From Opitutus sp. (GTDB lineage Bacteria > Verrucomicrobiota > Verrucomicrobiia > Opitutales > Opitutaceae): a stretch of DNA of 64,000 nucleotides. Under the pieces are notes generated by a model. It made no database searches, was not told the DNA's origin, and was given only the letters and a program-made list of their open reading frames with translations. The position numbers and the translations under genes were made by a program. Location: positions 1,646 to 65,645 of the forward strand of contig SIBG01000010.1 of assembly GCA_009695305.1 (NCBI GenBank). Direction: 5' to 3'. Positions 1 through 64,000 of this stretch are shown here, in pieces (within the stretch, counting starts at the first letter, position 1; every line of letters starts with the position of its first letter).

Positions 1-164
1 GATAGCGGTCGATCGGGTCGCGTTCGTCCGCGCCCTACCCTCCCCGGTCGTCGGCCAGCTCATCCGCGCGGTTCGACTGGGCTCGACCCGCCACAAACAA
101 GAAGTGCGTGAGTCTCGCCAAACCCTGCGTAGCGAGCGGGAGTCGTTCGGACTACATTGAACCC

Positions 165-626
165 ATGAAAACAATCCTCGCTCCCATTGACTTTTCCGAA
201 GTCAGCGGCGGCGTGGTGACCGCGGCTTCCAATCTCGCGCACGCCCTCCACGGTCGGGTGGTGTTGCTCACCGTCGTCCAGCCCCCGGTTATCACGAGCG
301 AATACGCCCCGATGATGGAGAACTTGTCCGAGATCATCGCCGCCGGCGACAAGACGGCGGGCAAGAACCTCACGAAAATCGCGGAGCAGCTCCAAAGCGA
401 ATCCATTCCCGCGGAGACGGTCCAACTCGACGGGGCGCCCGTCGCGCACATCATCGAACAAGCGCAACAATGTGCCGCCGACTACATCGTGATGGGTTCG
501 CACGGCCACTCGGCGGTTTACGATTTACTGGTCGGCAGCACCACCCACGGCGTGCTCAGGCGGGCCAGGTGTCCGGTCCTGATTGTGCCGCCGCCGAAAA
601 AGAAAGCTGAGCGGACCAGAAAATAA
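165..626 (+). CDS. universal stress protein (UspA family)
   Basis: ORF 108..626. The ATG at 165 gives MKTILAPIDFS... The C-terminal G-SHGHS..LVGSTT..CPVLIVP matches the Usp nucleotide-binding motif pattern. Confidence 0.8.
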   Translation: MKTILAPIDFSEVSGGVVTAASNLAHALHGRVVLLTVVQPPVITSEYAPMMENLSEIIAAGDKTAGKNLTKIAEQLQSESIPAETVQLDGAPVAHIIEQAQQCAADYIVMGSHGHSAVYDLLVGSTTHGVLRRARCPVLIVPPPKKKAERTRK

Positions 627-647
627 CTTTGGGTCAGTGGGAACACT

Positions 648-682
648 GGGCGCGGGCGAAAGCCCGCGCCCTTCCCGTTTTT
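648..682 (+). terminator. rho-independent terminator candidate after usp
   Basis: GGGCGCGGGC-GAAA-GCCCGCGCCC perfect stem followed by CTTCCCGTTTTT. It lies between convergent genes. Confidence 0.5.
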
Positions 683-726
683 AGGGTCCGCGCCGTGGTC
701 GGGCGGCGCGGCACCGCCCGCCCTCG

Positions 727-3700
727 TCAGAACCGACCGTTCACGCCCGCCGTTACCGTCACGAAGTTGATCGTCGTGCGGCGCATGCGGTCCTTGTAGC
801 CGACATACCAGCGCTGGGGCTCGTTGAGGACGTTGGAGGCATCGAGCGTGAAGCCGAGGTTGCCACGCTGCTGGTAGCCAAAGCCGAGGTTGAGCGTTTT
901 CATCGAGTAGCGGAACTGGCTCAGCGCCGGATTGTTGGCGTTGAAGGAGGTGCAGTTTTCACCCGTGAAGTTGTAGAGCGCGCGGGCACTGAATTTGTGG
1001 TAGCGCCAGTTGAGCGAAGCGTTGGCCGCGTGCGGGATGAAGTTCGCGATGTCGCGGCGCGTGAGGTAGCGGGTGCCATCGCGCAGGCCGTGCTGGTCGG
1101 TCCAACTGTAGTTGAACGAGGCAGCGAGGCCCTTCAGTGCGCCGGGAAGAAAGGTGAGCTGCTGCTGGTAGGAAAACTCCCAACCTTGGGCGACCACCGT
1201 GCCGGCGTTGAGCGAAGTGCGCTCGGTGAAGCCTTGGTAGTCGCCGTCGTAGCCGTTGTCCAAGCCGGCGGGAATGATGCGCGCTTCCTGGTTCGTGATG
1301 ATGAAATCCCGGATGTCCTTGTGAAACCAGCCGAAGGTCAGGCTGCCGACGGGCTCGAAATAATATTCGAGCGTGGCGTCCCAGTTCTTCGCCTGCTGCG
1401 GCTTGAGGCCCGGGTTGTTCACGGTGAGACGCTGGTTGACCTCGTCGATGCTCTCGCCGGGCAGGAGGTTGCCGAGCGGGGCGCGACCATAGCTCGTGGA
1501 ATAGCTGACGCGGGCCTTGAGATTTTTCGTGAGGTCGTGAAATGCGTGAATGCTCGGGAATTTCTGGTCGAACTTGCCGAAGAGCGTGCGGTCGGTGTTG
1601 GCGTAGTCGCGCGTGGCCGAGCCGATGGGATCGGCGAGTTGCTGCGCAGCCGTGCTGACCACGCGGGCGCGCACCCAGCCGAAGCTCTTGGTGCGGACCT
1701 GCTCCATGCGGATGCCACCGAGGTAGCCGGTGCGGCCAAGCCAGCCATTGCGGCCCAAGCGGCCCGACGCCATCGCATAGACGGCACCAATCGACTCCGT
1801 AACGCCGTTCGTGCCAGTGTATTTATTCTGCTCGTTGTAATATAAGTCCTCGTTCCAGAGCGAGGGGTCGGTCGGGCGACCATCGGTGGTAAACATGTGC
1901 GCCTGCCAGACCGGGATCTTTCGTCCGGTCTGGGTCAGGTCGTAGCTCACGTAGCTCGAATCGGGCGCGAAGTGGACGCTAGGATCGTAGGCGGCGACTG
2001 CCTTGGGCACCCACCGGTGCCGATCCTTGCCCCATTGATCCATTTGCAGGGAGCGCCAGTGGAGGCCGGTCTTCAAAAACGTTGGCGCGGCGAGCGGAGT
2101 CGTATAGCGCGCATCGAAGCGAAACTGTTTTTGCAATTGATCCTGCTCGTTGCGGTTCTGCACGAGGCCATCGGTGGCGCGCGGGAGGTAGTTGTTGGGG
2201 TTGGTGAAGTCGGGGCCGCCGTTCTGGATAAACTTTGGATGGAGCTCGTTCTGGCTTTGGTCGAGGATCCAGCCGGCGCCACCGAAGAACACGGCGCGGC
2301 CCGGCACCTGCGCGGCCGGGTCGAAGAGGCGCATGTTGAGCGTGCCACCGCGACCATTGCCGTTGTTGAGTGTCGTGCGCGCCACGCCGCCGGTGTATTC
2401 GATGAGCCACTTGGCATAGGTGTGCTCGCCCGTAAAATCGACGCGACCCATGCGGACGTAGTAGTTGAGCGGGCCGTCCATTTGCACGTCGATGTTGTTC
2501 GTGTTCGTGGCGGCGGCGGACGTGCTCGGAATCGCGCGCACGGTCGTGAGCACATTGGTGAAGCCACCAGGGACGATGCCGGTGGTGGCGCTCGGCACCT
2601 GGGTGGTGCTGTTACCGGAGGCGGCGGCCGTCACACGCACGCGCCGGCGCATCCGCTCAAAGTTGTCGTTCTCCGTGGCCGAGAGGGAAAACTTCGTCGT
2701 GGACGACCACTTGAAGTCGGTCCGGACGGCGATGCTCTGCTGCTTGCGGTTGTTGATATTGTCCCACGTCTGATAGTTGAAGACGGGGGCGGGACCATTG
2801 AGCAGGTTGGTGCGATCAAAGATGGTTTCAAAGCCGCCGACGGCGTTTTCCGAATAAAAAATATTCACCGAGGTCCCGAGGTTGCGCTCGCCGCCGAAGA
2901 CGCTGAACACCTGTTGGCGGGTGAGGTTGAGCACGGGGTGCGCGCGGTGCTGGGCGCGCCACGGGGTCTCCTCGAAGAACGACGGGGCCATACGGGCGGC
3001 AAAATTATAGGTGGTCCGGCTGTTTTCCTTCATGCTGAAGGTGGAGCGCGATTTGAAATTGATCGTGCCGCCGAGGGAGTCGGCACCCTTGTCGGGGGTC
3101 TGGCCCTTGATCAGCTCGAGGCCCTCGAACATCGCGCCGGTGATCGACTGAAGCTCAAAGCTGCGGTTGGTGCCGAGCGACGTCAGCGAGCCGCCGTCGA
3201 CGGTGACGTTGTTGAGCGTGGGGTCCATGCCGCGGATATTGAAACGATAAGCCAGGCCTTCATCGGTCGGGCTGCCGGCCACACCGGGGAGGCGCATGAC
3301 GACTTCGCCGGCGCTCATGTTGGGCAGGTAGCCGAAGGAATCCATGGCGATCACATCCTTAACGTTGTCGGCGTTGCGTTTTTCGGTGATCATGGCCGCA
3401 TTGCCCTCGCGCTCACCGGTGACCTTGAACGCCTCGAGCTTGTAGATGCCGGTCGTGAGTTCGAAGTCGCGGGTGAGATTCTGGCCGGCACCGAGGGCGA
3501 CGGTCTGGCGCACGGGATCGAGTCCGATATAGGTGACGACGACCTCGTGGGTGCCCGCGGGCACGCCCGGGAGATTATAGCGACCGGCGTTGTTGGTGAA
3601 TGTGGTGAGGTTGAGGGCCGGCACGGACACCATGGCACCCTCCAGCTGGTTGCGCGTGGCGGAGTTGCTCACCGAGCCGGAGACGCCGCCGGTCTCGGCG

Positions 3701-3789
3701 GCGCGCAGGGCCGGTGAAAGCACGGCGAGAAAAAAACTGCACAACAGCGCCAACGACAGCGCCGGAAACGAGACGAGGACAGGGCTCAC
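727..3789 (-). CDS. TonB-dependent receptor with N-terminal carboxypeptidase-regulatory-like domain
   Basis: ORF 727..3942. The probable GTG start at 3789 gives a signal peptide (VSPVLVSFPALSLALLC..ALRA). This is followed by a CarboxypepD_reg-like segment (AGRYNLPGVPAGTHEVVVTYIGL), a plug, and a beta-barrel ending in the terminal ...GVNGRF. Confidence 0.85.
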   Translation of the reverse strand: MSPVLVSFPALSLALLCSFFLAVLSPALRAAETGGVSGSVSNSATRNQLEGAMVSVPALNLTTFTNNAGRYNLPGVPAGTHEVVVTYIGLDPVRQTVALGAGQNLTRDFELTTGIYKLEAFKVTGEREGNAAMITEKRNADNVKDVIAMDSFGYLPNMSAGEVVMRLPGVAGSPTDEGLAYRFNIRGMDPTLNNVTVDGGSLTSLGTNRSFELQSITGAMFEGLELIKGQTPDKGADSLGGTINFKSRSTFSMKENSRTTYNFAARMAPSFFEETPWRAQHRAHPVLNLTRQQVFSVFGGERNLGTSVNIFYSENAVGGFETIFDRTNLLNGPAPVFNYQTWDNINNRKQQSIAVRTDFKWSSTTKFSLSATENDNFERMRRRVRVTAAASGNSTTQVPSATTGIVPGGFTNVLTTVRAIPSTSAAATNTNNIDVQMDGPLNYYVRMGRVDFTGEHTYAKWLIEYTGGVARTTLNNGNGRGGTLNMRLFDPAAQVPGRAVFFGGAGWILDQSQNELHPKFIQNGGPDFTNPNNYLPRATDGLVQNRNEQDQLQKQFRFDARYTTPLAAPTFLKTGLHWRSLQMDQWGKDRHRWVPKAVAAYDPSVHFAPDSSYVSYDLTQTGRKIPVWQAHMFTTDGRPTDPSLWNEDLYYNEQNKYTGTNGVTESIGAVYAMASGRLGRNGWLGRTGYLGGIRMEQVRTKSFGWVRARVVSTAAQQLADPIGSATRDYANTDRTLFGKFDQKFPSIHAFHDLTKNLKARVSYSTSYGRAPLGNLLPGESIDEVNQRLTVNNPGLKPQQAKNWDATLEYYFEPVGSLTFGWFHKDIRDFIITNQEARIIPAGLDNGYDGDYQGFTERTSLNAGTVVAQGWEFSYQQQLTFLPGALKGLAASFNYSWTDQHGLRDGTRYLTRRDIANFIPHAANASLNWRYHKFSARALYNFTGENCTSFNANNPALSQFRYSMKTLNLGFGYQQRGNLGFTLDASNVLNEPQRWYVGYKDRMRRTTINFVTVTAGVNGRF

Positions 3790-4040
3790 GATCAGGTTGC
3801 GGGATTTAATAGGGGGTAGGTTACTTAAACGTGATGGTCGAAATCGGAGTGAGGGAAAACGCCGGATGGGCAAAAAAAATCCGCGCCGACTGGCAGGGAT
3901 GAAGGGCACGCCAGTTCTCGCCACCGCGCATAGGCGGTGCAAGCTTCATCTCGCGCGCCGAACGGGCGCATCGGGCCACTCCCCGACCGTTGGAGTCGGC
4001 CAACTGCGGGCGGAAAATCTCTCCGCGGCAGCGGGCCGCC

Positions 4041-5606
4041 TCAGGGGGCGGTCGCGGCCGGCTTCGGTTTCGTGGTCATCTCGAAATCGTCCGTGCGGAA
4101 CGGCGTGACGGGCAGGCCGTCGCTCGAGAAGAGATTGCACCCGGGATTGTCCGCCCACGCGTAGCGGACGGCGATCGGCGCCGAGACCTCGGGATGCGAG
4201 ACTTCGACTTGGTTGGCGCCGACGATCTTGGCGGCCGCCCAGTGCCAGACTTTGTCCTCGCCGCAAATCGCAAAGCCGCGGGCCTCGGCGACGTCGAAGG
4301 CGCGGAGTTTGCTGCCGAAGCAGTCGAGCGTGACGGTCACTTTGTTTTCCACGATGGCCATGCTCTGATACTCCGGACTGCGGTAGGGGAAATTCAGCCC
4401 GTAGTCTTTCACGAGGGCCCAGCGCACGAGACGGGAGGCGACGTCGTATTTGTTGCGCGGGTGGATGTCGCGGCCCTCGCCGATATCAATGATCACAGCC
4501 TGACCGGTGTGGGGGAAGCGAAGAGTCTTGGTCTGCGACTCACGCAGCTCGGCCCACGCACTTTCGCCGGGCGCGGGTTTTTCCGCCATGTAGTCGGCGA
4601 GTTGGACCCAGTAGAACGGGAAATCGCCCTGGCCCTGCTCTTGGCGCCACTGCTCGATCAGGAAGGGAAACAGCGCGGCGTATTCGTAGGCGCGGCCGGC
4701 GTTGGACTCGCCCTGATACCAGATGACACCCTTGATGCCGTAGCCGAGGGTGGGGTTGACGACGCCGGCAAAAATATTCCCCGGGCGGGCGTTGCCGGTG
4801 AGCCACGCCAGAGGATTCTGGGGCGCGGCGGGAGGAGTCTTGCCCTCGGCTTTCGCCGTCTCGACCGCGAGTTTCCACTTTTCAGTGGCGGCAGCGTAAT
4901 CCGCTGTAGCTTTCTCGGATTGCAGGTTAGTTTCTCTCTTGGCGGTATTCGCCATGAGCAGTTGGAACCGTGGATCCCGCTCGATGGTCTCGCGCCGCAC
5001 CCACGCCTCGGCGGCGGAACCGCCCCACGCGTTGTCGATCAACCCGACCGGCACATTGAGGATGTCGTGGAGATAGCGGCCGTAGATATAGCCGATGGCG
5101 CTAAAGTTCTTCGCGTTGGCGGGACCGGCGACCTCCCACTTCCCTCTGAAATCTGTTTTTAGTTCCTGGGTGCCAACCTGCGGCACCGAGACGATGCGGA
5201 GATTTGGGCGATGCGCGCCCGCGCCCTCGAGATCGCCGGTGTAGGTCTCGCCGAGCGCAAACTGCATGTTCGACTGACCGGAGCACATCCACACTTCACC
5301 GATGAGCACGTCCTGAATCTCGCGCGACGTGGAGCCGGCGATCGCCAGCGTCTGCGGCGTGGCGTTCGCCGGCGCCGCGGCGAGCTTCACCGTCCATTTG
5401 CCGTCAGCGGCGGCCGTCGCGGTCTGCGTCTGACCGGCGAAGGTCACGGTGACCGTGGCGCCGGGCGTGTCCCAGCCCCAGATGGGGTTGGCCTGCTGCT
5501 GTTGCAGGACCATGTGGTCGCCGATGATGGCGGGGAGCTTCAGTTCGGCGCGTAACGCCGTGGCCAGGGTGAGACCGAACACGAGGACGAGTGGGAGTTT
5601 TTTCAT
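4041..5606 (-). CDS. sialate O-acetylesterase-like (SASA/DUF303, SGNH-type) secreted esterase
   Basis: The ATG at 5606 gives [20 protein letters not shown] (signal peptide). Also present: [13 protein letters not shown], the GQSNM catalytic motif and WYQGESN. Same strand as, and upstream of, the TonB receptor. Confidence 0.75.
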
Positions 5607-5881
5607 GGGGAGAGCCGGTGTTTGTGGCGACACGTGCGCGCCGATGCAAACCAGCTTTGCGGGACGCCGTCGAAATCTATCGGCTAGCGTCGCCGCGTCC
5701 GCCGAATCCCCTCTCGGCCACCGCGAAAACGCGCCGCCCTCCGGCCGCCCCGATTCCGGGCGGAGGCTGCCGTTCATGGCCTGGGCCCGCCGTTCCGGCG
5801 GGCCCACGTCCTCCCATCCACCTCCGCCACCGTGCATCTCGGGCATTGACGCCGAATTTCCATCCTCGTTTCCTTAGCATC

Positions 5882-6622
5882 ATGCGTGATTCCAAGTCCG
5901 TCGATCCTCGGGCCAAATACCAGCGCGTCGTCCTCAAGCTCTCGGGCGAAGTGCTCCGCGGCGGCAAGTTCGGCGACGCCATCGACGGCGACACCCTCAC
6001 CAAAGTCTGCGCCCAGGTGAAGGAAATCCACGCCCTCGGCGTGCAGGTCTGCGTCGTCATCGGCGGCGGCAACATTTTCCGCGGCCTCAACGGCGAGCAA
6101 CGCGGCGTCGACCGCACCACCGGCGACTACATGGGCATGCTCGCCACCGTCATCAACGGCCTCGCCCTGATGGATTGCCTCGAAAAAATCGGCGTCAGCA
6201 CGCGCGTGCAATCCGCCATCCCGATGAACCAGATCGCCGAGCCCTTCATCCTTCGCCGCGCCATGCGCCACCTCGAGAAACAGCGCGTGGTCATCTTCGT
6301 CGCCGGCACGGGCAACCCCTACTTCTCGACCGACACCACCGCCGCCCTCCGCGCCTCCGAACTGCACGCCGACATCATTCTCAAGGCGACGAAAGTCGAC
6401 GGCGTCTACGACAAGGACCCGAAAAAATTTCCCGACGCGGTCAAGTTTGACCAGCTCACCTTCATCGACGCGCTCAAGCAGCGGCTCAACGTGATGGACT
6501 CAACCGCCTTCTCCCTCTGCATGGACAACAACGTCCCGATCCTCGTCTTCGACCTCGGCGACGAACACGCCATCCGCAAAGCCATCTTCGGCGAAAAAAT
6601 CGGCACGCTGGTCAAGAACTGA
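5882..6622 (+). CDS. pyrH: UMP kinase
   Basis: [11 protein letters not shown]..., [23 protein letters not shown]. Conserved pyrH-frr order. Confidence 0.95.
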
Positions 6623-6646
6623 CCGGCCCCCGACTGCTCCGGCTTG

Positions 6647-6681
6647 CCATCGAAAATCTCCCGTCACCCATCGAAAATCCC
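6647..6681. repeat. AATCGAA-family heptamer array abutting the frr start codon
   Basis: CCATCGA AAATCTC CCGTCAC CCATCGA AAATCCC followed directly by the ATG at 6682. Confidence 0.7.
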
Positions 6682-7227
6682 ATGTCTCACCCCATCCTCA
6701 CCGACACGCAGGCCAAAATGAAAAAAGCCGTGGACCACACGCTCCACGAGTTCAGCTCCATCCACACCGGCAAGGCCACGCCCGCGATGGTCGAAGGCGT
6801 GATGGTCGAAGCCTATGGGACGATGACGCCCCTCAAGCAGTGCGCCGCCATCTCCACGCCCGATCCGCGCCTCATCCAGATCCAGCCGTGGGACGCCAGC
6901 CTCATCAAGTCCATCGCGAAGGGCATTCAGGAAGCCAACCTCGGCTTCAACCCGATCGTCGACGGCAAACTCATCCGCATCCCGCTGCCAGATATGAGCC
7001 GCGATCGCCGGCTGGAATTCGTCAAGACCGCCAACCGGCTCGCCGAGGAAGGTCGCGTGCACGTCCGCAACGTCCGCCGCGACGCCCATGAGGTCGCGAA
7101 AAAGGCCAAGCTGCCCGAGGACGAATCGAAGCGCCTCGACAAGGACATCCAGACCGCGACCGATAGCGCGATCAAGAGCATCAACGATCACCTCGCCCAC
7201 AAAGAAAAGGATCTGCTCACGGTGTAG
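6682..7227 (+). CDS. frr: ribosome recycling factor
   Basis: 181-aa ORF with typical RRF sequence (IRIPLPDMSRDRRLEFVK.., VRNVRRDA). Confidence 0.95.
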   Translation: MSHPILTDTQAKMKKAVDHTLHEFSSIHTGKATPAMVEGVMVEAYGTMTPLKQCAAISTPDPRLIQIQPWDASLIKSIAKGIQEANLGFNPIVDGKLIRIPLPDMSRDRRLEFVKTANRLAEEGRVHVRNVRRDAHEVAKKAKLPEDESKRLDKDIQTATDSAIKSINDHLAHKEKDLLTV

Positions 7228-7295
7228 GTCGGGCTTTAAGCCCGACACGTTTCGGTCGTCGCCCCGCCTCGTGTCGGGGATAAATCCCGACCTAC
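7224..7295. repeat. REP doublet (GTAG-type) between frr and proB
   Basis: GTAGGTCGGGC-TTTAA-GCCCGACAC ... GTGTCGGGG-ATAAA-TCCCGACCTAC. Two hairpins in inverted orientation, with the GTAG tetranucleotide typical of REPs. Confidence 0.7.
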
Positions 7296-7306
7296 CGTTC
7301 TCCGCG

Positions 7307-8416
7307 TTGAAAAAAGAATCTTCCACCGCTCCCCGCCGCGTCGTCATCAAGCTCGGCACCGGTGTCCTCACCACCGGCGTTGGCCAGCTCGACATCGCCC
7401 GCATCGCCGCCGTCTGCGCCGAGATCGCCGCGCTTCGCGCGCGCGGCACCGAAGTGCTGATCGTCTCCTCCGGCGCCGTCGGCCTCGGCATGGGCGCGTT
7501 GAAACTCGAGCGCCGCCCGAAAGAGCTGTCGAAAAAGCAAGCCTGCGCCGCCATCGGCCAGTCCCGCCTCATGCAGACGTGGCAGGCCGGCCTCGCCCCG
7601 CACCGCCTCACCGTGGCCCAGGTCCTCCTCACGCACGACGACCTCCGCCTCCGGGCGCGTTATCTCGGCGTGCAGGAAACGCTCCGCCAGCTCATCGCCT
7701 ACGGCACGATCCCGATCATCAACGAAAACGACACCGTTAGTGCCGCCGAGATCAAGTTCGGCGACAATGACACGCTTTCCGCGATGGTCGCCTCGCTCGT
7801 CGAAGCGAGCTACCTCGTGATCCTCTCGACCGCGCCCGGCCTCATCGATCTCCGCGGCTCGAAGCAGATCATCCCCGTCGTCGAAAAAATCACGCCCGAG
7901 ATCGAGGCGATGGCCGGCGGCACCACGAGCGAAACCGCGGTCGGCGGCATGGTTTCTAAAATCGCCGCCGCCAAACTCGCCACCCGCGCCGGCTGCGGCG
8001 TCTTCATCGCCAGCGGCGCCGAACCGGAAATCCTCGCGAAACTTTTCGGCGGTCGCGGCCCCGGCACTTTCTTTGTCCCGAGCGGCCTGCCGCTCGACGC
8101 GAAAAAACGCTGGCTCGCCTACTTCCAGCGTCCCGCCGGCACCATCGTCGTCAACGAGCGCGCCGTCCCGGTCCTGCGCGAACACGGCCGTAGTCTCCTC
8201 GCGGTCGGTGTGACCGGCACGGTGGGCGAGTTTGCCGCCGGTGACATTGTCAACATCGCCGGGCCGGACAAAATTGTTTTTGCCCGCGGCGAGGCGGCGT
8301 TTACCAGCAAGGAAATTTCCGCGCTGGCCGGCCAGCAGGGCGACGTCGTCGCCGCCCTCCACCCGGCCCGCAAACGCCTCGAGGTCGTCCATCGCAACGA
8401 CCTCGTGCTGCTGTAG
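7307..8416 (+). CDS. proB: glutamate 5-kinase (with C-terminal PUA domain)
   Basis: ORF 7088..8416. A TTG at 7307 gives about 369 aa beginning LKKESSTAPRRVVIKLGTGVLT. Also SSGAVGLG and INENDTV motifs. Confidence 0.9.
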   Translation: MKKESSTAPRRVVIKLGTGVLTTGVGQLDIARIAAVCAEIAALRARGTEVLIVSSGAVGLGMGALKLERRPKELSKKQACAAIGQSRLMQTWQAGLAPHRLTVAQVLLTHDDLRLRARYLGVQETLRQLIAYGTIPIINENDTVSAAEIKFGDNDTLSAMVASLVEASYLVILSTAPGLIDLRGSKQIIPVVEKITPEIEAMAGGTTSETAVGGMVSKIAAAKLATRAGCGVFIASGAEPEILAKLFGGRGPGTFFVPSGLPLDAKKRWLAYFQRPAGTIVVNERAVPVLREHGRSLLAVGVTGTVGEFAAGDIVNIAGPDKIVFARGEAAFTSKEISALAGQQGDVVAALHPARKRLEVVHRNDLVLL

Positions 8417-8447
8417 CGCGCACCGGCCGGTTGGAGCCAGCGATCCG

Positions 8448-9407
8448 CTAAGGTGCCTTGGCCGGCGGCGGGACGAGCTTGGGTGCTGCCGCCGGACGCG
8501 GAGCAGGTTGCTTTTTCTCGTCGAGATTCTGCATGGCCTCGACGTCGCTGACCGGTGCGGAGACGACGCCCCCAGCGGGCACTTCGAGTTTCGCAAGCCA
8601 GACGAGCGCGTTGAGCATGAGCCGGCGTTGATCGTCGTTCTGCCAGTTGAGATGAAAATGGCCGCCGGTAAAACCGAAGCCCCGCCCACCGTCCGCCCGC
8701 TCCACGGCCCACATCATTGTCTCCGGCCGCCCCTTTGCCGCCTGGATATGCGGATACGGCCCCTTGGGGGAAACATAGGGACCGTCCCGGACGGCATCGG
8801 ACGGCGTTGCGACCAGAATGTCCTTCACGCCGGACTTTCCGTCGCGGAAGCGCATGTTGAAATACCACTCGTCCTTTGTCTTGAAGGGCTTCACGCCGCG
8901 CGTGATCGGGTGCACGGGCAGACTTTTGTAGTCGGCCTCCCAGATCGGATTGCAGGAAAAACTATTTTCATAGTGGCCACCGATCCAATCCTTCCACTCG
9001 GCGCCCCCCTTTTCGGCCAACACCTCGACCGCGTAGTGCGCCAGTCCGAGGCTTACGCCCTTTTTCATCAACGCGCGGAGAACTTCAAGGCGTTCTTGCT
9101 GCACCGCGGGATGATTCGCCCCGCCGTCCGAATAGATGAACACCGCGGCGGCCCCGTCGAACACCGAGTTGTCGTCCACCTTTTTCCCGTCGACCATTTT
9201 GGACGGCCAGCCGTTGGTGATCAGAACGGTTTTCAATCCGGGAATGTTGTCGAGGCGCTTTTGCAGGAGCATGGAACCGGCCTTGAACTCATGCATCAGC
9301 GGGGGGTGACTCACCGGACCGGCGATCATCACCAATTTGCGGTCGGCGGCGTGGGTCAAGGCGGTGGCCAGAGCGAGCACGGCAACAGGGAGGAGTCGGA
9401 GTTTCAT
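8448..9407 (-). CDS. secreted ThuA-like domain protein
   Basis: Signal peptide MKLRLLPVAVLALATALTHA. The ThuA-like core (KLVMIAGPVSH..., GGHYEN, GFGFTGGHFH) is followed by a Pro/Ala-rich tail. Confidence 0.6.
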   Translation of the reverse strand: MKLRLLPVAVLALATALTHAADRKLVMIAGPVSHPPLMHEFKAGSMLLQKRLDNIPGLKTVLITNGWPSKMVDGKKVDDNSVFDGAAAVFIYSDGGANHPAVQQERLEVLRALMKKGVSLGLAHYAVEVLAEKGGAEWKDWIGGHYENSFSCNPIWEADYKSLPVHPITRGVKPFKTKDEWYFNMRFRDGKSGVKDILVATPSDAVRDGPYVSPKGPYPHIQAAKGRPETMMWAVERADGGRGFGFTGGHFHLNWQNDDQRRLMLNALVWLAKLEVPAGGVVSAPVSDVEAMQNLDEKKQPAPRPAAAPKLVPPPAKAP

Positions 9408-9633
9408 TGGGATGATCGAGTGGCAGGATTAGACTGGGAGGATGATTCGGAGCGGCGAAGACGGCCACGATTGGCCAGACGTTACGAGCGAAGTTGAGCG
9501 GTTGCGGGATGCGAGTCGAGCCGACTCGGCCCGCCTCCGTTCCGAGGCGCGGGCTGGCTCGCCGGGGCCACCACGAGCGATCCGCCGTTTTTCTTTGCGC
9601 CTTCGCGCCGTTGCGGGAGCCTCTTCGCGCTTC

Positions 9634-11637
9634 ATGGATTTCGCCCTCGACCCAACCTCCGCGCCGCCCGGTGTCCCGCCGATTGATTTTCGCGCGTCGC
9701 TGAACGACGAGCAGTTCAACGCCGTCACCGCCCCCGCCGGCCCGCTCCTCGTGCTCGCCGGCGCCGGTTCGGGCAAGACCCGCACGCTCACCTACCGCGT
9801 CGCCTACCTCCTCTCCCAAGGCGTCCGCCCCGGCGAAATCCTGCTCCTCACGTTCACCAACAAGGCCGCAAAGGAAATGCTCCACCGCGTCCACGACCTC
9901 ACCGGCGTCGAGCCCGGGCGGTTTTGGGGCGGCACGTTTCACAGCATCGGCCATCGCGCGCTCCGGATGCATGGCGAGGCCATCGGGCTCCCGCGCACGT
10001 TTACCATTCTCGACGCCGACGAATCCGAGGGCGTCCTCCGTGACGCCGTCGAGGCGAGCGACCGCACTTTTTTCAAGGACAAGACCCACCCGCGCCCTGG
10101 CCCGCTGCACTCGCTGCTCTCGATGGCGCGCAATACTCAGCTGCCGCTCGACGAAACGATTACGCGCTTCTTCCCCCAGCACGACGGAATCATCGAGCGC
10201 GCGCCGCTCTTCGCCAAAAAATACGCCGAGGCCAAGCGCACCGCCAACGTCGTCGACTACGACGATCTCCTCGAGTTCTGGCTCGAGCTCCTGAAAAAAT
10301 CGCCTGAGACCGCCGCGTATTTCTCGCACCGCTTCCGCCACGTCCTCGTCGACGAATATCAGGACACCAACACCCTCCAGTCGCAGATCGTCGACCTCAT
10401 CGGCGCCCACCACCAGGTGATGGCCGTCGGCGACGACGCGCAGTGCATCTACACGTGGCGCGGCGCCAACGTCGAAAACATCCTCACCTTTCCCGACCGC
10501 CATCCCGGCACCGTCATCCACCGCATCGAGACGAATTACCGCTCGACGCCGCAAATCCTGGCGCTGGCCAACGGCGTGCTCGAAGCCCAGCCGAAGGGTC
10601 GGGCCTTTGAAAAAATTCTCCGCCCCCACCGCGCCAACTCCGAGAAACCCTACTTCGTGCAGTCGATGGATGGCCGCGAGCAGGCGCAGTTCATTGTGCA
10701 GCGCATCCGCGGCCTCGTGGACGAAGGCTGCGCCCTCGCCGACATCGGCATCCTCTACCGCGCGCATTTCCACGCGCTCGACATCCAACTCGAGCTTTCG
10801 CGCCTCCAGATTCCCTACCAGATCACCAGCGGCGTCCGCTTCTTCGAGCAGGCCCACATCCGTGACCTCGTCGCGCTGCTCCGTTTCGTTTACAACCCCT
10901 CCGACACCGCCGCGTGGAACCGCATCGCTGTGCTCCTCCCGAAAGTCGGCGACAAGAACGCCGCCAAGCTTCACGCCGCCGCCCTCGATCACGCGAAGTT
11001 GCTGAAATTGAATCTCGTCGACGCCCTCGACACCGACGACGTGAAGTCGAAAGTGCCGAAGGATGCGAAGGAAGAGTGGCCCAAGTTCACCGCCTCGCTC
11101 GCGCAAGTCGCCGACGTGATGCGCACGATGAAGCCGCACAACGCCGTCGAGATCGCGATCGACGGCTGGTATGGCGACTACCTCAAGGGCCAATACTCCA
11201 ATTATCTCTCCCGCCTCGACGACTTGAAATCGATGATCGGCTTCGCGAGCCGCTACGAGGACATGCAGGAACTGCTCGCGCAGATCATGCTGCTCAACAG
11301 TGAGACGAGCGACCGCTCCGCCGACCCCGACGCCGACGCCCTCCGGCTTACCACGGTGCACCAGGCCAAAGGCCTCGAATACGCCGCCGTCTTCCTGATC
11401 GGCCTCGCCGACGGCAGTTTCCCGCTGCGCCGCGCGATCGAAGCCGGCGACGTCGAGGAAGAGCGCCGCCTCTTCTACGTCGCCGTCACGCGCGCGAGAG
11501 ACGAGCTCTACCTCTGCTTCCCAAAAGTAAACACGAAAGGCGGCCCCGTGATGATGCAAACCCCCAGCCGCTTTCTCGAGGAACTATCGCCCGAACTCTA
11601 CCAACCGCTGAAGATCAAGCGGAGCTTTGGGTGGTAG
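9634..11637 (+). CDS. uvrD: UvrD/PcrA/Rep-family SF1 DNA helicase
   Basis: The ATG at 9634 gives MDFALD...LNDEQFNAVTAPAGPLLVLAGAGSGKTRTL (motifs I/Ia). Also VDEYQDTN, TNYRST, TVHQAKGLEY and YVAVTRAR. Confidence 0.9.
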   Translation: MDFALDPTSAPPGVPPIDFRASLNDEQFNAVTAPAGPLLVLAGAGSGKTRTLTYRVAYLLSQGVRPGEILLLTFTNKAAKEMLHRVHDLTGVEPGRFWGGTFHSIGHRALRMHGEAIGLPRTFTILDADESEGVLRDAVEASDRTFFKDKTHPRPGPLHSLLSMARNTQLPLDETITRFFPQHDGIIERAPLFAKKYAEAKRTANVVDYDDLLEFWLELLKKSPETAAYFSHRFRHVLVDEYQDTNTLQSQIVDLIGAHHQVMAVGDDAQCIYTWRGANVENILTFPDRHPGTVIHRIETNYRSTPQILALANGVLEAQPKGRAFEKILRPHRANSEKPYFVQSMDGREQAQFIVQRIRGLVDEGCALADIGILYRAHFHALDIQLELSRLQIPYQITSGVRFFEQAHIRDLVALLRFVYNPSDTAAWNRIAVLLPKVGDKNAAKLHAAALDHAKLLKLNLVDALDTDDVKSKVPKDAKEEWPKFTASLAQVADVMRTMKPHNAVEIAIDGWYGDYLKGQYSNYLSRLDDLKSMIGFASRYEDMQELLAQIMLLNSETSDRSADPDADALRLTTVHQAKGLEYAAVFLIGLADGSFPLRRAIEAGDVEEERRLFYVAVTRARDELYLCFPKVNTKGGPVMMQTPSRFLEELSPELYQPLKIKRSFGW

Positions 11638-11780
11638 CGGAACGCGTGAGCGTTTCGCCGGCGGAACCCAAACAGCGCCATCGGCAATTGAGCGTTCCGA
11701 ACTGATCCTGCCTTGCAGGAAATCCGGTTGCTGGAATCATCTCAACCGCCTCCATCCCCCGGTTGTTCGCGCTCCTCCCC

Positions 11781-12545
11781 ATGAAATCACTCCTCTTCCA
11801 CTCTGCCCTGCTGCTCGCCCTGGCCACGGCGCCCCTCACCCACGCCGCGGACGCTACCATACCCAATTCAAAGCCCGTCCGCGCTCTGCTCATCACCGGC
11901 GGTTGCTGCCATGACTACGCGCTCCAGGCCGAAGCGTTTATCGAGGGCGTAAAAAAATACGGCGCTGTCACCTGGACCGTCGTCAACGAGGGCGGCACCA
12001 CCAAGAACGCGAAGATCGCGCTCTACGACAACCCCGACTGGGCCAAGCCCTATGACGTCGTCGTGCACAACGAGTGCTTCGCCGACCTCGATGATCCGGT
12101 CTACATCCGGAAAATTACCGCGGCGCACCGGGCCGGCGTGCCCGCCATCGTCATCCACTGCGCGATGCACACCTATCGCGTGACGGCCGCCGACGACTGG
12201 CGTGAGTTTCTTGGCGTCACGAGCCGGCGCCACGATCACCAAAGCAAATATCCCGTGACGCCCGTGGTGAAAGCTCACGCCGCGATGCTTGGTTTCCCCG
12301 CGTCATGGGTGACGCCCATGGACGAACTTTACGTGATCGAAAAGCTCTGGCCGGGCGCGAAGGCCCTCGCGACCTCCGTCAGCGAAGCCGATGGCAAAAC
12401 CTATCCCGTGATCTGGGCGAACGATTACCACGGCACGCGCGTCTTCGGCACCACCTTCGGCCACGGCAATGCCACGTGGCACGACCCCGTGTTCATCGCC
12501 GTCATTTCCCATGGCCTGCTCTGGGCCGCCGGCCGGGAGAATTGA
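11781..12545 (+). CDS. secreted ThuA-like domain protein
   Basis: MKSLLFHSALLLALATAPLTHA signal peptide. Also RALLITGGCCHDY and GTRVFGTTFGH. Confidence 0.65.
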   Translation: MKSLLFHSALLLALATAPLTHAADATIPNSKPVRALLITGGCCHDYALQAEAFIEGVKKYGAVTWTVVNEGGTTKNAKIALYDNPDWAKPYDVVVHNECFADLDDPVYIRKITAAHRAGVPAIVIHCAMHTYRVTAADDWREFLGVTSRRHDHQSKYPVTPVVKAHAAMLGFPASWVTPMDELYVIEKLWPGAKALATSVSEADGKTYPVIWANDYHGTRVFGTTFGHGNATWHDPVFIAVISHGLLWAAGREN

Positions 12546-12556
12546 TTTGCCGCTCC

Positions 12557-12925
12557 CTAAAGTTTTTCCAGCTCGGCAAAGTGCGCGTCCGTCGATTCGA
12601 CCTCGACGCCATGATGCCGCGCACAGGCTACGATCAGCAGGTCGGTGACCGGGATCGTGAGTCCGGAGGTCCGTGCGCGCCGGGCCAGATCGCAGGCAAG
12701 CTCCCAGACCTCGGCGGGCATGTCCAATTCCGGCAGCACTTGCTCAAATTCGCGCAGGGCTTTTTTTTCCCTGGCACCACGTGCGCCGTTCCACAACTCA
12801 AGACGGACCACTGGCGACCAGCACGCTCGGCCGCCAAGCACGTGCGCATGCAGTCGTCGCCGAACCTCGGCGTCCCCGCGCTCACGGAGCGCTTCGATCC
12901 AGCAACTCGTGTCGATCAAGATCAT
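12557..12925 (-). CDS. vapC: PIN-domain toxin VapC
   Basis: MILIDTSCWIE... and TDLLIVACA are PIN acidic-residue signatures. There is a 4-nt ATGA overlap with the upstream antitoxin ORF. Confidence 0.85.
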   Translation of the reverse strand: MILIDTSCWIEALRERGDAEVRRRLHAHVLGGRACWSPVVRLELWNGARGAREKKALREFEQVLPELDMPAEVWELACDLARRARTSGLTIPVTDLLIVACARHHGVEVESTDAHFAELEKL

Positions 12926-13137
12926 AGGGTGTGTCGGCCCGACTCACGCATCCGCTTGAGATCAGCCTGCGTCATGAAGTCTTTGAAGGTGCCGAGGTGC
13001 CGCGTCAGCGCCGCCAGCCGGTGCCGCTGATTGAAATCAGCCACGGCGCGCGCCACGGCCTCGGTCTTGGTCTTGGCTTTGGCGTGCTTCATGGCTTCCG
13101 TCAGGTCTTTTTCAGGAAGGTCAACGGTGGTTTTCAT
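12922..13137 (-). CDS. vapB: type II antitoxin (VapB-like, DUF2191/RHH-type)
   Basis: MKTTVDLPEKDLTEAMKHAKAKTKTEAVARAVADF... Its stop overlaps the vapC start. Confidence 0.7.
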   Translation of the reverse strand: MKTTVDLPEKDLTEAMKHAKAKTKTEAVARAVADFNQRHRLAALTRHLGTFKDFMTQADLKRMRESGRHTL

Positions 13138-13168
13138 GCTTCCGAATGTGAATTTTTTAGAATCCAAA

Positions 13169-14320
13169 TCAAGCACGCAATGCTTCCGCGACCTGCATCA
13201 CCCGCAGCGTGTTGCCGCCCCACAGCTTCGCCAGGTCCGGCTCGCTCCACCCGCGCGCGACCAGTGCCCGCGTGATGTTCGGAAAGTCCGCCACGTCGCG
13301 CAGGCCGGCGAAGCCGCCTCCGCCGCCATCGAGGTCGCACCCGATGCCCACGTGGTCGATGCCCGCTACCGTCACCGCCTGCTCGATGTGCCGGATGAAA
13401 TCGTCGAGCGTCACGGGCGGGTTCGGATGCTCCCGACACACCCGGTCGTAATCGCGGTCTTCCGCGGCCGTTGTCGCCGGGGAGAAGATGCTGTGCTGGT
13501 GTCGGAGCAGCACTTCGGTAATCGCCGCCGTGCGGCCGTTGTCCGGCGCGGTCACGAGCGCGACCGGCAGCGCGTTGATCTGGATCACCCCGTCTTTCGC
13601 CGCGAGCACGCGGAGCAATTCGTCGCCGACATTGCGCGGGTGGTCGGCCATCGCGCGCGGGCCACTGTGCGAAAGCACGACGGGGGCACGCGAATGCTCC
13701 AGCAAATCGCGAAGCGCACCGTCGCTCGCGTGCGAGGCGTCAAGCACGAGGCCGAGTCGGTTGCACTCCGCCACGACCTCCCGCCCCAGCGGACTCAACC
13801 CACCCCACTCCGCGCCACGCGGGTCGGTCGAGGAGTCGGCCACGTCGTTATTGAGGCTGTGCGTCAACCCGAGCATCCGCACCCCGAGGTCGAAGAACGT
13901 CTGCACGTGGCCCGGGTCGCGCCCGAGGGAGTAAGCGTTCTCGACGCTGAGGTAAATCGCGCGCTTCCCTTCCGCCTTCAGCCGCAGCCCGTCGTCCGCC
14001 GTCAGCGCCAGCCCGCACTCGCCAGCATTTTCCTGCACGACCGTCCGCGTCCGCTCAAAACACCGCACCGCCCGTTCGTGGGCCGCCTGCCAGCCCGCCG
14101 GTGTCCGCGCGAGCTGCCCCACGTAAACCGCGAACACCATCGCATCCATCCCGCCGGCGCGCATCCGCGGCAGGTCAATTTGCGAATGATCCAACCCGTA
14201 ATCGTGCCGCGCGGCGAAATCCCACCCCGCGCGCATCAGGCTCGCCGTCGGCGTGTCGCTGTGCGTGTCGATCGTGAAGAGCCGTTCGTGGAGCGTGGAG
14301 TCGTTGGAGTGCATCACCAT
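13169..14320 (-). CDS. membrane dipeptidase (peptidase M19 family), cytoplasmic-type paralog
   Basis: FTIDTHSDTP, LGLTHSLNND, NRLGLVLDASH, VVLSHSG and GIGCDLDGGG are M19 metal/active-site blocks. No signal peptide. Confidence 0.85.
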   Translation of the reverse strand: MVMHSNDSTLHERLFTIDTHSDTPTASLMRAGWDFAARHDYGLDHSQIDLPRMRAGGMDAMVFAVYVGQLARTPAGWQAAHERAVRCFERTRTVVQENAGECGLALTADDGLRLKAEGKRAIYLSVENAYSLGRDPGHVQTFFDLGVRMLGLTHSLNNDVADSSTDPRGAEWGGLSPLGREVVAECNRLGLVLDASHASDGALRDLLEHSRAPVVLSHSGPRAMADHPRNVGDELLRVLAAKDGVIQINALPVALVTAPDNGRTAAITEVLLRHQHSIFSPATTAAEDRDYDRVCREHPNPPVTLDDFIRHIEQAVTVAGIDHVGIGCDLDGGGGGFAGLRDVADFPNITRALVARGWSEPDLAKLWGGNTLRVMQVAEALRA

Positions 14321-14330
14321 GATTTTGTCG

Positions 14331-14374
14331 GTCGGGGTTTAGCCCCGACACGTCGGGCGTAAAGCCCGACCTAC
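14331..14374. repeat. REP doublet (same family as 7224..7295)
   Basis: GTCGGGG-TTTA-GCCCCGAC AC GTCGGGC-GTAAA-GCCCGAC CTAC. The CTAC overlaps the stop codon of the downstream dipeptidase gene. Confidence 0.7.
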
Positions 14375-15606
14375 AGCCCGTTGCGCCGCTTCGCCAGCTC
14401 CTCCGCGGCGTGCAGGAGGCGCAGCGTGTTGCCGCCCCAGATTTTTCCCACGTCGGCCTCCGACACGCCATGCTTCAGCAGCGCGAGGGTGATCTTCGGG
14501 TAGTCGCTCACATCCTCGAGCCCGACCACGCCGCCGCCATCCATGTCCGCGCCGATGCCAACATGCTCGGCGCCCGCGATGTCGATGGCGTGAAAGAGGT
14601 GCTTCAGAAAATCGTCGAGCGTCGCCCGCGGGATTTTGAACTGTTCCGCCAGCTTCTGGCCCGCGAGGGATCGCTCGACTCGCTGCGCACCCGTCAGACT
14701 GCTCCCGGCGTATTTCGCGGTGAGCCTGGCTTTGGCCGCATTGAACTCGGGATTGATCGGCACCGGAATCATGAACTCGCTCACCGTGTTCATCTGGATG
14801 ACGCCGCCGTGCGCAGCGAGTTCGCGCATGAGCTCGTCCGTGACGTTGCGCGGGTGCGAACAGATCGCCTTGCAGGCGGAGTGCGTGAGGATCAACGGCG
14901 TCTGCGAGAGCGTGATAAGTTCGTGCAGCACGGTGTCGGCGGAATGCGAGGCGTCGATGACGAGGCCGAGGCGGTTGCATTCCTAGACCGCGTCCCGGCC
15001 GAGCGGGCTGAGGCCGTGCCACTCGGGGCCCGCGGTCGGCTGCGAGGAATCGCCGAGGTCGTTGTTGCCGTTGTGGACGAAACCAAAAAATCGCGCGCCG
15101 AGCTGGTGGTAAGTTTTGAGCAACGTGAGGTCCTGGCCGATCGCGTAGCCGTTCTCGACACTGAGGTAGAGAGCGCGTTTGCCCGCCGCCATGAGGCGCG
15201 GACCGTCGGCCGCGGTGAGCGCCAGTCCGCATTGCTCCGGGAAACGCTCGGCCACGGCCTGCACGCGCCGGAAGGTGCGCAGGGCGTTGTCGCGCACGGC
15301 CGCGTAGCCTTCCGGTGTGCGCGGACCTTGATCGACGTAGACGGCGAAGACGCCCGCCTTCAGCCCGCCGTCGCGCATCCGCGGAAAATCCAGCTGCGAA
15401 AAATCCGTCGCGCGGTCGTGGCGTTGCGCGATGTCCCAGTCGGGGCGGCGGAGGCTGAGCGTCGGCGTGTCGATGTGCGTGTCGATCGTGAAGATCCGCG
15501 CATGCCACGCCGCGGCGCGGGCGGCGAGTTCGGCGTCCGTTTCGGCGCAGAGCGCGGGAAGCAACGCGAGGGTGAGCAGTGAAAACGAAGAGCGAGCTAG
15601 GTTCAT
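14371..15606 (-). pseudogene. M19 dipeptidase paralog with signal peptide, interrupted by one in-frame TAG
   Basis: ORFs 14983..15810 and 14371..14931 are in the same frame. The TAG at 14983..14985 splits ...GLSPLGRDAV*ECNRLGLVIDASHS, which is collinear with the paralog's GLSPLGREVVAECNRLGLVLDASH. The ATG at 15606 gives MNLARSSFSLLTLALLPALCA. Confidence 0.8.
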
Positions 15607-15805
15607 GATTCGGGGAAGGCTCCGACAGTGAGAACGGCGGGGCGCGTTGCAAGCCGGAGGCCAGGCCAGAATTTCAATTCCGCTGGTTAGGCCCGTTCCA
15701 GGTCCGACTCCAATCTTGAAACGCGGAGGTCGCGGAGCCCACGGAGAGAAATCGCTTCGACTTCGCGTTCCCCGCGCATACCTCGGACGTGTTTTCAAAA
15801 TGCTT

Positions 15806-15870
15806 GTCATCGCGAGGTGCGCAAAGCGCGCCGTGGCGATCCAGCTGGATTGCGTCGTCGCATCTCCGCA
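15806..15870. repeat. GTCATCGCGAG-family palindromic element (degenerate right arm)
   Basis: GTCATCGCGAGGTGCGCAAAGCGCGCCGTGGCGATCCAGCTGGATTGCGTCGTCGC... Related to the elements at 27438 and 34451. Confidence 0.55.
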
Positions 15871-15916
15871 GTTGCGCTGGGCGGAACCTTGAACTCACTT
15901 TTCGCTCACTTCCACC

Positions 15917-16864
15917 ATGTCCAACCCCTCCGTCGAAAACGTCGTCATCATTGGCACTGGCTGCGCTGGCCTCACCGCCGCCATCTACACGGCACGCGCC
16001 AGCCTCAATCCGCTCGTCCTCGAAGGCCCCCTGCCCGGCGGCCAGCTCACGACGACGAGCGAAGTGGAAAACTTCCCCGGCTTCCCGCACGGCGTGGACG
16101 GCTTCCAGCTCACGCAAAACATGCGCGAGCAGGCCACCCGCTTCGGCACCCGGTTTGAGTCGGCGCTCGTCACTTCGGTCGATTTCACCTCGATGCCGCG
16201 CAAACTCGTGACGGCTGACCGCACGATCCTCGCGAAGACCGTCATCATCGCCACCGGCGCCTCGCCGCGCCTCACCGGCATCCCCGGCGAAAAGGAACTC
16301 TACGGCGGCAAGGGCGTGACGACCTGCGCGACGTGCGACGGCGCGTTCTATAAAAAAATGGAGGTGGCGGTGCTCGGCGGTGGCGACAGCGCCGCGGAGG
16401 AGGCGCTCTTCCTCACGCGTTTCGCGAGCAAAGTTTATCTCGTCCACCGTCGCGACACGCTCCGCGCCTCGAAGATCATGGCCGACCGCGCGACCTCGCA
16501 CGAAAAAATCCAACCGGTCTGGGACAGCATCCCCCTCGAAATCCTCGGCGTGAAAGAAGGCGCCGTCAGCGGCCTGAAAATCAAACACGTGAAAACCGGT
16601 GCCGAGTCCGTGCTGCCCGTGAAAGGCATCTTCGTGGCCATCGGCCACATTCCGAACACAGGCCCGTTCGCGCCGCCGCTCGAAGTTGACGAGGGCGGCT
16701 ACTTCAAGCCGCAGCCCGGCTCGCAGGTGCAGACGAACGTCCCCGGCGTTTACGTCGCGGGCGATTGCTCCGACCACGTCTACCGCCAGGCGATCACCGC
16801 TGCCGGCATGGGCTGCGCCGCCGCGATCGACGCCGAGCGCTGGCTGGCCGAGCACCACGCGTAG
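15917..16864 (+). CDS. trxB: thioredoxin-disulfide reductase
   Basis: [13 protein letters not shown], the redox CATCDG motif, and [10 protein letters not shown]. Confidence 0.95.
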
Positions 16865-16917
16865 AGGAGACGATGTCTGAGCTGTGAGAGAGCTGTGGGA
16901 GGGGCTTTATGCCCCGA
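16766..16917. repeat. copy A of a 152-bp direct repeat (trxB 3' end + REP half)
   Basis: Matches 19735..19886 at 149 of 152 positions in a hand alignment, with a constant offset of 2969 bp. Confidence 0.9.
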
Positions 16918-17590
16918 CTTAAAAATTTCCATTAATTCAATCGGGGCATAAAGCCCCTCCCACAGTGACAAACCCTGATCCGCTGCCACCGAATCCAGGC
17001 TACTGTGCTCTGCGGCGACATCGCTGGTCCGCTGGCGGTTTCGACTATTTCGTAACGATCAACCTGCACCGCCCAGCCGCGGGATTGAGCGAGCCAGCTC
17101 TGCTCGCAGCGCTCGATCACCAGCGCCTCACACTCGAAGCCGAAGGACACTGGAGCGTCCGCACATGGGTCGTGATGCCCGATCATCTTCATGTGCTCTT
17201 CACGCTGGGCGGAAAAATTTCCCTCGCCGATTGTCTGCGCCTGTTCAAGGGCCGGCTGTCACCCGCGCTCCGGGCACATCGGTTGGCGTGGCAAGATGGC
17301 TATCACGAACATCGCATGAGACCCGAGGAAGACCGCCTGCCGGTCTTCCTCTACATTTTCCTAAACCCGTATCGCGCGAAACTCATTTCAGTGTCGGAAA
17401 AATGGCCGGGATATTTCTGCGCGGTCGAAGACTGGGGTTGGTTTGGCGGTCTCACGAATGCCGACGTGCCTTATCCCAAATGGCTGGGATGAGGACAGCC
17501 GGGGTGCTGGACTCCAAACTGTGAGAGGGGCTTTATGCCCCGATTGGAATTTCATCTCAACCCAATCGGGGCGTAAAGCCCCTCCCACAG
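16893..17590 (+). mobile_element. REP doublet - RAYT - REP doublet unit
   Basis: The Y1 transposase-like ORF is flanked on both sides by inverted pairs of CTGTGGGAGGGGC-TTTAT-GCCCCGA (16893..16965 and 17519..17590). Confidence 0.8.
16965..17492 (+). CDS. REP-associated tyrosine transposase (RAYT, IS200/IS605 Y1-like)
   Basis: YFVTINLH, the HUH motif in VVMPDHLHVLF, and catalytic-Tyr region YIFLNPYRAKL. GTG start inside the REP. Confidence 0.85.
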   Translation: MTNPDPLPPNPGYCALRRHRWSAGGFDYFVTINLHRPAAGLSEPALLAALDHQRLTLEAEGHWSVRTWVVMPDHLHVLFTLGGKISLADCLRLFKGRLSPALRAHRLAWQDGYHEHRMRPEEDRLPVFLYIFLNPYRAKLISVSEKWPGYFCAVEDWGWFGGLTNADVPYPKWLG

Positions 17591-17597
17591 TTTCAGA

Positions 17598-19676
17598 TCA
17601 TCTTTCGAACCCGATCTTCTTGCGCAGCGCCTTGAAGCGCGGTTCGTCGCGGAGAATGTCGTTCACCGGGTCGACCTTGAGAAACCAGCACGCGGCATCG
17701 ATATCTTCGTAGCATTTGTCCAGCCAGTCCAAGGCCTTCGCCTTGTCGCCCAGGCCAAGATAGACCATCACCCGCCATCCGGGGGCAACGAAGCGCAGTT
17801 TCTGTTTCTCCATTTCTTCAAAGCCGCGCAAAATTTCCTCGGCTTTGGCGCGGTCGCCCGCCACGGCATACGCGTAGCCGAGGATGGCGTCGCGAAAAGG
17901 ATGGTTATCCAGCGTCTTCGCTTTCTGCAACGCCGCGATGGCGGCGGCCGATTCCGTTTTGAACAGGGCGCAACTTCCCAACAGGTGATGGGCGGGTGCA
18001 AAGTTGCCGTCCAATTCCAGCACCTTGCGGGCTTGGGCGATCGCTTCGTCGTAGCGGCGCGCGTGGTAGAGCCACCAGCCAAGGTCGCACGCCATCAACG
18101 GCGAGAGCGGGTCCAGTGCGATCGCCTTCTTTTGGTTGGCGATCGACTCGTCAAACCGCGCGAGCATCGCCAGCACCCAGGCGTATTGATCATAGACGAG
18201 CGCGAGGTTGGGATTCAGCTCGATCGCACGCTTCATTTTTTCCTGCCCCGGCTCCCACTCGAAAAGAGCCACCTGCGCCAGCCCCAGCGAAAAATGCGCT
18301 TCGGCCAGATTGGGCGCGAGGGCGAGCGCTTGTTGCGCGAGTTCCTTTTGCTTCGTCCACGCCTCCTTGCCCGACATCACCCCCGGCTGGTAACCGAGGT
18401 TGTCGGCCAGGCCGCAATAGGCCAAGGCGTAGCCCGGATCCGCCTTGATCGCCTCGGTGAAGAATCGCTGGGCGTTGGTCCAGCCCTCGGCGGTGTTCTT
18501 CGCGAAATGGAAACGGCCGAGCAGGTAAAGGCGGTGGGCCTCCGGATTCTCGGTCGCTTTCTTTTCGAGCGATGGCTTGCCGGCGGAGAGCAACGTAATC
18601 TTCAGCGCCGCGGCCACGCGCTCGGCGACGTCGCGCTGCATCTTGAAGATGTCCTTGAACTCGGTGTCGTAGTCCTGCGACCACAGGTGCCGCTGGCTCG
18701 CGACGTCGATCAACTGCACCGTAATCCGCAACTGCTCGCCCGCCTTGCGCACGCTGCCCTCAAGCAGCGTCCCGACCCGAAGTTCCGCGCCGATTTCGGA
18801 GAAACTCTTGCCGGATTTCTTGGCGCGCTCGGACGAAGTGCGCGCGATGACTTCGAGTCCGCTGATTTTTGAGAGGCTGGACGTCAGCTCCTCGGTCAGG
18901 CCGCCCGCGAGGTATTCGTCCTTGGTGTCCGGGCTGAAATTATCGAGCGGCAGCACGGCGAGGCGGTGCGGATCGAGCGCGGTGGATTTGGCTGCTGCCA
19001 AATCCATGGGTCTTGAGGTTTGAGTTTTTGGTTCAACGGCGACCGACGCAGGCGCGGATTTACGGGTGGCGAAGAATCCAACGACGCCAATTACCACGCC
19101 GGCAAGCGCGGCCCACGCCCAGCCGGGCAAGCGTCGTTTGGACTGTAGGGCGGGGTCGCCGGACCCCGCCGCGGTTGACGACGCTGAAGACGGCGCGGTT
19201 CGGCGACCTCGCCCCACGACTGGCACGTCAGCCGGCGCAGCAAGCAGGCGTTTCACTTGCTCGACAAATTGCGTCGTCGGAAGCGCGCCGGGCAGGCGGG
19301 TCCACTGCACCCGCATGAATTCGGCGGGCACGGCCGCGCCGGACTCCGAGGTGTCGTCGATCACGACGGGCGCGAGAAACGGCACGCCTTCCAGCATCAG
19401 GTGCGTTTGCTCGATCGCCAGTTTCCATTCGAGCCGGAAGTAGCCTTTGCTCCGCGCCTGGGTGTTCGTCGAGATGATCGGCAGGAAGAGCGTGCAGTCG
19501 GCGATCTGCCGGCGGATTTTTTGGTCCCACGTGTCTCCGCCGCGCAATTCGTTCTGGTCGAACCACACCTCGACGCCATGGCTGCGCAGCGCCTCGGCGA
19601 TGCGCAGAGCGGCGGCGGTATCCTCGCGCGCGTAGCTGACGAAGACGGCGGTGGGTGATGTGGGAGATTCGGGCAC
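17598..19676 (-). CDS. TIR domain / single TM / TolB_N-like / TPR-repeat protein (paralog 1)
   Basis: GTG start. The TIR_2-like N-terminus reads [47 protein letters not shown]. It is followed by the hydrophobic helix [19 protein letters not shown], then [33 protein letters not shown], and then TPR-like repeats to the C-terminus. Confidence 0.8.
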
Positions 19677-19734
19677 GGATCGGAGTGAACTGTCAGCGAA
19701 CGTGGTGACGGCGTCGGGCGTAGACGAGGAGAAA

Positions 19735-19886
19735 TGCTCCGACCACGTCTACCGCCAGGCGATCACCGCTGCCGGCATGGGCTGCGCCGCCGCGATCGAC
19801 GCCGAGCGCTGGCTGGCGGAGCACCACGGGTAGTGGAGACGATGTCTGAGCTGTGAGAGAGCTGTGGGAGGGGCTTTATGCCCCGA
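19735..19886. repeat. copy B of the 152-bp direct repeat (orphan trxB C-terminal fragment + single REP)
   Basis: Encodes [31 protein letters not shown] plus a stop, identical in context to the trxB tail, followed by CTGTGGGAGGGGCTTTATGCCCCGA without an inverted partner. Confidence 0.9.
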
Positions 19887-19901
19887 TTTGAAGTCGCCAA
19901 A

Positions 19902-21194
19902 TCACCCCACCTCAAACCGCCGCGTCTGGATCGCGTTGCGGCCTGTCTTCAGCATGGGCCGCGGCTCCGGCTGGGCGTAGCCATTCAAATCTACGGCACG
20001 GGCACGCACTTCGTAACGGCCGGGGGCCAGGCCTCGGATCGATGCGGACCAAGAAACCATGCTGTAGCGCAGCGGCCAGGTTGCGGGCTGGCCGGTCACG
20101 GGATTGAAACCCAGAACCTCCCTGGCCGACACCCCGGCCGGGAAGATGTGACTCCAATCGGTGGGCGCATCGTCCAGCCGGCATTCCGTCCATTGCGCGT
20201 TCTGCCACGCTGGATCATCCTCGGAAAGTTCGCCGGGCTGGCCGTTGGCGGGACGTAACCAATATTCAACCCGCTGCAAACCCGACCAGCCAGCGATCGC
20301 GAGGCCACTCACGAACACGGGCTGGCCAACGGGAATTTTCCCGCTCACCTCGTCGAGATAGGCCGCCGTCTTGAGGTGCGATTCGGGATCGTTGTTGGCA
20401 ATCGCGTAGGTGTCGTTCGCCTTGAAATCGTTGGTGAGGACGATCTGCTGCAGCCACTTGATGGATTTGAATCCGTGCGACCAGGGAATGACCATCCGCA
20501 CCGGACCGCCGCGTTCCAGCGGGATCGGCGCGCCATTGAGCCGGTAGGCCAGAAAGGCGGGCAGCTCACCCGGCGGCGTTTCCATCGCGGCCGTGTAGCT
20601 CAACGAGGATTGGAATCTCTGCTTCGGGTCGTTGTTGTGAAATCCCCAGTAATAGATGCGGCGCACATTGGTCATCCGGCCGCAGAGCCGCAGCACCTCG
20701 CGCAGCGGCACGCCTTCCCACAAACCCTGCCCCAACGGCGTGGCAATATTCAGGCACTGCATGGCCTTGAGGAACTTCACCCCGTGCTTTCTTCCCAGTT
20801 CCATCAACGCGGCCAGGTCCAACGCGGTTCCGTCCGCGAGTGTCAGCGAGCGGGTGATGCTGGCCGGTAGTTTGACGATCTCATCGACCGTCGGATCGGC
20901 CACGATTTGCAGCCGCCACGTTTCCGGCGTGAGCCGGGCTTGAACGAGCGCGTCGCCGGTGAGCGTGAACGGCTTGGGATTGCCCCGGGACACGTCCTCG
21001 AACTTGTCCGCGGGGGTGAGAAAGGGATGCGGGTAAGTGGTCTTGGGTGGTCGCGGCGGTGCCTGCTTGGGTGCAACCGGAGTCGAAACCTCCGCGGCCA
21101 GCGCGGTGTTGAGCAGCCCCGCGGTCAGCGGGGCGGCAGCGAGGACGGATGTCCTGAGCATGAAGTCGCGGCGAGTGATGGGAGAGGGGGGCAT
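19902..21194 (-). CDS. Tat-exported molybdopterin-dependent oxidoreductase (sulfite-oxidase family)
   Basis: The ATG at 21194 gives MPPSPITRRDFMLRTSVLAAAPL (twin-arginine signal). Also an Oxidored_molyb-like core (KAMQCLN..., LAYRLNGAPIPLERGGPVRMVIPW..GFKSIKWL). Confidence 0.8.
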   Translation of the reverse strand: MPPSPITRRDFMLRTSVLAAAPLTAGLLNTALAAEVSTPVAPKQAPPRPPKTTYPHPFLTPADKFEDVSRGNPKPFTLTGDALVQARLTPETWRLQIVADPTVDEIVKLPASITRSLTLADGTALDLAALMELGRKHGVKFLKAMQCLNIATPLGQGLWEGVPLREVLRLCGRMTNVRRIYYWGFHNNDPKQRFQSSLSYTAAMETPPGELPAFLAYRLNGAPIPLERGGPVRMVIPWSHGFKSIKWLQQIVLTNDFKANDTYAIANNDPESHLKTAAYLDEVSGKIPVGQPVFVSGLAIAGWSGLQRVEYWLRPANGQPGELSEDDPAWQNAQWTECRLDDAPTDWSHIFPAGVSAREVLGFNPVTGQPATWPLRYSMVSWSASIRGLAPGRYEVRARAVDLNGYAQPEPRPMLKTGRNAIQTRRFEVG

Positions 21195-21302
21195 GATTGC
21201 CGATTTTCGATTTTCGATTGCCGATTGAGGCAGGACCAGGGCGATGAAGCGGAAAAGTGAGTCGCTCCGGTTGCTCAATTGGCAATCGCCCATCGGCAAT
21301 TC
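21195..21302. repeat. heptamer-array hairpin (AATCGAA family), two inverted arms
   Basis: Arm 1 (21195..21227) is GATTGCC GATTTTC GATTTTC GATTGCC GATTGAG. Arm 2 (21276..21302) is CAATTGG CAATCGC CCATCGG CAATTC, the inverse complement. It fills the gap between the TIR paralog 2 stop and the molybdoenzyme start. Confidence 0.75.
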
Positions 21303-23629
21303 TCAAAACAGCGGCGCGTTGTTCTTCGGGTCGTTGAGCAGCGCCTCGAACCGCGGGTCGCCGCGGAGCGGGGCATACAACGGGTCGTGTTTCATCTCAT
21401 AGATATTCAGCGAGCCCGGAATGCGCAGCAGCCGGGCAATTTCTCCGATGGCACGGTCTTTGTCACCGTTCCAGGCATCCACTTGGGCGCGCACCACGCT
21501 GATCCCTACGCCGACGAAAGCGTTGTGTGCCTCCGGCATATCCTCCGCTGCCCGGGCGATCCGGCGCAGCGCCTCGTCCTTGTTGCCCAGGATTGCCTCG
21601 ACGAGTGCGGCATCCCGCAGATGCTGGTTATTGTCCGGCTCGAGTTCAAGCCGCGCACGCAGCGTCGCGGGAATGGTTCCCAGTCGGGCACGCGCGCCGT
21701 CCAGATCGCCCTGGCTGCGGAAAACCGCCGCCGCGATCGTCGCCTTGGTGACATCGGGCAAACCTTCCGGGTCAGTGGGGGGATGGAGTCGATCCAGTCG
21801 GATAAACTCGGCGTAGTCGTTTCGTCGCAGCGCTTGGGTCATTCGCAGGCCGATGACCTCGGGCGATGACGCATCGCGGGCTTCCAGCCGAACGAGCAGT
21901 TCATCCGTGTCCCGGGTTGAACCGGTGGCGAGAAATGTCATCCGTGCAAGCTCCAACGCCCACTCCGGCCCGTCCGGCTGCAGCGCCACCAGGCGGCGTT
22001 GTTCCGCCAGCGCCTCGTCAAAGCGACGGACCATCCGGTAGGCCGACGCCAACACGCGGGCGGTCCCGGCATGGGTCGGGTCGAGCTGCGCCACTGTTCG
22101 CCGGGTGGCAATGTATTCGGGCCAACGACCTTGGATTAACTGGACAATGGCCAGCCGACTGCGTGTCTCGGCATCGTTCGGCTGGAGCCGCAGCAACTTC
22201 TCGAACTGCTCGCTCGCGCGAGCGTGATCCCTGAGGCCAAAATCAAAATAGACGCCGACCGCGCGGATCACCTCAGGCGATTCCGGCGCGAGCGCGCGCG
22301 CCCGGTCGATGGCGACCGTCGCTTTCGCCAGTCTGGCAGGTGTGGTGTCGACGTAGGCAACCCTCATTTCCACGTGCACGACCGCCAGTTCGCCCCACGC
22401 GATCGCAAACGCCGGATCGAGCGCTACGGCGGACTGGAGCAATGACTCCCGCTCTTGAAAAGATGCTTTCAATGATTTGTTGCTGCCTCTCGCCGCACGC
22501 GACTTGAGATAAAGATCGTAAGCGGCGGGATTCTCCGTCGGCCGCCGTGCGATCAGATTTTTTTCCTGCGGCGACAGCACGGTCTGGAGCGCACTGGCGA
22601 TGGCCTGGGCAATTTCGGACTGGATGGCGAAGACGTCGGTCAGTTTACGGGTGTAGGGCTGCGGCGACCAGATGTGGGTGTCGGTGCGGGCGTCGATCAG
22701 CTGGGCGCTCACCCGCACGGAGTCGGCCGCTCGCCGCACGCTGCATTCCAGAATATAGGTGACGCCGAGTTCGCGCGCGATTTCAGGCATTTTCTTGGTC
22801 GTATCGCGGTAGCCTATCACCGACTGGCGCGAGACCACGCGCAGCTCGCGGATGTTTTGCAGATTGGTCAGCACGTCCTCGTGGATGCCGTCGGCGAAGA
22901 ACGCGTTTCCCTTGTCTGGGCTGAGATTCGTGAAGGGCAGCACGGCAATGGACTTGTCGTTCAAAATCGGTGCTGCGGGCCCGGCTTTCGTTTCAGTCGC
23001 GGTCTTCGGCGGTGCGGTGAGTGGCTCGGATTTGCGGGTCGTAAAAAATGCGACGGCGCCAATTGCCGCAGCCGCGACTACGACCCACGTCCAGATCGGG
23101 ACGCCGCGGTTCGTCGGGGAGCGGGCTTTCGAGCCCGGGTCGTCGCGGCCCATGGGCTGGAAAGCCCGTGCCGCTTCGTTCCCCGGTGCGAGGAGGTGTT
23201 TGATTTGCTCGATGAATTGCGGCGTGGGCAGGCCACCGGGGAGGCGGGTCCACTGCACGCGCAGAAATTCCGCGGGCACGAGCGCACGCGATTCGGCGGT
23301 GTCGTCGATGGCCACTGGCACGAGGAACGGCACGCCCGCGGCCATGTCGTGCGTGCGCTCGACGGCGAGTTTCCACTCCCGGCGGAAATAACCTTCGCGG
23401 CGCGCCTGCGTGTGCGCGGAGATCACCGCGAGGAAAAGCGTGCAGCCGCGGATCTGGCCGCGAATCTTTTCGTCCCACGTGTCGCCCCCGTGCAGCTCAT
23501 TCTCGTCGAACCACACTTCGACCCCAAAGCCGCGCAACGCCTCCGCGATGCGGCGGGCGGCGTCGGTGTCCTCGCGCGCGTAACTGAGGAAGACGGCGCG
23601 GGCGTTGGGTGATGGGGGGAGTCGGACAC
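21303..23629 (-). CDS. TIR domain / single TM / TolB_N-like / TPR-repeat protein (paralog 2), 5' end frameshifted
   Basis: The intact ORF 21303..23537 starts at a TTG inside the TIR domain. The same frame continues upstream as ...PPSPNARAVFLSYAREDTDAARRIAEA with no start codon. A GTG at 23627..23629, homologous to the paralog 1 start, is one frame off across a G6 run (23614..23619). Confidence 0.7.
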
Positions 23630-23720
23630 GGGACGGACGAAGACCAATGGAGAACGTGGCCGCCGCGCCGGGTGGAGACGAGGAGAAATACGGAGCAGGT
23701 TTTAACCGCTAGTCCTCGCT

Positions 23721-23749
23721 AATAAAAAACCCCAGAGCCAGTTTCTGGC
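23721..23749 (-). terminator. weak intrinsic-terminator-like hairpin upstream of TIR paralog 2
   Basis: On the minus strand, CCAGA-AACTGGC-TCTGG is followed by GGTTTTTTATT. No convincing upstream gene. Confidence 0.3.
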
Positions 23750-23903
23750 CTTCGCGCTTCACCGATTAGGCGAAGCACGCATGCCTTCCCTCACCGCTTG
23801 ATTCCGAGCATCAGCGAGAATTAAAGGCTCCGAACGACTGGGATGAACTGACTGCTCGCTCCTGCCCGCTTGCCGACGCGCCTGGCGCCCGCACACTTGG
23901 CGG

Positions 23904-24425
23904 ATGAGTTCCACCCGCCTCCGCGCGATCCACCGCACCCTCGGCATCCCCTCCGACTATGGCGCGCGGCGCGGCTTGGGGCCGCAGCGCGAGGCCGTGA
24001 GCTTGGTTTCCATCGGTCGCACGCCCGACGACGGCAAAATCCTCCGGCTCACCCCCCGCACCGCCGCCGCGTGGCAGAGAATGCGCGAGGCCGCCGCCTG
24101 CGATGGCCTCGTGCTGCTGCCGCTCTCCGGTTTCCGTAGCGTGCGACGGCAGACCCAAATCATCCGCAGCAAACTCGCCGCCGGTCAGACCATCGCCGAC
24201 GTCCTGCGGCTCGTCGCGGCCCCCGGCTACAGCGAACACCACACGGGCCGCGCGATCGACATCGGCTCGCCGGAAAACATCGAGCTCGACGAGCGCTTCG
24301 CGCGGACCGCGGCGTTCCGCTGGCTGCGGCGGCGGGCCGGGGCGTTCGGATTTCGACTCTCCTACCCGCGTCGCAATCCGCACGGCATTGCTTACGAACC
24401 GTGGCACTGGTGCTGGGGCGGATAG
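23904..24425 (+). CDS. D-alanyl-D-alanine carboxypeptidase family (peptidase M15B/VanY-like)
   Basis: PGYSEHHTGRAIDI and AYEPWHWCW zinc-ligand motifs. Confidence 0.8.
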   Translation: MSSTRLRAIHRTLGIPSDYGARRGLGPQREAVSLVSIGRTPDDGKILRLTPRTAAAWQRMREAAACDGLVLLPLSGFRSVRRQTQIIRSKLAAGQTIADVLRLVAAPGYSEHHTGRAIDIGSPENIELDERFARTAAFRWLRRRAGAFGFRLSYPRRNPHGIAYEPWHWCWGG

Positions 24426-24504
24426 GATTCGCCAGGATGGCACTTGGGTTCGCCGCCTCCCCATTAGATTTTGGTGAGGCGGTCGCGCTCAACCATCATA
24501 GTTT

Positions 24505-24544
24505 GGAATGGTTCTAAATAGCACTTGCTCCTTAGAATCATTCC
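24505..24544. promoter_or_regulatory. Fur-box-like inverted repeat upstream of fur-suf
   Basis: GGAATGGTTCTAA-N14-TTAGAATCATTCC in the AT-richest stretch of the region. The right half (GAATCATTC) resembles the core of the Fur consensus. Confidence 0.4.
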
Positions 24545-24571
24545 AATTGATTGGCTGCCTCCCAAAACCAG

Positions 24572-25051
24572 ATGTCCACCGCCACCCTCCCCTCCGCCAC
24601 CCTCCCCTCCGACGCCCTCGCGCAACGCCTCGCCGACAGCGGTCTGCGCTCCACCCCGCAACGTGAGGTTATTTACGACGTGCTCCTCAAAAAGCGCGAC
24701 CACCCCACGGCCGACGAAGTTTTCGCCCGCGTAAAATCCGAACTTCCCACCGTCTCCCTCGCGACCGTCTACAACTGCCTGGAGACGCTCGTATCGTGCC
24801 AGCTCGTCCGCGCCGTGAACTTCGAGCGCGGCCCCACCCGCTATTGCCCGAACCTCAGCCCGCACGCGCATTTCCACGACGAGCAGTCCGGCCAGACCCA
24901 CGACATCGAGCTCCCGCCCGCCCTCCTCAAGAAAGTCCACGCCGTCCTCCCGCGCGGCTACGACGCGACCTCCGTCGAAATCATCTTCCGCGGCAAAGCC
25001 ACGCGCAGCAGCGAGCAACGAGCAGCGAGTAGCCAGCCTACCCGCTCCTGA
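24572..25051 (+). CDS. fur: Fur-family transcriptional regulator
   Basis: [40 protein letters not shown] is a winged helix, followed by an HAHFHD metal-site motif. The last ~14 codons are encoded by a heptamer array. Confidence 0.8.
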
Positions 25052-25092
25052 AAGTTTTTCTACCCACTACCCGCTCCTCACTACTTTCCGCA
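25008..25092. repeat. two back-to-back heptamer arrays (fur tail to sufC start)
   Basis: GCAGCGA GCAACGA GCAGCGA GTAGCCA GCCTACC..., then CTACCCA CTACCCG CTCCTCA CTACTTT CCGCA followed by the ATG at 25093. Confidence 0.7.
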
Positions 25093-25854
25093 ATGAGCCA
25101 ACTCGAAATTACCAACCTCCACGTCGCCATCGGCGAAAAGGAAATCGTCAAGGACCTCTCGCTGACCATCCGCAGCGGCGAAGTCCACGCCATCATGGGG
25201 CCCAACGGCACCGGCAAATCCACGCTCTCCAAAGCGATCGCCGGCCACCCCGATTATACGATCACCTCGGGCGACGTCCGGCTCGACGGCAAATCCATCC
25301 TCGATCAGGAAGCCGATGAGCGCGCCCGCGCCGGCCTCTTCCTCGCGTTTCAATACCCGAGTGAAATCCCCGGCGTCTCCATCGCGAATTTTCTGCGCGC
25401 CGCCCAGCAGGCGCGGATGGCCGAGGGCGAGGAACTCGACGCCAGCGCTTACTACAAGCGGCTCTACTCGAAAATGGATCTGCTCAAGATCGACCGGAAG
25501 TTCACCTCCCGCTCCGTCAACGACGGTTTCTCCGGCGGCGAAAAAAAGCGCTGCGAGATTCTCCAGATGGCGATGCTCGAGCCCAAGTTCGCGCTGATGG
25601 ACGAGACCGACTCCGGTCTCGATATCGACGCTCTCCGCATTGTCGCCGACGGCGTCAACACCATGCGCAGCCCCAATCTCGGCGTGCTCATGATCACGCA
25701 CTATCAGCGCCTCCTCGACTACATCGTCCCCGACCACGTCCACGTCATGTGGGACGGCCAAATCGTGAAGACCGGCGACAAATCCCTCGCCCTCGAACTT
25801 GAGGCCAAAGGCTACGACTGGGTGAAGAAGGAACTGGCGGCGGCCACCGGCTAA
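25093..25854 (+). CDS. sufC: Fe-S cluster assembly ATPase SufC
   Basis: GPNGTGKST Walker A, LSGGEKKR-like FSGGEKKR, and [10 protein letters not shown]. Confidence 0.95.
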
Positions 25855-25864
25855 ACGCCCAACC

Positions 25865-25952
25865 CTCAACGCTGAACTCTCAACGCTCAATGACCACCGC
25901 CCACCTCTGCTCACTTCAACGTTCAGTGTTGAACGTTAAACGTTGAGCGTTC
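25865..25952. repeat. heptamer-word hairpin between sufC and sufB
   Basis: Arm 1 is CTCAACGCTGAACTCTCAACGCTCAATG. Arm 2 is TTCAACG TTCAGTG TTGAACG TTAAACG TTGAGCG TT (strict period 7), the inverse complement of arm 1. Confidence 0.75.
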
Positions 25953-25977
25953 CGCGGCCTCCACTGAACCGATCACC

Positions 25978-27429
25978 ATGAAACCTCTTTCCGACACCCT
26001 CTCCGCTCCCGACACCGACGAAGCCGCGGCTAATCCGGTCGTCGGCATCGACCAGACCAAGGGTGACTTTCAATACAAGGTCGCCTACGAGTTCGACGCC
26101 GGCACCGGCCTCTCGGAAAAAACCGTGCGCTACATCAGCTCGGTCAAAAAAGAGGCGCCGTGGATTCTCGAATTCCGCCTCAACGCGCTGAAGAAATTCC
26201 TCTCGATGCCCATGCCCACCCACTGGGCCACGAAGGATCTCGAGAACATCAATTTCGACAAAATCCGCTACTACCTCGCGTCGGGCCAAAAACCGAAGCG
26301 CACGTGGGACGAAGTGCCTGCCGACATCAAGCGCACGTTCGAGCGGCTCGGCATCCCCGAGCAGGAGCGCAAGTTTCTCGCCGGCGTCGAAGCCCAGTTC
26401 GACTCCGAGGCCGCCTACTCGAACATCAAGGAAATCGTCGCGAAACAGGGCGTCATCTTCGCGAACTCCACCGAGGCCCTGCGGGAGCACCCGGAGATTT
26501 TCCGCAAGTTTTTCGGCAAGGTCATCCCGACCGGAGACAACAAGTTCTCCGCGCTCAACAGCGCCGTGTTTTCCGGCGGTTCGTTCATCTACGTGCCGAA
26601 GGGCGTGAAAGTCGCCCAGCCGCTCCAAGCCTACTTCCGCATCAACGCGGAAAACTTCGGCCAGTTCGAACGCACCCTGATCATCTGCGACGAGGGCGCC
26701 GAGGTGGTCTACATGGAGGGCTGCACCGCCCCGAAATTCTCCACTTCGACGCTCCATAGCGCCGTCGTCGAACTCGTCGCACTCAAGGGCGCGAAAATCC
26801 AATACATCACCGTCCAGAACTGGGCGAACAACGTCTTCAATCTCGTCACCAAGCGCGGCGTCGCGCACGAGGAGGCCGAGATCAAGTGGATCGATTGCAA
26901 CATCGGCAGCCGGCTCACGATGAAATATCCGGGCGTCGTCCTGAAGGGCCGGAAGGCCCGCGGCGAAGTCCTCTCGATCGCGCTCGCGAACGACGGCCAG
27001 CACCAGGACACCGGCGCGAAAATGATCCACGCAGCCGACGAGACCACCTCGAACATCATCGCGAAATCCATATCGGTGGGCCAGGGCCGCAGCACCTACC
27101 GCGGCGTCGTCCACATCCCGAAACACCTCAAGGGCTGCAAGAACAACACCGAGTGCGATGCGCTGCTCATCAATTCCAACAGCCGCACCGACACCTATCC
27201 CGCCATCTCCGTGCGCGGCGACCGCCACGCCGTGCAGCATGAGGCGAGCGTGTCGAAGGTCAGCGCCGACCAGATCTTCTACATGCAGTCGCGCGGCCTC
27301 ACCGAGGGCCAGGCGATGAGCCTCAGCGTTAACGGCTTTATCAACGACCTCGCCCGCCAGTTCCCGATGGAATATTCCGTCGAACTAAAGCGCCTCATCG
27401 ATTTGGAAATGGAAGGAAGCGTCGGCTGA
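25978..27429 (+). CDS. sufB: Fe-S cluster assembly scaffold SufB
   Basis: 483 aa with typical SufB blocks ([37 protein letters not shown]). Confidence 0.95.
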
Positions 27430-27437
27430 ACCCTTTT

Positions 27438-27513
27438 GTCATCGCGAGCCCGCACAGCGGGCGTGGCGATCCATCTAGCTGGATTGCTTCGTCGCTCCGC
27501 TCCTCGCAATGAC
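27438..27513. repeat. GTCATCGCGAG-family palindrome (complete copy)
   Basis: GTCATCGCGAGCCCGCACAGCGGGCGTGGCGATCCATCTAGCTGGATTGCTTCGTCGCTCCGCTCCTCGCAATGAC. The outer arms are complementary. Confidence 0.75.
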
Positions 27514-27523
27514 ACCGAGAATC

Positions 27524-28849
27524 ATGTCCGCATCCACTCTCACCGAAACCAAATCTCTCACCGGCTCCTTCACCGCCGAAGCGTTCGCCGCGCACCTCGC
27601 CGGCCTTCCGCCGCTGCCGCCGTGGTGGCTCGACCGCAAACGCGCCGCCTTCGAGCGCTTCGCCTCGCTGCCGATGCCGTCGGCCACCGACGAGACGTGG
27701 CGCTTCAGCAACCGCTCCACGCTGACGCTCGACGGCTTTCAGCTCCCGCCGACCAGCGCGTCCGCCGCCTCGCTCCACGCGCCCATCGGCATCAAGAAAT
27801 CCGCGAAGCTTGTCTTTGTGAATGGCCGCCTCGCCACGCGTGAGACGCTCGCCGCCGATCTCGCGCAGCGCGGCGTCATCGTCGATACGCTGCAAAACGC
27901 CCTCCATCAGCACGGCGATCGCGTGCGCGAGCACTTGCTGGCGCAACCGGCCAGACTCGGTTCCGCCAAATTTGCCGCCCTGCACGAGGCGTTCCTCACC
28001 GACGGCGCGTTCATCTCCGTGCCGAAGGGCGTCGAGGTTGAACTACCCATCGGCGTGTTTTCCTATGCGGCCGGCGCGGGCGCGGCGGTGTTCCCGCACA
28101 CGCTCGTCGTCGCCGGCGACAATTCGAAAGTCACGGTCGTCGAATACTTCGGCTCCTCCGTGGACGCCGATGCGCACTTCGCCGTCGGGGCGAACGATCT
28201 CTACGCGAGCCACGGCGCGCACCTCACCTACATCGGCAAGCAGGACTGGAGCCTCCGCACCCTGTCGTTCCAGCTGAACTCGACCATCGTGCGCCGCGAC
28301 GCCCGCGTGCAGTCCCTCAATCTTCACTTGGGCGCGCGTCAGGCCCGCCACGAATCGCTCTCGCAATTGCAGGCACCCGGCGCGTTTTCCGAAATGCTCG
28401 CGCTCACCGTCGCGCACGACGCCCAGGAGTTCGACCAGCGCACCCTGCAAATCCACGAGGCCCCCAACACGAAGAGTGATCTGCTCTACAAGAACGCGCT
28501 GCGCGACCGCGCGAAAACAATTTTCTCCGGTCTCATCGTGGTCGATCCCGATGCGCAAAAAACCGACGCCTACCAGAGCAACCGCAACCTGATGCTGAGT
28601 GACGATTGCGAGGCCAGTTCGCTCCCCGGTCTCGAGATTCAGGCCAACGACGTCCGTTGCACGCACGGCGCCACCACGAGCCGCATCGATCCGGAGCAGG
28701 AATTTTATCTCCAATCCCGCGGCATTGCGAAGGAAGCCGCCGACGAGTTGCTCACGTTTGGTTTTTTCGAGGACGTGCTCAACCGCCTCGCCAGCGACGA
28801 ACTCCACGCCGCCCTGCGCACGCTCATCCAATCCAAATTTAAGAAATGA
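27524..28849 (+). CDS. sufD: Fe-S cluster assembly protein SufD
   Basis: ORF 27509..28849. The first ATG lies inside the palindrome, so the ATG at 27524 (MSASTLTE...) is preferred. SufD-like beta-helix C-terminus (CTHGATTSRIDPEQEFYLQSRGI). Confidence 0.9.
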   Translation: MSASTLTETKSLTGSFTAEAFAAHLAGLPPLPPWWLDRKRAAFERFASLPMPSATDETWRFSNRSTLTLDGFQLPPTSASAASLHAPIGIKKSAKLVFVNGRLATRETLAADLAQRGVIVDTLQNALHQHGDRVREHLLAQPARLGSAKFAALHEAFLTDGAFISVPKGVEVELPIGVFSYAAGAGAAVFPHTLVVAGDNSKVTVVEYFGSSVDADAHFAVGANDLYASHGAHLTYIGKQDWSLRTLSFQLNSTIVRRDARVQSLNLHLGARQARHESLSQLQAPGAFSEMLALTVAHDAQEFDQRTLQIHEAPNTKSDLLYKNALRDRAKTIFSGLIVVDPDAQKTDAYQSNRNLMLSDDCEASSLPGLEIQANDVRCTHGATTSRIDPEQEFYLQSRGIAKEAADELLTFGFFEDVLNRLASDELHAALRTLIQSKFKK

Positions 28850-28933
28850 TCCGGTCGGCGGCGCGCTCGTCGCGCCCCGCTTGCTCGCCGCAGGCGAGTT
28901 GCGCCGCAAGGTCGCAACCGACAAATTCAACCC

Positions 28934-29485
28934 ATGACTCCCAACCGCGACCGTATCCTCTCCCGCGACGTCACTGCCACGCAGATTCCCTCTGGCGACA
29001 AAAGCACGTTGACCGCCGCCACGAAGGTGATGATTCACCAGACGCTGGGCGGCAGCTATACCGTGCAGACGGACTTCGGCCTCTTCCGCATCGACGGCAA
29101 AGACGCCGACGCGCTCGGCGAACAAGTCGCCGCCTCGACGGTCAAGGCCGCCACGCTGACCGGCGGCGCGCCTGACTCCGAGGCGATTTGGGCGCAACTC
29201 CGCTACGTCTTCGACCCCGAGATCCCCGTCAATATCGTCGATCTCGGCCTCGTTTACTCGATGGACGTCGAGCAACTCCCCGACAACACGGGCCACCGCG
29301 TCAATGTCGCGATGACCCTTACCGCCCCCGGCTGCGGCATGGGCCCGGCGATCGCCGAAGACGCGAAGTCGAAAATTCTCCTCGTCCCCGGCGTGAGCGA
29401 CGCCGACGTCCGCATCACTTGGGACCCACCGTGGAATCAGAGCATGATCAGCGAAGAAGGAAAAATGAAGCTGGGGTTAATCTGA
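28934..29485 (+). CDS. sufT: SUF system Fe-S assembly protein, long SufT form (DUF59 C-terminal domain)
   Basis: C-terminal DUF59 block: YVFDPEIPVNIVDLGLVY...MTLTAPGCGMG...WDPPW. There is also an ~70-aa N-terminal extension, as in the long SufT family. Confidence 0.75.
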   Translation: MTPNRDRILSRDVTATQIPSGDKSTLTAATKVMIHQTLGGSYTVQTDFGLFRIDGKDADALGEQVAASTVKAATLTGGAPDSEAIWAQLRYVFDPEIPVNIVDLGLVYSMDVEQLPDNTGHRVNVAMTLTAPGCGMGPAIAEDAKSKILLVPGVSDADVRITWDPPWNQSMISEEGKMKLGLI

Positions 29486-29490
29486 ACCCC

Positions 29491-29584
29491 GTCATGCTGA
29501 GCGCCGCGTAGAATCCAGCAGAATCCGCGCACGCGGAAATCGTGGCGAAAATCCACGTGGATTCTTCGCTTCGCTAAGCCTGAC
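29491..29584. repeat. GTCATGCTGAGCG...CGCTTCGCTAAGCCTGAC palindromic element
   Basis: Long imperfect palindrome with an internal GAATCCACGTGGATTC core, immediately after the sufT stop. Confidence 0.65.
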
Positions 29585-29645
29585 AAACCACCGACGCGAA
29601 ATTTTGCTTCGCGCGCTTTCCGTCAAGCCTGCACGCTGCGCCGCG

Positions 29646-29945
29646 ATGAAACGTTTTCTTTCCGTCCTCGCCCTCCTGGCTGCCCTCGCCCGCGCGGAGA
29701 CTCCGTCAAAGTCCGTCGAGCTCCTCAACGGTCACGACCTCGCCGCGTGGGAGCTGGTCGCCACCCCCGCCGCGGACTTCGCCACCGTCTGCCACTACAA
29801 CGCTGACGGCTCGCTCGCCGTCGCCGGCCAGCCCGTGAGTTTTCTCGCGACGCAGGCGAGCTACGAAAACTATCAGCTCCACGCCGAGTGGCGCTGGCCG
29901 GCGACGGCGGCGAAGAACTGGTGCGGCGAAGGGCGTCAGGACTAG
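29646..29945 (+). pseudogene. DUF1080 (3-keto-disaccharide hydrolase-like) gene, N-terminal fragment
   Basis: MKRFLSVLALLAALARA signal peptide, then LLNGHDLAAWE...DGSLAV...LATQASYENYQLHAEWRW, then loss of similarity and a stop. Confidence 0.6.
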
Positions 29946-29977
29946 CCCGAGCGGGGCCCGGAGGTCCATCCGTGTTT

Positions 29978-30721
29978 TCACCGGCCCTTGGTTCCGGCGC
30001 TGGCGGGCGCCTCCGTTTTCTCCTCCCGGCCCAGGATGAAGCGCACGGCCATCTCGGAATGGAGCGCGGAGGTGTCGAAGGTTGGAAGCGAGACGTCGCC
30101 CGGTTTGATGATCAGGGCGAATTCCGTGCAACCGAGCACGATGCCGTCCACGCCCCGGCGCTTGAGTTTCTCAATCTCGGCGAGCACGAAATTTTTGCCC
30201 ACCGGTTTGAAGATGCCCAGCGCCAGCTCCTTCTGGATGATGCGGTGCAATTCGAGCCGGTCGGCCGCATTTTCGGGCACCAGGGCCTCAATGCCGAATT
30301 TTTTCCGCAGCCGGTCGAGGTAAAACCCGTCCTCCATCGTATAGATCGTCCCGATCAATCCCACGCGTTTCAGGCCCTGCCGCCGGATCGCCTGGCCCGT
30401 GGCATCGGTGATGTGCAGGACGGGCAGTCGGGTCGCCGCGGCGACCTCGGGGTAGACCTTGTGCGCGGTGTTCGAGCACAGGACGATGCCCTGCGCGCCT
30501 GCCGCCTGCAAATGCTCGACCGCTGCGGAGATCATCCTGGCAATCTCGGGCCACTCGTTTTTGGCCTGCAATTCGTGGACGCGGTGCTGGTCGATCGTAT
30601 CGACGAGCAGCGGGGGATTGGTATTGTTCCCGTAGAAGTCGTTCACGCCCTTGTTGATGTCGCGGTAGTAATCGACGGTCGAATACCACGAGATCCCGCC
30701 AACCAGCCCCAAGGGTCTCAT
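29978..30721 (-). CDS. aspartate/glutamate racemase family protein
   Basis: MRPLGLVGGISWYSTVDYY, LCSNTAHK and GCTEF carry the two catalytic Cys blocks. The ORF extends upstream to the ATG at 30850, adding a signal-peptide-like RSRLALVGIALAGPVLWA. Codon usage is atypical (AGA, TTG, CTG, TAT). Confidence 0.8.
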   Translation of the reverse strand: MRPLGLVGGISWYSTVDYYRDINKGVNDFYGNNTNPPLLVDTIDQHRVHELQAKNEWPEIARMISAAVEHLQAAGAQGIVLCSNTAHKVYPEVAAATRLPVLHITDATGQAIRRQGLKRVGLIGTIYTMEDGFYLDRLRKKFGIEALVPENAADRLELHRIIQKELALGIFKPVGKNFVLAEIEKLKRRGVDGIVLGCTEFALIIKPGDVSLPTFDTSALHSEMAVRFILGREEKTEAPASAGTKGR

Positions 30722-30910
30722 TTGCTCGGCGCGCGGAAGCGGCGGCGGTTGGGCCCAAAGCACCGGGCCGGCCAGCGCGATTCCAACCAGCGCCAGTCGG
30801 CTGCGGCCCCATGATCGCAGCCTCCAACCGGCTGGTGACGAAAATCCCATGCCGGATAAATGCGCCGCGGCCCACCCCGGCACAAGCCGGGATTCGTCGC
30901 TCAAAAAAAA

Positions 30911-31309
30911 ATGCAAATATCACTCTCCCATCCGCGCCGGCCTGCCAGCCATTACCTGCCAGGCGCCACCTTCGCCGAGCCCCTGACCAGCGCTCCTGGC
31001 GAGGCCACGGCCCTCCGCGCCCACCACGCGCCAGACAGCGAAAAACCCGCGAGCGAATGGAACACCTGCGACATCGTCTGCCGCAGCGACACCATCGAGG
31101 TCACGGTCAATGGCGTCCGCCAAAACAAAATTACCAGATGCGCGCCGGCCGCGGGCCGGGTCGGTTTCCAACTCGAGGGCACGCCCTTCGAACTGCGGCA
31201 CGTGCGGATCGAGCCGCTGCGCCAGGGGGCGTGGGCCCGAACGCGCCACTCAGCGCGCCGTTCACGGCACCGTGGCCAGACGCCCGTCGTCGAACCGCCC
31301 CGGCTCTGA
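30911..31309 (+). pseudogene. DUF1080 gene, C-terminal fragment
   Basis: ...KPASEWNTCDIVCRSDTIEVTVNGVRQNK...GRVGFQLEGTPFELRHVRIEPL is the typical DUF1080 C-terminal half. No signal peptide or N-terminal half of its own. Confidence 0.6.
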
Positions 31310-32692
31310 AAATTCTGCGAGCCTCATCCCGCGCCGCACTTCCGGTGCGCGCATGAAGTTCCGCCACACGAACCCGCTCCGCAGGTTCTCCGCCATCACG
31401 AGCGTGATGCCCACATTGATTCCAATCACATCCGGCGAAGCCCAGCCCGTCTGCGGATTGAACGCATCCGAAAACCCGTAACGCCCCCAGGCCCCCGCGC
31501 CGCCGACCTCGCGCATGCGTTTCAGCGACGTCAGGCACTCGCCCGGCGCAAACGGCAGCGACCCGCCCGGCGCGCTCGGCACCAGCGTCCCATCGCTCGC
31601 GTCGTCCGCCCGCGCGACCGGCGTGCCCCACGCCACGTAGCCGCGCGCGCTGTCCGACGCCGTGAGCCCCCACAGGTCGCGGGACCAAAACGGAAACCGC
31701 CCGCCCTGCGCCGCGCTCCACTCGCGCTGCGCGAGCGTCGCCTCGACCGAGTTTTGCCAGTAATCCGCATACCGGTCGCGCCGCCCGCGAAAATCAAACC
31801 ACGCATGCGCATACTGGTGCGTGAAGAGCGGCCCGCACTGGATAAACGCCCGCCCCTCTGTGCTCACCCACGGCTCGCGCCGCCAGGCATGCCACGTCTC
31901 CGCCGGCAACGCCCCGGCCGTCGCGCCGATGCCCAATAGATAAAGTCCCATCATCTCCGCGTAACTGTCCCAGCGACTCGCAATAAATCCGCCCTCGGGC
32001 CGCCACCCGTGCGAGAGGGTGCGCCCCCCGTCGAGCGCCCACCGCCAGTCGATGCGCGCGTAGATTCGGTTGACCAGCTCCGTCACCTCCGCGTCGCGCA
32101 GATATTCCCGCGCGAGGAGGGCGCCTTGGAGCAACAGCGCGGTGTCGATCGTCGAGGCCTCGCATTGCCAAACCCGTTTTCCGTTCACCGCGTCGACGAA
32201 ATGATAAAGCCAGCCATGTTCCTGCGCGTGTTCCTCCGCGACAAATCGCAGCGTCTGCACCACGCGCCGCCGGGCCTCGCCCGCGCGCAACCACCCGCGC
32301 TCCTCGGCAATGCACCACGCCGTCAGCGCAAACCCCGTCGCCGCCACGCTCGCCGGCGCCTGACTAGACGCCCCGTGGTTCGGTGCGCGGTCGCGCGTGA
32401 GACCGGTGAGCGGGTCCGAGTGCTCCGTGAAAAACCGCACCGCCCGCCGCTCCACGTCGTCGAGCAGGGCCGAATCTTCCGGCGAAAGTGCCCCGTGGCG
32501 CGCCCAGCCCCCGAGCGTTGGCCCGGCCGTCGCTCTCCCGTCGAGTGCCACCTCCTTCGCCCGTGCCCCCGGCGAAAACATCACCGCCCCCAGCAGCGCC
32601 GCCACGCCGCTCAAGAGGCGAAGGAGCCCCCGACTCTCTCGCAGAGAGTCCAACGCGCCCTGGGGGTTGGGGTTGTTAAGTGTCCGCTTCAT
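31262..32692 (-). CDS. putative glucoamylase / beta-1,2-glucanase-like protein (PF10091, GH144-like)
   Basis: MKRTL...LLGAVMFSPGARA signal peptide. Alpha/alpha-barrel-like blocks: SVAATGFALTA, TIDTALLLQGAL, SYAEMMGLYLLG, GPLFTHQYAHAWFD and GINVGITLVMAEN. Confidence 0.55.
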   Translation of the reverse strand: MKRTLNNPNPQGALDSLRESRGLLRLLSGVAALLGAVMFSPGARAKEVALDGRATAGPTLGGWARHGALSPEDSALLDDVERRAVRFFTEHSDPLTGLTRDRAPNHGASSQAPASVAATGFALTAWCIAEERGWLRAGEARRRVVQTLRFVAEEHAQEHGWLYHFVDAVNGKRVWQCEASTIDTALLLQGALLAREYLRDAEVTELVNRIYARIDWRWALDGGRTLSHGWRPEGGFIASRWDSYAEMMGLYLLGIGATAGALPAETWHAWRREPWVSTEGRAFIQCGPLFTHQYAHAWFDFRGRRDRYADYWQNSVEATLAQREWSAAQGGRFPFWSRDLWGLTASDSARGYVAWGTPVARADDASDGTLVPSAPGGSLPFAPGECLTSLKRMREVGGAGAWGRYGFSDAFNPQTGWASPDVIGINVGITLVMAENLRSGFVWRNFMRAPEVRRGMRLAEFSEPGRFDDGRLATVP

Positions 32693-32980
32693 GCGAGCCA
32701 CCGGTGTCTCTGTGGTATCGGCTCAGGCCCGCCGGGCGAGGAGAAATTTTTCGAATCGGCATTTTTTCTCCCGCCGGCCCCTGGCCCGCCGGCCGCCTGG
32801 CCCGACCGCCCCACTCCGCCGGAAAATTCCCCGGCCGGAATTTTTCTGCCTCGATCGCCGAACCCAGCGCCTCCGCCTTCGACATTCCGAGCTTCCCCGC
32901 CACCGCCGTCTCCGCTTTGCTCCCGCCACCGCACCCCGCGCAGTTACCTCCTCCGTCCACCCACGTCTTTCCCCGCGCCC

Positions 32981-34438
32981 ATGTCCCATCACGCTCCACG
33001 ACTCGAGGATTACTTCCTCACCCGCCGGGATTTTCTCCATCGTTGCGGCATTGGTTTTGGCGCACTCGGTTTCGCCGCCCTCGCCAGCCCGCCGCTCTTC
33101 GCGGAAACCCCCAGCGCCGGCGTCCGCGTCAACTTCGACCATCCCCTCGCCCCGCGCCCCGCGCACTTCCCCGCCAAGGCGAAACGCGTCATCCACATTT
33201 TCGCCAACGGCGGTCCGTCCCAAGTCGATACTTTCGACCCCAAGCCCGCCCTCACCAAATGGCACGGCCAGGCCATCCCCCTCGAGCTCAAGACCGAGCG
33301 CAAGACCGGCGCCGCCTTGCGTTCGCCCTTCGCGTTCAAGCCCTACGGCCAGAGCGGCATCGAGGTCAGCGACCTCTTCCCGCACGTCGCCGAACACATC
33401 GACGACCTCGCCGTCATCCGCTCGATGCACGCCGACGTCCCGAACCATGAGCCGTCGCTCATGCTGATGAACTGCGGCGACGCCCGCCTCCCGCGCCCCG
33501 CCCTCGGCTCGTGGGTCACCTACGGCCTCGGTTCGGAAAATCAAAATCTTCCCGGCTTCATCGCGATGTGCCCCGGCGGTTATCCGATCCAGGAGTCGCA
33601 AAACTGGCAGAGTGCCTTTCTCCCCGGCATTTATCAGGGCAACTACATCAACACCGCGTTCACCGACATCGACCGGCTCATCGAGCACATCCGCAACCCC
33701 GCCGCCACGCCCGCGGAGCAGCGCGCCCAACTCGACCTCCTGCAAAAACTCAACGTCCGCCACGCCGCGCAACGCGCGCCCGACGCCCAACTCGAGGCGC
33801 GCATCCAATCCTACGAGCTCGCCTATCGCTTGCAACTCGAGGCCACCGACGCCTTCACCATCAGCCGCGAGCCCGCCGCCATGCGCGCCCTCTACGGCGA
33901 CACCACGCAGGGCCGCCAGCTCCTCACCGCCCGCCGCCTGCTCGAAAAGGGCGTCCGCTTCGTCCAAGTCTGGCACGGCGAGGGCCAGCCCTGGGACAGC
34001 CACGATGACATCGAAGTAAACCACCGCCGCCTCGCCCGCGAGAGCGACCAGGCCATCGGGGCGCTCCTCCAGGATCTTAAACAACGCGGGATGCTCGAGG
34101 ACACCCTCGTGATTTGGGGCGGCGAGTTCGGTCGCACGCCCGTCGTCGAACTCCCCACCCCCGGGGCCAACGCCGGCAAGGTCAATGGCCGCGACCACAA
34201 TCACCACGGCTTCACGATGTGGCTGGCCGGCGGCGGCGTGAAGGGCGGCTACGTCCACGGTGCGACGGATGAGTTCGGCTTCAAAGCCGTGGAAAAGCCC
34301 GTCCACGTCCACGACCTCCACGCGACCATCCTCGCCCTGCTCGGCTTCGACCACGAGAAACTCACCTACCGCCATGCCGGCCGCGATTTCCGCCTCACCG
34401 ATGTGCACGGCAAAGTTGTCCGGGAGCTCATTGCGTGA
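32981..34438 (+). CDS. DUF1501 domain protein (sulfatase-like, Tat signal)
   Basis: The ATG at 32981 gives MSHHAPRLEDYFLTRRDFLHRCGIGFGALG. Also KRVIHIFANGGPSQVDTFDPKP, and GEFGRTP...GRDHN. Confidence 0.85.
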   Translation: MSHHAPRLEDYFLTRRDFLHRCGIGFGALGFAALASPPLFAETPSAGVRVNFDHPLAPRPAHFPAKAKRVIHIFANGGPSQVDTFDPKPALTKWHGQAIPLELKTERKTGAALRSPFAFKPYGQSGIEVSDLFPHVAEHIDDLAVIRSMHADVPNHEPSLMLMNCGDARLPRPALGSWVTYGLGSENQNLPGFIAMCPGGYPIQESQNWQSAFLPGIYQGNYINTAFTDIDRLIEHIRNPAATPAEQRAQLDLLQKLNVRHAAQRAPDAQLEARIQSYELAYRLQLEATDAFTISREPAAMRALYGDTTQGRQLLTARRLLEKGVRFVQVWHGEGQPWDSHDDIEVNHRRLARESDQAIGALLQDLKQRGMLEDTLVIWGGEFGRTPVVELPTPGANAGKVNGRDHNHHGFTMWLAGGGVKGGYVHGATDEFGFKAVEKPVHVHDLHATILALLGFDHEKLTYRHAGRDFRLTDVHGKVVRELIA

Positions 34439-37400
34439 AGCCACTCCGCCGTCATCGCGAGGAGCGCAGTGGCGAGGCGATCCAGCTCTCCACCCCCGGC
34501 GCGCCAACGCCCCGTCCCTTTCATCTCGTCATCCTTGGCCTCCTGCTCGGCGCCACCACGGCCTCCTTCGCCGCGACCGCCGCCGATCTCCCGCCCGACC
34601 AGGTCGAATTCTTCGAAACCAAAATCCGCCCCATTTTCGTCGAGTCCTGCTACAAATGTCACAGCGAACGGGAAGGAAAATCCAAGGGCAGCCTCACCCT
34701 TGATTCCCGCGACGCGCTCCGGCGGGGCGGCGCGACCGGCCCGGCCTTCGTCGCGGGCGATCCGGACCAAAGCCTCCTCATTCAAGCGGTCCGCTACACC
34801 GATGAAGATCTCCAAATGCCGCCGGAGAAAGACGGCGCCGGTGGCAAGCTCTCCGCGGAAAAAATCGCCGCGCTCGAGCAGTGGATAAAAATGGGCGCGC
34901 CCGACCCGCGCACCGCCACGCCCACGCCCGCCACCCTCGACATGACCCGCGCCCGCCAACACTGGGCCTTTCAACCCATCGCCCAACCCGCGGCGCCCTC
35001 CGTCCAAAATCAAGCGTGGGTTCAGTCCCCGCTCGACGCGTTCGTCCTCGCGAAACTCGAAAAGCAAAAGCTCGCCCCCGCTCCCGCCGCCGACCCGCGC
35101 ACGCTCCTCCGCCGCGTCACTTACGATCTCACGGGCCTCCCGCCGACCCCCGCCGAAGTCGACGCCTTTCTCCGCGACCATTCGCCTGAGGCCTACGCCA
35201 CCGTCGTCGACCGCCTCCTCGCCTCACCGCGCTACGGCGAACGCTGGGGCCGCTACTGGCTCGATGTCGCCCGCTACGCCGACACCCAGGGCTATCTCGT
35301 CGGCAATGCCGAGCGCCGCTTCGCCTACGCCCACACCTACCGCGACTACGTCATCCGCGCCTTCAACACCGACGAGCCCTACGACCAGTTTCTGCTCGAA
35401 CAACTCGCCGCCGATCAGCTCCCGCTGGGCGACGACAAATCTGCCCTCGCCGCGATGGGCTTCCTCACCCTGGGCCGCCGTTTCCTCGGCAATCAAAACG
35501 ACATCATCGACGACCGCATCGACGTCGTCACCCGCGGCCTCATGGGTCTCACCGTCGCCTGCGCGCGCTGCCACGATCACAAATTCGATCCCATTCCCAC
35601 ACGCGACTACTACGCGCTCCACGGCGTTTTTGCCTCCACCGAGGAGCCCGCCGTCAAACCCCTCCTCGGCAAACTCGATGAGTCCGCTCCCGCCTACCGT
35701 GAATTTCTCCGGAAGAAAACCGACGCCGAGGCGCGGGTAAAAGTCCGGGAGCGCGAGGAGGTCGAAAAATTCCTCACCGAGATCCGCAGCCAGACCGGCG
35801 ACTATCTCCTCGGCGCCCACGACGCCGCGCGCCTGCCGCCCACCGAAAAACTCGACCTCTTCGCGGGCGCCAGAAAACTAAATGTCGAGATGCTCAAACG
35901 CTGGCAGCCGTGGCTCGAGGCCCGCGCCCAGGATCCCACCGCTAATTCCGTCCTCGCCCCGTGGTTCGCCCTCGCCGCGCTCCCCGCCAAGGAATTCGCC
36001 GAGGCCGCCCGCGCCCTGCTCGCCGCACCCATGGCAGAAATCCTGGGCGCTGCGCCGCCCCGCGAAAAACGCCCACGATCCGCGACGCCGCCAACTTCCT
36101 CCCCCGACGGCCCGGCCGCCGCGCTCGCCGCGCCACCGGAACTTCTCGCCCACCTTCGGCTACCGGCCGACGCGCCACCCGCCTCGCCCTTCAACGCCGT
36201 CATCCTCGCCGCCCTCACGGAAAAGCCGCTCTCCTCGCTGAAAGACGCCGCCGCCGTCTACAACCGCGTCTTCGCCGACATCGAAAAATCCTGGCAAACC
36301 CTGCGGACCGGCCAGATCGAAATCGAATATCCCGTCACCTTTTCTGACCCCGACCACGAAGCCATCCGCCAAATTCTCTACGCCGGCGGCGCGCCCGCCA
36401 ACCTCGGCTACGACGCCACGGCCAAAATAATCAAACGCACGATCGACGACAAAACCTCCGGCCTGCGCCGCGAGGTCGAGGCGCTCAACTGGACCGAGCC
36501 CGGCGCGCCCCTTCGCGCCATGTCCCTCGTCGACAGAGCCAAACCCCACAACTCCCCCATTTTTCTCCGCGGTAATCCCTCCAACTCAGGCCCCGAGGCC
36601 CCCCGCCGCTTCCTCGAGATCCTCGGTGGCGATAAGCTGCCCGCCGCCACCACCACGAGCGGCCGCCTCGAACTCGCCCGCGCCGTCGCCAGCCCCGCCA
36701 ATCCGCTGACCGCGCGCGTCTTCGTGAATCGCGTCTGGGGCTGGCACTTCGGCCAGGCCCTCGTGCGCACGCCCAGCGATTTCGGCGTCCGCACCGAGGC
36801 CCCGGTCCACCGCGACCTCCTCGACTACCTCAGCGCCACCTTCGTCGCGGGCGGCTGGTCGGTGAAAAAACTCCAGCGCGCCATTGTGCTCTCGACCACT
36901 TATCGCCAGTCGGGTGACGAAACTCCCGCCGCCGCCGCGATCGATCCCGACAACCAACTCCTCCACCGCTTCAACCGCCGCCGCCTCGAATTCGAATCCC
37001 TCCGCGACACCCTGCTCGCCGTCTCCGGCCAGCTCAACCTCACGCCCGGCGGCCTCCCGGACGATCTCACCACCGAGCCCTTCACCCGGCGTCGCACCGT
37101 TTACGGTTTCATCGACCGTCAGAATCTCCCGGGCATGTTCCGCACCTTCGATTTTCCAAACCCCGACACCAGCAGCGCACAGCGGTTCGCCACGACGGTT
37201 CCTCAGCAGGCGCTGTTCATGATGAACAGCCCCTTCGCCCAAGAACAGGCCCGCCACCTCGTCCAGCGCCCCGAACTCCAATCCGCCGCCTCCGACCCCG
37301 AAAAAATCCGCGCCCTCTACGCCACCCTCTACCAACGCGCCCCCGCCGCCGACGAACTCGCCCTTGCCCAGGATTTTCTCGCCACGCAACAGGCCTCGCC

Positions 37401-38034
37401 GCACGCCACCCCGCCCTCGCCGGACCGCGTCCCCGGCTGGCACTATGGCTACGGCGCCTTTGACTCCGCCACCCGCCGCGTTCGCGATTTCCAACCGATG
37501 ACCGCGCGCAAGGACGGCAAGGACGCGCGCATCAGCCCCTCTCCCTCGTCTCCCGATTCCGCGTTCGACAACCTCTTCCTCTCACCCACCGGCGGCCATC
37601 CCGGAAAAACGCCGAACCACGCGAGCATCCGCCGCTGGATCGCCCCCGCCGCTGGCACCGTCCGCCTTGAAGCGACCCTCGGTCACGCCAACGAAAAAGG
37701 CGACGGCATCCACGCCCGGATCATCTCCAGCCGGACTGGCTCCCTCGGCGAGTGGACGGTCCACAACGCCAAACAGGAAACCAACCTCGCCGACCAAAAA
37801 GTCACCGCCGGCGAAGCCCTCGACTTCCTGGTGGAGAGCGGCGCCACCACGAACTCGGACACCTACACGTGGTCGCCGAAAATCCACTTTACCGCTGACG
37901 CCGACTCCAGCGCGCGCACGTGGGACGCGAAACGAGATTTCAATCTCACCGAAAAAATCCCCGTCCCGCTCACGCCGTGGGAAGCGCTCGCCCAAGTCCT
38001 CCTCCTCGCCAACGAACTGGCGTTCGTGGACTGA
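34435..38034 (+). CDS. PSCyt1 (Planctomycete cytochrome c) / DUF1549 / DUF1553 protein
   Basis: CYKCHS heme motif in FFETKIRPIFVESCYKCHS. A DUF1549 block (PLDAFVLAKLEKQKLAPAP..LLRRVTYDLTGLPPTPAEV). ACARCHDHKFDP. A DUF1553 C-terminal region. There is a GTGA overlap with the DUF1501 gene. Confidence 0.85.
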   Translation: MKPLRRHREERSGEAIQLSTPGAPTPRPFHLVILGLLLGATTASFAATAADLPPDQVEFFETKIRPIFVESCYKCHSEREGKSKGSLTLDSRDALRRGGATGPAFVAGDPDQSLLIQAVRYTDEDLQMPPEKDGAGGKLSAEKIAALEQWIKMGAPDPRTATPTPATLDMTRARQHWAFQPIAQPAAPSVQNQAWVQSPLDAFVLAKLEKQKLAPAPAADPRTLLRRVTYDLTGLPPTPAEVDAFLRDHSPEAYATVVDRLLASPRYGERWGRYWLDVARYADTQGYLVGNAERRFAYAHTYRDYVIRAFNTDEPYDQFLLEQLAADQLPLGDDKSALAAMGFLTLGRRFLGNQNDIIDDRIDVVTRGLMGLTVACARCHDHKFDPIPTRDYYALHGVFASTEEPAVKPLLGKLDESAPAYREFLRKKTDAEARVKVREREEVEKFLTEIRSQTGDYLLGAHDAARLPPTEKLDLFAGARKLNVEMLKRWQPWLEARAQDPTANSVLAPWFALAALPAKEFAEAARALLAAPMAEILGAAPPREKRPRSATPPTSSPDGPAAALAAPPELLAHLRLPADAPPASPFNAVILAALTEKPLSSLKDAAAVYNRVFADIEKSWQTLRTGQIEIEYPVTFSDPDHEAIRQILYAGGAPANLGYDATAKIIKRTIDDKTSGLRREVEALNWTEPGAPLRAMSLVDRAKPHNSPIFLRGNPSNSGPEAPRRFLEILGGDKLPAATTTSGRLELARAVASPANPLTARVFVNRVWGWHFGQALVRTPSDFGVRTEAPVHRDLLDYLSATFVAGGWSVKKLQRAIVLSTTYRQSGDETPAAAAIDPDNQLLHRFNRRRLEFESLRDTLLAVSGQLNLTPGGLPDDLTTEPFTRRRTVYGFIDRQNLPGMFRTFDFPNPDTSSAQRFATTVPQQALFMMNSPFAQEQARHLVQRPELQSAASDPEKIRALYATLYQRAPAADELALAQDFLATQQASPHATPPSPDRVPGWHYGYGAFDSATRRVRDFQPMTARKDGKDARISPSPSSPDSAFDNLFLSPTGGHPGKTPNHASIRRWIAPAAGTVRLEATLGHANEKGDGIHARIISSRTGSLGEWTVHNAKQETNLADQKVTAGEALDFLVESGATTNSDTYTWSPKIHFTADADSSARTWDAKRDFNLTEKIPVPLTPWEALAQVLLLANELAFVD
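34451..34487. repeat. half copy of the GTCATCGCGAG element inside the 5' end of the PSCyt ORF
   Basis: GTCATCGCGAGGAGCGCAGTGGCGAGGCGATCCAGCT, translated as RRHREERSGEAIQL. Confidence 0.6.
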
Positions 38035-38377
38035 GCGATCGCTTCATCCCCGGCAATATCAACGTCACATTCCAAACCATCGGTCATGGCCAGCCGTTCC
38101 ACGGCGAAGCCATCGAGCGCGTTCTCCAAGCTCCGGACCCCGGGCCCGGCCGAGCACCAGCCGCGCTTCCGCTGTTTCCCGACCAGCCAGCGGGCAACTG
38201 GAAATCGATCTTCCCTTTTTTGATCAAGCCCCCTTCATCCGCATCGAGTTTCCAACTGGCGTCACTCTCAGCGGTGGCGGCGGTGCTCATTCCAAAATCA
38301 ATCTGAACTCCGATGCGAACGCTTGATCAGCTCTTGGTGGCCGGAATCATCGCACCGCTTCGGCGCGGCTCGCCCGC

Positions 38378-40099
38378 ATGACGACTCGCAAGGGACTCTT
38401 TCTCCACCGGGCGGCCTGGCTGCTGCCGGCGCTCGCCCTGGTGACGGTCGGCTTGGGCATCTCGGCCTGGCGGGAACGCGGACTTTCCCTCGGTGATTCC
38501 GTCTATCGCTCCGTGGCTTTGTTCGATCTTGGCAACAGCATGTATATCGGCGGCCCTGGGACCGATTGGCGATTCCAAGCCGGCCGCTGGACGGGACTGG
38601 CTGTCGTGTTCGGCACGGGCTTTCTGGCACTGGGTGCGGTGTTGCGGGAGCGAATGGCGCTGGCGGTGGCGCGAAAGATGCGACAGGAGGTCATCGTCAT
38701 CGGCGGCACTGAAATCGCCACCAGGGCTTATGAGGCGGCCCGCACCGCCGGGAAGAGCGTCATCTGGGTGGGCGCCCCGACCCTCGGCGTGGGCTCGATC
38801 CGTTCGCTGGCCTTCCCCTGGCCCCCGGGCGACCGGGCCACGATCGTGCGCGAGTATGCCGGCAACGCGGCGCACGTGCTGGTGGCCGGGGATGACGACG
38901 CCGCCACGCTCGTTCTAGCGCGCGCGGCGCGCACGACCGCGCCCAGCGCATCGATCACGATCATGATGCGCGACGCCCGCCTGGCCGAGGAAGCCGCCGC
39001 CACGCTCAATCAGGCCCGCACGCGAGTATTCTCCGTCGCAGCCATCTCCGCCCGGGCGCTGAACTTGAAGCATCCGCCCTTCCTGATCGCTCAGAACCTG
39101 GGCCAACCGCGAATTCATGCGTTGATCATTGGCTTTGGCCAATCCGGCCAAGCCATGGCCCGCGACTTGATGGTAAACTGCCGCACCACGTTTCTCGAAT
39201 TGCCCGCCATCACCGTGATCGATCCCCACGCCAAGGCGCTGGAAGGGGTGATGCGGGTGCGCGCGCCAGAGATCGATGCGTGCGCCCATTTCACCTTTAT
39301 CGAGGGGAAAATTTGCAGCGAGGCCATGGCGCCGGACGTCGCCACCATGGGCGGCGCGATTGCCCGGGGTGGCCCGTTGACCGCTTGCTACGTCTGCCTG
39401 ACGACCGACACGGAAGTTCTTGGCGCCGCCGCGATGCTTCAATCCCTGTTGCGGGCAGTCGACCTTGGACGGCCTCCGTTCTTCGTGCGGTTGGGCGACG
39501 CCAGCATCGTGGCCGGAACGGTCGAGGAAAAGCACGGCCTATACGCCCTGCACGCCTTCGGCGATCTCGGGTCGGTCCTCGCCGCCAGCGAGTTTCTGTC
39601 CGCCACGCCCGATGGCGCCGCCCGGGCCTTCAGCGACGCCTATCGCGCTTCCCTGCCGGCCGCGAAACGCGATGATCCGACCGATCGTTCCGCGCGCTCG
39701 TGGGACGAACTCGACGAAACATTTCGTGAGGTCAACCGGGCGGTCGTCGCGCATATCCCCGCCAAGATGGCCAGCGCCGGGATCGACCCCAGCCTCTGGG
39801 TCGGGGTCAGTCTCCTGCCCCGCCCATCCCAGGACCGGCAACTGTTCGCCACCGAAGCCGAATGCGAGCGACTGGCCGAACTGGAACATGAACGTTGGGC
39901 CGCCCAGCGGCGCATGCAGGGCTGGCGCTGGACGGCCGCGAAGGCCAAAGACGAAATCCGACGCCTGCATCCGTTTTTGGTTCCGTATCGAGACTTGAGT
40001 GACGAGGTCAAGGAGTTCAACCGGGTTTATGTCCGCGAAACTCAACTGGCCTGCTGGGGCACGGCTCGCGCCACGGATCGAGACCACGGCCAACATTAG
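38378..40099 (+). CDS. membrane protein with two Rossmann (TrkA-N-like) modules and a C-terminal RyR domain
   Basis: Two N-terminal hydrophobic helices flank GDSVYRSVALFDLGNSMY. Then VIVIGGTEIA and LIIGFGQSGQAMARDL (GxGxxG). The C-terminal LAELEHERWAAQRRMQGWRW...RRLHPFLVPYRDLSDEVKEFNR matches the RyR-domain pattern. Codon usage is atypical. Confidence 0.7.
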   Translation: MTTRKGLFLHRAAWLLPALALVTVGLGISAWRERGLSLGDSVYRSVALFDLGNSMYIGGPGTDWRFQAGRWTGLAVVFGTGFLALGAVLRERMALAVARKMRQEVIVIGGTEIATRAYEAARTAGKSVIWVGAPTLGVGSIRSLAFPWPPGDRATIVREYAGNAAHVLVAGDDDAATLVLARAARTTAPSASITIMMRDARLAEEAAATLNQARTRVFSVAAISARALNLKHPPFLIAQNLGQPRIHALIIGFGQSGQAMARDLMVNCRTTFLELPAITVIDPHAKALEGVMRVRAPEIDACAHFTFIEGKICSEAMAPDVATMGGAIARGGPLTACYVCLTTDTEVLGAAAMLQSLLRAVDLGRPPFFVRLGDASIVAGTVEEKHGLYALHAFGDLGSVLAASEFLSATPDGAARAFSDAYRASLPAAKRDDPTDRSARSWDELDETFREVNRAVVAHIPAKMASAGIDPSLWVGVSLLPRPSQDRQLFATEAECERLAELEHERWAAQRRMQGWRWTAAKAKDEIRRLHPFLVPYRDLSDEVKEFNRVYVRETQLACWGTARATDRDHGQH

Positions 40100-40444
40100 G
40101 CCAACGACTCGTGAAATCTTGACTCCTCCGTGCAGGCAGCCTGCTTGCCGGCGCTCCGAGGGTCCGCCAGCGGACGGCCGACGAAATTTAAAAACATCCT
40201 AGCCGTTGGTATTAATCACCGCGAAAGCTCCCGACTCGGACCTCGCGGTTTTTACGGCCCCTCGATTAGGCCCCACCGCCAGCCACCGCGACCCCAGCCA
40301 CGAGTCCCGGCAAATCTGCCAGGGTGTTTTGATCTCCAGGTGTGCTCCAAGCCGGCGAACGCTGGTTGACGCGTTCTCCCGTCGAAGTTCAGTTTGCTCA
40401 TTGCGTTCGTCCGTCACCCGGCGCGCGCGAGTTTTCCACTCACC

Positions 40445-41782
40445 ATGAAAGAAATTCTGACCGAGGCCGCGTCCCGGGCGATTCACTACCTGCAGGGTCT
40501 CGAGTCACGCGGCGTCGCCCCCACCCCGGCCGCCGTGGCCGGGCTGCGGGCGTTCGATGCGCCGTTGCCCGCGAAGTCGACTAACCCGGCCGACACCCTG
40601 CGCTTGCTTGATGAAGTCGGCTCGACCGCGATGGCCGGCCCGAGATTTTTTGGCTTTGTCATCGGCGGCTCGCTGCCCGTCACCCTCGCCGCCAACTGGC
40701 TCGCCGGTGCCTGGGATCAGAACAGCGCTTACTATCGCGCCACCCCGAGCACGGCCTTTATCGAACAAGTCGCGCTGCGCTGGCTGCTCGACGTCCTGCA
40801 ACTTCCGCCCACCTCAGGCGGCGCGTTTGTCACCGGTGCGACCGTCGCGAATCTCTGCGCGCTCGCCGCCGCCCGGCACGCCGTGCTCGATCGCGCGGGT
40901 TGGAACGTCGAAGCGCAGGGCCTGTTCGGTGCTCCGCCCATCACCGTCATCGTCGGCGCCGAGGCGCATCCCTCGGTGACGAAGTCGCTCGGCCTGCTCG
41001 GTCTCGGCCGCCGCCGCGTGGTCCCGGTGCCCGTCGACGAGCAGGGCCGGATGCGCGCCGACCAGTTGCCGGCGATTTCCGGCCCGACGATCGTCTGCGT
41101 GCAAGCCGGCAACGTGAACACGGGCGCTTTCGATCCGATCGGCGAAATCTGCCGCCGCGCCCACGCCGCCGGCGCGTGAGTGCATGTGGACGGTGCCTTC
41201 GGCTTGTGGGCCGCCACCACCCCAGCCCGCGCGCACCTCGCCGCGGGGACGGCCGAAGCCGATTCGTGGGCGACCGACGCCCACAAATGGCTGAACGTGC
41301 CCTACGATAGCGGGCTCGCTTTCGTGCGCGAGGTGCACGTGCTGCAAGCCGCGATGGCGATCACCGCGGAGTATCTGCCCACGGCCAGCGAGTATCGCAA
41401 CCCGGCCGATTTCACGCCCGAGCTTTCCCGGCGCGCCCGCGGCGTCGAGGTCTGGGCCGCCCTGCATTCGCTTGGCCGCGAGGGCCTCGCCGCGATGATC
41501 GAACGAAACTGCACGCAGGCACAGCGCTTCGCCGAAAAACTATCCGCCGCGGGCTTCGAAATCCTGAACGAGGTCGCGCTCAATCAAGTGCTCGTGTCGT
41601 TCGGCGACGCGGCGCGGACCAACCGCGTCATCTCCGCCGTGCAGCAAGAAGGCACCTGCTGGTGCGGCGTCACGATCTGGCAGGGAAAAACCGCCATGCG
41701 GATCAGCGTCTCGTCCTGGGCCACGACCGACGCTGACGTTGATCGCAGCGCCGCCGCGATCATCGCGGTGGCGCTGCGGTAG
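40445..41782 (+). pseudogene. PLP-dependent (group II) decarboxylase interrupted by in-frame TGA
   Basis: ORFs 40394..41179 and 41180..41782 are in the same frame. The junction reads ...AHAAGA-TGA-VHVDGAFGLWAA at 41177..41179. The PLP-lysine motif DAHKWLNVPYDSG lies downstream. Confidence 0.8.
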
Positions 41783-41859
41783 GCCGCCCGCTGGCGGGCG
41801 CTTCCGGGAGCGCGAGCCCGCTCGCGGCCCACGCGGATCTCGGTGAGTCCGCCCTGCTC

Positions 41860-43188
41860 CTACACGCGGCTCACCACAATCGAGGCGTTCGTTCCACCGA
41901 AGCCAAAGCTGTTGGCCAGCGCGGCGCGCACGGTTTTTTTCACGGCGACATTCGGCGTGAAGTTGAGCCCGAGGTCCCCGCACGCCGGGTCGATATTTTC
42001 CAGGTTGATCGTCGGCGGCACCACGCCGTCGCGAATCGCCAGCACCGCGGAAAACACCCCCATCGCGCCCGCGCCACCGAGCAGGTGGCCGGTCATCGAC
42101 TTCACTCCGCTCACGTGAAGCGCAGATTTGTTTTCGGCAAACACGTTCGCCATGGCCGCGGCCTCCTCCCCGTCGCCGCCTGGCGTGGAAGTCGCATGGG
42201 CCGACACGTAGTCGATCTCGGTCGCGGCGAGTCCGGCGCGTTTGAGCGCCGCCTGCATCGAACGCGCCGAACCTTCCGCGCCGGGCGCCAGCGACGAAAG
42301 ATGGTAGGCGTCCGCCGTCGCCCCGTAACCGCGCAGCTCGGCGTAGATCCGCGCGCCGCGCTGCTTCGCATGCTCCAGCTCCTCGAGCACCAGCACCACG
42401 GCGCCTTCGCCGAGCACGAAACCGTCGCGACCTTTGTCATAGGGACGCGAGGCTTTTTCGGGCGCGTCGTTGCGCGTGGAAAGCGCGCGCATCTGCGCGA
42501 AGGCGCCGATGGCGAGCGGCGTAACGGTCGACTCCGCCCCGCCGGCGATCATCACGTCGACCTCGCCCCGCGCAATCGCCGCCGCCGCCTCGCCGAGCGC
42601 GTGGCCGCTGGTGGCGCACGCGGAGGCAATGCTCATGTTGGGCCCGCGCAAATCGAGCAGCACCGAAACCTGCCCGGCGAGGAGGTTCGGCGCGATTTGG
42701 ATGATGAAGAACGGTGAAATCTTCCTAAATCCGCCGGCTTTCCACGTGTCGTGCATGGCCTCCATCTCGGGCAAGCCGCCCAGGCCGACGCCGAGGTTTG
42801 CGCCCAGGCGTTCGGGGTCGATCCCCGCGCGGTGCGCATCGAGCCCCGAGTCCGCGTAGGCTTCCACCGCGGCGGAGGCGCCGAGGTGGGTAAAACGGCC
42901 GAATTTTTTCAGGTCCTTCGGCGTGAGCGCCTGCGCGAGAGGCTCCGTGCCCGGCCCGCGCGGATACAACGGCGCGGGCAGCGGCCGCGTGGGATCGAAA
43001 TTTTTCACCTCGCCCGCGATCTGCGCCGTGCAGCCGGTCGCGTCGAAGCGCGTGATGCGGCCAATGCCGCTGCGGCCGGCGACGAGCGCGGCCCAAGTTT
43101 CAGCGGCGGTGTTGCCGCAGGGCGTGACGGCGCCGAGGCCGGTGATGACGACGCGGCGGCGGGGTTGAGTGGTGGAGCGATGTGGCAT
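41860..43188 (-). CDS. fabF: beta-ketoacyl-ACP synthase II
   Basis: RRVVITGLGAVTPCG, active-site IASACATSGHA, HATSTPGGD and NSFGFGGTNASIV. Confidence 0.9.
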   Translation of the reverse strand: MPHRSTTQPRRRVVITGLGAVTPCGNTAAETWAALVAGRSGIGRITRFDATGCTAQIAGEVKNFDPTRPLPAPLYPRGPGTEPLAQALTPKDLKKFGRFTHLGASAAVEAYADSGLDAHRAGIDPERLGANLGVGLGGLPEMEAMHDTWKAGGFRKISPFFIIQIAPNLLAGQVSVLLDLRGPNMSIASACATSGHALGEAAAAIARGEVDVMIAGGAESTVTPLAIGAFAQMRALSTRNDAPEKASRPYDKGRDGFVLGEGAVVLVLEELEHAKQRGARIYAELRGYGATADAYHLSSLAPGAEGSARSMQAALKRAGLAATEIDYVSAHATSTPGGDGEEAAAMANVFAENKSALHVSGVKSMTGHLLGGAGAMGVFSAVLAIRDGVVPPTINLENIDPACGDLGLNFTPNVAVKKTVRAALANSFGFGGTNASIVVSRV

Positions 43189-43233
43189 GGTGAAAAAAAT
43201 AGCGCGAGGTTTGAAACGCTGAGCTGCGCCAGG

Positions 43234-43911
43234 CTACCTTGAATTGGATTGGCGGAGATTAGCATTCCCTTCCGGTTCGACTCGCAGGAAGTCGTTGGCC
43301 GATTCGTTCAGCGCAACCGGTTCCGGCCCGGCACAGAATTGTGCGCGCAAATGGCGGCGCATCGAGTGCAGAATCGCATCGCTGTGCCGCGGATCGTCGA
43401 CCGCCCGCGCGAAGAGCAGCGCCCCCACGAGTGAACTCATCAGCTGTGTGACGCGGTCGCGGTTTTTTTCCGGATCGCGACTCAGCCGCAGCGCCGCACC
43501 AAGCCGCTCGAGATGCTGCGTGAACCCCCGCGAATATCCCGTCCGCGCCGTCCCCTGGAGCCGCGCCATGTCCGCTCCGACCGCGACGATCAGGCAGCCC
43601 GCCCCGCGGTTGTCGCGATGCCGTGCCGCCAGATAGCTGTCGATGACCATCCGCGCGCGCGCCGCGCGGGTGGGCAGCGCGGCAATCCGCGCAAGATTCG
43701 GGACCGCCGCGTCAAACGCCACGGCGCACGCTTCCGCAACCAGCTCCGTCTTGTCCTGAAAATGCGCGTAGAATCCACCGTGCGTGAGTCCCGCCCGCCG
43801 CATCACCTCGTCCACGCCGGTCTCAGCCACCCCTCGCTCACGAAAAGCGTGGCCCGCCGCTTCGAGGATGCGACGGCGGGTAGCATGCTTGTGGGCAGGT
43901 GGATAGCGCAT
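43234..43911 (-). CDS. TetR/AcrR-family transcriptional regulator
   Basis: RRRILEAAGHAFRERGVAETGVDEVMRRAGLTHGGFYAHFQDK is an HTH. It lies upstream of fabF on the same strand. Confidence 0.85.
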   Translation of the reverse strand: MRYPPAHKHATRRRILEAAGHAFRERGVAETGVDEVMRRAGLTHGGFYAHFQDKTELVAEACAVAFDAAVPNLARIAALPTRAARARMVIDSYLAARHRDNRGAGCLIVAVGADMARLQGTARTGYSRGFTQHLERLGAALRLSRDPEKNRDRVTQLMSSLVGALLFARAVDDPRHSDAILHSMRRHLRAQFCAGPEPVALNESANDFLRVEPEGNANLRQSNSR

Positions 43912-44094
43912 GGCGAGTTATTGAATGACGTTCGTCATACCACACTGCAAGCACCAATAACCCGCCACCGCGCCGACCACTTCAAAGCCTTGGCGGAGGA
44001 GGGCTTTGACTTTACCCCACTCACCCGTTTCCCTCACGCCCTTTTTCCGCCCCTGCCTCGCACCGTCTCCGACCCGCCATTCCGCCTCCCGCAA

Positions 44095-44628
44095 ATGCAG
44101 CAGCTCCATCCTTACTGGCGCATGGCCTACATTGAGGCACCGCGTTATCCGGCCAAGTTGAAGCGCCCCTTCTCGGAACTGCCCGCCCTCGGTGACGATC
44201 GCGCCGCGCTCATCGTCCATCGTTCGCGCCGCTCCTATCTCATCCTCAACCGTTTTCCCTACAACCCCGGCCACCTCCTCGCCGTCCCCTTTCGTGACGT
44301 CGCCGATCTCGCCGAACTCACGCCCGTCGAACGCGCCGACCTCCTGGAGGAAATCGTTTTCGGTCAACGCCTGCTCACGGCCGCGCTGCACCCCGATGGC
44401 TTTAATCTCGGCTTCAACCTCGGTTCCGCCGCCGGCGGCAGCATCCTGCATCTCCACGGCCACATCGTCCCCCGCTGGAATGGCGACAACAACTTCATGC
44501 CCGTCCTCGCCGAGACCCGCACCCTCCCGCAAGCCCTCGACGCGACGTGGGAACGGCTGAGTGCCGTCGCGACCGCGCTGAAAAATCAAAAGCCGAAGGC
44601 GACCAAGCCCAAAGCCAAAAAACGCTAA
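44095..44628 (+). CDS. HIT-family protein
   Basis: The ATG at 44095. Also YLILNRFPYNPGHLLAVP and the histidine triad HLHGHIVPRW, with a Lys-rich tail. Confidence 0.8.
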   Translation: MQQLHPYWRMAYIEAPRYPAKLKRPFSELPALGDDRAALIVHRSRRSYLILNRFPYNPGHLLAVPFRDVADLAELTPVERADLLEEIVFGQRLLTAALHPDGFNLGFNLGSAAGGSILHLHGHIVPRWNGDNNFMPVLAETRTLPQALDATWERLSAVATALKNQKPKATKPKAKKR

Positions 44629-44672
44629 CCAGCCAGCGCCACCCAACCCCGCCTCTCTCCCTTTCCGCCCCC

Positions 44673-45695
44673 TTGCCGTCCAAAACCCTCCACTTCCCGA
44701 GCCCGCGGCACCTCCACTCGCTCTACGCGGGCCGCGAGGAAAATCTCGCGCACGCCGAGCGCACGCTCGGCGTAAAACTCATCACCCGCGAAGACTGGCT
44801 GAGGATTGAGCCCCTCGCTTCCGACAATCGAAAATCGCCAGTCGAAAATCAAAAATCCTCCGTCGCCGTGGCGGAGGCGCTCTTCACGTTCCTCGACGCC
44901 GCCCGCGCCCAGGGCATGACCATTCGCACGCCCGACTTCCACCGCATCGCCGACGGCTTCGCGCGCGGCGAGGGCGACCAGATGCGCGCGCTCATCGACG
45001 AACCGCTCGTCATCGCCACCAACCGCAAGACGATCGTCCCCAAAACTCTCGGCCAGAAACTCTACCTCCAGTCGATGCTCGCGCACCCGGTCGTCTTCGG
45101 GATCGGCCCCGCCGGCACCGGCAAGACCTACCTCGCGATGGCCGCCGCCGTCTCCGCCCTCCTCCGCAACGAGGTCGAGCGCATCATCCTCACCCGCCCC
45201 GCCGTTGAGGCCGGCGAAACCCTCGGCTTCCTCCCCGGCGACCTCCGCGAAAAAATCCTCCCCTATCTCCGCCCGCTCTACGACGCGCTTCACGATATGC
45301 TCGATCCCGAGGACATCACGCGCCTCACCGAGAAAGGCATCATCGAGATCGCCCCACTCGCCTACATGCGCGGCCGGACGCTCTCGCAGGCCTTCATCGT
45401 CCTCGACGAGGCGCAAAACACCACGCCCGAGCAGATGATGATGTTCCTCACGCGCCTCGGCGAAGACTCGCGCATGGTGGTGACTGGCGACATCACGCAG
45501 ATCGATCTCCCGCGCGCCAAGCCCAGCGGTCTCCTCGAGGTCCGCCATATTCTTTCGGACATTCCCGGCATCGACTTCCACACTTTCAGCGCCGCCGACG
45601 TGGTCCGCCACCCCCTGGTCCAGAGGATCATCGAGGCCTACGACCGCTACCGCAACCCCATCGCCAGTGAAAACGGGACGGAGGACAAGCGATGA
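44673..45695 (+). CDS. phoH: PhoH-family ATPase
   Basis: The TTG at 44673 is the probable start. Also GIGPAGTGKTYLAMAAAV (Walker A), ILTRPAVEAGE.LGFLPGD, and VLDEAQNTT. Confidence 0.9.
   Translation: MPSKTLHFPSPRHLHSLYAGREENLAHAERTLGVKLITREDWLRIEPLASDNRKSPVENQKSSVAVAEALFTFLDAARAQGMTIRTPDFHRIADGFARGEGDQMRALIDEPLVIATNRKTIVPKTLGQKLYLQSMLAHPVVFGIGPAGTGKTYLAMAAAVSALLRNEVERIILTRPAVEAGETLGFLPGDLREKILPYLRPLYDALHDMLDPEDITRLTEKGIIEIAPLAYMRGRTLSQAFIVLDEAQNTTPEQMMMFLTRLGEDSRMVVTGDITQIDLPRAKPSGLLEVRHILSDIPGIDFHTFSAADVVRHPLVQRIIEAYDRYRNPIASENGTEDKR
44826..44860. repeat. AATCGAA-family heptamer array inside the phoH coding sequence
   Basis: AATCGAA AATCGCC AGTCGAA AATCAAA AATCCTC, read in-frame as NRKSPVENQKSS. 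Confidence 0.75.
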
Positions 45696-46222
45696 AACCC
45701 ACCGGCCCACGCCGCTCGCCGCGCGCTCGATCGATTCAGCAAGTCCAGAAGCTCGTCCATGCCGCGACTCCCAAGTCGCCTCAGGTCGAAATCGCCGGCT
45801 TCATCGCCAAATTCACGCCGGAAATCGCCACGTTGACCAGAGCGCTGCGGGCCAAAATGCGACAGCGCCTGCCGGACGCCGTCGAGATGGTTTACGACAA
45901 CTACAACTTCCTCGTCTTCGGTTTCGGCCCGACCGAGCGTCCGTCGGAAGCGATCTTCTCCATCGCCGCTTACGCGCGCGGCGTTGGTCTGTGTTTCATT
46001 CACGGCGCGAAGCTGCCCGATCCGAAAAAACTCCTGCAAGGCTCCGGTAAACAGACCCGTTTCCTCAAACTTCCCACGGACGCCACCCTCGACGAGCCTG
46101 CGGTCCAGCGCCTGATCGCTTCCGCCATCGCCCACGCGCCCGTCCCGTTCGACCGGACCGCGCGCCGCCGCCTCATCATCAAATCCATCTCCGCCAAACA
46201 GCGCCCCCGCCGCCCCGTCTGA
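45692..46222 (+). CDS. DUF1801-like (YdhG-like) domain protein
   Basis: 176-aa ORF with an ATGA overlap with the phoH stop. The weak pattern VEMVYDNYNFLVFGF...LCFIHGAKLPD resembles DUF1801. Confidence 0.45.
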   Translation: MKPTGPRRSPRARSIQQVQKLVHAATPKSPQVEIAGFIAKFTPEIATLTRALRAKMRQRLPDAVEMVYDNYNFLVFGFGPTERPSEAIFSIAAYARGVGLCFIHGAKLPDPKKLLQGSGKQTRFLKLPTDATLDEPAVQRLIASAIAHAPVPFDRTARRRLIIKSISAKQRPRRPV

Positions 46223-46243
46223 ATGAAATTCGAAAACAGATTA

Positions 46244-46313
46244 ACCACGGATGACACGGATGCACCCGGACCAATTCCTGTCTTTATCCGCGTCGATCCG
46301 TATAATCCGTGGT
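46244..46313. repeat. ACGGATG-word hairpin element
   Basis: Arm 1 (ACCACGGATGACACGGATGCAC) and arm 2 (TATCCGCGTCGATCCGTATAATCCGTGGT) are inverse complements. Each arm is internally repetitive with a period of about 9. Confidence 0.7.
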
Positions 46314-46352
46314 CAAATTTTGCCTTGGTGACCGACCAAAAGGCGCCGCGCT

Positions 46353-46394
46353 GATTCCATTCGGCAATCCTCATTCGGCAATCGGCAATTCCCA
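46353..46394. repeat. heptamer array (AATCGGC variant) abutting the 7TM-HD start codon
   Basis: GATTCCA TTCGGCA ATCCTCA TTCGGCA ATCGGCA ATTCCCA, then G and the ATG at 46396. Confidence 0.75.
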
Positions 46395-46395
46395 G

Positions 46396-48819
46396 ATGTC
46401 CGTTCGCAACCAGTTCAAACTCCTCGTCGGCGGCCTTGGTGCCCGCCGCGCGGGAGGGTCGACGCCCGCGCACTCCGCCATGCGCGAGTTTCTCGACCGC
46501 AGCCGGCTCGTCAGCGCGGTCATCATTTTGGTCACCGTCGCCGCCATCGTCCTGATCAGTTCCGCCGGCATGACGGCCGCGCACCTCGCCGTGCTCCCCG
46601 GCCAGCTCGCCACCGTCCGCGTCGCCGCCAGCGCGCCCTTCCACTACACGAGCAAACTCAAAACCGAAACCGCGCAGGAGCAGATGCTCCACCAGGTGCC
46701 GCCCGTCTACCGGCTCGACGCTGAGCCGCTCCGCCGTTTCGCCGAGGCCGCGCGCGAACTTCTCGCCAAGCTCGCCGCCTACGAGGCCACCCATCCGGCC
46801 GGCACCGTCACCCTCCTCACCCGCCCGGCACTCGCGGCCGTCGCCGACGCGTTCAACGCCCACGGCCCCTACCATCTCACCGCGGAGGATCTCGGCGCGC
46901 TGCTGACCGCCGGCGACGCCAAGGCCCGCGCCGGGATTTTCGAGACCGGCCTGGCCACGCTCCGCGATCTCTACGCCGAGGGCGTGGCCGACAACGCGCT
47001 CACCGCCACCGGCCCCGGCGGTGCCGTCGTGTTTCAGATCGCCCGCCCCACCGGCGAAGTTGGCGCGCGCCCCGTGCAGTCGCTGGAAAACGCGTTCACG
47101 CTCGTCCGCGTCAGCCTCGCGACGGACGGCGTGCCGCGCCCCGCGCAACAGGCGCTCTTCCGCCTCTTCCGCCAGGGCCTCACGCCCAACGTCGTCTTCG
47201 ACCGCGCCGCCACCGTCGCCCGCGAAACCGCGGCCACGCGCGCGTTGCCCCCCGTCACCGTAAAAATCTCCCGCGGCCAGACGATTCTCGAGGCCGGCGA
47301 ACGCGTGACGCCTGAGCAATACGAGATGTTCCAGGCCAACCGCCAGTTCCTCCTGGAGCACGGCGACACCGAGCTCCACGAGGGCCTCACGCTCTTCGGC
47401 CGCGTGCTCCTCGTGCTCGCCATGGTCGTCGCGTCGCTTCTCTACATTCGCATCGAAGATCCCGAGACCCTCCGCAGCAACGTCCGCTGCGGCCTCCTCG
47501 CTCTCGTCGTCATCGCCAACCTCGCCCTCATCCGGGCCAACTACTCCCTCGGGGGCGCGGAATTTTTCCTGCGCGACGGTTCGTGGACCTCGACGCTCCC
47601 CTACGTCGCGCCCACGGCCCTCGCCCCGCTGATCGTCGCCATCCTGATCGACGCCGGTTCCGGTATTTTCATGGCGCTCTTCATTTCGATTTTCACCGGC
47701 GTCATTTACGGCAACCGCCTCGATCTGCTCGTGCTCACGTTTCTTGCGTCGCTCGTGGCGATCTTCATCGCGCGCGATGCCCGCCGGCGTGGGCGGGTCG
47801 TCCGCGCCGCCGGCGCCGGCGGTCTCACCGTGGCCGCGTTCGCCGCGCTCATCGGCATCGCCGACCAGACCCCCGTCGAAACGCTGTTCCGCCAGATGAC
47901 CGCCGGTCTCGCGACCGGCCTCCTCACCGGCATCGCCGTCGTCGGCCTGCTCCCCGTGCTCGAGTCCCTGTTCAAGCGCACCACCGACATCACGCTCCTC
48001 GAACTCACCGACTACAATCACCCGCTGCTCCGCCGCATGCAGCTCGAGGCGCCCGGCACCTACCACCACTCGCTCGTCGTCGCACAACTCTCCGAAAATG
48101 CCTGCAACGCCATCGGCGCGCATCCGCTCCTCGCGCGCGTCTGCGCGCTCTTCCACGACATCGGTAAAGTTAATCACCCGTCCTATTTCGGCGAAAACGT
48201 CCGTGACCGCACCGCGCCGCACGACGGGCTTCCGCCGGCGGAGTCGGCCCGCGTGATCAAACGCCACGTCACGGACGGCGTGGAACTCGCCCATAAACAC
48301 AATCTCCCCCGCGCGATCGTGGACGTGATTCAACAGCACCACGGCACGACGCTGGTCCGCTTCTTCTACGAGCGCGCCATCGCCGAATCACGCGCGCCCT
48401 TCGCGCGCACGACGCGCGCGACAGAAGCTGACCACCCAACGCCCGACCCCTCTTCCAGCTCCCATCTTCGCTCTCCCAACTTCGATCTCCCCTCGCCCGC
48501 CGCGGCCCCGGTCGGCGAAGCCGATTTCCGCTACGATGGGCCCCGCCCGCAACTCAAAGAGAGCGCCGTCATCTCACTCGCCGACGGCGTCGAAGCCGCC
48601 TCGCGCTCGCTGCGCACGGCGACGCCCGAGGCGCTCCGCGAATTGATCGACCGGATTGTTCGCGAGCGCATCGACGAAAAGCAACTCGACGAAGCGCCGC
48701 TGACTTTCGACGAAATCACGAAGATCAAAAATAGTTTTCAGTTCACCCTGCTGAACATGCTCCATGCTCGCGTGGCGTATCCGGCGGGAGAGCCACCCGC
48801 CGCCGAGGCGAAGGCCTAG
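46396..48819 (+). CDS. 7TM receptor with intracellular HD/HDIG hydrolase domain (YqfF/PgpH-like)
   Basis: N-terminal extracellular region, a 7-TM block, then HHSLVVAQLSE and LFHDIGK...VIKRHV...IQQHHGT (HD motifs). Conserved phoH-yqfF-ybeY order. Confidence 0.85.
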   Translation: MSVRNQFKLLVGGLGARRAGGSTPAHSAMREFLDRSRLVSAVIILVTVAAIVLISSAGMTAAHLAVLPGQLATVRVAASAPFHYTSKLKTETAQEQMLHQVPPVYRLDAEPLRRFAEAARELLAKLAAYEATHPAGTVTLLTRPALAAVADAFNAHGPYHLTAEDLGALLTAGDAKARAGIFETGLATLRDLYAEGVADNALTATGPGGAVVFQIARPTGEVGARPVQSLENAFTLVRVSLATDGVPRPAQQALFRLFRQGLTPNVVFDRAATVARETAATRALPPVTVKISRGQTILEAGERVTPEQYEMFQANRQFLLEHGDTELHEGLTLFGRVLLVLAMVVASLLYIRIEDPETLRSNVRCGLLALVVIANLALIRANYSLGGAEFFLRDGSWTSTLPYVAPTALAPLIVAILIDAGSGIFMALFISIFTGVIYGNRLDLLVLTFLASLVAIFIARDARRRGRVVRAAGAGGLTVAAFAALIGIADQTPVETLFRQMTAGLATGLLTGIAVVGLLPVLESLFKRTTDITLLELTDYNHPLLRRMQLEAPGTYHHSLVVAQLSENACNAIGAHPLLARVCALFHDIGKVNHPSYFGENVRDRTAPHDGLPPAESARVIKRHVTDGVELAHKHNLPRAIVDVIQQHHGTTLVRFFYERAIAESRAPFARTTRATEADHPTPDPSSSSHLRSPNFDLPSPAAAPVGEADFRYDGPRPQLKESAVISLADGVEAASRSLRTATPEALRELIDRIVRERIDEKQLDEAPLTFDEITKIKNSFQFTLLNMLHARVAYPAGEPPAAEAKA

Positions 48820-48825
48820 CCACAA

Positions 48826-48921
48826 ATTCGTTCTCGTTCCTCGTTCTCTTTCTCGTTCTCTCTTCCCGCGAGAGCGCCCGACAGGAGAACGAATAACGAT
48901 TACGAAGAACGAGAACGATTC
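48826..48921. repeat. CGTTCTC-word hairpin between 7TM-HD and ybeY
   Basis: Arm 1 is ATTCGTTCTCGTTCCTCGTTCTCTTTCTCGTTCTCTC. Arm 2 is GGAGAACGAATAACGATTACGAAGAACGAGAACGATTCGG. The arms are inverted, with internal period 6-7. Confidence 0.75.
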
Positions 48922-48927
48922 GGATTC

Positions 48928-49464
48928 ATGCCCCCCCGCCCCATTTCCATCGCCACCCGCCACCCGCGCCTCCGCCTTGACCGCCGCGCCGTGAGGCGTG
49001 CGATCCACACGCTCGATGCGCACGCCAGAAAATTCCGCGGTGGCCCGCCGTCCGGCGAACTCTCGCTGGTGTTTCTCACTGACGCCGCTCTCGCCCGACT
49101 CCATGCCGACTTTCTGGCCGATCCGGCGCCCACCGATGTCATCACCTTCGGAGGCAACCCCGCGCTCCGCCTGGCTGGCGAAATCTGCGTCTCGGCTGAC
49201 GCCGCCCTCCGTCAGGTAAATTCGTTCGTCGTTCCGGCTTTAGCCGGAGGCCGTCGAGCCCCGGCTAAGGCCGGAACGACGACCACCGCCTTCTCCGCCG
49301 AACTCACCCTCTACCTCGTCCACGGCTGGCTCCACCTCGCCGGCTACGACGATCTCCAACCCGCGAAAAAGCGCGCCATGCGCCGCGCCGAGGCGCGCGC
49401 CCTGCAACTCCTCCGTGCGGCCCGCGCCCTGCCAGTTTTTACTTTTGCGCGTTTGGCCGGCTAG
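48928..49464 (+). CDS. ybeY: endoribonuclease YbeY (rRNA maturation), with internal palindromic insert
   Basis: LVHGWLHLAGYDD metal motif (the canonical third His reads Asp), and DVITF. A 57-nt REP-like palindrome lies in-frame at 49226..49282. Confidence 0.8.
   Translation: MPPRPISIATRHPRLRLDRRAVRRAIHTLDAHARKFRGGPPSGELSLVFLTDAALARLHADFLADPAPTDVITFGGNPALRLAGEICVSADAALRQVNSFVVPALAGGRRAPAKAGTTTTAFSAELTLYLVHGWLHLAGYDDLQPAKKRAMRRAEARALQLLRAARALPVFTFARLAG
49226..49282. repeat. REP-like double hairpin inside the ybeY coding sequence
   Basis: TCGTCGTTCCGGC-TTTA-GCCGG AGGCCGTCGAGCC CCGGC-TAAG-GCCGGAACGACGA. Its length is a multiple of 3. Confidence 0.75.
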
Positions 49465-49525
49465 GCGTGCCGCGCCCGCGTCAAAAAACTTTGCGTCCTT
49501 GGGTCATTGCCTGAACATCCCCCCT

Positions 49526-50221
49526 ATGTCCGAAGATCTGCCCGCCGGGTCCGCCTCGCCTTTCACCACGCTGCGCAACGCTTTTTTTTCCGGCGCCCTG
49601 CTGCTCGCGCCGCTCGTCGTCACGATCTGGGCGTTCACCAAGATCATCGATGTCATCGGCGGGACCTTTCGCCCGCTCTACGAAAACTACCTGCCCGAGT
49701 CGCTGCAGCGCATCCCGTTTTTCTGGGATCTCGTCGCCACGCTGGCCGTGCTCCTGCTCGTCACGCTGCTCGGCTATCTGTCGCACTATTTTTTTGGCAA
49801 GTTTTTCCTGGGCATCCTCGAGCGGTCGCTGCAACGCATCCCCGGCGTCGGCACGGTCTACAACTCCGTCAAACAGATCGTCGGCACGTTCGGCTCCGAG
49901 CGAAAAAATCTTTTCAGCAAAGTTGTGCTGGTGCAGTTTCCGCGCCCCGGCTGCTGGACCATCGGGTTCCTCACCAACAAGGCCCAGGGCGAGGCGCAGT
50001 CCCGCGCCGGCGCGGAAATGTGGACCGTCTTTGTCCCGACCACCCCGAACCCCACCAGCGGCTTTCTCCTCATCCTCCCGCGCGGCGAAGTCGTCGAACT
50101 CGAGATGGGCGTCGGCGAGGGCATGCGGATGATTCTCTCCGGCGGCGCCGTCGTCCCGCCCTGGCCGGTGAGAGACCAGGGGACGACAGACCAAAAGACC
50201 AAGGGACCGCCCAGCCGCTGA
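49526..50221 (+). CDS. DUF502 domain membrane protein
   Basis: LLLAPLVVTIWAF...; IPGVGTVYNSVKQI; GCWTIGFLT; PTTPNPTSGFLLILP. Confidence 0.8.
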   Translation: MSEDLPAGSASPFTTLRNAFFSGALLLAPLVVTIWAFTKIIDVIGGTFRPLYENYLPESLQRIPFFWDLVATLAVLLLVTLLGYLSHYFFGKFFLGILERSLQRIPGVGTVYNSVKQIVGTFGSERKNLFSKVVLVQFPRPGCWTIGFLTNKAQGEAQSRAGAEMWTVFVPTTPNPTSGFLLILPRGEVVELEMGVGEGMRMILSGGAVVPPWPVRDQGTTDQKTKGPPSR

Positions 50222-50298
50222 TCGCGCGCCATCAATCGCTTCGTGCGAGGTCGGACAAGTCCTTTGGTCCCTTTGTCCCTCGTCTCTTGGTCTCTTCC
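50170..50298. repeat. GACCAARG-word hairpin spanning the DUF502 stop and the recO upstream region
   Basis: Arm 1 is GAGAGACCAGGGGACGACAGACCAAAAGACCAAGGGACC (within the DUF502 tail). Arm 2 is GGTCCCTTTGTCCCTCGTCTCTTGGTCTCTTCC. The internal period (8-7-8) is mirrored in both arms. Confidence 0.7.
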
Positions 50299-50302
50299 TC
50301 CC

Positions 50303-50950
50303 GTGCCCGGCCTCCCGCTCCAGACCGATGCCTTTGTCCTGCTGAAGCGCGAGCCCACCGACGCGTTTCAATCATTCACCGTCTTCTCCCGCGAGCACGG
50401 CGCGCTCACGATCCTTCAGCGCCTCTCCCGCAATCGACCTCGCCGCGCCGGAGCCTCGGCGAAAGCGCTTGCGACCTCCGTCCCGCTCGATCTCTTCGAT
50501 GAAGTCTCGCTCCAACTCGAATCCTCGAACCAGGGCCGGACGTGGTTTGTGCAGGAGGCGCGTCTCCTGGCCCGCCACGCCTCGCTCGGCGGCAGCTACG
50601 AGACCCTCCGCTTCGCTTCCGCGCTCGCCGCGCTCATCGCCCGCAATCCCGTCCATGAGGAAAGCCGCGCCGCGGTCACCACGCTGGTCCGCACGGCCTT
50701 GGCCGCCTTGGCCGCCGGCGGCCGTCCCGACATCGTGTTTTTCAAAAGCCTTTATTGCTTCGCCCGCGACGAGGGCTACGCCGTAAAGCAACAGTGGTTC
50801 CCCCAACTCGCCACCGGCGACCGCGAGTCCGTCGCCACGCTGCTCAATCAGCCGCTCGCCGGGCAAACGGCCGCGCCGGATTCCGTCGCGCGCCTCACCG
50901 GCCGCCTGGAGGATTACCTCCGCGCCCACACCGAGATCCTCCTCGACTGA
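50303..50950 (+). CDS. recO: DNA repair protein RecO (probable)
   Basis: The GTG at 50303. An OB-fold-like N-terminus (TDAFVLLKREPTDAFQSFTVFSREHGALTIL) and a helical C-terminus. Its position after ybeY is typical. Confidence 0.55.
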   Translation: MPGLPLQTDAFVLLKREPTDAFQSFTVFSREHGALTILQRLSRNRPRRAGASAKALATSVPLDLFDEVSLQLESSNQGRTWFVQEARLLARHASLGGSYETLRFASALAALIARNPVHEESRAAVTTLVRTALAALAAGGRPDIVFFKSLYCFARDEGYAVKQQWFPQLATGDRESVATLLNQPLAGQTAAPDSVARLTGRLEDYLRAHTEILLD

Positions 50951-50997
50951 AAACGGCGGATGCCCTGAAATCCCTCCTCGTCCGCCTCCTGCTCCTC

Positions 50998-51738
50998 GTG
51001 CCCGCCGCCACCCCTCCCATCACCCCCGGCACCTTTCGCCGACTCGGCGCCGCTGGGCCTGTCGCCATCGTCCTCTCGTTCTGGCCGCCGCTCGGCGGCC
51101 TCCTGCTGCTCACGACGCTAACCACGCTGGGCCCCTGGCTGCGCGAGCACGCGGCCCTCGGTCTCCTGATTTATTTCCTCGGCGCCAGTCTCCTCGTTGG
51201 CTTCTCGTTTCTTCCGACTTTCTCGTGCGCCATCCTCGCCGGCTGGGCCTTCGGCTTCACCATCGGCTGGTCGATCACGATGGTCACCCTCACGGTCGGT
51301 TCCTTGATCGCCTACGCCCTCGGCCGCTGGATCGCCCGCGACCGCGTGGTCGCACTCATCGCGGAAAAGCCACGTTGGAACGCCGTCAATCGCGCCCTCC
51401 TCGGCGAAAAATCCGGCCGCACCCTCCTCGTGGTCACGCTCCTCCGGATTCCACCCGCCTCCCCGTTCGCGCTCGCCAACTTCGTCCTCGCCGCCGCCCG
51501 CGTCCCGCTCTGGGACTACACCCTCGGGACGTTTATCGGCATCGCACCCCGCACCGCGGCCGCCGCCTTCGCGGCCGCCGGCCTCGAGCAACTGCGCTTT
51601 AAAAATGTTTCGGAAAACTGGACCGTCGTCGCCGGGATCATCGCCACAGTCGTCGTCTGCGTCGTCCTCGGTATGCTGGCCAACCGCGCGCTCCGCGCGA
51701 TCTCCGCCGCACCCGGCCCGTCGCCCAGCGGGCGTTGA
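50998..51738 (+). CDS. TVP38/TMEM64 (DedA-related) family membrane protein
   Basis: The GTG at 50998 is a tentative start. Also LPTFSCAILAGWAFGF, VVTLLRIPPASPFALANFVLAA and GTFIGIAPRT. Confidence 0.6.
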   Translation: MPAATPPITPGTFRRLGAAGPVAIVLSFWPPLGGLLLLTTLTTLGPWLREHAALGLLIYFLGASLLVGFSFLPTFSCAILAGWAFGFTIGWSITMVTLTVGSLIAYALGRWIARDRVVALIAEKPRWNAVNRALLGEKSGRTLLVVTLLRIPPASPFALANFVLAAARVPLWDYTLGTFIGIAPRTAAAAFAAAGLEQLRFKNVSENWTVVAGIIATVVVCVVLGMLANRALRAISAAPGPSPSGR

Positions 51739-51810
51739 TTTCGCCGCGCCGCCCGCGCATCGCGTTTTCAGTTTTCCTTCCGCCCGTTTCGTGTGTTCCG
51801 TGAACGCTGC

Positions 51811-54306
51811 ATGGAATTCAACCTCGACGCCCGCACCGCCTCGCTGAGCGTCGGCGAATTCTCCGGCTTCACCCTCGGCCCGCACGATTCGGGCGGCGGC
51901 CGGCCGGGGATCTGGCGCGCGCAACTCGGCACCCACTGGCACAACGAACTCCGCGCCCAGGCCACCGCGGAGCACGCCGCCGCCGCGGAGTTCGAGGTCC
52001 CAATCACCGGCAAGGTTTTTCACCGCGGCTGGACCCTCACCCTGACCGGCCGCATCGATCAGCTCCTCCGCCCCCCTCCCACCTCTCCGCCTGCGACTTG
52101 TAACCAAATAGATTACAAACCCTCGGCGCCGGACCGGCTGGCCGCCGGCGCTTTCGTCACGCTCCGCGAGATCAAGACCGTCACGCACCCGCTCCCCACG
52201 CCCGAAGCCGACCTCCGTGCCCAGCGCCCCGAATATTTTGTCCAGCTCGCCACCTACGTCGCCCTCCGGCGCATCGCCACGCCGGCGGAAAAACTCCGCG
52301 CCGAACTCGTGTTCGTCGAAACCGCTTCCGGTCTCGCCCAAACCGTCGCCCTCACCCCGGCCGACGACGCGCTTTTTCTCACTCAGCTTGAACGCGTCAC
52401 CGAATTTCTCCGGCTGCGCGCCCGCGCGCGCGAACGCCTCCGCCACCTCCGCTTTCGCCCCGCCTTCGCCACTCCGCGCCCCGGCCAGGAAACGACCCAA
52501 CGCGATCTCACCACCACGTTTGAACGCCACCCTCTTGTGCTGTTCGAAGCGCCGACCGGTTTCGGCAAAACGGGCGTTCTCCTGGAGTTCGCCCTTGGCC
52601 AGCTCCGCTCCGGCCACTTCGACCGCGCGCTTTACCTCACCAGCAAAGCCACGGGCCAGCTCCAAGTGGTGCGAACCTTGACCGGCATGACTCAGACTCA
52701 ACCTCCGGCCATCGAGGGGAAGCAAGAGGCCGGAGACGGGAGACGGGAAAATATCCCTGAAACGCCTGAGCCCGTGCCTCCCGCCTCTCCCGCGGTCGCG
52801 GTCGCCGCGTGGCACGTCCGCAACAAAAGCGAACACTGCATCAATCACACCTTCCATTGCGTCCGCGACTCATGCGACTACCTCGCCGGCGCCGAGGCGC
52901 GCTGGCCGGAAAGCGGGCTCGCGCGTTTCTACCTCGACGACCACCACGCCCGCGACCTCGACACCCTTCGCGCTGCCGGCCGTGCCGCCCGCATCTGTCC
53001 CTATGAAATCACGCGGGCCGCGCTCGCGTTCAATGATGTGTGGATTGGCGACTACAATTACGTCTTCGCGCCGCGCAACCGCACTCTGTTTTTCGACCAG
53101 CCCGGCTTCGATCCGGCCCGCACCCTCCTCCTTCTCGACGAGGCGCACAACCTCCCCTCACGCGTCGCCGATTCCCACTCGCACGTCGCCCGCGCTGACG
53201 ACGCCCGTGCGCTCCTCACTGAGCTCGACCACCTCGCCGCGCCGATCCCACTTATCCGCGCCTGGGAGAGCTGGACGCAACTCCTCGCCGCCCTTCAGCC
53301 CGTGCCGCAACTCGATCCGGCCCTCGAAGCCGATGCCGTCGACACGCTCGCGAAGATTTCCGATCAGGTCGCGCTCACGCCGCTCGACTCCGCCCTGCTC
53401 GGCCCACGATTCTCGGAAACTCTCTGGCAGTCGCAGCAACTCGCCGAGTGGCTCGCCAACGCCACGCTGAAAAAACTTCTCTGGTCACCGCGCGCCGGTG
53501 AGTTGCACTTCACGTGCCTCGACGCCGCCGATGCCATCGGCGAAACGCTCCGCGCCTTCGGCGGCGCAGTCTTCGCCAGCGCCACGCTTTCGCCCGTCGA
53601 TTCGTTCACCGAGAGCTGCGGCCTCACCGCCACTCCGCCGGCCCACCTCCGCGCCACCACCCCGTGGCGCGACGCCGCCTACGACATCGCCTTCGACGCG
53701 CGCGTCGACACCAGCTTCCAACACCGCTCGCTCCACTACGCCACCACGGCCGCGACCATCGCCGCGCTTCACGAGTCGGCCCACGGGCCCGTCGCCGTCT
53801 TCTTTCCCAGCTACGCTTACGCCGAATCCATCGCGCGCGAACTTGAACGCGCCGCACCGTTGCGCGTCGCGCTCCAACCCCGGGTCCGCGACCTCGCCGC
53901 CCAGACCGCGTGGGTCGAGGAGTCGCTGGCGTTTTCCGACGCGCTCTTTCTCGTCCTCGGATCGAGTTTCTCCGAAAGCATTGACGTCCTCGGCGGCCGC
54001 GTGACGCACGCGATGGTCGTCGGTCCCGCGCTCCCCGAGGTCAACGCCGTGCAGCGCGCCCGCCTCGCCGAATGCTCTGCCCTCGGTCGCGCCGCCGCGT
54101 TTCGCCGCGTCTATCAAATCCCTGGCATGACCAAGGTTAACCAGGCCCTCGGCCGCCTCGTGCGCGGCCCCGGCCAGCGTGCGCGGGTGATTCTCCATTG
54201 CCGCCGCTTTCTTGATCTCAGCTACGCCAGCCTTCTCGCCCGCGACTACCAACTCGGCGCCAACCTCCACGCCGACGCCGACCTCGCCGCGTGGCTGGCC
54301 CGTTGA
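51811..54306 (+). CDS. RecB/Cas4-like PD-(D/E)XK nuclease fused to an XPD/DinG-family Fe-S helicase
   Basis: N-terminal GRIDQL...LREIKT...QLATYVAL (D / ExK / QxxxY). Then EAPTGFGKTG (Walker A), four Cys (CINHTFHCVRDSCDY...ICPYE), DEAHNL, and C-terminal VNQALGRLVRGPGQRARVIL. Confidence 0.75.
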   Translation: MEFNLDARTASLSVGEFSGFTLGPHDSGGGRPGIWRAQLGTHWHNELRAQATAEHAAAAEFEVPITGKVFHRGWTLTLTGRIDQLLRPPPTSPPATCNQIDYKPSAPDRLAAGAFVTLREIKTVTHPLPTPEADLRAQRPEYFVQLATYVALRRIATPAEKLRAELVFVETASGLAQTVALTPADDALFLTQLERVTEFLRLRARARERLRHLRFRPAFATPRPGQETTQRDLTTTFERHPLVLFEAPTGFGKTGVLLEFALGQLRSGHFDRALYLTSKATGQLQVVRTLTGMTQTQPPAIEGKQEAGDGRRENIPETPEPVPPASPAVAVAAWHVRNKSEHCINHTFHCVRDSCDYLAGAEARWPESGLARFYLDDHHARDLDTLRAAGRAARICPYEITRAALAFNDVWIGDYNYVFAPRNRTLFFDQPGFDPARTLLLLDEAHNLPSRVADSHSHVARADDARALLTELDHLAAPIPLIRAWESWTQLLAALQPVPQLDPALEADAVDTLAKISDQVALTPLDSALLGPRFSETLWQSQQLAEWLANATLKKLLWSPRAGELHFTCLDAADAIGETLRAFGGAVFASATLSPVDSFTESCGLTATPPAHLRATTPWRDAAYDIAFDARVDTSFQHRSLHYATTAATIAALHESAHGPVAVFFPSYAYAESIARELERAAPLRVALQPRVRDLAAQTAWVEESLAFSDALFLVLGSSFSESIDVLGGRVTHAMVVGPALPEVNAVQRARLAECSALGRAAAFRRVYQIPGMTKVNQALGRLVRGPGQRARVILHCRRFLDLSYASLLARDYQLGANLHADADLAAWLAR

Positions 54307-54402
54307 AGCGTATTCCGCGCCCCCGTGGTTACCCGGAACTCCGGCTGGCTTTCGGGTCAAAATACGCGTAACTGTTCCCCTGAAATATCGTCCTATCTAA
54401 TC

Positions 54403-57384
54403 ATGACCGTAACTCCGACCCTTCCCGCTGTATCCTTGCCTGCGACGCGCAGTCTTTCCGGTCTGTTCCAGCTCCTCGTGCTCGCCGCATTTTCGTTGTC
54501 CGCGACATCCGCTTTCGCCCAGGCCGCCCCACGACCGCCGACGCCCATCGCGCCCGTCGCGCCCGTCGCTGGCGGTGGCGGTGGCGCGGCCGGTGGTGGA
54601 GCTGGGGGCAATGCCGGTGCCGCCGCCGGGCTCGGCAATCTCGCCAATCTCGGCAATCTCGCCAATCTCGGCAATCTCGCCAACCTCGGAAACCTCGTCA
54701 ATAACCTCCCTCCCGGCGTCAACCTCGCCAACTTGATCGGCGCCCTAGCCCCGGGCGGCACCGTGACCAGTGCTCCTGTCGTCATCGCCACGGCTGGCGT
54801 GCTCACCGGTGAGACTTCTCAGGCCAGCGTCATCATCCCATCGCAACTCGTCGGCGCCGCCGGCGGCGGCGGCGGCGGCGGCGGTCAGGGCGCCGCGACC
54901 GCCGCGGCCAACACCACCTATCTCTGGTCCATCACCGGTGGCAAACTCACCACGGATCCGACGCGATCCACCGTCTCCTTTGCCGCGGACACCGCCGGCT
55001 CCGTGGCGCTTTCTGTCGCCGTCACGACGAGCGGAACGACGCAGGTCGCCTCGTCCACCGTCACCGCTATTTCCCCTGCCTCCGCCGGCGAAATCACCGT
55101 CAACTCCACCATCGCCACCGGCACCGCCGGCGTCACTGCCTCCGTGCCCCCCGCGCAAAACGCCGACCGCACCTTCCGCTGGACTGTCAGCGGCAACACC
55201 GCGATCACTGCCGGTCAAAACAGCCCCGCGATCACCCTCCGCGTCGGCGCGCCCGGCCTCCTCGAACTCACCTGCTCCGTCACGCTGCAGCGTCTCGTTA
55301 CCGTCAACGTCCGCTCCTTCGTTGTCGTCAGCGGCAGCGGCGCACCCGCCGCCGTCACCATCGTCAATGGCAACGGCAGCGGCACGTTTCCCGGCGGCTC
55401 GGTCGTCGACATTTTCGCCAACTCACCCCCCGCCGGCCAGGTCTTTGACCGATGGATCGGCGACACCAGCGCATTCGGCGCCGCCCAGGTCGCGCCCTTG
55501 CTCGCGCACGCGATCTTCACCGTTCCAACCACTCCGGTCACGCTCACCGCCACCTACAAAGCCGCCCCGGCGTGGGCGCCTGTCGTCACCACCAATTTCA
55601 ATCCACAGACCCAAACCGGCGCCAACAACACGACTAACACCGTCAGCACCACGCTCGTCTCCTACCTCCCCGCCGGAGCGCAAGGCGTCGTGATCATGCT
55701 CCACGACACCGGCGGCACGGCCGGTGAATGGTTCAACGCCCCCGAGCGCGCCCTCCTGGTGCGCGACCTGGTCGCCGCCGGCTACGGCGTCGCCTCGTTA
55801 AACTCGATTAACCGCAACACCGGCGCATGGAGCGGGCAGGCCACGCTCGCCGCCAATCTTGACGCGCTCAACGTCACCGCCGCGCTCGACAAGTTCATCC
55901 GCGACGGCGGCCTCACCGCGACAAAGCCCGTCTTCTTCCTTGGCTTCTCCGACGGCGCCGACACTGGCGCGCGGTTCGCCAACCTCCTCGCCACGACGGC
56001 GCCCGCGCGCCCCGTCAAGGGCGTCGTCCTCTATTGCGCCGCCGGCACCGAGACCCTCTCGGTCACCTCCCGCGTCCCGCAATTTTTCGCCCTCGCGGTC
56101 AACGACGACAATCTCGGCCCCAACGGCAACGCCGCCGCGCGCGCCCATTCCCAGCTCATGGCCGGCCGCGGTCTTGCCACCGCCGTCGCCAACAGTGCGG
56201 CCTCGCCCGTCCACCCCGGCCGGTTCCGCGCGCTCGGCGTCACCAGCGCGACCTTTACCGCCACCGACGCCCAGGCGATCTGGACGGCGGTCAAGACCGC
56301 CGGCCTCCTCGACGTGAATAATTATCTCAAAGCCATCCCCACCGCCGACGCCCTCAAAGCCGCACTGCCCGCCGCCTACCAAGCCCGCGCCGCGGATGTC
56401 GCCGCGCAGCTCTCCGTCGCCTACGCCGCGCAGGAATTCTTCAGCGACACCGACGCCCGCGTAATTAATTTTCTCAATGGTCGAGTCGCCGATCTCCCGG
56501 CGCCCGCGCCCGGCCGCATGGTCAACCTCTCCACGCGCACCAAGATCTCCTCGGTCGGCGACACCTTCGCGCTCGGTTTCAACATCTCCGGTCCCGAGAA
56601 AGCCACGCTTCTCATCCGCGGCATCGGCCCCGCGCTGGCCGGCTTCGGCGTCCCCGGCGCGATCCTCGCCCCGCGTCTCGAAGTGAACTCGGGGGCCACC
56701 GTCATCGCCTCCAACGAGGCGTGGGACAAAGGCACGATCCCGGCCGCGCAGATCGCCGCCGCGGCCGCGAGCGTCGGCGCGTTCGCGCTCAAACCCGGCG
56801 ACGCCGACACCAGCGTCCTCCTCACGCTCTCGCCCGGCAGTTATACCGCCAACCTCAAAGGCGTTAATGGCGCCACCGGTGACATCCTCGCCGAAGTTTA
56901 TGACGTCAGCAAAAACAGCACGCGCCTCACGAACCTCTCCACCATCGCGAAGATCAACGAAGAGGGCGACCTCCTCGTTCCCGGCATCGTCGTGCAGGGA
57001 GCGAATCCCCGCACGCTCGTCATCCGCGCCGTCGGTCCCGGCCTGACCGATTTCGGCATCCCCGCGAGTTCCCTGCTCGGCGACCCGCGGATCACCGTCC
57101 TGAACGCCACCGCCAACCCCGTCGCCACCAATAACAATTGGGCGCAAGGCGGCGCCGCCGGCCAGGGCGCGACGCTCACCGCCGCGTTTCCCGCGATCGG
57201 CGCCTTCCCACTCAAAACCGCCAACAACGACGCCGCGCTCGTCACCGCACTCAACTCCGGCAATTACACGCTTCAGGCCGGTGCCGCCCCTCTCCCCGTC
57301 CCGAATCCCAACGCCCCCGCCGTCGCCGTCCCCGCCGTTAATCTCACCGGGACGGTCCTCGTGGAAGTTTACGAGGTGCCGTAG
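54403..57384 (+). CDS. large secreted protein: low-complexity linker, Ig/B-repeat-like region, alpha/beta-hydrolase-like core, two copies of an unassigned C-terminal module
   Basis: Signal peptide ...AFSLSATSAFAQ. LGNLAN repeats. An InlB-B-repeat-like segment (VTIVNGNGSGTFPGGSVVDIFA..FDRWIGD..VTLTATY). A GFSDG (GxSxG) motif in VFFLGFSDGAD. Two ~150-aa modules, ending in ...VEVYEVP. Confidence 0.75.
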   Translation: MTVTPTLPAVSLPATRSLSGLFQLLVLAAFSLSATSAFAQAAPRPPTPIAPVAPVAGGGGGAAGGGAGGNAGAAAGLGNLANLGNLANLGNLANLGNLVNNLPPGVNLANLIGALAPGGTVTSAPVVIATAGVLTGETSQASVIIPSQLVGAAGGGGGGGGQGAATAAANTTYLWSITGGKLTTDPTRSTVSFAADTAGSVALSVAVTTSGTTQVASSTVTAISPASAGEITVNSTIATGTAGVTASVPPAQNADRTFRWTVSGNTAITAGQNSPAITLRVGAPGLLELTCSVTLQRLVTVNVRSFVVVSGSGAPAAVTIVNGNGSGTFPGGSVVDIFANSPPAGQVFDRWIGDTSAFGAAQVAPLLAHAIFTVPTTPVTLTATYKAAPAWAPVVTTNFNPQTQTGANNTTNTVSTTLVSYLPAGAQGVVIMLHDTGGTAGEWFNAPERALLVRDLVAAGYGVASLNSINRNTGAWSGQATLAANLDALNVTAALDKFIRDGGLTATKPVFFLGFSDGADTGARFANLLATTAPARPVKGVVLYCAAGTETLSVTSRVPQFFALAVNDDNLGPNGNAAARAHSQLMAGRGLATAVANSAASPVHPGRFRALGVTSATFTATDAQAIWTAVKTAGLLDVNNYLKAIPTADALKAALPAAYQARAADVAAQLSVAYAAQEFFSDTDARVINFLNGRVADLPAPAPGRMVNLSTRTKISSVGDTFALGFNISGPEKATLLIRGIGPALAGFGVPGAILAPRLEVNSGATVIASNEAWDKGTIPAAQIAAAAASVGAFALKPGDADTSVLLTLSPGSYTANLKGVNGATGDILAEVYDVSKNSTRLTNLSTIAKINEEGDLLVPGIVVQGANPRTLVIRAVGPGLTDFGIPASSLLGDPRITVLNATANPVATNNNWAQGGAAGQGATLTAAFPAIGAFPLKTANNDAALVTALNSGNYTLQAGAAPLPVPNPNAPAVAVPAVNLTGTVLVEVYEVP
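54631..54702. repeat. 9-bp tandem repeat (CTCGGCAAT/CTCGCCAAT) x8
   Basis: Encodes (LGNLAN)n in-frame. The units degenerate toward the 3' end. Confidence 0.85.
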
Positions 57385-57568
57385 GTCGCGAGATCGCCCG
57401 TGCCGCCGATCGATCGCCCGGAGCGCAAGCTCACGGACGCGGCACGTTTCAGCCTCCCTGTGTTCACGCTCAGGGCACGCGGCGAACCCGTGGTCGCGCC
57501 CAAAATTACCCCGGCACCCTGGCCGCTCCGGCTTGTCTCCCCGGAGCAATCGCTTTCACTTCTCTCCG

Positions 57569-60500
57569 TTGAACGCTCTGCTTCGCACCCTCGCGGCCCT
57601 TCTCCTCGCCGGCTCCGCCCTCGCCCGCGCCGCCACCAACCCCGCGACCGGAGCCGAGCCGTTCACCGCCAAAGAGCTCGCCCAGGGCTACCGCGAACAG
57701 GTCATCCTCGCCCGCCCGCACGCCGCTCACCGCGCGACCGTTGATGGGGCTGAGGCGCGTGAAGGCGTCCGCGTCCGCACCAAGTTTGCGCGCTTCCGCG
57801 ACCTCCGCGTCATCGAGCTCGACGCCACCGATTCCGCCGACGCCGCGATCGCGCGCCTCCAGGCCACCGGCCGTTACGAGTTCGTCGAGCCCGATCGCCT
57901 CCGCCATCTCGACGCCACGCCCAACGACACGGCCTTCGCCACGCAGTGGGCGATGAACAACACCGGCCAGTCCGGTGGCATTCCCGGTGCCGACCTCAAG
58001 GCTCTGGCCGCGTGGGACATCCTCCACGATGCGCCCAACGTCATCATCGCGGTCGTCGACACCGGGGTGAACCTCAACCACCAGGACATCACCGCGAATC
58101 TCTGGCGGAACCCCGTCCCCACCGTCGGCGACATCAACGGCGCCAATTTCGTTGGCGGCCGCGGCGCGCTCGTCAGCGGCAATCCCACCGACGATGCGGG
58201 CCACGGCACGCACATCGCCGGCACCATCGGGGCGCTCGGCAACAACAATCTCGCCGTCACCGGAGTCGCGTGGAAGGTGCAGCTCATGGCCGTGAAAGTT
58301 TTCCCGGCCACCGGCGCCGGCTCCGTGTCCGAGATCGCCGCCGGCGTGCATTACGCGATCACCCACGGGGCGCAAATTATCAACGCCAGCTACGGCGAGA
58401 CCGGCAGCAGCGGTTTTTCCCAAACCGAGCTCGCGGCCGTCACCGAGGCCCGCGACGCCGGTGTCATCTTCGTCGCGGCCGCGGGCAATGGGACCGCCAA
58501 CCTCGACGTCGCGCGCCACTATCCCGCCAGTTTCCCACTCGATAACATCGTCACCGTCGGCGCCACCACGCGTTCCGAGACCGTCGCCACGTTTTCCAAC
58601 TACGGCACCGCCGTCGATCTTCTCGCACCCGGTCAGGACATCGTCTCGCTGCTTTATTCCAACAACACCGGCACCACCACGTTATCGGGCACCTCGATGG
58701 CCGCGCCCCACGTCTCCGGCGCGCTCGCGCTGCTCAAGGCGCAGTTTCCCACCGACACCTACCGCCAGCTCATCAACCGCCTGCTGCGCGGCACCGACCC
58801 CATCGCCCGTTACGCTGGCAAGGCGCAAAACGGCGGTCGCCTCAATCTGTTCGGCGCCCTCACCACCACGAGCAACCGCCCGTTCAACGACGACTTCACC
58901 ACTCGCGCACGGCTCTCCGGCGATAATTTTCTCGTCCGCTCCAGCAACGTCGGCGCCACCGTCGAGTCCGGCGGCGAGCCCGCGCACGCCGGCTCCCCCG
59001 CCAGCGCGTCGCTCTGGTGGGAGTGGACCCCCACGACCACCGAGGTCGTGCGCCTCACCACGACCGGCAGCGCCTTCGACACGGTCCTCGCCATTTACAC
59101 CGGCAGTTCGCCCAATGCCCTGACGCTCGTTGCCGCCAACGATGACGATGGCGCGAGCCCGACCAGCCGGATCGATTTCACCGCGCAGGCCGGCGTCACC
59201 TACCAGATCGCCGTTGACGGCAAGAACGGCACCACCGGCCTCGCGTTGCTCAACCTCGGCTCGGTGCCCGCCAACGACGCGTTCTCCGCCCCAGTCACGC
59301 TGTCCGGTCAAAGTGCCAGCGCCACCGCCACCAATGCCAATTGCACGCGCGAAACCGGTGAGCCACGCATCCTCGGTTTCGCCGGCGGCACGTCGCTTTG
59401 GTATCGCTGGACCGCACCGCGCAGCGGGCAATTCCAGGTCGCCGCGACGAGCAACGACTTCGATCCGCTCCTCGCCGTTTATTCCGGCACCGCGCTCAAC
59501 GCCCTCACGCTCGTCGCCAGCAGCGACAACACCGGCACCTCCAATTCCCAAACGGCCAGTCTCTGCTCCATCATCGCCACCGCCGGCACAACCTACCTCT
59601 TGACGGTGGACTCGAAGAGCACCAGCTCCCTCGGCCAGTTCACGATCACAGTGAACGATTCCCTCTGGCAGGCCAGCACTGGCACCGCCACGGTCACCGG
59701 TTCCTCCTTGACCGGCGCGCCCGCCGTCGCACCCGACGGCACGATCTACATCGGCAGCACCGATCGTTCGCTCTACGCGTTCTCCCCCGGCGGCACTCCG
59801 CTCTGGAGTTATCCCACTGGCGGGTTGATCGACACCTGCTCGCCCGCCATCGGGGCCGATGGCACGATCTATTTCGGCTCCAACGACGGCAAGCTCTACG
59901 CGCTCGCCCCGGACGGCGTCACGCTCCGCTGGTCGCACACCTTTCCCTCCGCCGGCGTCAGCAACAGCCCCACCCTCGCCACCGATGGCACGATCTATGT
60001 GAAGCCCTCCGACGGCCTGCTCTACGCACTCAATCCCGCCGACGGCACCACGAAGTGGACCCGTGACGTCAAGGGCCTCCTCTCCTACGGCAGCGCCGCC
60101 GTCGCGCCCGACGGCACCATCTACCAGGGCTCCGAGGATAAAAATCTTTACGCGATCAATCCGGCCGACGGCACGGTGAAGTGGCGCTTCCTCGCCGACA
60201 ACGACATCTACACCGCTCCGGCGATCGACGCCGCCGGAAATATTTATTTCAGCGTGCTCAACTCCGGTAAACTTTACTCGGTCACGCCCGCCGGCACCCC
60301 ACGCTGGACCTATTCCGGCGCCGCGCTCGGCAGCAGCTCCTCGCCGTGCCTCAGCGCCGATGGCTCCACCGTCTATTACGGCGGCTACGATCGCAAACTT
60401 CACGCGATCGATTCCGCCACCGGCGCCGTGCGGTGGACTTATTTACTCGGCGACGAAGTTCGCGCGAGTTCACCGGCGGTCGACGCCAACGGCGTGATCT

Positions 60501-61828
60501 ACATTGGGTGCTACGATTTCAAACTCTACGCGATCAACCCCGACGGCACGCTCAAGCGCACCTGGGCCACCGGCAACTGGATCCGCTCGTGTCCCGCCCT
60601 CTCCGGCACCTCCCTCTACGTCGGCAGCAACGACAACAAGCTCTACGCCTTCGACCTCGGCGCCTCGGTCTCCGGCGGCCCGTGGCCACAGTATCGCGCC
60701 AACCCCCGCCGCCTCGGCCGCGCGATCAGCGACACGTTCGCCATCACCGCCGCACCCAGATCGCAGACCGCCATCGTGAGCCTGCCCCTCACGCTCGATG
60801 TCATCGCGACCGGTCCGAGTGCGATCAGTTACCAGTGGAGCAAGGATGGCGCGGCCATCGCCGGCGCGACCTCCTCGACCTACACCGTGACCGCGGCCAC
60901 CACCGCCACCGCGGGCAGTTACACCGTGAAAATTTCCAGCGCGCAAGGCACCCTCACCAGCACGCCCGCGATCGTCACCGTCGAGCCGCTCAACCCCGGC
61001 CGCCTCACGAACCTCTCCGTCCGCACCACCGCCGGCACCGGCGCCCAAACGCTGACCGTTGGCTTCGTCGTCAGCGCCGGCGCGGCGAAGCCACTGCTCG
61101 TCCGTGGCATCGGCCCGTCGCTCACGCAATTCGGCGTCACCGGCGTGCTCGCCGATCCAAAAATCTCGCTCCTTTCCGGGACGCAGCAACTCATCACTGA
61201 AAACGACGACTGGAGCAGCGACTCCGCCGCCGGCGCCATCACCGCCGCCGCGGCCGCGCGAGTCGGTGCGTTTCCACTCGTGCCCGGCACCAAGGATGCC
61301 GCGTTCATCTGGCCGCTCTCGGCCGGCTCCGCCACTGTCCAACTGACCGGCGGCGGCACGACCGGCATCGCTCTCGCCGAACTCTACGACACCGACCCCA
61401 CGCCGGCAGGGGCACAGACCCTCGTCGCTGTGAGCCGGCTCATCAACGTCTCCGCCCGTGCCCAAGTCACCACCGGCGGCGGCATCCTCATCGCCGGCTT
61501 CGTGCTCAACGGCAACGTCTCGAAGCAAATTCTCCTTCGCGCCGTCGGCCCCTCTCTTTCCCAGTTTAACGTGACCGGCCGTCTCGCCGACCCGAAGCTG
61601 GAAGTCTTCGATGCGAACTCCAAGAGCATCGCCGTCAACGACGACTGGCGCGGCGATACGGTGCTCCGGACGGCCTTCACGAGCGTCGGCGCCTTCGGAC
61701 TAAACAGTTCGACGTCCCTCGACGCCGTCCTCTTGGTCACACTCGCCCCGGGCAGCTACACCGCCCAGGTCAGCGGCGTCAGCGGCGCCACCGGCATCGC
61801 CCTCGTCGAAATTTACGAAGTGCCTTGA
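57569..61828 (+). CDS. secreted subtilisin-like (S8) protease with I9 propeptide, two PPC-like domains, PQQ/BamB-like beta-propeller, Ig-like domain and two copies of the unassigned C-terminal module
   Basis: The TTG at 57569 gives (M)NALLRTLAALLLAGSALARA. The catalytic triad blocks are VVDTGV (Asp), GHGTHIAG (His) and GTSMAAPHVSG (Ser). There are repeated GTIY.GS.D..LYA blades. An Ig-like segment (ISYQWSKDGAAIAG..YTV). The protein ends ...VEIYEVP. Confidence 0.85.
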   Translation: MNALLRTLAALLLAGSALARAATNPATGAEPFTAKELAQGYREQVILARPHAAHRATVDGAEAREGVRVRTKFARFRDLRVIELDATDSADAAIARLQATGRYEFVEPDRLRHLDATPNDTAFATQWAMNNTGQSGGIPGADLKALAAWDILHDAPNVIIAVVDTGVNLNHQDITANLWRNPVPTVGDINGANFVGGRGALVSGNPTDDAGHGTHIAGTIGALGNNNLAVTGVAWKVQLMAVKVFPATGAGSVSEIAAGVHYAITHGAQIINASYGETGSSGFSQTELAAVTEARDAGVIFVAAAGNGTANLDVARHYPASFPLDNIVTVGATTRSETVATFSNYGTAVDLLAPGQDIVSLLYSNNTGTTTLSGTSMAAPHVSGALALLKAQFPTDTYRQLINRLLRGTDPIARYAGKAQNGGRLNLFGALTTTSNRPFNDDFTTRARLSGDNFLVRSSNVGATVESGGEPAHAGSPASASLWWEWTPTTTEVVRLTTTGSAFDTVLAIYTGSSPNALTLVAANDDDGASPTSRIDFTAQAGVTYQIAVDGKNGTTGLALLNLGSVPANDAFSAPVTLSGQSASATATNANCTRETGEPRILGFAGGTSLWYRWTAPRSGQFQVAATSNDFDPLLAVYSGTALNALTLVASSDNTGTSNSQTASLCSIIATAGTTYLLTVDSKSTSSLGQFTITVNDSLWQASTGTATVTGSSLTGAPAVAPDGTIYIGSTDRSLYAFSPGGTPLWSYPTGGLIDTCSPAIGADGTIYFGSNDGKLYALAPDGVTLRWSHTFPSAGVSNSPTLATDGTIYVKPSDGLLYALNPADGTTKWTRDVKGLLSYGSAAVAPDGTIYQGSEDKNLYAINPADGTVKWRFLADNDIYTAPAIDAAGNIYFSVLNSGKLYSVTPAGTPRWTYSGAALGSSSSPCLSADGSTVYYGGYDRKLHAIDSATGAVRWTYLLGDEVRASSPAVDANGVIYIGCYDFKLYAINPDGTLKRTWATGNWIRSCPALSGTSLYVGSNDNKLYAFDLGASVSGGPWPQYRANPRRLGRAISDTFAITAAPRSQTAIVSLPLTLDVIATGPSAISYQWSKDGAAIAGATSSTYTVTAATTATAGSYTVKISSAQGTLTSTPAIVTVEPLNPGRLTNLSVRTTAGTGAQTLTVGFVVSAGAAKPLLVRGIGPSLTQFGVTGVLADPKISLLSGTQQLITENDDWSSDSAAGAITAAAAARVGAFPLVPGTKDAAFIWPLSAGSATVQLTGGGTTGIALAELYDTDPTPAGAQTLVAVSRLINVSARAQVTTGGGILIAGFVLNGNVSKQILLRAVGPSLSQFNVTGRLADPKLEVFDANSKSIAVNDDWRGDTVLRTAFTSVGAFGLNSSTSLDAVLLVTLAPGSYTAQVSGVSGATGIALVEIYEVP

Positions 61829-61886
61829 TGGAGATTGAGCGCGTTGACTCGCCGCGCGGTTGTTTTTGCGCCCGGCGCGCAACCCG

Positions 61887-62684
61887 TCATTTCCCGCCGC
61901 CGGCCAGCGCCTTCATCTGCTTTTCGAGAAAGTCCTGCGGCAAAATCATCCGCCAGCCGTCGGGCGCGCGGTAGAACGGCATCGTCTCATCCTTCGTCTT
62001 CCCGCCGTCCACCTGCATCCGCACCCGCACGGCCATCAGGTCCGGTTTGATCTCCTGCTGGCCGAGCACCTGCATGCCGGTCAACGTGGCCGCATCCCGC
62101 GCAAGCATCAAGGCCAGGACTTTTTCCGGGCTCCCATATTGGGAGCGCGTCGCGTCGGGCAGCGCCGCGAACCAGTCGGCCGCCTTTTGCTTGGCCTTCG
62201 GCTCAAGCACCAGGCCTTCGGCCAGCAAATCGACGTCACCGCCGCTCGCCGCATAGAGCAGCGACTCCATCGCCTGCGCCGGCGTGTTCTTGCCGGTGTT
62301 CTTGAGGGCGCCGACCGGCGTGAGGTTGTTCGGGATGCCCGAGGTATCCATGTTCTTCGCGGCCGCCGCGGCCGTGGCCATGCGCGCGAACTGCACAATT
62401 TCCTGCGTGCTCGTCTTCAGCCCACGAATCTCATCCCGCAGTTTCGCGAACTCCGTCCGCTGCTCATCGCCCGCGCCATTCTCCGGCGCCACCACCGCCA
62501 CCACCGGCGCCTGGGGATGCGGGGCCCCCGTCACGTCTTTCGACTGCTTCGCCGCCTGCTGCACGTCGGTGCGCAGCGCCGCGATCTCGTCCCGCAGCTC
62601 CCCCATGGTCGCACGCTGCATCACCAGCACCCCCGCGATCAGCACCGTGCCGAACCCCGCCAACCCGACCAGTAGTTTGTTCAT
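61887..62684 (-). CDS. hypothetical N-terminally membrane-anchored protein
   Basis: MNKLLVGLAGFGTVLIAGVLVM anchor, a coiled-coil-like segment (ELRDEIAALR / KLRDEIRGLK), and a C-terminal globular region. No recognisable family. Confidence 0.5.
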   Translation of the reverse strand: MNKLLVGLAGFGTVLIAGVLVMQRATMGELRDEIAALRTDVQQAAKQSKDVTGAPHPQAPVVAVVAPENGAGDEQRTEFAKLRDEIRGLKTSTQEIVQFARMATAAAAAKNMDTSGIPNNLTPVGALKNTGKNTPAQAMESLLYAASGGDVDLLAEGLVLEPKAKQKAADWFAALPDATRSQYGSPEKVLALMLARDAATLTGMQVLGQQEIKPDLMAVRVRMQVDGGKTKDETMPFYRAPDGWRMILPQDFLEKQMKALAGGGK

Positions 62685-62818
62685 GCCCACAGCCTCGCAG
62701 ATTTCCTGTCTCACGTCACGCTCCTACCCGAGCCAAACCGCTTGCGCGCTGGGAACCGGACGTGCCGCCGCGCTTTTTACCTTCCCTCTCCTCATCCGAA
62801 CCGCCTCAATCGCTCCTC

Positions 62819-63382
62819 GTGGCCACGCCCAAGACTATCGGTTCGGAGGAGGTTCATGCTGCCATTGCGCGGCTGGCCACGGCCATTTCCGCCCGGCACC
62901 CCGCCACGCCAAAACTCCTCTTCCTCGGCGTCGCGAACGGCGGCGTCGAGTTGGCCCGTCGCCTCACCGCTAGGCTCTCCAGCGTCAACCCGCTCCTCCT
63001 GACGACGACCGGCACCGTGGACATTTCCTTTCACCGCGACGACATCGGCCGCCACCCCATCCCGAAGGAATTCGCTCCGTCCCACATTCCGGCTGACGTT
63101 CATGGCGCCACGGTGATCCTCGTGGACGACGTGCTTTTTTCCGGCCGGACGGTCAAGGCGGCGCTCGACGAGCTCTTTGACCACGGCCGCCCGGCGAAGG
63201 TGGAGCTGGCCATCCTCGTTGATCGGGGCGGCCGCCTCCTGCCCGTCGCCGCCGACTACACCGGCCTCACGCTGCCCGCCGGGCCGCGGGAACAGGTCAC
63301 CGTCATCCTTGACCCGGCCGACCCGAAACGGGACACCATCCGGGTGACGGCCGCCCCGGCGAATCGAAAATCACCAGTCTAA
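62819..63382 (+). CDS. pyrR: bifunctional pyrimidine regulatory protein PyrR / uracil phosphoribosyltransferase
   Basis: The GTG at 62819. Also DISFHRDD and the PRPP motif VILVDDVLFSGRT; LVDRGGR.LP. The last 7 codons are encoded by a heptamer array. Confidence 0.9.
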   Translation: MATPKTIGSEEVHAAIARLATAISARHPATPKLLFLGVANGGVELARRLTARLSSVNPLLLTTTGTVDISFHRDDIGRHPIPKEFAPSHIPADVHGATVILVDDVLFSGRTVKAALDELFDHGRPAKVELAILVDRGGRLLPVAADYTGLTLPAGPREQVTVILDPADPKRDTIRVTAAPANRKSPV

Positions 63383-63396
63383 AATCGAAAATCACC
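63362..63396. repeat. AATCGAA-family heptamer array spanning the pyrR stop up to the pyrB start
   Basis: AATCGAA AATCACC AGTCTAA AATCGAA AATCACC, then CG and the ATG at 63399. It contains the pyrR TAA. Confidence 0.8.
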
Positions 63397-63398
63397 CG

Positions 63399-64000
63399 AT
63401 GTCCTGGCACCGCCGACACCTGCTCACCCTGGAGGAACTCTCCCTCGTCGAGATCGATCAGATCCACGCGACCGCCGCCGCGTTCAAGCGCACGCTCTCC
63501 CGCAGCGTGAAAAAAGTCCCCGCCCTGCGCGGCAAGACCATCGTCAACCTCTTCCTGGAGCCCAGCACGCGCACCCGCATGGCCTTCGACATGGCCGCGA
63601 AGCGCCTGAGCGCCGATGTGATTTCCCTCGACGCCGCGAGCAGCAGCACGAGCAAGGGCGAGACCCTCCGCGACACCGCCGAAAACATCCAGGCGCTCCA
63701 GGCCGACATGATCGTCATCCGGCACGCGGCGGCCGGTTCACCGCTCTACCTCTCGCGCATCCTCGACATCCCGGTCATCAACGCCGGCGACGGCGCGCAC
63801 GAGCATCCGACGCAGGGCCTGCTCGACACGTTCACGATGAAAGAGCACCTCGGGTCGCTCCGCGGCCGCAAGGTCGTCATCCTCGGTGACATTCTCTTCA
63901 GCCGGGTCGCGCGCTCCAACATCCACGCGCTCGTGAAAATGGGCGCCGCCGTCACGCTCGTCGGCCCATCCACGCTCGTGCCCCACTGGTTCACCGAACT
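63399..64000 (+). CDS. pyrB: aspartate carbamoyltransferase catalytic subunit (5' partial, runs off the window)
   Basis: Hand translation: MSWHRRHLLTLEEL...NLFLEPSTRTRMAFDMAAKRL...HEHPTQGLLD. Not in the ORF track because there is no stop inside the window. Confidence 0.9.
   Translation, partial: MSWHRRHLLTLEELSLVEIDQIHATAAAFKRTLSRSVKKVPALRGKTIVNLFLEPSTRTRMAFDMAAKRLSADVISLDAASSSTSKGETLRDTAENIQALQADMIVIRHAAAGSPLYLSRILDIPVINAGDGAHEHPTQGLLDTFTMKEHLGSLRGRKVVILGDILFSRVARSNIHALVKMGAAVTLVGPSTLVPHWFTE

Follow-up and report, generated by a model that had tools for sequence, protein, structure and literature searches.

A second copy of the trxB tail and its REP sequence at a resident REP/RAYT locus of Opitutus sp.

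In the window (the whole 64,000-nt stretch of Opitutus sp. DNA analysed here), the end of trxB and the REP sequence that follows it are present twice, on either side of a gene for a REP-associated tyrosine transposase (RAYT) and a TIR-TPR gene. The order at the locus is trxB, REP doublet, RAYT, REP doublet, TIR-TPR 1 (TIR1), the trxB tail copy with a lone REP, a molybdoenzyme gene and TIR-TPR 2 (TIR2) (Table 1). This arrangement arose by a small local rearrangement and not by the arrival of a mobile TIR cassette, and nothing was imported. With middling confidence, we propose that the second repeat (copy B) is a lineage-specific, local and non-reciprocal copy of a 127-nt flank and its REP, placed beside a REP upstream of TIR1.

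The duplicated trxB tail and its junctions

A repeat search of the window showed that positions 16766-16923 recur at 19735-19892, as a 158-nt match with 97% identity and a spacing of 2969. In the MAFFT alignment of the two copies, which come from a metagenome assembly, there are three mismatches in the first 152 nt (C in copy A and G in copy B at 16849 and 16860, A and T at 16865) and five in 158 nt, the other two being in the REP tail (C and T at 16918, A and G at 16921). All five lie in the right-hand 75 nt of the repeat, and the longest exact run shared by the copies is 83 nt; the match is too long to be due to chance. These values agree with the limits, the three mismatches in 152 nt and the 2969-bp offset reported in an earlier note on this DNA, and the identities that it gave to trxB, RAYT, the REP doublets, the TIR paralogs and the molybdoenzyme were likewise borne out. 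Position 16766 is the first base of trxB codon 284, and the repeat begins with 32 trxB codons and their stop, followed by 28 nt of spacer and a REP, the copied flank ahead of the REP being 127 nt long. Only these 158 nt are present twice; RAYT and TIR1 are each single-copy within the locus.

The left limit of similarity is as sharp as previously described: it is abrupt at 16766/19735, where the donor reads GAT/TGC and copy B reads AAA/TGC (the slash marks the junction), with a T alone in common. At the other end, the identity of the two copies falls off exactly where the REP consensus falls off, and the tail of the REP in copy B (GATTT in REP3a) is closer to the family consensus GATTG than that of REP1a (GACTT). 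A transposon target-site duplication, which is short (about 2-14 bp) and identical, was rejected for a repeat of 152-158 nt with 3-5 mismatches, in line with the earlier view that such duplications are far shorter than 152 bp. The trxB fragment in copy B is an orphan, as had been noted, and the 60-aa ORF at 19651-19833, already suspected to be spurious, has no match in a Pfam search and no gene at its position in public gene calls; neither should be annotated as a gene.

Two ENA contigs, 70.5 and 16.8 kb long, have the same gene order, and an exact-protein look-up showed it on all contigs with identical proteins. Additionally, the Logan contig L001 (2877 bp, in 3 samples) covers the whole 2817-bp unique segment and reaches into each repeat copy by exactly 30 nt (k-1), and it therefore holds both junctions. 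An assembly artefact, for example a chimera of two strains or the collapse of a repeat, had been named as a concern and might be suspected of a metagenome assembly; we consider it extremely improbable. A repeat-induced misjoin is unable to make the junction of the TIR1 leader with the trxB tail, because only 1 nt is shared there and k-mer overlap cannot yield it, and this junction is present in the independent Logan contig as well as in the two ENA contigs. The longest exact run of 83 nt is also below the large k values that are usual in metagenome assembly.

Table 1. Features of the trxB-TIR2 region, in window coordinates
Feature	Position	Strand	Remarks
trxB (thioredoxin reductase)	15917..16864	+	intact; last 32 codons and stop open repeat copy A
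Repeat copy A, native	16766..16923	+	trxB tail, stop, 28-nt spacer, half-REP head 16882-16892, REP1a 16893-16922
REP1b, inverted partner of REP1a	16936..16965	-	with REP1a forms REP doublet 1 (REPIN/BIME-like)
RAYT (REP-associated tyrosine transposase, TnpA_REP type), 175 aa	16965..17492	+
REP doublet 2	17516..17593	.	REP2a+ 17516-17547, REP2b- 17562-17593; between the RAYT and TIR1 stops
TIR1 (TIR domain, TM/TolB-like segment, TPR), 692 aa	17598..19676	-	convergent with trxB; Pfam TIR_2 (E=1e-20) and TPR families
TIR1 leader, retained 58 nt	19677..19734	-	homologous to leaders of TIR2 and of the L162 and L165 orthologs; homology cut at 19734/19735
Repeat copy B, ectopic	19735..19892	+	orphan trxB tail 19735-19833 including stop, spacer, half-REP head 19851-19861, lone REP3a 19862-19888
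Molybdopterin oxidoreductase (sulfite-oxidase/MsrP-like)	19902..21293	-	Pfam Oxidored_molyb, E=4e-23; stop 13 nt from REP3a
TIR2, paralog of TIR1 (39% aa)	21303..23640	-	keeps its own leader
Conserved upstream block of TIR genes	23690..23830	-	stem-loop with T-run, ATTAGCG-type repeats; from alignment and motif scans

The REP/RAYT locus and its residency in relatives

Judged by its sequence, the gene next to copy A encodes a genuine RAYT, which belongs among the Y1 HUH transposases of the RAYT/TnpA_REP clade. It scores 86.4 bits against NCBIfam NF047646 (cutoff 80) and 23.3 bits against Pfam Y1_Tnp (cutoff 23), and it matches PDB 4ER8 (E. coli TnpA_REP) with E=7e-9, with the HUH motif and the catalytic Tyr aligned (HLH against HMH, YIFLNP against YIYINP). 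The adjacent trxB matches Pfam Pyr_redox_2 with E=2e-46. The REP core GGGGCTTTATGCCCC occurs five times in the 64 kb, against 0.11 expected, and every occurrence is at this locus (16901+, 16943-, 17527+, 17568- and 19870+). All five REPs carry CTGTG(G/A)GA followed by GGGGC-N5-GCCCC, with GTGG as the head where REPtrons, the known RAYT loci discussed below, have GTAG. The two inverted doublets flank RAYT at 16893-16965 and 17516-17593, as they do in L111, L166 and L167. The first is a 30-nt inverted repeat (93% complementary, 13 nt between the arms) with a predicted single-stranded DNA fold of -33 kcal/mol, and the second is a 32-nt one (94% complementary) with a fold energy of -34 kcal/mol. 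REP3a, at 19862-19888, lacks an inverted partner, and 13 nt separate it from the stop of the molybdoenzyme gene (19902), which corroborates the lone REP seen previously in copy B. Half-REP heads bounded by C/T, the slash here marking a cut, are present at 16882-16892 and as tandem units at positions 3623-3680 of L165. Rfam gave sub-threshold miRNA-like matches only, on the REP doublet hairpins, which we treated as chance, and a sigma-70 promoter scan of 16700-24000, uninformative for this phylum, found no promoter-like site.

The retained part of the TIR1 leader spans 19677-19734, which is the stretch of about 58 nt that had been noted between the TIR1 start and copy B. In TIR2 and in L162 the leader runs on as ...GAGGAGAAAT/ACG and then into the conserved upstream block. 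This block is found ahead of TIR2 and of the L162 TIR1 ortholog and is absent at the TIR1 of the window. TIR1 has thus lost its conserved upstream region and is preceded instead by the trxB tail in antisense, a REP hairpin and the gene for the molybdoenzyme, a change that may have altered its expression. The conserved GTG start of TIR2 is 1 nt out of frame with its TIR domain. A second trxB-flank duplication at 23753-23823 was also considered and dismissed, the 76% similarity of this stretch to the DNA upstream of the L014 trxB being a short ATTAGCG-type motif.

We compared the window with about 90 related loci, for which genome contigs were scanned with the molybdoenzyme and metagenome contigs with trxB. 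In more than 85 loci, trxB is colinear with its orthologs at 84-97% aa identity. RAYT lies between trxB and VanY in at least five lineages, L111, L166, L167-170 and L171 being loci of this kind, and it adjoins trxB in L100; its position is fixed and syntenic, the pattern by which vertical inheritance of a REPtron is recognized. A contiguous trxB tail followed by a REP is also present in L166, L167, L111 and L100. Many RAYT homologs were found on short contigs, about 1 kb in length, whose ends may be breaks caused by repeats. In L162, trxB (96.8% identical, aa) and a TIR1 ortholog converge across a 21-nt gap, with neither REP nor RAYT; a TIR1 ortholog likewise converges with trxB in L014/L163, from which RAYT is absent. 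The order in L014 is trxB, REP doublet, TIR1-like gene, molybdoenzyme, an internally deleted TIR2 remnant and VanY, the molybdoenzyme ortholog of L014/L163 being at the matching relative position with 86% aa identity. Considering the RAYT and TIR1 orthologs at trxB in relatives and the L014 order, everything between the repeats is therefore resident, and the locus is a resident REP/RAYT locus (REPtron). Self-BLAST of each of the approximately 90 loci revealed no second trxB tail, and none of these loci shows an empty site (trxB-REP-molybdoenzyme); together with the gene orders of the relatives, this identifies copy A as the native one.

These comparisons bear directly on the earlier explanation, in which a circle of about 2.97 kb integrated by a single Campbell-type crossover and delivered a TIR gene beside trxB. 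In the form considered here, a circle or a linear fragment from another strain, carrying REP-RAYT-REP-TIR1-leader-trxB tail, entered a trxB-REP-molybdoenzyme chromosome by a single homologous crossover in the trxB tail, either Campbell-type or as homology-facilitated illegitimate recombination. As in Campbell-type att integration, direct repeats that hold a gene 3' end bound the segment, with the intact gene on one side and an orphan fragment on the other, and the few mismatches could be allelic, two variant states being common to copy B and L014. In addition, L165 has a RAYT-REP-TIR1 unit with a truncated RAYT in a non-trxB context, between 111-nt REP-cluster direct repeats (86% identity); and TIR1, at 58-60% aa and with a mosaic pattern against its orthologs, is far more divergent than trxB and the molybdoenzyme (86-97%). 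Nevertheless, we find this explanation very unlikely. RAYT and TIR1 are both at the site in relatives, TIR1 orthologs being convergent with trxB already in L162 and L014/L163, and the sole other genome with the molybdoenzyme here has a TIR1-like gene between trxB and molybdoenzyme. Unlike att integrations, the segment contains only RAYT and TIR-TPR genes and no integrase, its repeats are longer than typical att cores, and the empty site expected of the recipient was not found among the related loci. The GC content is 0.58-0.69 throughout, with no break, and a composition scan gave no foreign-DNA signal. The genes that flank the L165 unit have no counterpart in the window and thus define no empty site for that unit.

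Routes to the second copy

The divergence between copies A and B (2%) is well under that of the trxB tail from its closest relative (11%), and the event is therefore younger than the split from that relative. The polarity of the three mismatches was dropped as evidence, the answers from 55 relatives and L162 being in conflict: L162 has the copy A states, and L014 has the copy B states at two sites.

For the local copy that we favour, the most economical route would be one-ended, REP-primed repair or replication template switching. A REP would already have been upstream of the TIR1 leader before the event, by analogy with L165, the one locus that suggests it: a REP doublet lies there about 16 nt past the leader, so that a pre-event REP at the position of REP3a is plausible. 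A broken or stalled 3' end with REP3a would have paired with REP1a, copying would then have proceeded leftward via the spacer and the trxB tail, and the copied strand would have been end-joined to the leader 58 nt upstream of the TIR1 start. At the left end, an illegitimate join would have made use of a single nucleotide of microhomology (T), and the right end would have been resolved within the REP-to-REP similarity. The pre-event allele (TIR1 leader, native upstream DNA, REP and molybdoenzyme) was not recovered among the relatives. Against this route, an anchor of 25-35 bp is at the lower limit for RecA-type pairing, the clustering of mismatches in the right-hand 75 nt is not predicted by simple copying followed by drift, and the L165 unit in another context is compatible with mobility of the unit. 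The suggestion in the earlier note of a REP-associated duplication junction is broadly right for the right end, which lies in a REP; the left end is an illegitimate, non-REP join.

The nearby RAYT might itself have moved REP1a with its 5' flank. Acting on single-stranded DNA, it would make one cut within the trxB tail, about 127 nt upstream of the REP, and a second one at the REP or beyond it, and the strand of roughly 150 nt would be transferred to a site or REP upstream of TIR1. A bona fide RAYT is encoded 50 nt away, the repeat terminates at the REP, and the C/T-bounded half-REP heads resemble products of C/T cleavage and strand transfer. In E. coli, TnpA_REP cuts single-stranded DNA at C/T sites more than 400 nt from a BIME, and Ton-Hoang et al. 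suggested from this distant cleavage, in vitro, that the unit may take up fragments of flanking genes (PMC3333891). Catalysis of copy B by the RAYT is possible, but the repeat junctions do not follow the C/T rule, which comes from the E. coli and S. maltophilia enzymes (PMC3333891, PMC8266576) and may not be that of this RAYT. The left junction is AT/T or ATT/G; a C/T cut there (TGC/TCC) requires the target AAATGC, where TIR2 and L162 have AAATAC; and at the right end, the donor C/T between 16918 and 16919 predicts GAC in copy B, where GAT is found. Moreover, no second REP with a duplicated flank is present in the window or in the loci examined. We regard this transfer as unlikely.

A wider version takes the whole REP-bounded interval as a composite unit that the RAYT copies or moves with flanking or passenger DNA. 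Copy B would then reflect cutting by the RAYT far from a REP, with the gene tail travelling along, and the L165 unit would be a relocated whole unit with the TIR gene as passenger. To this reading we attach a low probability; if true, it would provide in vivo evidence for the flank sequestering that in vitro data led Ton-Hoang et al. to propose.

Two successive events would also lead to the observed arrangement: first, a tandem duplication of the 2969-bp unit 16766-19734, in which leader and trxB were joined by illegitimate recombination; second, recombination of REP1a in the second unit with REPs clustered upstream of the molybdoenzyme, by which the additional RAYT-TIR1 copy was deleted. The resulting junctions are identical to those observed, which makes this sequence of events hard to separate from the favoured local copy on the end product alone, and repeats such as the 111-nt REP clusters of L165 could support the deletion step. 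In 1990, Shyamala, Schneider and Ames reportedly described REP sequences as duplication join-points in the his region of Salmonella, and the stretch duplicated here likewise has a REP at one end. The two-step course is nevertheless improbable, needing two events where one is enough; tandem duplications normally collapse via their long repeat and give back the original arrangement, and the intermediate has not been seen. A simple REP-mediated tandem duplication was rejected. REP-to-REP exchange of the Salmonella his type duplicates the whole interval, with a REP at the join, whereas only 152-158 nt are present twice here and the other junction is illegitimate and without a REP.

Comparison with known REP systems

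In REPtrons, a tnpA_REP (RAYT) gene is flanked by REP/BIME (REPIN) clusters (Nunvar 2010, PMC2817692; Ton-Hoang 2012, PMC3333891; Bertels & Rainey 2011, PMC3116915). The Opitutus locus resembles them in its Y1 HUH RAYT above the NCBIfam equivalog cutoff, in the inverted REP doublets on both sides of this gene, in REPs whose short hairpin follows a 5' head that is conserved among the copies (CTGTGGGA, with GTGG in place of GTAG), in the fixed syntenic position of RAYT and in the C/T-bounded half-REP units; additionally, L014 has lost RAYT and kept REPs, as have E. coli B2 strains. It differs from them in its host, a member of the Verrucomicrobiota (Opitutaceae), in the number of REPs (five only in 64 kb, all at the locus), in the whole TIR-TPR gene within the REP-bounded interval and in the one REP that carries a 127-nt duplicated gene tail. 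The presence of an HUH enzyme near a copied gene flank at a repeat end also recalls capture by IS91/ISCR/Helitron elements. Unlike these, RAYT is a Y1 enzyme without demonstrated rolling-circle transposition, and the piece is just 127 nt long and has junctions that misfit the C/T rule.

The analysis documents a RAYT/REP locus in Opitutaceae whose position between trxB and VanY has been kept over many lineages. Under either mechanism, repair or RAYT transfer, it would be wrong to annotate the apparent "mobile TIR cassette" as an integrated element. If copy B is the work of the RAYT, it would be a rare natural case in which a REP took flanking DNA with it; if it came from ordinary repair, it would be a routine REP-associated scar. 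The locus also offers a dated snapshot of REP clusters reshaping their surroundings, with a gene tail copied along with a REP and the upstream region of a TIR-TPR gene lost, and at this site in relatives, RAYT has been lost, REPs persist as relics and a TIR paralog carries an internal deletion. The trxB-VanY interval varies from about 50 bp to 5.7 kb. A defence island between the two genes was considered and rejected, other relatives having ordinary genes there; read from their translations, these encode a conserved protein of unknown function (approximately 146 aa), an oxidoreductase-like protein, long repeat-rich secreted-type proteins and large multidomain sensor-like proteins.

A duplicated trxB 3′ end at a REP/RAYT locus

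A repeat search of the window showed that the segment 16766-16923 (copy A) recurs at 19735-19892 (copy B) with 97% identity over 158 nt at an offset of 2969, which bears out the direct repeat described in the earlier note. In the pairwise alignment, three mismatches lie within the first 152 nt and two further ones in the REP tail; at the left edge, similarity is lost abruptly and a single T is common. Since 16766 is base 1 of trxB codon 284, the repeat comprises 32 trxB codons, the stop, a 28-nt spacer, a truncated REP head and REP1a, which belongs to REP doublet 1. The gene identities listed below were backed by Pfam.

Features of the trxB-Fur region in the window
Feature	Position	Strand	Support
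M19 dipeptidase genes	upstream of trxB	-	Pfam
trxB	15917-16864	+	Pfam
trxB stop	16862-16864		
Truncated REP head at REP1a	16882-16892		
REP doublet 1	between trxB and RAYT		
RAYT (REP-associated tyrosine transposase), 175 aa	16965-17492	+	Pfam, NCBIfam NF047646, PDB 4ER8
REP doublet 2	between RAYT and TIR1		
TIR1, TIR-TPR protein	17598-19676	-	Pfam
TIR1 leader, 58 nt	between TIR1 and copy B		
Copy B: orphan trxB tail and lone REP3a	between TIR1 leader and molybdoenzyme		
Truncated REP head at REP3a	19851-19861		
Molybdopterin oxidoreductase (molybdoenzyme)	19902-21293	-	Pfam
TIR2	21303 to about 23640	-	Pfam
VanY, Fur	beyond TIR2	+, +	Pfam

An assembly artefact was ruled out: two ENA contigs have the same gene order as the window, and a 2877-bp Logan contig, found in three samples, spans the unique 2817 bp, extends into either repeat copy by exactly 30 nt (k-1) and therefore contains both junctions. 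The duplication is present in every sampled contig of this population. Copies A and B are 2% apart, against 11% between the trxB tail and its closest relative, so the duplication is recent in comparison with that split. The 60-aa ORF 19651-19833, already suspected to be an artefact, has no family match and no public gene call, and is a spurious by-product of the junction.

On sequence comparison, the RAYT identity is solid: the protein scores 86.4 bits against NF047646 (cutoff 80) and matches E. coli TnpA_REP (4ER8) with E=7e-9, its HUH motif and catalytic tyrosine being aligned. Five instances of the REP core GGGGCTTTATGCCCC were counted in the 64 kb, where 0.11 would be expected, and every one falls within this locus. 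Folded as single-stranded DNA, each REP doublet gives a hairpin of approximately 30 bp, and a single REP a 5-bp hairpin only. The truncated REP head CTGTGAGAGAG, with C|T at either edge, abuts the 5′ side of both REP1a and REP3a; these half-heads look as though a REP had been joined at its loop C|T site to the following REP at its 5′ C|T site. Upstream of trxB, three tandem M19 ORFs of 383, 186 and 207 aa occupy 13169-15606 (- strand). The 186- and 207-aa ORFs correspond to the C- and N-terminal halves of one gene in relatives and thus resemble a paralog that was split or frameshifted.

Resident genes in related loci

Public genomes were scanned with the molybdoenzyme and metagenomes with trxB; with TIR1 and RAYT homolog look-ups added, the set of related loci, from Opitutaceae-like Verrucomicrobiota, came to about 90. 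The M19/trxB/VanY/Fur backbone is kept in these relatives; their trxB-VanY interval, which is 7.0 kb long in the window, measures between about 50 bp and 5.7 kb, and in most of them it holds ordinary genes. In L111, L166, L167-170 and L171 (a 6.5-Mb contig), a RAYT with REPs on both sides lies between trxB and VanY, as in the window, where the RAYT is flanked by REP doublets; the locus is of the REPtron type, in a verrucomicrobial lineage, with a REP-associated local duplication. In a further locus, L100, the RAYT adjoins trxB. Because the trxB tail-spacer-REP unit is contiguous in these RAYT-bearing loci as well, copy A is the native copy.

A TIR1 ortholog convergent with trxB is found in two lineages: in L162, 21 nt from a trxB of 96.8% identity (aa) and with neither REP nor RAYT, and in L014/L163, where a REP doublet lies between the two genes and RAYT is absent. 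In L014, a molybdoenzyme gene (86% aa) lies downstream of the TIR1-like gene and is followed, before VanY, by an internally deleted TIR2-like remnant (3950-4015), whose leader TTTTTCCTCGTCTCCGCCCGG is fused to the final 15 codons, ...DPRFQAMLKKAGFAK*. As RAYT, TIR1, the molybdoenzyme and the TIR2-like remnant hold these places in relatives, the order trxB, (REP/RAYT), TIR1, molybdoenzyme, TIR2, VanY is older than the repeat.

The earlier note had proposed that an integrated circle of ~2.97 kb delivered the TIR gene. Import of this kind, Campbell-type or by homology-facilitated illegitimate recombination, is disfavoured and in our estimation very improbable, since the enclosed genes, RAYT and TIR1 among them, are resident at the locus in relatives, the segment has no integrase, composition is uniform, and no trxB-REP-molybdoenzyme empty site was found among the about 90 related loci. 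Neither was a second trxB-tail copy found in this set.

In L014, a TCTCCGC microhomology is apparently present at the remnant's fusion. Around this locus in relatives, a further short repeat, AACGCTCAACGCTCAAG, is found several times in direct and inverted orientation (L014 8040-8210 and 4130-4160, L165 3715-3820); it is absent from the window.

Junctions and origin of copy B

An alignment was made of the DNA upstream of TIR1, of TIR2 and of the orthologs in L162 and L014. The TIR2 and L162 leaders have in common ...CGAGGAGAAAT|ACG..., beyond which comes a conserved block that includes a stem-loop carrying a T-run and repeats of the ATTAGCG type. The TIR1 leader in the window loses this homology at GAGGAGAAAT, where the trxB tail takes over; the event has thus stripped TIR1 of its native upstream region at position -58. 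The left-junction microhomology is one T. At the right end, copy identity falls off exactly where the REP family consensus does (tails GATTG in the consensus, GACTT in REP1a and GATTT in REP3a), so the crossover point may be hidden inside the REP. With the right end of the repeat inside REP similarity, the fallback offered by the earlier note, a REP-associated junction, was broadly right.

L165 has the same RAYT-REP-TIR1 unit, with a 5′-truncated RAYT (77% identity) and a TIR1 N-terminus of 80% identity (aa). On either side the unit is enclosed by a direct repeat of 111 nt, the two being 86% identical and each consisting of a REP doublet with tandem half-REP heads. A REP doublet lies ~16 nt beyond its TIR1 leader, which makes it plausible that the place of REP3a was occupied by a REP before the event. 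In L165 (760-935 and 3545-3690), the truncated RAYT and the TIR1-like gene stand in a context other than trxB, and the tandem half-REP heads of the bracketing repeats measure 18 nt, with AAC|TGT at each boundary.

The best-supported reading, to which we give about an even chance, is a local, non-reciprocal copy. The earlier allele would have run from the TIR1 leader ...GAGGAGAAATACG... through native upstream DNA to a REP. A 3′ end bearing REP3a would pair with REP1a and be extended leftward by 127 nt, across the spacer and the tail of trxB; the copied strand would then be joined illegitimately to the TIR1 leader, displacing whatever stood between this leader and REP3a. The identical product would arise if the 2969-bp unit were first duplicated in tandem and a REP-to-REP deletion took place afterwards; we consider this two-step route unlikely.

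Catalysis by the RAYT, the transposase having moved a REP together with its flank, is a serious alternative of similarly low probability, and would be more interesting if true. E. coli TnpA_REP cuts single-stranded DNA >400 nt from the BIME, and its discoverers suggested that the unit could take up flanking gene fragments (PMC3333891); the C|T-bounded half-REP heads also resemble strand-transfer products. However, the repeat junctions do not match the C|T cleavage rule established for TnpA_REP enzymes (PMC3333891, PMC8266576): at the left junction the donor is GAT|TGC, and a C|T reading (TGC|TCC) would need the target AAATGC, whereas the homologous leaders have AAATAC.

The two TIR genes

TIR1 is thus left without the conserved upstream block. 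On its strand, the molybdoenzyme gene, a REP hairpin and the antisense trxB tail now lie upstream, and we infer that its expression would depend on read-through or a fortuitous promoter. A sigma-70 promoter scan, weak evidence in this phylum, detected none in 16700-24000.

Against its closest ortholog, in L162 (6707-8800), TIR1 is a mosaic: two stretches, 18588-18982 and 19234-19735, are 86-88% identical (nt), the remainder has no detectable match at the nucleotide level, and aa identity is 58% overall. The trxB gene next to it has 97% identity (aa). The pattern points to exchange of segments between TIR-TPR paralogs or to rapid divergence.

At 23537-23650 (- strand), TIR2 has a GTG start that is conserved in TIR1 and the L162 ortholog but stands out of frame with the TIR domain by 1 nt; the A of CCCCCACATCA is missing from a C6 run. 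The sole in-frame canonical start, TTG at 23537, would remove the first strand of the domain; TIR2 is therefore frameshifted or 5′-truncated, or carries a homopolymer sequencing error. A 10-bp-period motif, ATTAGCG(G/A)AGATTAGCG, occurs at 23707-23723 (- strand), L162 6550-6679, L165 663-679 and upstream of trxB in L014. It recurs upstream of TIR-TPR genes and close to trxB in relatives, and may serve as an operator or represent a small family of repeats.

Follow-up and report, generated by a model that had tools for sequence, protein, structure and literature searches.

Paralogous TIR-domain proteins with a predicted transmembrane receptor architecture in Opitutus sp.

Genes and features of the locus

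The window (the whole 64 kb stretch of DNA analysed) carries two paralogous minus-strand genes, here called A and B, with a molybdoenzyme gene between them (Table 1). The product of gene A matches the public entry 'TIR domain-containing protein [Opitutus sp.]' at 100% identity, and its GTG start is normal, lining up with the starts of orthologues. For gene B, the NCBI model begins at an ATT codon (23646-23648) and yields 781 aa, while the initial annotation had put the start of the gene at 23629, where the GTG proves to be out of frame. A search for in-frame ATG, GTG and TTG codons from the upstream stop to the first TIR strand (βA) returned none; the first canonical start is a TTG at 23537, which would give 744 aa and remove βA. 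Elsewhere in the window, in-frame stops occur in two other genes, encoding an M19 dipeptidase (TAG) and a PLP decarboxylase (TGA).

Gene B, an extra copy, has a doubtful start codon; lacking a canonical one, it may be little expressed or silent. That gene B, and perhaps gene A with it, is non-functional or in decay here, its architecture a relic, nevertheless seems very improbable. While the start of gene B, the two interrupted genes elsewhere in the window and the lack of nearby partner genes are consistent with decay, the frames are otherwise intact (692 and ~780 codons) with every conserved motif kept, gene A starts normally, and the defects could be consensus errors, the genome being metagenome-assembled.

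Table 1. Coordinates of features at the locus (positions in the window)
Feature	Position	Strand	Remarks
Gene A	17598..19676	-	692 aa, GTG start; TIR, one TM helix, TolB_N-like module, TPR repeats
Gene A TIR domain	19242..19649	-	residues 10-145; Pfam TIR_2, AF2, Foldseek
Gene A catalytic-position Glu83	19428-19430	-	
Gene A transmembrane helix	19068..19124	-	residues 185-203; sole segment so hydrophobic
Gene A TolB_N-like α/β module	18573..18962	-	residues ~239-368; AF2 and Foldseek
Gene A TPR solenoid	17601..18572	-	residues ~369-692; Pfam TPR_17, TPR_2, TPR_11, TPR_8 above threshold
Gene B	21303..23648	-	paralogue; TIR, one TM helix, TolB_N-like module, TPR repeats
Gene B TIR domain	23190..23597	-	residues 18-153 of 781-aa model; Pfam TIR_2
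Gene B Glu91	23376-23378	-	
Gene B transmembrane helix	23046..23102	-	VPIWTWVVVAAAAIGAVAF; residues 183-201 of 781-aa model
Gene B predicted extracytoplasmic part	21306..22949	-	TolB_N-like module 22560-22949, TPR solenoid 21306-22559
Sulfite-oxidase-family molybdoenzyme with Tat signal	19902..21194	-	Pfam Oxidored_molyb E 4.2e-23
REP-associated tyrosine transposase (RAYT) gene	16965..17492	+	NCBIfam REP_Tyr_transpos 86.4 bits vs cut-off 80
REPIN-like palindromes either side of RAYT gene	16893-16965, 17516-17593		inverted repeats; element 16893..17593 (+)
Single REP core, 21 nt	19866..19886	+	intergenic, molybdoenzyme gene to gene A; same core as RAYT palindromes

Domain architecture and membrane topology

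The architecture first read from the letters alone, with a TIR domain, one transmembrane helix, a TolB_N-like module and TPR-like repeats, was borne out in both genes; the motifs quoted for it were all found, as was one hydrophobic helix in each protein. Pfam TIR_2 lies above threshold in both proteins (E 1.1e-20 in A, 3.2e-20 in B), and a low-complexity linker separates the TIR from the helix in each. Several Pfam TPR families match both proteins (TPR_END_plus in B, E 2.3e-7), and the solenoid of A also matches TPR structures in the PDB. The TolB_N-like assignment of the ~130-aa module was supported by structure and by NCBIfam TolB in B (E 1.1e-6, residues 232-355), with Pfam TolB_N reaching only E=0.05 in A; the AF2 model of the A module (pLDDT 83.6) matched the TolB N-domain, PelC, GNA1162, LpoB and the CadC periplasmic domain in Foldseek (E 4e-7 to 2e-4).

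Both proteins are likely single-pass with the N-in/C-out topology that the initial annotation had suggested, placing the TIR in the cytoplasm and the TolB_N-like and TPR regions outside. No signal peptide is present, the TIR beginning at residue ~10, and each helix is the sole segment of its kind in the protein (Kyte-Doolittle 19-residue window score 1.91 in A; 2.06 in B). Exactly one segment exceeds the hydrophobicity threshold in 28 of the 31 close homologues, always within residues ~155-215, and the remaining three peak in the same range just under the threshold. The positive-inside bias at the helix is weak, with a Lys/Arg count of 97 on the N-side vs 73 on the C-side. Every structural match of the TolB_N-like module is an envelope protein; the TolB_N-TPR module is not obligately periplasmic, because the wHTH regulator P0103 carries it without a transmembrane helix.

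The predicted TIR active site and a shared sensor cassette

The two proteins are 41% identical over 561 aa, and identity by domain falls from 75% in the TIR to 38% in the TolB_N-like module and 29% in the TPR region. Sequence alignment to AbTir places E83 of A on E208, as expected from the catalytic Glu originally proposed, together with Y79 on W204 and G47-D48-T49, from the BB loop G47-D48-T49-W50, on G174-D175-S176. In AbTir, the key residue for catalysis is E208, whereas cyclisation needs W204 and activity depends on G174/S176 (bioRxiv 10.1101/2022.05.07.491051). The Glu and Tyr are kept in all 31 close homologues and in 143 of the 145 best-scoring 50%-identity cluster representatives. The AF2 model of the A TIR (pLDDT 90.4) superposes best on AbTir, SARM1 and SPARTA TIR-APAZ, in line with the structural check proposed at the outset, and reaches a Foldseek TM of 0.77 to AbTir 7uxu and to the SPARTA TIR. 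Judged by the catalytic Glu, the αC aromatic residue and the BB-loop Gly, the TIRs of A and B are predicted to be of the NAD+-cleaving type; a conserved catalytic Glu does not in itself prove activity.

The remainder of the protein is found with other outputs. Homologues P0048 and P0086 (cyclase) and P0110 (kinase) combine an N-terminal ATP/GTP-using domain with a transmembrane helix, a TolB_N-like module and TPRs, in the same order as A. The sensor part of A is 50-56% identical to the cyclase-linked proteins over 65-75% of its length, and thus nearer to them than to paralogue B (29-38%). By sequence, a single sensor cassette appears to have been joined to a TIR, a class III cyclase or a Ser/Thr kinase by output swapping. 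Cyclase, Ser/Thr kinase and CadC/HilA-type wHTH receptors share this homologous cassette in the same order, whereas the cytoplasmic output of A and B is a TIR. A literature search returned no known ligand for these TolB-like/TPR receptors.

The putative receptor family and its neighbours in relatives

The TIR/TM/TolB_N-like/TPR receptors form a large, unstudied family, the TIR subfamily comprising at least 1,709 clusters (50% identity; representatives at E<=1e-30) with at least 586 matches among genomes that represent species. Its members often lie in tandem arrays, the TIR conserved and the ectodomains divergent. In a genomic-neighbourhood survey of 80 loci, 32 carried two or more TIR genes, and 21, about a quarter, carried a SLATT-domain, TPR-S, SIR2-TIR or nSTAND1 gene. 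The SLATT_1, SLATT_3, nSTAND1, TPR-S and SIR2_2 matches in neighbour proteins all exceed Pfam thresholds. At ~16 related loci, a SLATT-domain or TPR-S protein is encoded divergently, directly upstream of the receptor TIR gene, making these proteins candidate receivers of the TIR product. Such neighbours, of the kind that encode cell-killing effectors, strengthen the initial suggestion of a TIR-signalling or abortive-infection-type role, which stays a hypothesis for the window, where they are absent. A nucleotide-sensor role for the SLATT-domain partner is conjecture: its N-terminal domain gives sub-threshold SLOG/DRHyd-type matches (cpYpsA E~0.1; Nuc_deoxyrib_tr E 4e-4 at best).

These neighbours bear on a reading in which the TIRs are non-enzymatic assembly scaffolds, such that ligand-bound receptors nucleate TIR-TIR filaments and recruit SIR2-TIR or TIR-TPR proteins, with the recruited partner (e.g., a SIR2 NADase) performing the function, as in the logic by which animal TLRs engage adaptors. 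Several observations are in keeping with it: near-alike TIRs of the same subfamily occur within the same operons on SIR2 fusions, which retain the Glu, and on TPR proteins lacking a TM helix; the SIR2-TIR and nSTAND1 genes that directly follow receptor genes have stop-to-start overlaps; and paralogues are 64-78% identical in the TIR vs 27-33% in the remainder of the protein, which fits a shared interaction surface. We nonetheless regard this reading as unlikely, since the catalytic Glu, αC aromatic residue and BB-loop Gly are essentially invariant, which is unexpected for a pure scaffold, the nearest structures are enzymatic TIRs and not those of TLRs or MyD88, and the window lacks a SIR2-TIR gene. 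Scaffold and enzyme roles can also coexist.

Genomic context and inheritance

The locus had been described as a compositionally foreign, horizontally acquired block, and this description did not hold. The CTG/TTG/CGG codon preference is real, yet some ten further genes of the window have it too, and the leave-one-out codon log-likelihood z values of the three genes in the block are ordinary (-0.4, -1.5 and -1.1). Orthologues of gene A occupy the same chromosomal slot, by trxB and M19 dipeptidases, in two further lineages of Opitutaceae (L001/L002, L003), the order in relatives being Suf–Fur–VanY–Mo-enzyme–TIR–trxB–dipeptidases at 59–60% identity. A housekeeping context with backbone-like composition, one of the outcomes named beforehand as counting against the initial annotation, is thus what gene A presents. 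By this synteny and the ordinary codon statistics, gene A is vertically inherited, and A and B are ordinary chromosomal residents that stand alone among conserved housekeeping genes.

The intervening gene was correctly read as a Tat-exported sulfite-oxidase-family molybdoenzyme, having an Oxidored_molyb match and a twin-arginine motif (TRRDFML; MPPSPITRRDFML). It probably starts with the ATG at 21192-21194 (the longest ORF reaches 21299), its cluster members measure 430-432 aa, and matches to SorA, SorT and MsrP are sub-threshold. It adjoins a TIR gene only in the window and at L001/L002/L006, that is, in 2 lineages among the 80 loci surveyed, and was ruled out as a conserved system partner on this basis; it is a lineage-specific neighbour.

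As originally noted, no ThsA/SIR2/Macro-type partner is adjacent: a search of the 64 kb window for SIR2, Macro, SLATT or STAND partners returned none, and no defence genes were found there. Nor does the locus match an established defence layout, PADLOC returning domain-level TIR matches only.

Genes A and B might instead encode housekeeping sensors of the envelope or the environment that play no part in immunity, the TIR tuning NAD+/ADPR-type metabolism or signalling in parallel with sister receptors that tune cAMP (cyclase) or phosphorylation (kinase), and the cue possibly relating to the molybdoenzyme (e.g., oxidised sulfur compounds or methionine sulfoxide stress). The synteny of gene A with trxB, M19 dipeptidases, VanY, Fur and Suf, the retention of the molybdoenzyme beside it in two lineages and the defence-free window all suit such a role, as do the lack of matches in phage genomes and the occurrence of the cassette in thousands of cyclase, kinase and wHTH proteins, many on rhizobial megaplasmids. 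This explanation remains doubtful in our view, given the rarity of molybdoenzyme adjacency in the survey and its absence from syntenic L003, and given the tandem paralogue arrays, diverging ectodomains and recurring SLATT-domain/SIR2/STAND neighbours, which are traits of conflict systems.

Proposed function and comparison with known systems

We favour, with a probability of about 0.55, the reading of A and B as one-component receptors that span the membrane and have TIR-catalysed NAD+ cleavage or signalling as their output; a role in immunity is plausible. In the mechanism that we infer, a ligand in the periplasm or envelope, probably peptide or protein because the ectodomain has TPRs, would alter the oligomeric state of the ectodomain and thereby gather the TIR domains together. 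The active site of NADase TIRs is built across two protomers, and assembly would start NAD+ cleavage, and this would release a nucleotide signal of the cADPR type, deplete NAD+ locally, or do both. A parallel may lie in the sister proteins, where the TM-TolB_N-TPR cassette would drive a class III cyclase, a second-messenger-making enzyme that requires dimerisation. Since neither the window nor ~70% of the well-covered related loci contain an effector-type partner, signalling would need unlinked receivers, or the TIR would act alone.

In both sequence and structure, the best matches are enzymatic bacterial TIRs (AbTir, BtTir, PdTIR; Thoeris ThsB; SPARTA TIR-APAZ), which have in common with A the TIR_2 fold, the E208-position Glu, the W204-position aromatic residue and the BB-loop Gly. 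To our knowledge, these enzymes are soluble and are triggered by cytoplasmic cues or fused cytoplasmic sensors (SAVED, STING, Argonaute/APAZ, STAND), whereas the TIR of A and B is predicted to be membrane-tethered and joined to a large extracytoplasmic sensor.

With animal Toll-like receptors, A and B share a solenoid-repeat ectodomain, one transmembrane helix and a cytoplasmic TIR, as well as membership of multigene families in which the TIR is conserved and the ectodomains vary. The polarity is reversed, however, with the TIR N-terminal, the ectodomain C-terminal and no signal peptide; TPRs and a TolB_N-like module stand in place of LRRs; and the TIR has a catalytic Glu, for which we know of no use in scaffold-type TLR TIRs. 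On account of these three differences, the resemblance is best read as convergent, with no sign of shared ancestry.

Type VII Thoeris is reported to pair a TIR with the SLATT-domain effector ThsH through a cADPR signal, and type VIII a TIR with the TPR-containing ThsI (bioRxiv 10.64898/2025.12.03.692087); that preprint makes no mention of periplasmic-sensor TIRs, the word 'periplasm' having 0 occurrences. Judged by the domains of the partners, the TIR-plus-effector pairing at the ~16 related loci resembles these types. Unlike Thoeris VII/VIII, the window has no SLATT-domain or TPR effector, and the TIR proteins of the family are transmembrane, arrayed and accompanied by SIR2-TIR and nSTAND1 genes.

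A REP-associated element beside gene A

The RAYT element, an insertion separating trxB from gene A, is not part of the receptor. Its ORF is the sole compositional outlier (codon z = -2.75), and the element is missing from syntenic loci L001 and L003. The 21-nt REP core has 5 matches in the window vs 0.01 expected.

Domain architecture and membrane topology

Two paralogous minus-strand genes of the window, A and B, encode members of a TM-TolB_N-TPR receptor family that carry a TIR domain at their N-terminus. The order of TIR domain, single TM helix, TolB_N-like module and TPR repeats proposed in the initial annotation is correct, since Pfam TIR_2 recognised both proteins at about 74 bits (74.8 and 73.3; cut-off 28) together with several TPR families, each protein contains one strongly hydrophobic segment of 19 residues about 40 residues past the TIR domain, and an α/β module of TolB_N-like type follows this helix in both. 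The Pfam TolB_N match of the module (~130 residues) is weak (E 0.05). NCBIfam, in turn, assigns it to a TolB model in B (E 1e-6) and to a CadC model in A (E 1e-7), and its AF2 model (pLDDT 83.6) matches the TolB N-terminal domain, PelC, GNA1162, LpoB and the CadC periplasmic domain (E 4e-7 to 2e-4). The product of gene A is also 50-56% identical, over 65-75% of its length, to proteins containing PF00211 or PF00069, its TPR solenoid being homologous to the one in these cyclase- and kinase-linked proteins. Overall identity between A and B is 41%, made up of 75% in the TIR domain, 38% in the TolB_N-like module and 29% in the TPR part.

Four observations favour a TIR domain inside the cell and a sensor outside, the orientation previously suggested for these proteins. 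A signal peptide is absent, with the TIR domain starting at about residue 10; around the one TM helix, Lys/Arg residues are in slight excess on the N-terminal side (97 versus 73 in 31 proteins); the structural relatives of the post-TM module are all envelope proteins; and homologues exist in which the TM-TolB_N-TPR cassette is preceded, at the N-terminus, by a class III cyclase or a Ser/Thr kinase. Class III cyclases and Ser/Thr kinases require cytoplasmic nucleotides. As a caveat, one homologue (P0103), fused to a wHTH domain, has the sensor cassette without a TM helix, so that the cassette is also found in soluble regulators. This wHTH (Trans_reg_C) protein contains two TolB_N-like-TPR cassettes, and NCBIfam models further relate it to HilA/EilA and CadC.

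Enzymatic class of the TIR domain

The AF2 model of the TIR domain (pLDDT 90.4) was matched by Foldseek with a probability of 1.00 and TM scores of 0.69-0.77 to the TIR domains of SARM1, AbTir and SPARTA, the closest structures being SARM1, AbTir (TM 0.77) and SPARTA TIR-APAZ. In a PDB sequence search, the bacterial NADase TIRs BtTir (7uxr), PdTIR and AbTir ranked first. Alignment of A with AbTir places Y79 on W204, E83 on E208 and G47-D48-T49 on G174-D175-S176, and phmmer against the AbTir chains 7uwg and 8g83 likewise pairs E83 with the Glu of W-T-N-Y-E. The key residue for catalysis by AbTir is E208; cyclisation requires W204, and G174 and S176 are needed for activity (bioRxiv 10.1101/2022.05.07.491051). 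At the level of sequence alignment, the Glu of the receptor TIRs thus occupies the catalytic position that had been proposed for it. Both this Glu and the Tyr are found in 31 of 31 close homologues and in 143 of the 145 best-scoring cluster representatives at 50% identity; Tyr79, the aromatic residue at the W204 position, is invariant, and the BB-loop motif G47-D48-x-W50 is conserved. By every sequence and structure feature tested, the TIR domains of A and B are of the enzymatic type, and NADase activity is predicted for them.

Gene models

The coordinates of all features are collected in the table below. A public protein that bears no fuller name than "TIR domain-containing protein [Opitutus sp.]" has the same sequence as the product of gene A. 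The 5' end of gene B is problematic. Its frame is open from a stop near 23711 down to the TIR domain, and no in-frame ATG, GTG or TTG occurs upstream of that domain on the minus strand (23537-23711); the first canonical start, a TTG at 23537, would yield 744 aa without TIR strand βA. The initial annotation had placed the 5' end of gene B at 23629, where a GTG lies in the wrong frame and was rejected as a start. An in-frame GTC is located at 23625-23627, two codons upstream of the aligned position of the gene A start. A lost start, a rare start codon and a consensus error are possible explanations. A more general reading, in which the receptor genes are decaying or non-functional, might draw on this defect; set beside the intact gene A and the conserved motifs present in both proteins, it is highly improbable. 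The molybdoenzyme gene between A and B probably starts at an ATG at 21194.

Coordinates of the features discussed, in the window and in loci of related genomes (L handles)
Feature	Location	Strand	Remarks
Gene A	17598..19676	-	intact ORF, GTG start, 692 aa
Gene B	stop end 21303; start ATT 23646-23648	-	NCBI model MSU22873.1, 781 aa
Molybdoenzyme gene, sulfite-oxidase family	between A and B		Pfam Oxidored_molyb E 4e-23; TRRDFML twin-arginine motif
REP-associated tyrosine transposase (RAYT)	16965..17492		NCBIfam 86 bits, cut-off 80
REPIN-like palindromes flanking RAYT	within 16893-17593		two, ~75 nt
REP core, fifth copy	19866-19886		between molybdoenzyme gene and gene A
M19 dipeptidase	14371-15810	-	in-frame TAG at 14983-14985 (…GRDAV*ECNRLGL…)
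PLP-dependent decarboxylase	40394-41782	+	in-frame TGA at 41177-41179 (…HAAGA*VHVDGAFG…)
RyR-domain membrane protein	38378-40099	+	573 aa
Receptor array, L004	GCA_016307145.1 contig, 23.3 kb fetched		at least 9 genes
Receptor array, L007	1-20406		9 genes
Receptor array, L046	3263-16718		5 genes
Full cassette, L043	2339-19472
Full cassette, L021	7574-19786
Full cassette, L058	8007-20309
Full cassette, L053	5512-20342
PRiA4_ORF3-like protein, L021	6379-7011
PRiA4_ORF3-like protein, L043	1686-2300
PRiA4_ORF3-like protein, L052	14782-15378
PRiA4_ORF3-like protein, L060	13719-14318

Composition, synteny and REP elements

The initial annotation had regarded the block as compositionally foreign and horizontally acquired, which the data contradict. 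Its GC content is 0.63-0.65, compared with 0.60-0.70 across the window, GC3 (0.77-0.79) is within the window range, and the leave-one-out codon log-likelihood z-scores of the three genes are -0.4, -1.5 and -1.1. The reported preference for CTG/TTG/CGG over CTC/CGC codons is real but also characterises about ten further genes at scattered positions of the window. In addition, synteny is conserved: orthologues of gene A (59-60% identity) occupy the same slot beside trxB in other Opitutaceae assemblies, within the order Suf-Fur-VanY-Mo-enzyme-TIR-trxB-M19 dipeptidases in L001/L002 and, without the molybdoenzyme, TIR-trxB-M19 dipeptidases in L003. Gene A is therefore vertically inherited, among housekeeping genes. 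At the corresponding position in L001/L002 and L003 only gene B is lacking, and it is thus a lineage-specific extra copy. A horizontally acquired genomic island was therefore rejected, as was the molybdoenzyme as a conserved partner, since among 80 surveyed loci it lies beside the TIR gene only in the window and the L001 lineage. No full-length receptor match was found on plasmids or in phages, plasmids matching the sensor cassette only.

A reading in which the receptors are envelope or environment sensors without an immune role accords with this ordinary setting; the SIR2-TIR and nSTAND1 genes beside receptors in relatives sit less easily with it, and it is considered unlikely.

The sole codon outlier in the window is the RAYT ORF (z = -2.75); the syntenic loci L001 and L003 lack this gene. 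The 21-nt REP core (GGGAGGGGCTTTATGCCCCGA) is present in five copies, versus 0.01 expected.

Family size, tandem arrays and sensor swapping

With a profile of the TIR domain and a threshold of E<=1e-30, 1,709 representatives of 50%-identity clusters were retrieved. In nearly all of these the TIR domain is N-terminal, in proteins ~620-800 or ~1,090-1,200 aa long. Among species-representative genomes, at least 586 matches were obtained, mostly in Opitutaceae, Lacunisphaera and Didemnitutus, with some in Usitatibacteraceae, Steroidobacteraceae and other Proteobacteria. The architecture that dominates the 78 fetched loci is TIR-TolB_N-TPR (97 ORFs). Tandem arrays on one strand are common. In the very long arrays of L004, L007 and L046 stops and starts overlap, and in some members of ~1,100 aa the TM helix and the TolB_N-like module are separated by an additional TPR block. 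Within arrays, TIR domains are 64-78% identical, compared with 27-33% for the TPR part.

The sensor of gene A is closer to cyclase-linked proteins (50-56%) than to the sensor of gene B; output domains have therefore been swapped on a shared sensor. The closest relatives of gene A are stand-alone trxB-linked copies, and those of gene B at full length (50-59%) include cassette-linked copies. Since the sensor cassette is exchanged among TIR, cyclase and kinase outputs, one output could serve to identify the ligand of another.

Partner genes in related loci

Clustering of neighbouring genes and domain scans of related loci revealed a partner cassette. One to four receptor genes have, divergent from them and immediately upstream, a gene that codes in 10 loci for a membrane protein with SLATT_3 and SLATT_1 and in 6 loci for a TPR-S protein. 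The stop of a SIR2_2-TIR_2 fusion gene (10 loci) overlaps the gene of an nSTAND1 NTPase (12 loci) at its start, and additional TIR-TPR genes are often included. In the four full cassettes listed in the table, the nSTAND1 NTPase has a TPR or WD40 tail. At least one partner was found in 21 of the 80 loci, and in 11 of the 39 loci of at least 15 kb.

The SIR2-TIR proteins carry a TIR domain of the receptor subfamily with the same Glu. Their occurrence suits an alternative in which the receptor TIR is purely an assembly scaffold recruiting SIR2-TIR; weighed with the catalytic-type residues conserved in the receptors themselves, this alternative is improbable.

The earlier statements that no SIR2-type partner is adjacent and that the layout is not an established defence system both stand. 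Searches of the window by tblastn with SLATT-domain, TPR-S, SIR2 and nSTAND1 proteins of related loci gave no match, and a Pfam scan of 20 further window ORFs returned housekeeping functions and nothing related to the partners. PADLOC and NCBIfam yielded only domain-level TIR matches for the receptors and the partner proteins, far below family cut-offs; PADLOC recognised none of the partner proteins, nor the full cassette.

The N-terminal domain of the SLATT-domain partner found nothing in a PDB sequence search and gave sub-threshold matches to cpYpsA, Nuc_deoxyrib_tr and DprA (SLOG/DRHyd-type) in a permissive Pfam search, so that a "SLOG-like" assignment stays a weak lead. A C-terminal cyclase in the TPR-S proteins was not established (marginal PDB match, E 0.03). 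Another recurrent neighbour of receptor cassettes, at 5 loci, is a PRiA4_ORF3-like protein (Pfam E 1e-49).

Proposed mechanism and comparison with known systems

The preferred reading, to which we assign slightly better than even odds (roughly 0.55), is that these proteins are receptors with ligand-driven assembly and TIR-catalysed NAD+ cleavage or signalling, with SLATT-domain or TPR-S receivers where present. Binding of a ligand to the ectodomain would alter receptor oligomerisation and assemble the TIR active site; NAD+ cleavage would then generate a nucleotide signal or deplete NAD+, and SLATT-domain and TPR-S proteins may receive the signal at loci that encode them.

Precedents for such receivers are the validated Thoeris types VII and VIII reported in a recent preprint, in which a TIR signals with canonical cADPR to a SLATT-domain effector and to a TPR-containing effector, respectively; the preprint describes no membrane-receptor TIRs (bioRxiv 10.64898/2025.12.03.692087). 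Thoeris systems have an effector gene (SIR2-SLOG, Macro-TM, SLATT-domain and others) beside the TIR gene, as do 21 of the 80 related loci. The window, in contrast, contains no effector gene, and A and B are therefore not a Thoeris system as encoded here. They are also not homologues of Toll-like receptors in architecture. Animal Toll-like receptors are type I proteins whose LRR ectodomain is N-terminal and whose TIR domain is C-terminal, whereas A and B have an N-terminal TIR domain, no signal peptide, a TolB_N-like and TPR rather than LRR ectodomain, and the opposite polarity.

To our knowledge, the characterised bacterial TIR systems (Thoeris, TIR-STING, TIR-SAVED, SPARTA and TIR-STAND) are soluble and triggered inside the cell. 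Literature searches for a TIR + TolB + TPR architecture and for TolB-like cyclases found no description, and this architecture is not mentioned in the Aravind-group papers retrieved; the coupling of a periplasmic sensor to a catalytic-type TIR domain thus appears undescribed in the literature searched.

A broader and more tentative proposal is that the family is a bacterial counterpart of pattern-recognition receptors, in a Thoeris-like pathway whose trigger would lie in the periplasm instead of the cell interior. Arrays of membrane receptors with fast-diverging TPR ectodomains might recognise non-self outside the cytoplasm, for example proteins of phages or competitors that reach the periplasm, and the conserved catalytic TIR domain might signal to SLATT-domain effectors, TPR-S proteins, SIR2-TIR NADases and the nSTAND1 NTPase. 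As orphan receptors, A and B could feed such a pathway in trans or act alone.

What emerges at the family level is notable and can be tested: a catalytically equipped TIR domain lies behind a periplasmic sensor in at least 1,700 clusters (50% identity). If active, these proteins would demonstrate that TIR/NAD+ signalling can be driven from outside the cytoplasm and would represent a convergent bacterial parallel to Toll-like receptors. The cassette loci, with their receptor arrays, SLATT-domain and TPR-S genes, SIR2-TIR fusions and nSTAND1 NTPases, offer a tractable test case. The result for the window is more modest, namely two receptor genes that stand alone in ordinary chromosomal surroundings, and several supporting arguments of the initial annotation fail.

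Other observations in the window

Three single-codon defects were noted in the 64 kb, comprising the missing start of gene B and in-frame stops in the M19 dipeptidase and PLP-dependent decarboxylase genes. The dipeptidase orthologue in L003 has Lys at the TAG position, and the stop reflects a nonsense mutation or else an error in the consensus. The TGA of the decarboxylase gene lies at a position usually occupied by Trp (TGG) in other enzymes of the family. Finally, in the RyR-domain membrane protein, TM segments at the N-terminus are combined with two TrkA-like Rossmann motifs and with the RyR domain (Pfam E 6.7e-11) at the C-terminus; its gene has no established link to the receptors and, like the TIR genes, makes little use of CTC codons.

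Follow-up and report, generated by a model that had tools for sequence, protein, structure and literature searches.

An AATC family of heptanucleotide tandem repeats, mostly abutting start codons, in a 64-kb stretch of an Opitutus sp. genome

Upstream of the molybdoenzyme gene of Opitutus sp., the position at which a Shine-Dalgarno (SD) sequence would stand is occupied by a tandem array of AATC-type heptanucleotides, which raises the question of what such arrays are and whether they contribute to the initiation of translation. Reading the whole stretch of 64,000 nucleotides surrounding this locus (hereafter the window) confirmed the five arrays of the preliminary description, their strict 7-nt period and the inverted arm reported at the molybdoenzyme locus (Table 1). 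Each array comprises exactly five TC teeth, meaning (A)ATC-like words, at a strict spacing of 7 nt, and the module measures approximately 32–35 nt on the sense strand, with a complementary GATT-type arm upstream in some copies. One unit family is dispersed over five loci in 64 kb, four of which are intergenic; the arrays at these four lie in sense orientation between co-directional genes and stop 0–2 nt short of a start codon, while the fifth, in phoH, is an in-frame insertion within the PhoH linker. The frr array lies inside the 59-nt pyrH-frr spacer, where the last tooth is followed by CC and then by the ATG at 6682, and the molybdoenzyme array directly abuts the ATG at 21194-21192. The 7TM-HD array, the most degenerate of the five, lies at the start-proximal (3') end of a spacer of 173 nt, with 1 nt between it and the ATG at 46396, and the pyrB array spans the last pyrR codons, with the pyrR stop codon TAA (63380-63382) inside unit 3, and stops 2 nt short of the ATG of pyrB at 63399. 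TRF assigned a period of 7 to the repeats at 21195 and 46361 and one of 21 to that at 44822. We conclude with high confidence that the window arrays are a local AATC family of the bacterial heptanucleotide tandem repeats, a class that includes the STRR, GGGAATC and TAACTGA repeats.

Table 1. Heptamer arrays and related elements in the window.
Feature	Position	Strand	Sequence and remarks
frr leader array	6647..6681	+	ccATCGAAAATCTCCCGTCACCCATCGAAAATCCC; teeth CATC, AATC, CGTC, CATC, AATC; ATC chain
Molybdoenzyme leader array	21195..21226	-	AATCGGCAATCGAAAATCGAAAATCGGCAATC; AATCGGC AATCGAA AATCGAA AATCGGC AATC
Inverted partner arm, molybdoenzyme locus	21276..21302	-	mRNA strand GAGAAUUGCC GAUGGGC GAUUGCC AAUUGAG
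Related element, sufC-sufB spacer	25853..25952	+	hairpin; arms are heptamer arrays, CAACGCT-type then AGCGTTG-type; TRF
phoH array	44826..44860	+	AATCGAAAATCGCCAGTCGAAAATCAAAAATCCTC; AATCGAA AATCGCC AGTCGAA AATCAAA AATCCTC; coding
7TM-HD leader array	46353..46394	+	teeth ATTC, AATC, ATTC, AATC, AATT at 46359-46390
Related element, 7TM-HD stop to ybeY ATG (48928)	48828..48918	+	hairpin; periodic arms, TCGTTC-type then GAACGA-type
pyrB leader array	63362..63396	+	AATCGAAAATCACCAGTCTAAAATCGAAAATCACC; AATCGAA AATCACC AGTCTAA AATCGAA AATCACC

Approximately 0.1 arrays would be expected by chance in the window. The pattern AATCNNNAATCNNNAATC, allowing at most one mismatch, matched ten times in comparison to 0.10 expected from shuffles, strict ATC chains of at least four units were found four times (0.09 expected), and a relaxed five-tooth scan returned three (0.01 expected). 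By our calculation, the probability that an array ends 0–2 nt before a start codon in the right orientation is approximately 0.001, given about 50 starts in 64 kb, indicating that the placement of four of the five arrays at starts is not due to chance. High-stringency autocorrelation (at least 80% lag identity) overlooked most arrays because only four of the seven positions are conserved.

The four leader arrays stand in the SD position and lack GGAGG, as had been described; GGAGG occurs in none of the five window arrays, GGAG, GAGG, AGGA and AAGG are all absent from the 20 nt upstream of the four start-adjacent array genes, and only 9 of 50 window genes show a 4-nt SD-like match of any kind in that interval. 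SD mimicry was ruled out by the absence of GGAGG-like words; the window contains no 16S gene, and AAUCACC is identical, not complementary, to the 16S 3' end. In 31 of 49 window genes the base at -1 is C, and most positions between -8 and -1 are poor in G. No tetramer directly precedes starts more often than AATC and CACC (5/50 each), and of the six AATCATG words present in the window five coincide with starts, a statistic that depends on starts assigned by a gene caller which may itself use upstream motifs. AATC before ATG is therefore a favoured start context, and the suggested link of the arrays to translation initiation is a reasonable one. Leaders with a solitary array are predicted to be unstructured, with fold z-scores of +0.92 (-8.3 kcal/mol) for frr, -0.35 for pyrB and +0.36 for 7TM-HD. 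Several phyla among the array-bearing genomes have been reported to be SD-poor (PMC5397173, PMC10783764).

Our favoured interpretation, held tentatively and with somewhat less than even confidence, is that the module acts as an SD-independent translation-start leader that is unstructured, G-poor, provides an AAUC-AUG context and is possibly read by an OB-fold protein. In a genome with almost no SD motifs, the final ~35 nt of the mRNA leader would be made up by the module, which would keep the start region G-poor and unstructured and supply the favoured AAUC-AUG context with A at -3. It would probably also offer five in-register sites to a single-strand RNA-binding OB-fold protein, given that one S1 or cold-shock type domain would cover about 7 nt, and may influence ribosome loading; one heptamer per cold-shock domain footprint has been discussed previously (PMC4679880). 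The report that cyanobacterial S1 is possibly not functional in initiation (PMC5397173) counts against this interpretation. Arrays would, on this view, arise and turn over via slippage and duplication and persist where they are useful, or at least harmless, to initiation. Where the upstream arm is present, a stop-to-start hairpin could couple downstream initiation to translation of the upstream gene.

The molybdoenzyme locus provides an example of the latter arrangement. The gene encodes a molybdopterin oxidoreductase (Pfam Oxidored_molyb) with a twin-arginine (TAT) signal, and its start was placed by the gene caller at 21293, reading through the array. Our own translation positioned the twin-arginine motif TRRDFM immediately after the ATG at 21194, which favours this start, the one abutting the array in the preliminary description, over that of the caller; the called start is thus 99 nt too far upstream, and gene callers can be misled by reading through such arrays. 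The partner arm begins right after the stop codon (21303-21305) of the upstream TIR-TPR gene, so that arm and array together form a stop-to-start hairpin (21185-21310, minus strand) with a fold of -43 kcal/mol (z = -2.95). Such a fold counts against the leader interpretation, as an upstream arm, found in approximately 35% of arrays, would sequester the leader. Two related hairpins were also identified: one fills the sufC-sufB spacer (z = -2.74) with an arm polarity opposite to that of AATC pairs, and the other, between 7TM-HD and ybeY, folds at -44.2 kcal/mol (z = -5.79). The antisense strand folds better than the sense strand in all three window hairpins (-52.1 kcal/mol at the molybdoenzyme locus) and, among 26 orthologous spacers, in 24 (p = 2e-7). 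This weakens a sense-strand RNA hairpin as the selected unit, and the poorer folding of the sense spacers agrees with an unstructured leader. A genome-wide excess of C over G may be the cause of the better antisense folding.

The comparison of orthologous sites that had been proposed from the outset revealed both presence/absence differences and turnover of array families. At the same position in 80 orthologous pyrH-frr loci we found different heptamer families or no array, and where present the arrays are A+C-rich and leave 0–14 nt to the ATG of frr. The length of orthologous spacers varies between 10 and 411 nt, arrays or hairpins occupying the long ones over their whole stop-to-start extent, and heptamer families differ even between close relatives; for example, relative L201 carries a GTCATTC-type array in its 7TM-HD leader and three AATC arrays in 21 kb, and TTGGTCA-type arrays were found in two other relatives (L125 and L135). 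The closest relative has a spacer of 14 nt before 7TM-HD in comparison to the 173 nt with array in the window, and lacks the ybeY hairpin, as its 7TM-HD and ybeY genes overlap. The differing or missing arrays in the pyrH-frr leaders indicate fast turnover, and their replacement or absence at the same sites in relatives indicates that no single array is indispensable, a point against the leader interpretation.

This variability can alternatively be interpreted as the mark of functionless by-products of replication slippage, which would favour 7-nt units, with inverted duplication giving rise to the partner arm, that persist where they are harmless and mainly in short operon spacers. Arrays would then touch stop and start codons because compact operon spacers leave no other room. 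The end-to-end filling of long spacers, the differing families of close relatives, the absence of the 7TM-HD array and the ybeY hairpin from the closest relative and the location of one array in a dispensable PhoH linker all agree with this explanation, as does the abundance of heptanucleotides, the most frequent long simple repeats of prokaryotes, for which slippage was proposed (Mrazek 2007, as cited in PMC4679880 and PMC4692102). We regard it as possible but doubtful, since the 7TM-HD array sits at the start-proximal end despite a spacer of 173 nt and since arrays elsewhere show several regularities that slippage does not predict.

Across genomes, the AATCGAA-type module was found at no fewer than 120 loci from many phyla as well as in 94 viral contig stretches. 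The 80 genome matches listed came nearly all from Verrucomicrobiota, Planctomycetota, Acidobacteriota, Bacteroidota, Cyanobacteria and Chloroflexota, Bacillota contributing none of them, and cyanobacterial matches mix AATCGAA and AATCCCC units (L016). The size distribution has a sharp maximum at five teeth in both of two independent sets (87 of 132 in genome loci; 65 of 96 in viral contigs) instead of falling off with length; teeth, the cores of 4–5 nt, are conserved while the bases between them vary; and the same word recurs at several loci of one genome, across phyla and in phage contigs. The partner arm lies upstream rather than downstream of the array in 42 cases versus 1 for genome loci and 12 versus 0 for viral contigs, and approximately 70% of solitary arrays are in sense orientation. 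Each of these observations speaks against slippage, and array size, arm polarity and tooth conservation together argue for a reader of defined size and not for plain slippage. Control scans of the viral contigs were only partly informative: the reversed pattern returned 32 stretches belonging to another real heptad family (AGCTAAN), a period of 6 returned 105 stretches, which lie in AT-rich contigs (median GC 35%), several of these labelled as giant-virus bins, in which 6-nt repeats would be codon-compatible, and only the period of 8, with three stretches, gave a clean low baseline.

The proximity of arrays to start codons, put forward in the preliminary description, held for four of the five window arrays and proved to be less frequent elsewhere. 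An ORF-opening ATG was found within 30 nt of 27% of arrays read forward, in comparison to 8% in reverse and 11% for random positions. Across phyla, only about 25–38% of arrays are start-adjacent and the others follow stop codons, flank tRNA genes or lie within coding sequence. Context classes at foreign loci, including the sense orientation of solitary arrays, are approximate, as gene context there came from our own crude ORF-based calls. That most arrays are not next to a start disfavours the leader interpretation. The start codon often takes the place of tooth 5 to give AATG, and ATG positions peak at tooth 5 and again 14–18 nt after the ATC of tooth 4; the final tooth frequently has T or G instead of C as its last base. 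In one viral contig, five same-strand arrays each precede a candidate ORF-opening start codon by 4–20 nt. The forward excess of ATG, the AATG junctions, this contig and the arrays ahead of frr in the pyrH-frr loci speak for the leader interpretation, as do the SD-poor phyla among the hosts, the five-tooth size and the conservation of teeth.

The array can also be read as a promoter, in which TCGAAA of tooth 1 would serve as the -35 element and, exactly 17 bp later, NAAAAT in tooth 4 or 5 as the -10 element, giving transcripts that are leaderless or have very short leaders. Such a geometry, which in our reading of the sequence spans 29 bp from T3 to T31, would explain the need for five teeth and agrees with the T- or G-ended last tooth, the two ATG peaks, an array located 12 nt upstream of a tRNA-Gly gene and phage intergenic cassettes in which a GC-rich hairpin is followed by an array and then by an ATG. 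A promoter is nonetheless highly improbable, as the four window arrays scanned contain no sigma-70 match (at least 9 of 12 positions of TTGACA-N16-18-TATAAT), and the putative -10 elements of frr and the molybdoenzyme gene are only 1–3 nt from the ATG, too close for a transcription start at or before it. A promoter would moreover leave the conserved middle teeth without a role, and neither the overlap of the pyrB array with the end of pyrR nor the coding position of the phoH array agrees with it.

The phoH array lies wholly inside the gene as called (44673-45695) and its in-frame translation, NRKSPVENQKSS, falls in the hypervariable PhoH linker, showing that arrays can create in-frame protein linker insertions. 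PhoH orthologues of 328 aa lack the insert and others encode NPKSKIENQKS-type peptides; the orthologous DNA arrays of L201 and L296 also have five teeth, and over these three genomes variable columns make up 1 of 20 tooth positions in comparison to 7 of 15 spacer bases (Fisher p = 0.011). The earlier argument that a period of 7 speaks against a coding explanation is contradicted by this array, which is coding and conserved in orthologues, and which leader function cannot explain.

Conservation of teeth inside a coding region would be accommodated if the array were a multivalent platform for a heptad-reading protein with a role other than translation initiation, start proximity being secondary. 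A ribbon-helix-helix protein on duplex DNA, or a cold-shock or RRM-type protein on RNA that controls stability or processing, would be examples. The omega repressor of pSM19035 reads WATCACW heptads, HutP reads (UAG-N4)x3, and TRAP sites are a further case; omega on DNA and HutP on RNA illustrate how oligomeric proteins read 7-nt-spaced cores in direct or inverted arrays. The omega heptads are also a precedent showing that a 7-bp period is compatible with recognition at the DNA level. A fixed number of five sites, conserved 4–5 nt cores with free spacer bases, arrays beside tRNA genes and after stop codons, and direct as well as inverted arrangements, as in known heptad operators such as those of omega, are consistent with a platform. 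The AATCACC units resemble WATCACW, but only the two of the pyrB array come close to this consensus. A platform nevertheless appears unlikely to us: no candidate protein was found, the heptamers of relatives at the same sites are so different that the reader would have to co-vary or be very tolerant, orientation is biased to the sense strand, and arrays lie within operons and not at divergent promoters. The omega, HutP and TRAP systems are also local regulons, whereas the window module is a dispersed cross-phylum element.

Dispersal could also be achieved by small mobile elements of the MITE or REPIN kind, of which the arrays would be ends or remnants with a preference for spacers near gene starts. 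Inverted arms in about a third of arrays, insertion polymorphism between relatives and copies with identical flanks at three loci (L060, L071 and L082) are compatible with this suggestion of the preliminary description, and for heptamer satellites that are species-specific a mechanism of dispersal has been proposed (PMC6749651). However, arms are separated by -3 to 140 nt of unrelated sequence, the five window copies have no flanking sequence in common, self-BLAST revealed no repeat associated with the arrays, no transposase is adjacent, arrays are not palindromic as REP units are, and the same word occurs in many phyla, unlike lineage-specific REP/RAYT pairs. A compact mobile element is therefore not favoured and has, in our estimate, very little chance of being correct. 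The arm spacing and the self-BLAST result rule out a fixed-length MITE, and REP/REPIN elements are disfavoured as solitary arrays do not self-fold (z about 0 or positive).

Further candidates were also rejected. No array contains a recurring GGG or CCC run, which rules out a G-quadruplex (G4) or i-motif. A Rho utilisation site with one YC dimer per heptad was set aside, as the spacing looks too short and as cyanobacteria, which are not known to have Rho, have abundant arrays. Rfam searches returned no family at the gathering threshold in the window and, at E <= 1 over 12 array-bearing loci, only tRNA, tmRNA and sub-threshold microRNA-type matches; terminator-like matches around the four arrays scanned were unrelated to the arrays.

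The leader interpretation may be extended to a bolder proposal, which we consider quite unlikely, that a module of fixed length with five AAUC teeth 7 nt apart, together with sister families such as CTCAACT and AGCTAAN, constitutes a widespread SD substitute in phyla poor in SD and in the phages of these phyla. OB-fold RNA-binding domains in tandem, for example those of S1, would read it in register with one domain per heptad. If true, this would give a function to the STRR heptanucleotide repeats, unexplained since 1990. The window offers a clean case, being from a verrucomicrobial-type genome almost without SD motifs.

The general phenomenon is already published, in the form of the STRR, GGGAATC and TAACTGA repeats, and start-proximal heptamer arrays are not, as had been supposed, undescribed (PMC4679880, PMC4692102); start-codon adjacency of heptanucleotide repeats, the commonest long simple repeats in prokaryotes, was seen decades ago. 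TAACTGA repeats of marine Beggiatoaceae, some Cyanobacteria and Bacteroidetes (MacGregor 2015, PMC4679880) resemble the window arrays in being tandem 7-nt units (2–6 copies in their case), mostly intergenic, in forward orientation a few nucleotides from a start codon, with SD sequences rare in the spacers; their downstream genes share no function, and S1, Csp and CsrA were proposed as readers. They differ in that the word here is AATCNNN (AATCGAA, AATCGGC, AATCACC) and that TAACTGA units are near-identical while window arrays keep only a 4–5 nt core. The fixed five-unit size and the upstream inverted arm seen here are not reported for TAACTGA repeats (PMC4679880).

GGGAATC repeats of Xanthomonas and GGGGA(T/C)T repeats of Nostoc lie within 50 bp of starts or stops, prefer four units, are transcribed and keep their position between relatives while their sequence varies (Rehm et al. 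2015, PMC4692102). They share an A(A/G)TC core with the window arrays, GGGAATC being a rotation of AATCGGG and GGGGATT the complement of AATCCCC, and are likewise mostly intergenic, between co-directional genes, with some stop-codon overlap and inverted pairs. Their four units and G-tracts were attributed to G4 formation (PMC4692102), whereas window arrays have no G- or C-tracts and can form neither G4 nor i-motif yet are of fixed size. The Xanthomonas arm polarity relative to AATC is also opposite, with the G-rich AATC strand following stop codons.

The cyanobacterial STRR (Mazel et al. 1990, as cited in PMC4692102) comprise three heptanucleotides of Calothrix PCC 7601. STRR are not known to have been described outside heterocystous cyanobacteria, or with a defined unit number or start-codon link. 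Window arrays resemble them as heptanucleotide tandem arrays dispersed in intergenic DNA. STRR1 (CCCCAAT) is a rotation of AATCCCC, and STRR2 is of the TTGGTCA type. The phase-variable heptanucleotide repeats in the 5' region of hmw1A/hmw2A of Haemophilus influenzae (PMC8262952, PMC12721329) lie between promoter and start codon and act via transcription, 5'-UTR structure and processing; these arrays belong to contingency loci of a pathogen and are long, perfect and hypermutable, whereas window arrays are short, imperfect, fixed in size and placed before housekeeping genes. REP/REPIN elements and MITEs are also short extragenic repeats, often inverted pairs that form hairpins between genes, but each REP unit is a palindrome of its own, specific to a lineage and linked to a RAYT transposase, and MITEs are constant in length with target duplications; we saw none of these features here. 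In comparison to these systems, three properties were not found described for non-G4 arrays in the literature consulted: the five-tooth size shared by cellular genome loci and viral contigs, the strict polarity of the partner arm, and the conservation of 4-nt teeth even within a coding region.

Our analysis of the five AATC-type arrays confirmed their described positions and 7-nt period: each array holds five TC dinucleotides spaced exactly 7 nt apart, mostly embedded in AATC, the 4-nt core (tooth) of each unit. Matches to AATCNNNAATCNNNAATC with at most one mismatch numbered 10 in the window in comparison to 0.10 expected from shuffles, strict ATC chains numbered four in comparison to 0.09 expected, and a relaxed scan returned three arrays with exactly five teeth each (0.01 expected); 7 was also the commonest period of the window's periodic intergenic segments. 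The feature is securely an AATC-family heptanucleotide repeat module. Gene calls from the 70.5-kb ENA metagenome contig containing the window, checked with Pfam, bore out the placement of one array inside phoH, while the other four abut starts on the sense strand (4/4), each behind a co-directional gene (4/4); the pyrB array contains the last codons and TAA stop of pyrR. The molybdoenzyme start was called 99 nt further upstream, reading through the array, but ATG 21194, as originally proposed, is more likely because a twin-arginine signal directly follows it.

Positions of the heptamer arrays, other repeats and genes in the window and of arrays in related loci (teeth listed in order)
Feature	Locus	Position	Detail
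frr leader array	window	6647-6681	CATC, AATC, CGTC, CATC, AATC; ends 2 nt from ATG
Molybdoenzyme leader array	window, minus strand	21195-21226	AATC five times; ends 0 nt from ATG
Molybdoenzyme inverted arm	window	21276-21302	starts directly after upstream gene's stop codon
phoH array	window	44826-44860	AATC, AATC, AGTC, AATC, AATC; phoH start called at 44673
7TM-HD leader array	window	46353-46394	ATTC, AATC, ATTC, AATC, AATT; ends 1 nt from ATG
pyrB leader array	window	63362-63396	AATC, AATC, AGTC, AATC, AATC; ends 2 nt from ATG
Duplicated 152-bp segment	window	16766-16917; 19735-19886	98% identity; 3' end of thioredoxin-reductase-like gene plus downstream sequence (GAGCTGTGAGAGAGCTGTGGGAGGGGCTTTATGCCCCGA); second copy between TIR-TPR and molybdoenzyme genes
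Palindromic elements, ~75 nt (GGGAGGGGCTTTATGCCCCGA...TCGGGGCATAAAGCCCCTCCC)	window	16893-16966; 17519-17591; partial 19862-19892	on both sides of a 175-aa gene (16965-17492) without Pfam family on record
GTAG-headed small palindromes (GTAGGTCGGGCTTTAAGCCCGAC)	window	7224-7248 (+); 14350-14374 (-)	upstream of proB; upstream of M19 peptidase gene
LGNLAN-coding 9/18-nt repeat (CTCGGCAAT / CTCGCCAAT)	window	54631-54702	8 copies, in 993-aa protein
M19 dipeptidase region	window	13169-15606	called as three consecutive ORFs; 14092-14284 vs 15306-15498, 73% similar
PLP-dependent decarboxylase	window	40445-41782	two ORFs, split at 41179/41186
Paralogous TIR-TPR genes	window	17598-19676; 21303-23537	either side of molybdoenzyme gene; 76% identical over ~500 nt (19240-19735 vs 23188-23689)
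PIN/VapB pair	window	12557-13137
62-nt stretch, 82% identity	window	15804-15861; 27436-27495	upstream of thioredoxin-reductase-like gene; upstream of sufD
GTCATTC-type arrays and insertions	L201 (relative)	9933-9993; 12418-12451; 12977-13027; 19460-19498
Post-frr inverted arrays	L125, L135, L134, L181 (relatives)	3058-3161; 3059-3107; 1476-1593; 1485-1631

Translation-start signals showed a genome almost without Shine-Dalgarno (SD) motifs. No 4-nt SD-like word lay in the 20 nt before the start of any of the four genes with start-adjacent arrays, and only 9 of the 50 window genes had one; C occupied position -1 in 31 of 49, and most positions between -8 and -1 were poor in G. AATC and CACC were the commonest tetramers directly before starts (5/50 each), and the window holds six AATCATG words (about two expected in total), five of them annotated as starts, indicating that a single tooth is a favoured start context in its own right, although the caller's choice of starts may itself use upstream motifs. 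Surveys count Bacteroidetes, Cyanobacteria, Planctomycetes and part of the Verrucomicrobia as SD-poor, and describe C immediately 5' of the start codon in a weakly structured start region (PMC5397173, PMC10783764).

Folding predicted no structure in the leaders of frr, pyrB and 7TM-HD (folding-energy z-scores of +0.92, -0.35 and +0.36), and the molybdoenzyme array was predicted to form a stop-to-start hairpin with its inverted GATT-type arm (-43 kcal/mol, z = -2.95). The sufC-sufB and 7TM-HD-ybeY spacers hold hairpins too (z = -5.79 for the latter), with arms made of periodic arrays built from different words. Sense spacer RNAs were ~9.6 kcal/mol less stable than antisense in 24 of 26 orthologous spacers (p = 2e-7), and antisense also folded better in all three window hairpins. 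These predictions argue against selection for a sense-strand hairpin and would fit a G-poor sense leader or the C>G skew of the genome, as negative GC skew alone produces such a contrast. Throughout the window, skew was strongly negative (C>G) on the plus strand wherever genes run plus, reaching -0.23.

Orthologous intergenic regions had been put forward as the place to look for presence/absence polymorphism, which was seen, together with change of repeat family, among 80 pyrH-frr loci (RRF 75-87% identical). The frr leader carried AATC-type arrays in some orthologues and CTCAACT-, CTCGACT-, GGCTCTA- or CCTAAAA-type arrays in others, and many had no array there; spacers measured 10 to 411 nt. 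Where arrays were detected, an A+C-rich last array ended 0-14 nt from the ATG and a G+T-rich first arm began 0-11 nt past the pyrH stop. The spacer 3' of frr in relatives holds inverted arrays of other heptamers (TGGTCAT- or GTAGCGA-type), G+T-rich arm first in every case; the TGGTCAT-type word is identical to that of cyanobacterial STRR2 (TTGGTCA), and a small common heptamer vocabulary seems to recur across phyla.

In the closest relative the phoH-7TM-HD spacer measures 14 nt and 7TM-HD and ybeY overlap, so the 7TM-HD array and the ybeY hairpin were either gained in the window or lost in that relative. Another relative (L201, 8.86-Mb contig) has GTCATTC-type arrays just 5' of the phoH and 7TM-HD starts, as well as array-derived insertions within the called ORFs of 7TM-HD and ybeY; its ybeY start may be miscalled. 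The PhoH linker is a hot spot: 328-aa orthologues lack the insert, and several relatives encode NPKSKIENQKS-like peptides. The phoH array DNA has five teeth each in the window, L201 and a further relative (L296), and across these three, variable columns numbered 1 of 20 in the teeth and 7 of 15 in the bases between them (Fisher p = 0.011).

A scan of 185,579 species genomes for AATCGAAAATCNNNARTCNNNAATC returned at least 120 loci in comparison to an estimated ~9 chance matches at equal base frequencies. A subset of 80 loci, assigned by record title, included 18 Planctomycetota, 12 Verrucomicrobiota, 12 Bacteroidota and allies, 9 Acidobacteriota, 9 delta-type/Nitrospirota/related, 8 Cyanobacteria, 7 Chloroflexota, 2 Actinomycetota and 1 Gammaproteobacteria, with none from Bacillota or Alphaproteobacteria among these 80. 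Tooth number among the genome matches listed peaked at five (four in 14 arrays, five in 87, six in 20, seven or more in 11), and the tooth signal was gone in flanking registers outside the array limits. GAA, TAA, CAA and AAA were preferred between teeth (consensus NAAAATC). An inverted GATT-type arm within 200 nt lay upstream of 42 of 120 listed arrays and downstream of one, at a spacing of -3 to 140 nt. The placement of arrays at start codons held only partially outside the window: an ORF-opening ATG lay within 30 nt of 27% of listed arrays in the forward direction in comparison to 8% in reverse and 11% for random positions, with a spike of ATG in the fifth-tooth place, giving AATG (14/229). 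Arrays not placed at a start codon included ones after stop codons, in hairpins between tRNA genes or 5' of a tRNA. Solitary arrays were in sense orientation in ~70% of cases by crude ORF calls.

The same pattern occurred in 94 viral contig stretches (median GC 57%), with a mode of five teeth (65/96) and inverted arms 12 times upstream and never downstream; one contig carried five same-strand arrays, each 4-20 nt 5' of a candidate ORF-opening start codon. Control scans of viral contigs returned three stretches at period 8, 105 at period 6 for a pattern that specifies one base less (AT-rich contigs, several labelled as giant-virus bins), and 32 for the reversed pattern, which represent another real heptad family, AGCTAAN. 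The (AGCTAAN)n arrays (L298-L329, viral contig loci) reach 10 copies in one viral contig and often follow a GC-rich palindrome, and a few have an ATG within ~25 nt downstream; an example contig is IMGVR_UViG_3300021255_003533 (L304/L324/L326).

As for the other repeats of the window, the ~75-nt palindromes have the look of REPIN/MITE elements with no relation to the heptamer arrays, and the GTAG-headed palindromes resemble GTAG-tagged REP elements. The LGNLAN-coding repeat reuses the array words GGCAATC and GCCAATC, but with a codon-compatible period. Pseudogenes, frameshifts or tandem paralogues may explain the M19 and decarboxylase ORF splits, and the 62-nt stretch common to two upstream regions could be a regulatory site.

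In summary, the observation made in the preliminary description stands, and its interpretation is supported in part. We tentatively favour an SD-independent role of the arrays in the start region, on the basis of their sense orientation and start adjacency, scarce SD-like motifs, the favoured AATC-ATG context, unstructured leaders, phage-contig arrays just 5' of candidate starts and a taxonomic spread including phyla reported as SD-poor. In such a role the arrays would affect ribosome loading, and five OB-fold units might read the five teeth. A start-region role sits poorly with the coding array, with the arrays next to tRNA genes and with the sequestering arms, and rival readings therefore stay alive. 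That the arrays are slippage products without function is rather unlikely, and a platform for a heptad-binding protein, unrelated to initiation, is slightly more doubtful; a promoter is improbable and a mobile element marginally more so.

The heptanucleotide repeat class is already described, and STRR1 (CCCCAAT) is a rotation of AATCCCC. Our literature search found no paper containing the AATCGAAAATC string, and no Rfam family matched the arrays, in the window at gathering threshold or in 12 array-bearing loci at E <= 1. TAACTGA repeats lie a few nt 5' of starts, forward and without SD, with S1, Csp and CsrA suggested as readers (PMC4679880), and Nostoc heptamer repeats adjoin or overlap start codons with modest reporter effects (bioRxiv 10.1101/2022.06.06.494920). 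GGGAATC and GGGGA(T/C)T repeats have an A(A/G)TC core in common with the window arrays; those repeats are transcribed, sit no more than 50 bp from a start or stop, show a preference for four units and have been read as G-quadruplexes (PMC4692102). Heptamer satellites specific to species are also known (PMC6749651). In comparison to these published accounts, in which we did not find them, a size fixed at five teeth in arrays that lack G4 potential, arm polarity, phage-contig occurrence and tooth conservation in coding sequence jointly make the old heptamer-repeat question more directly testable.
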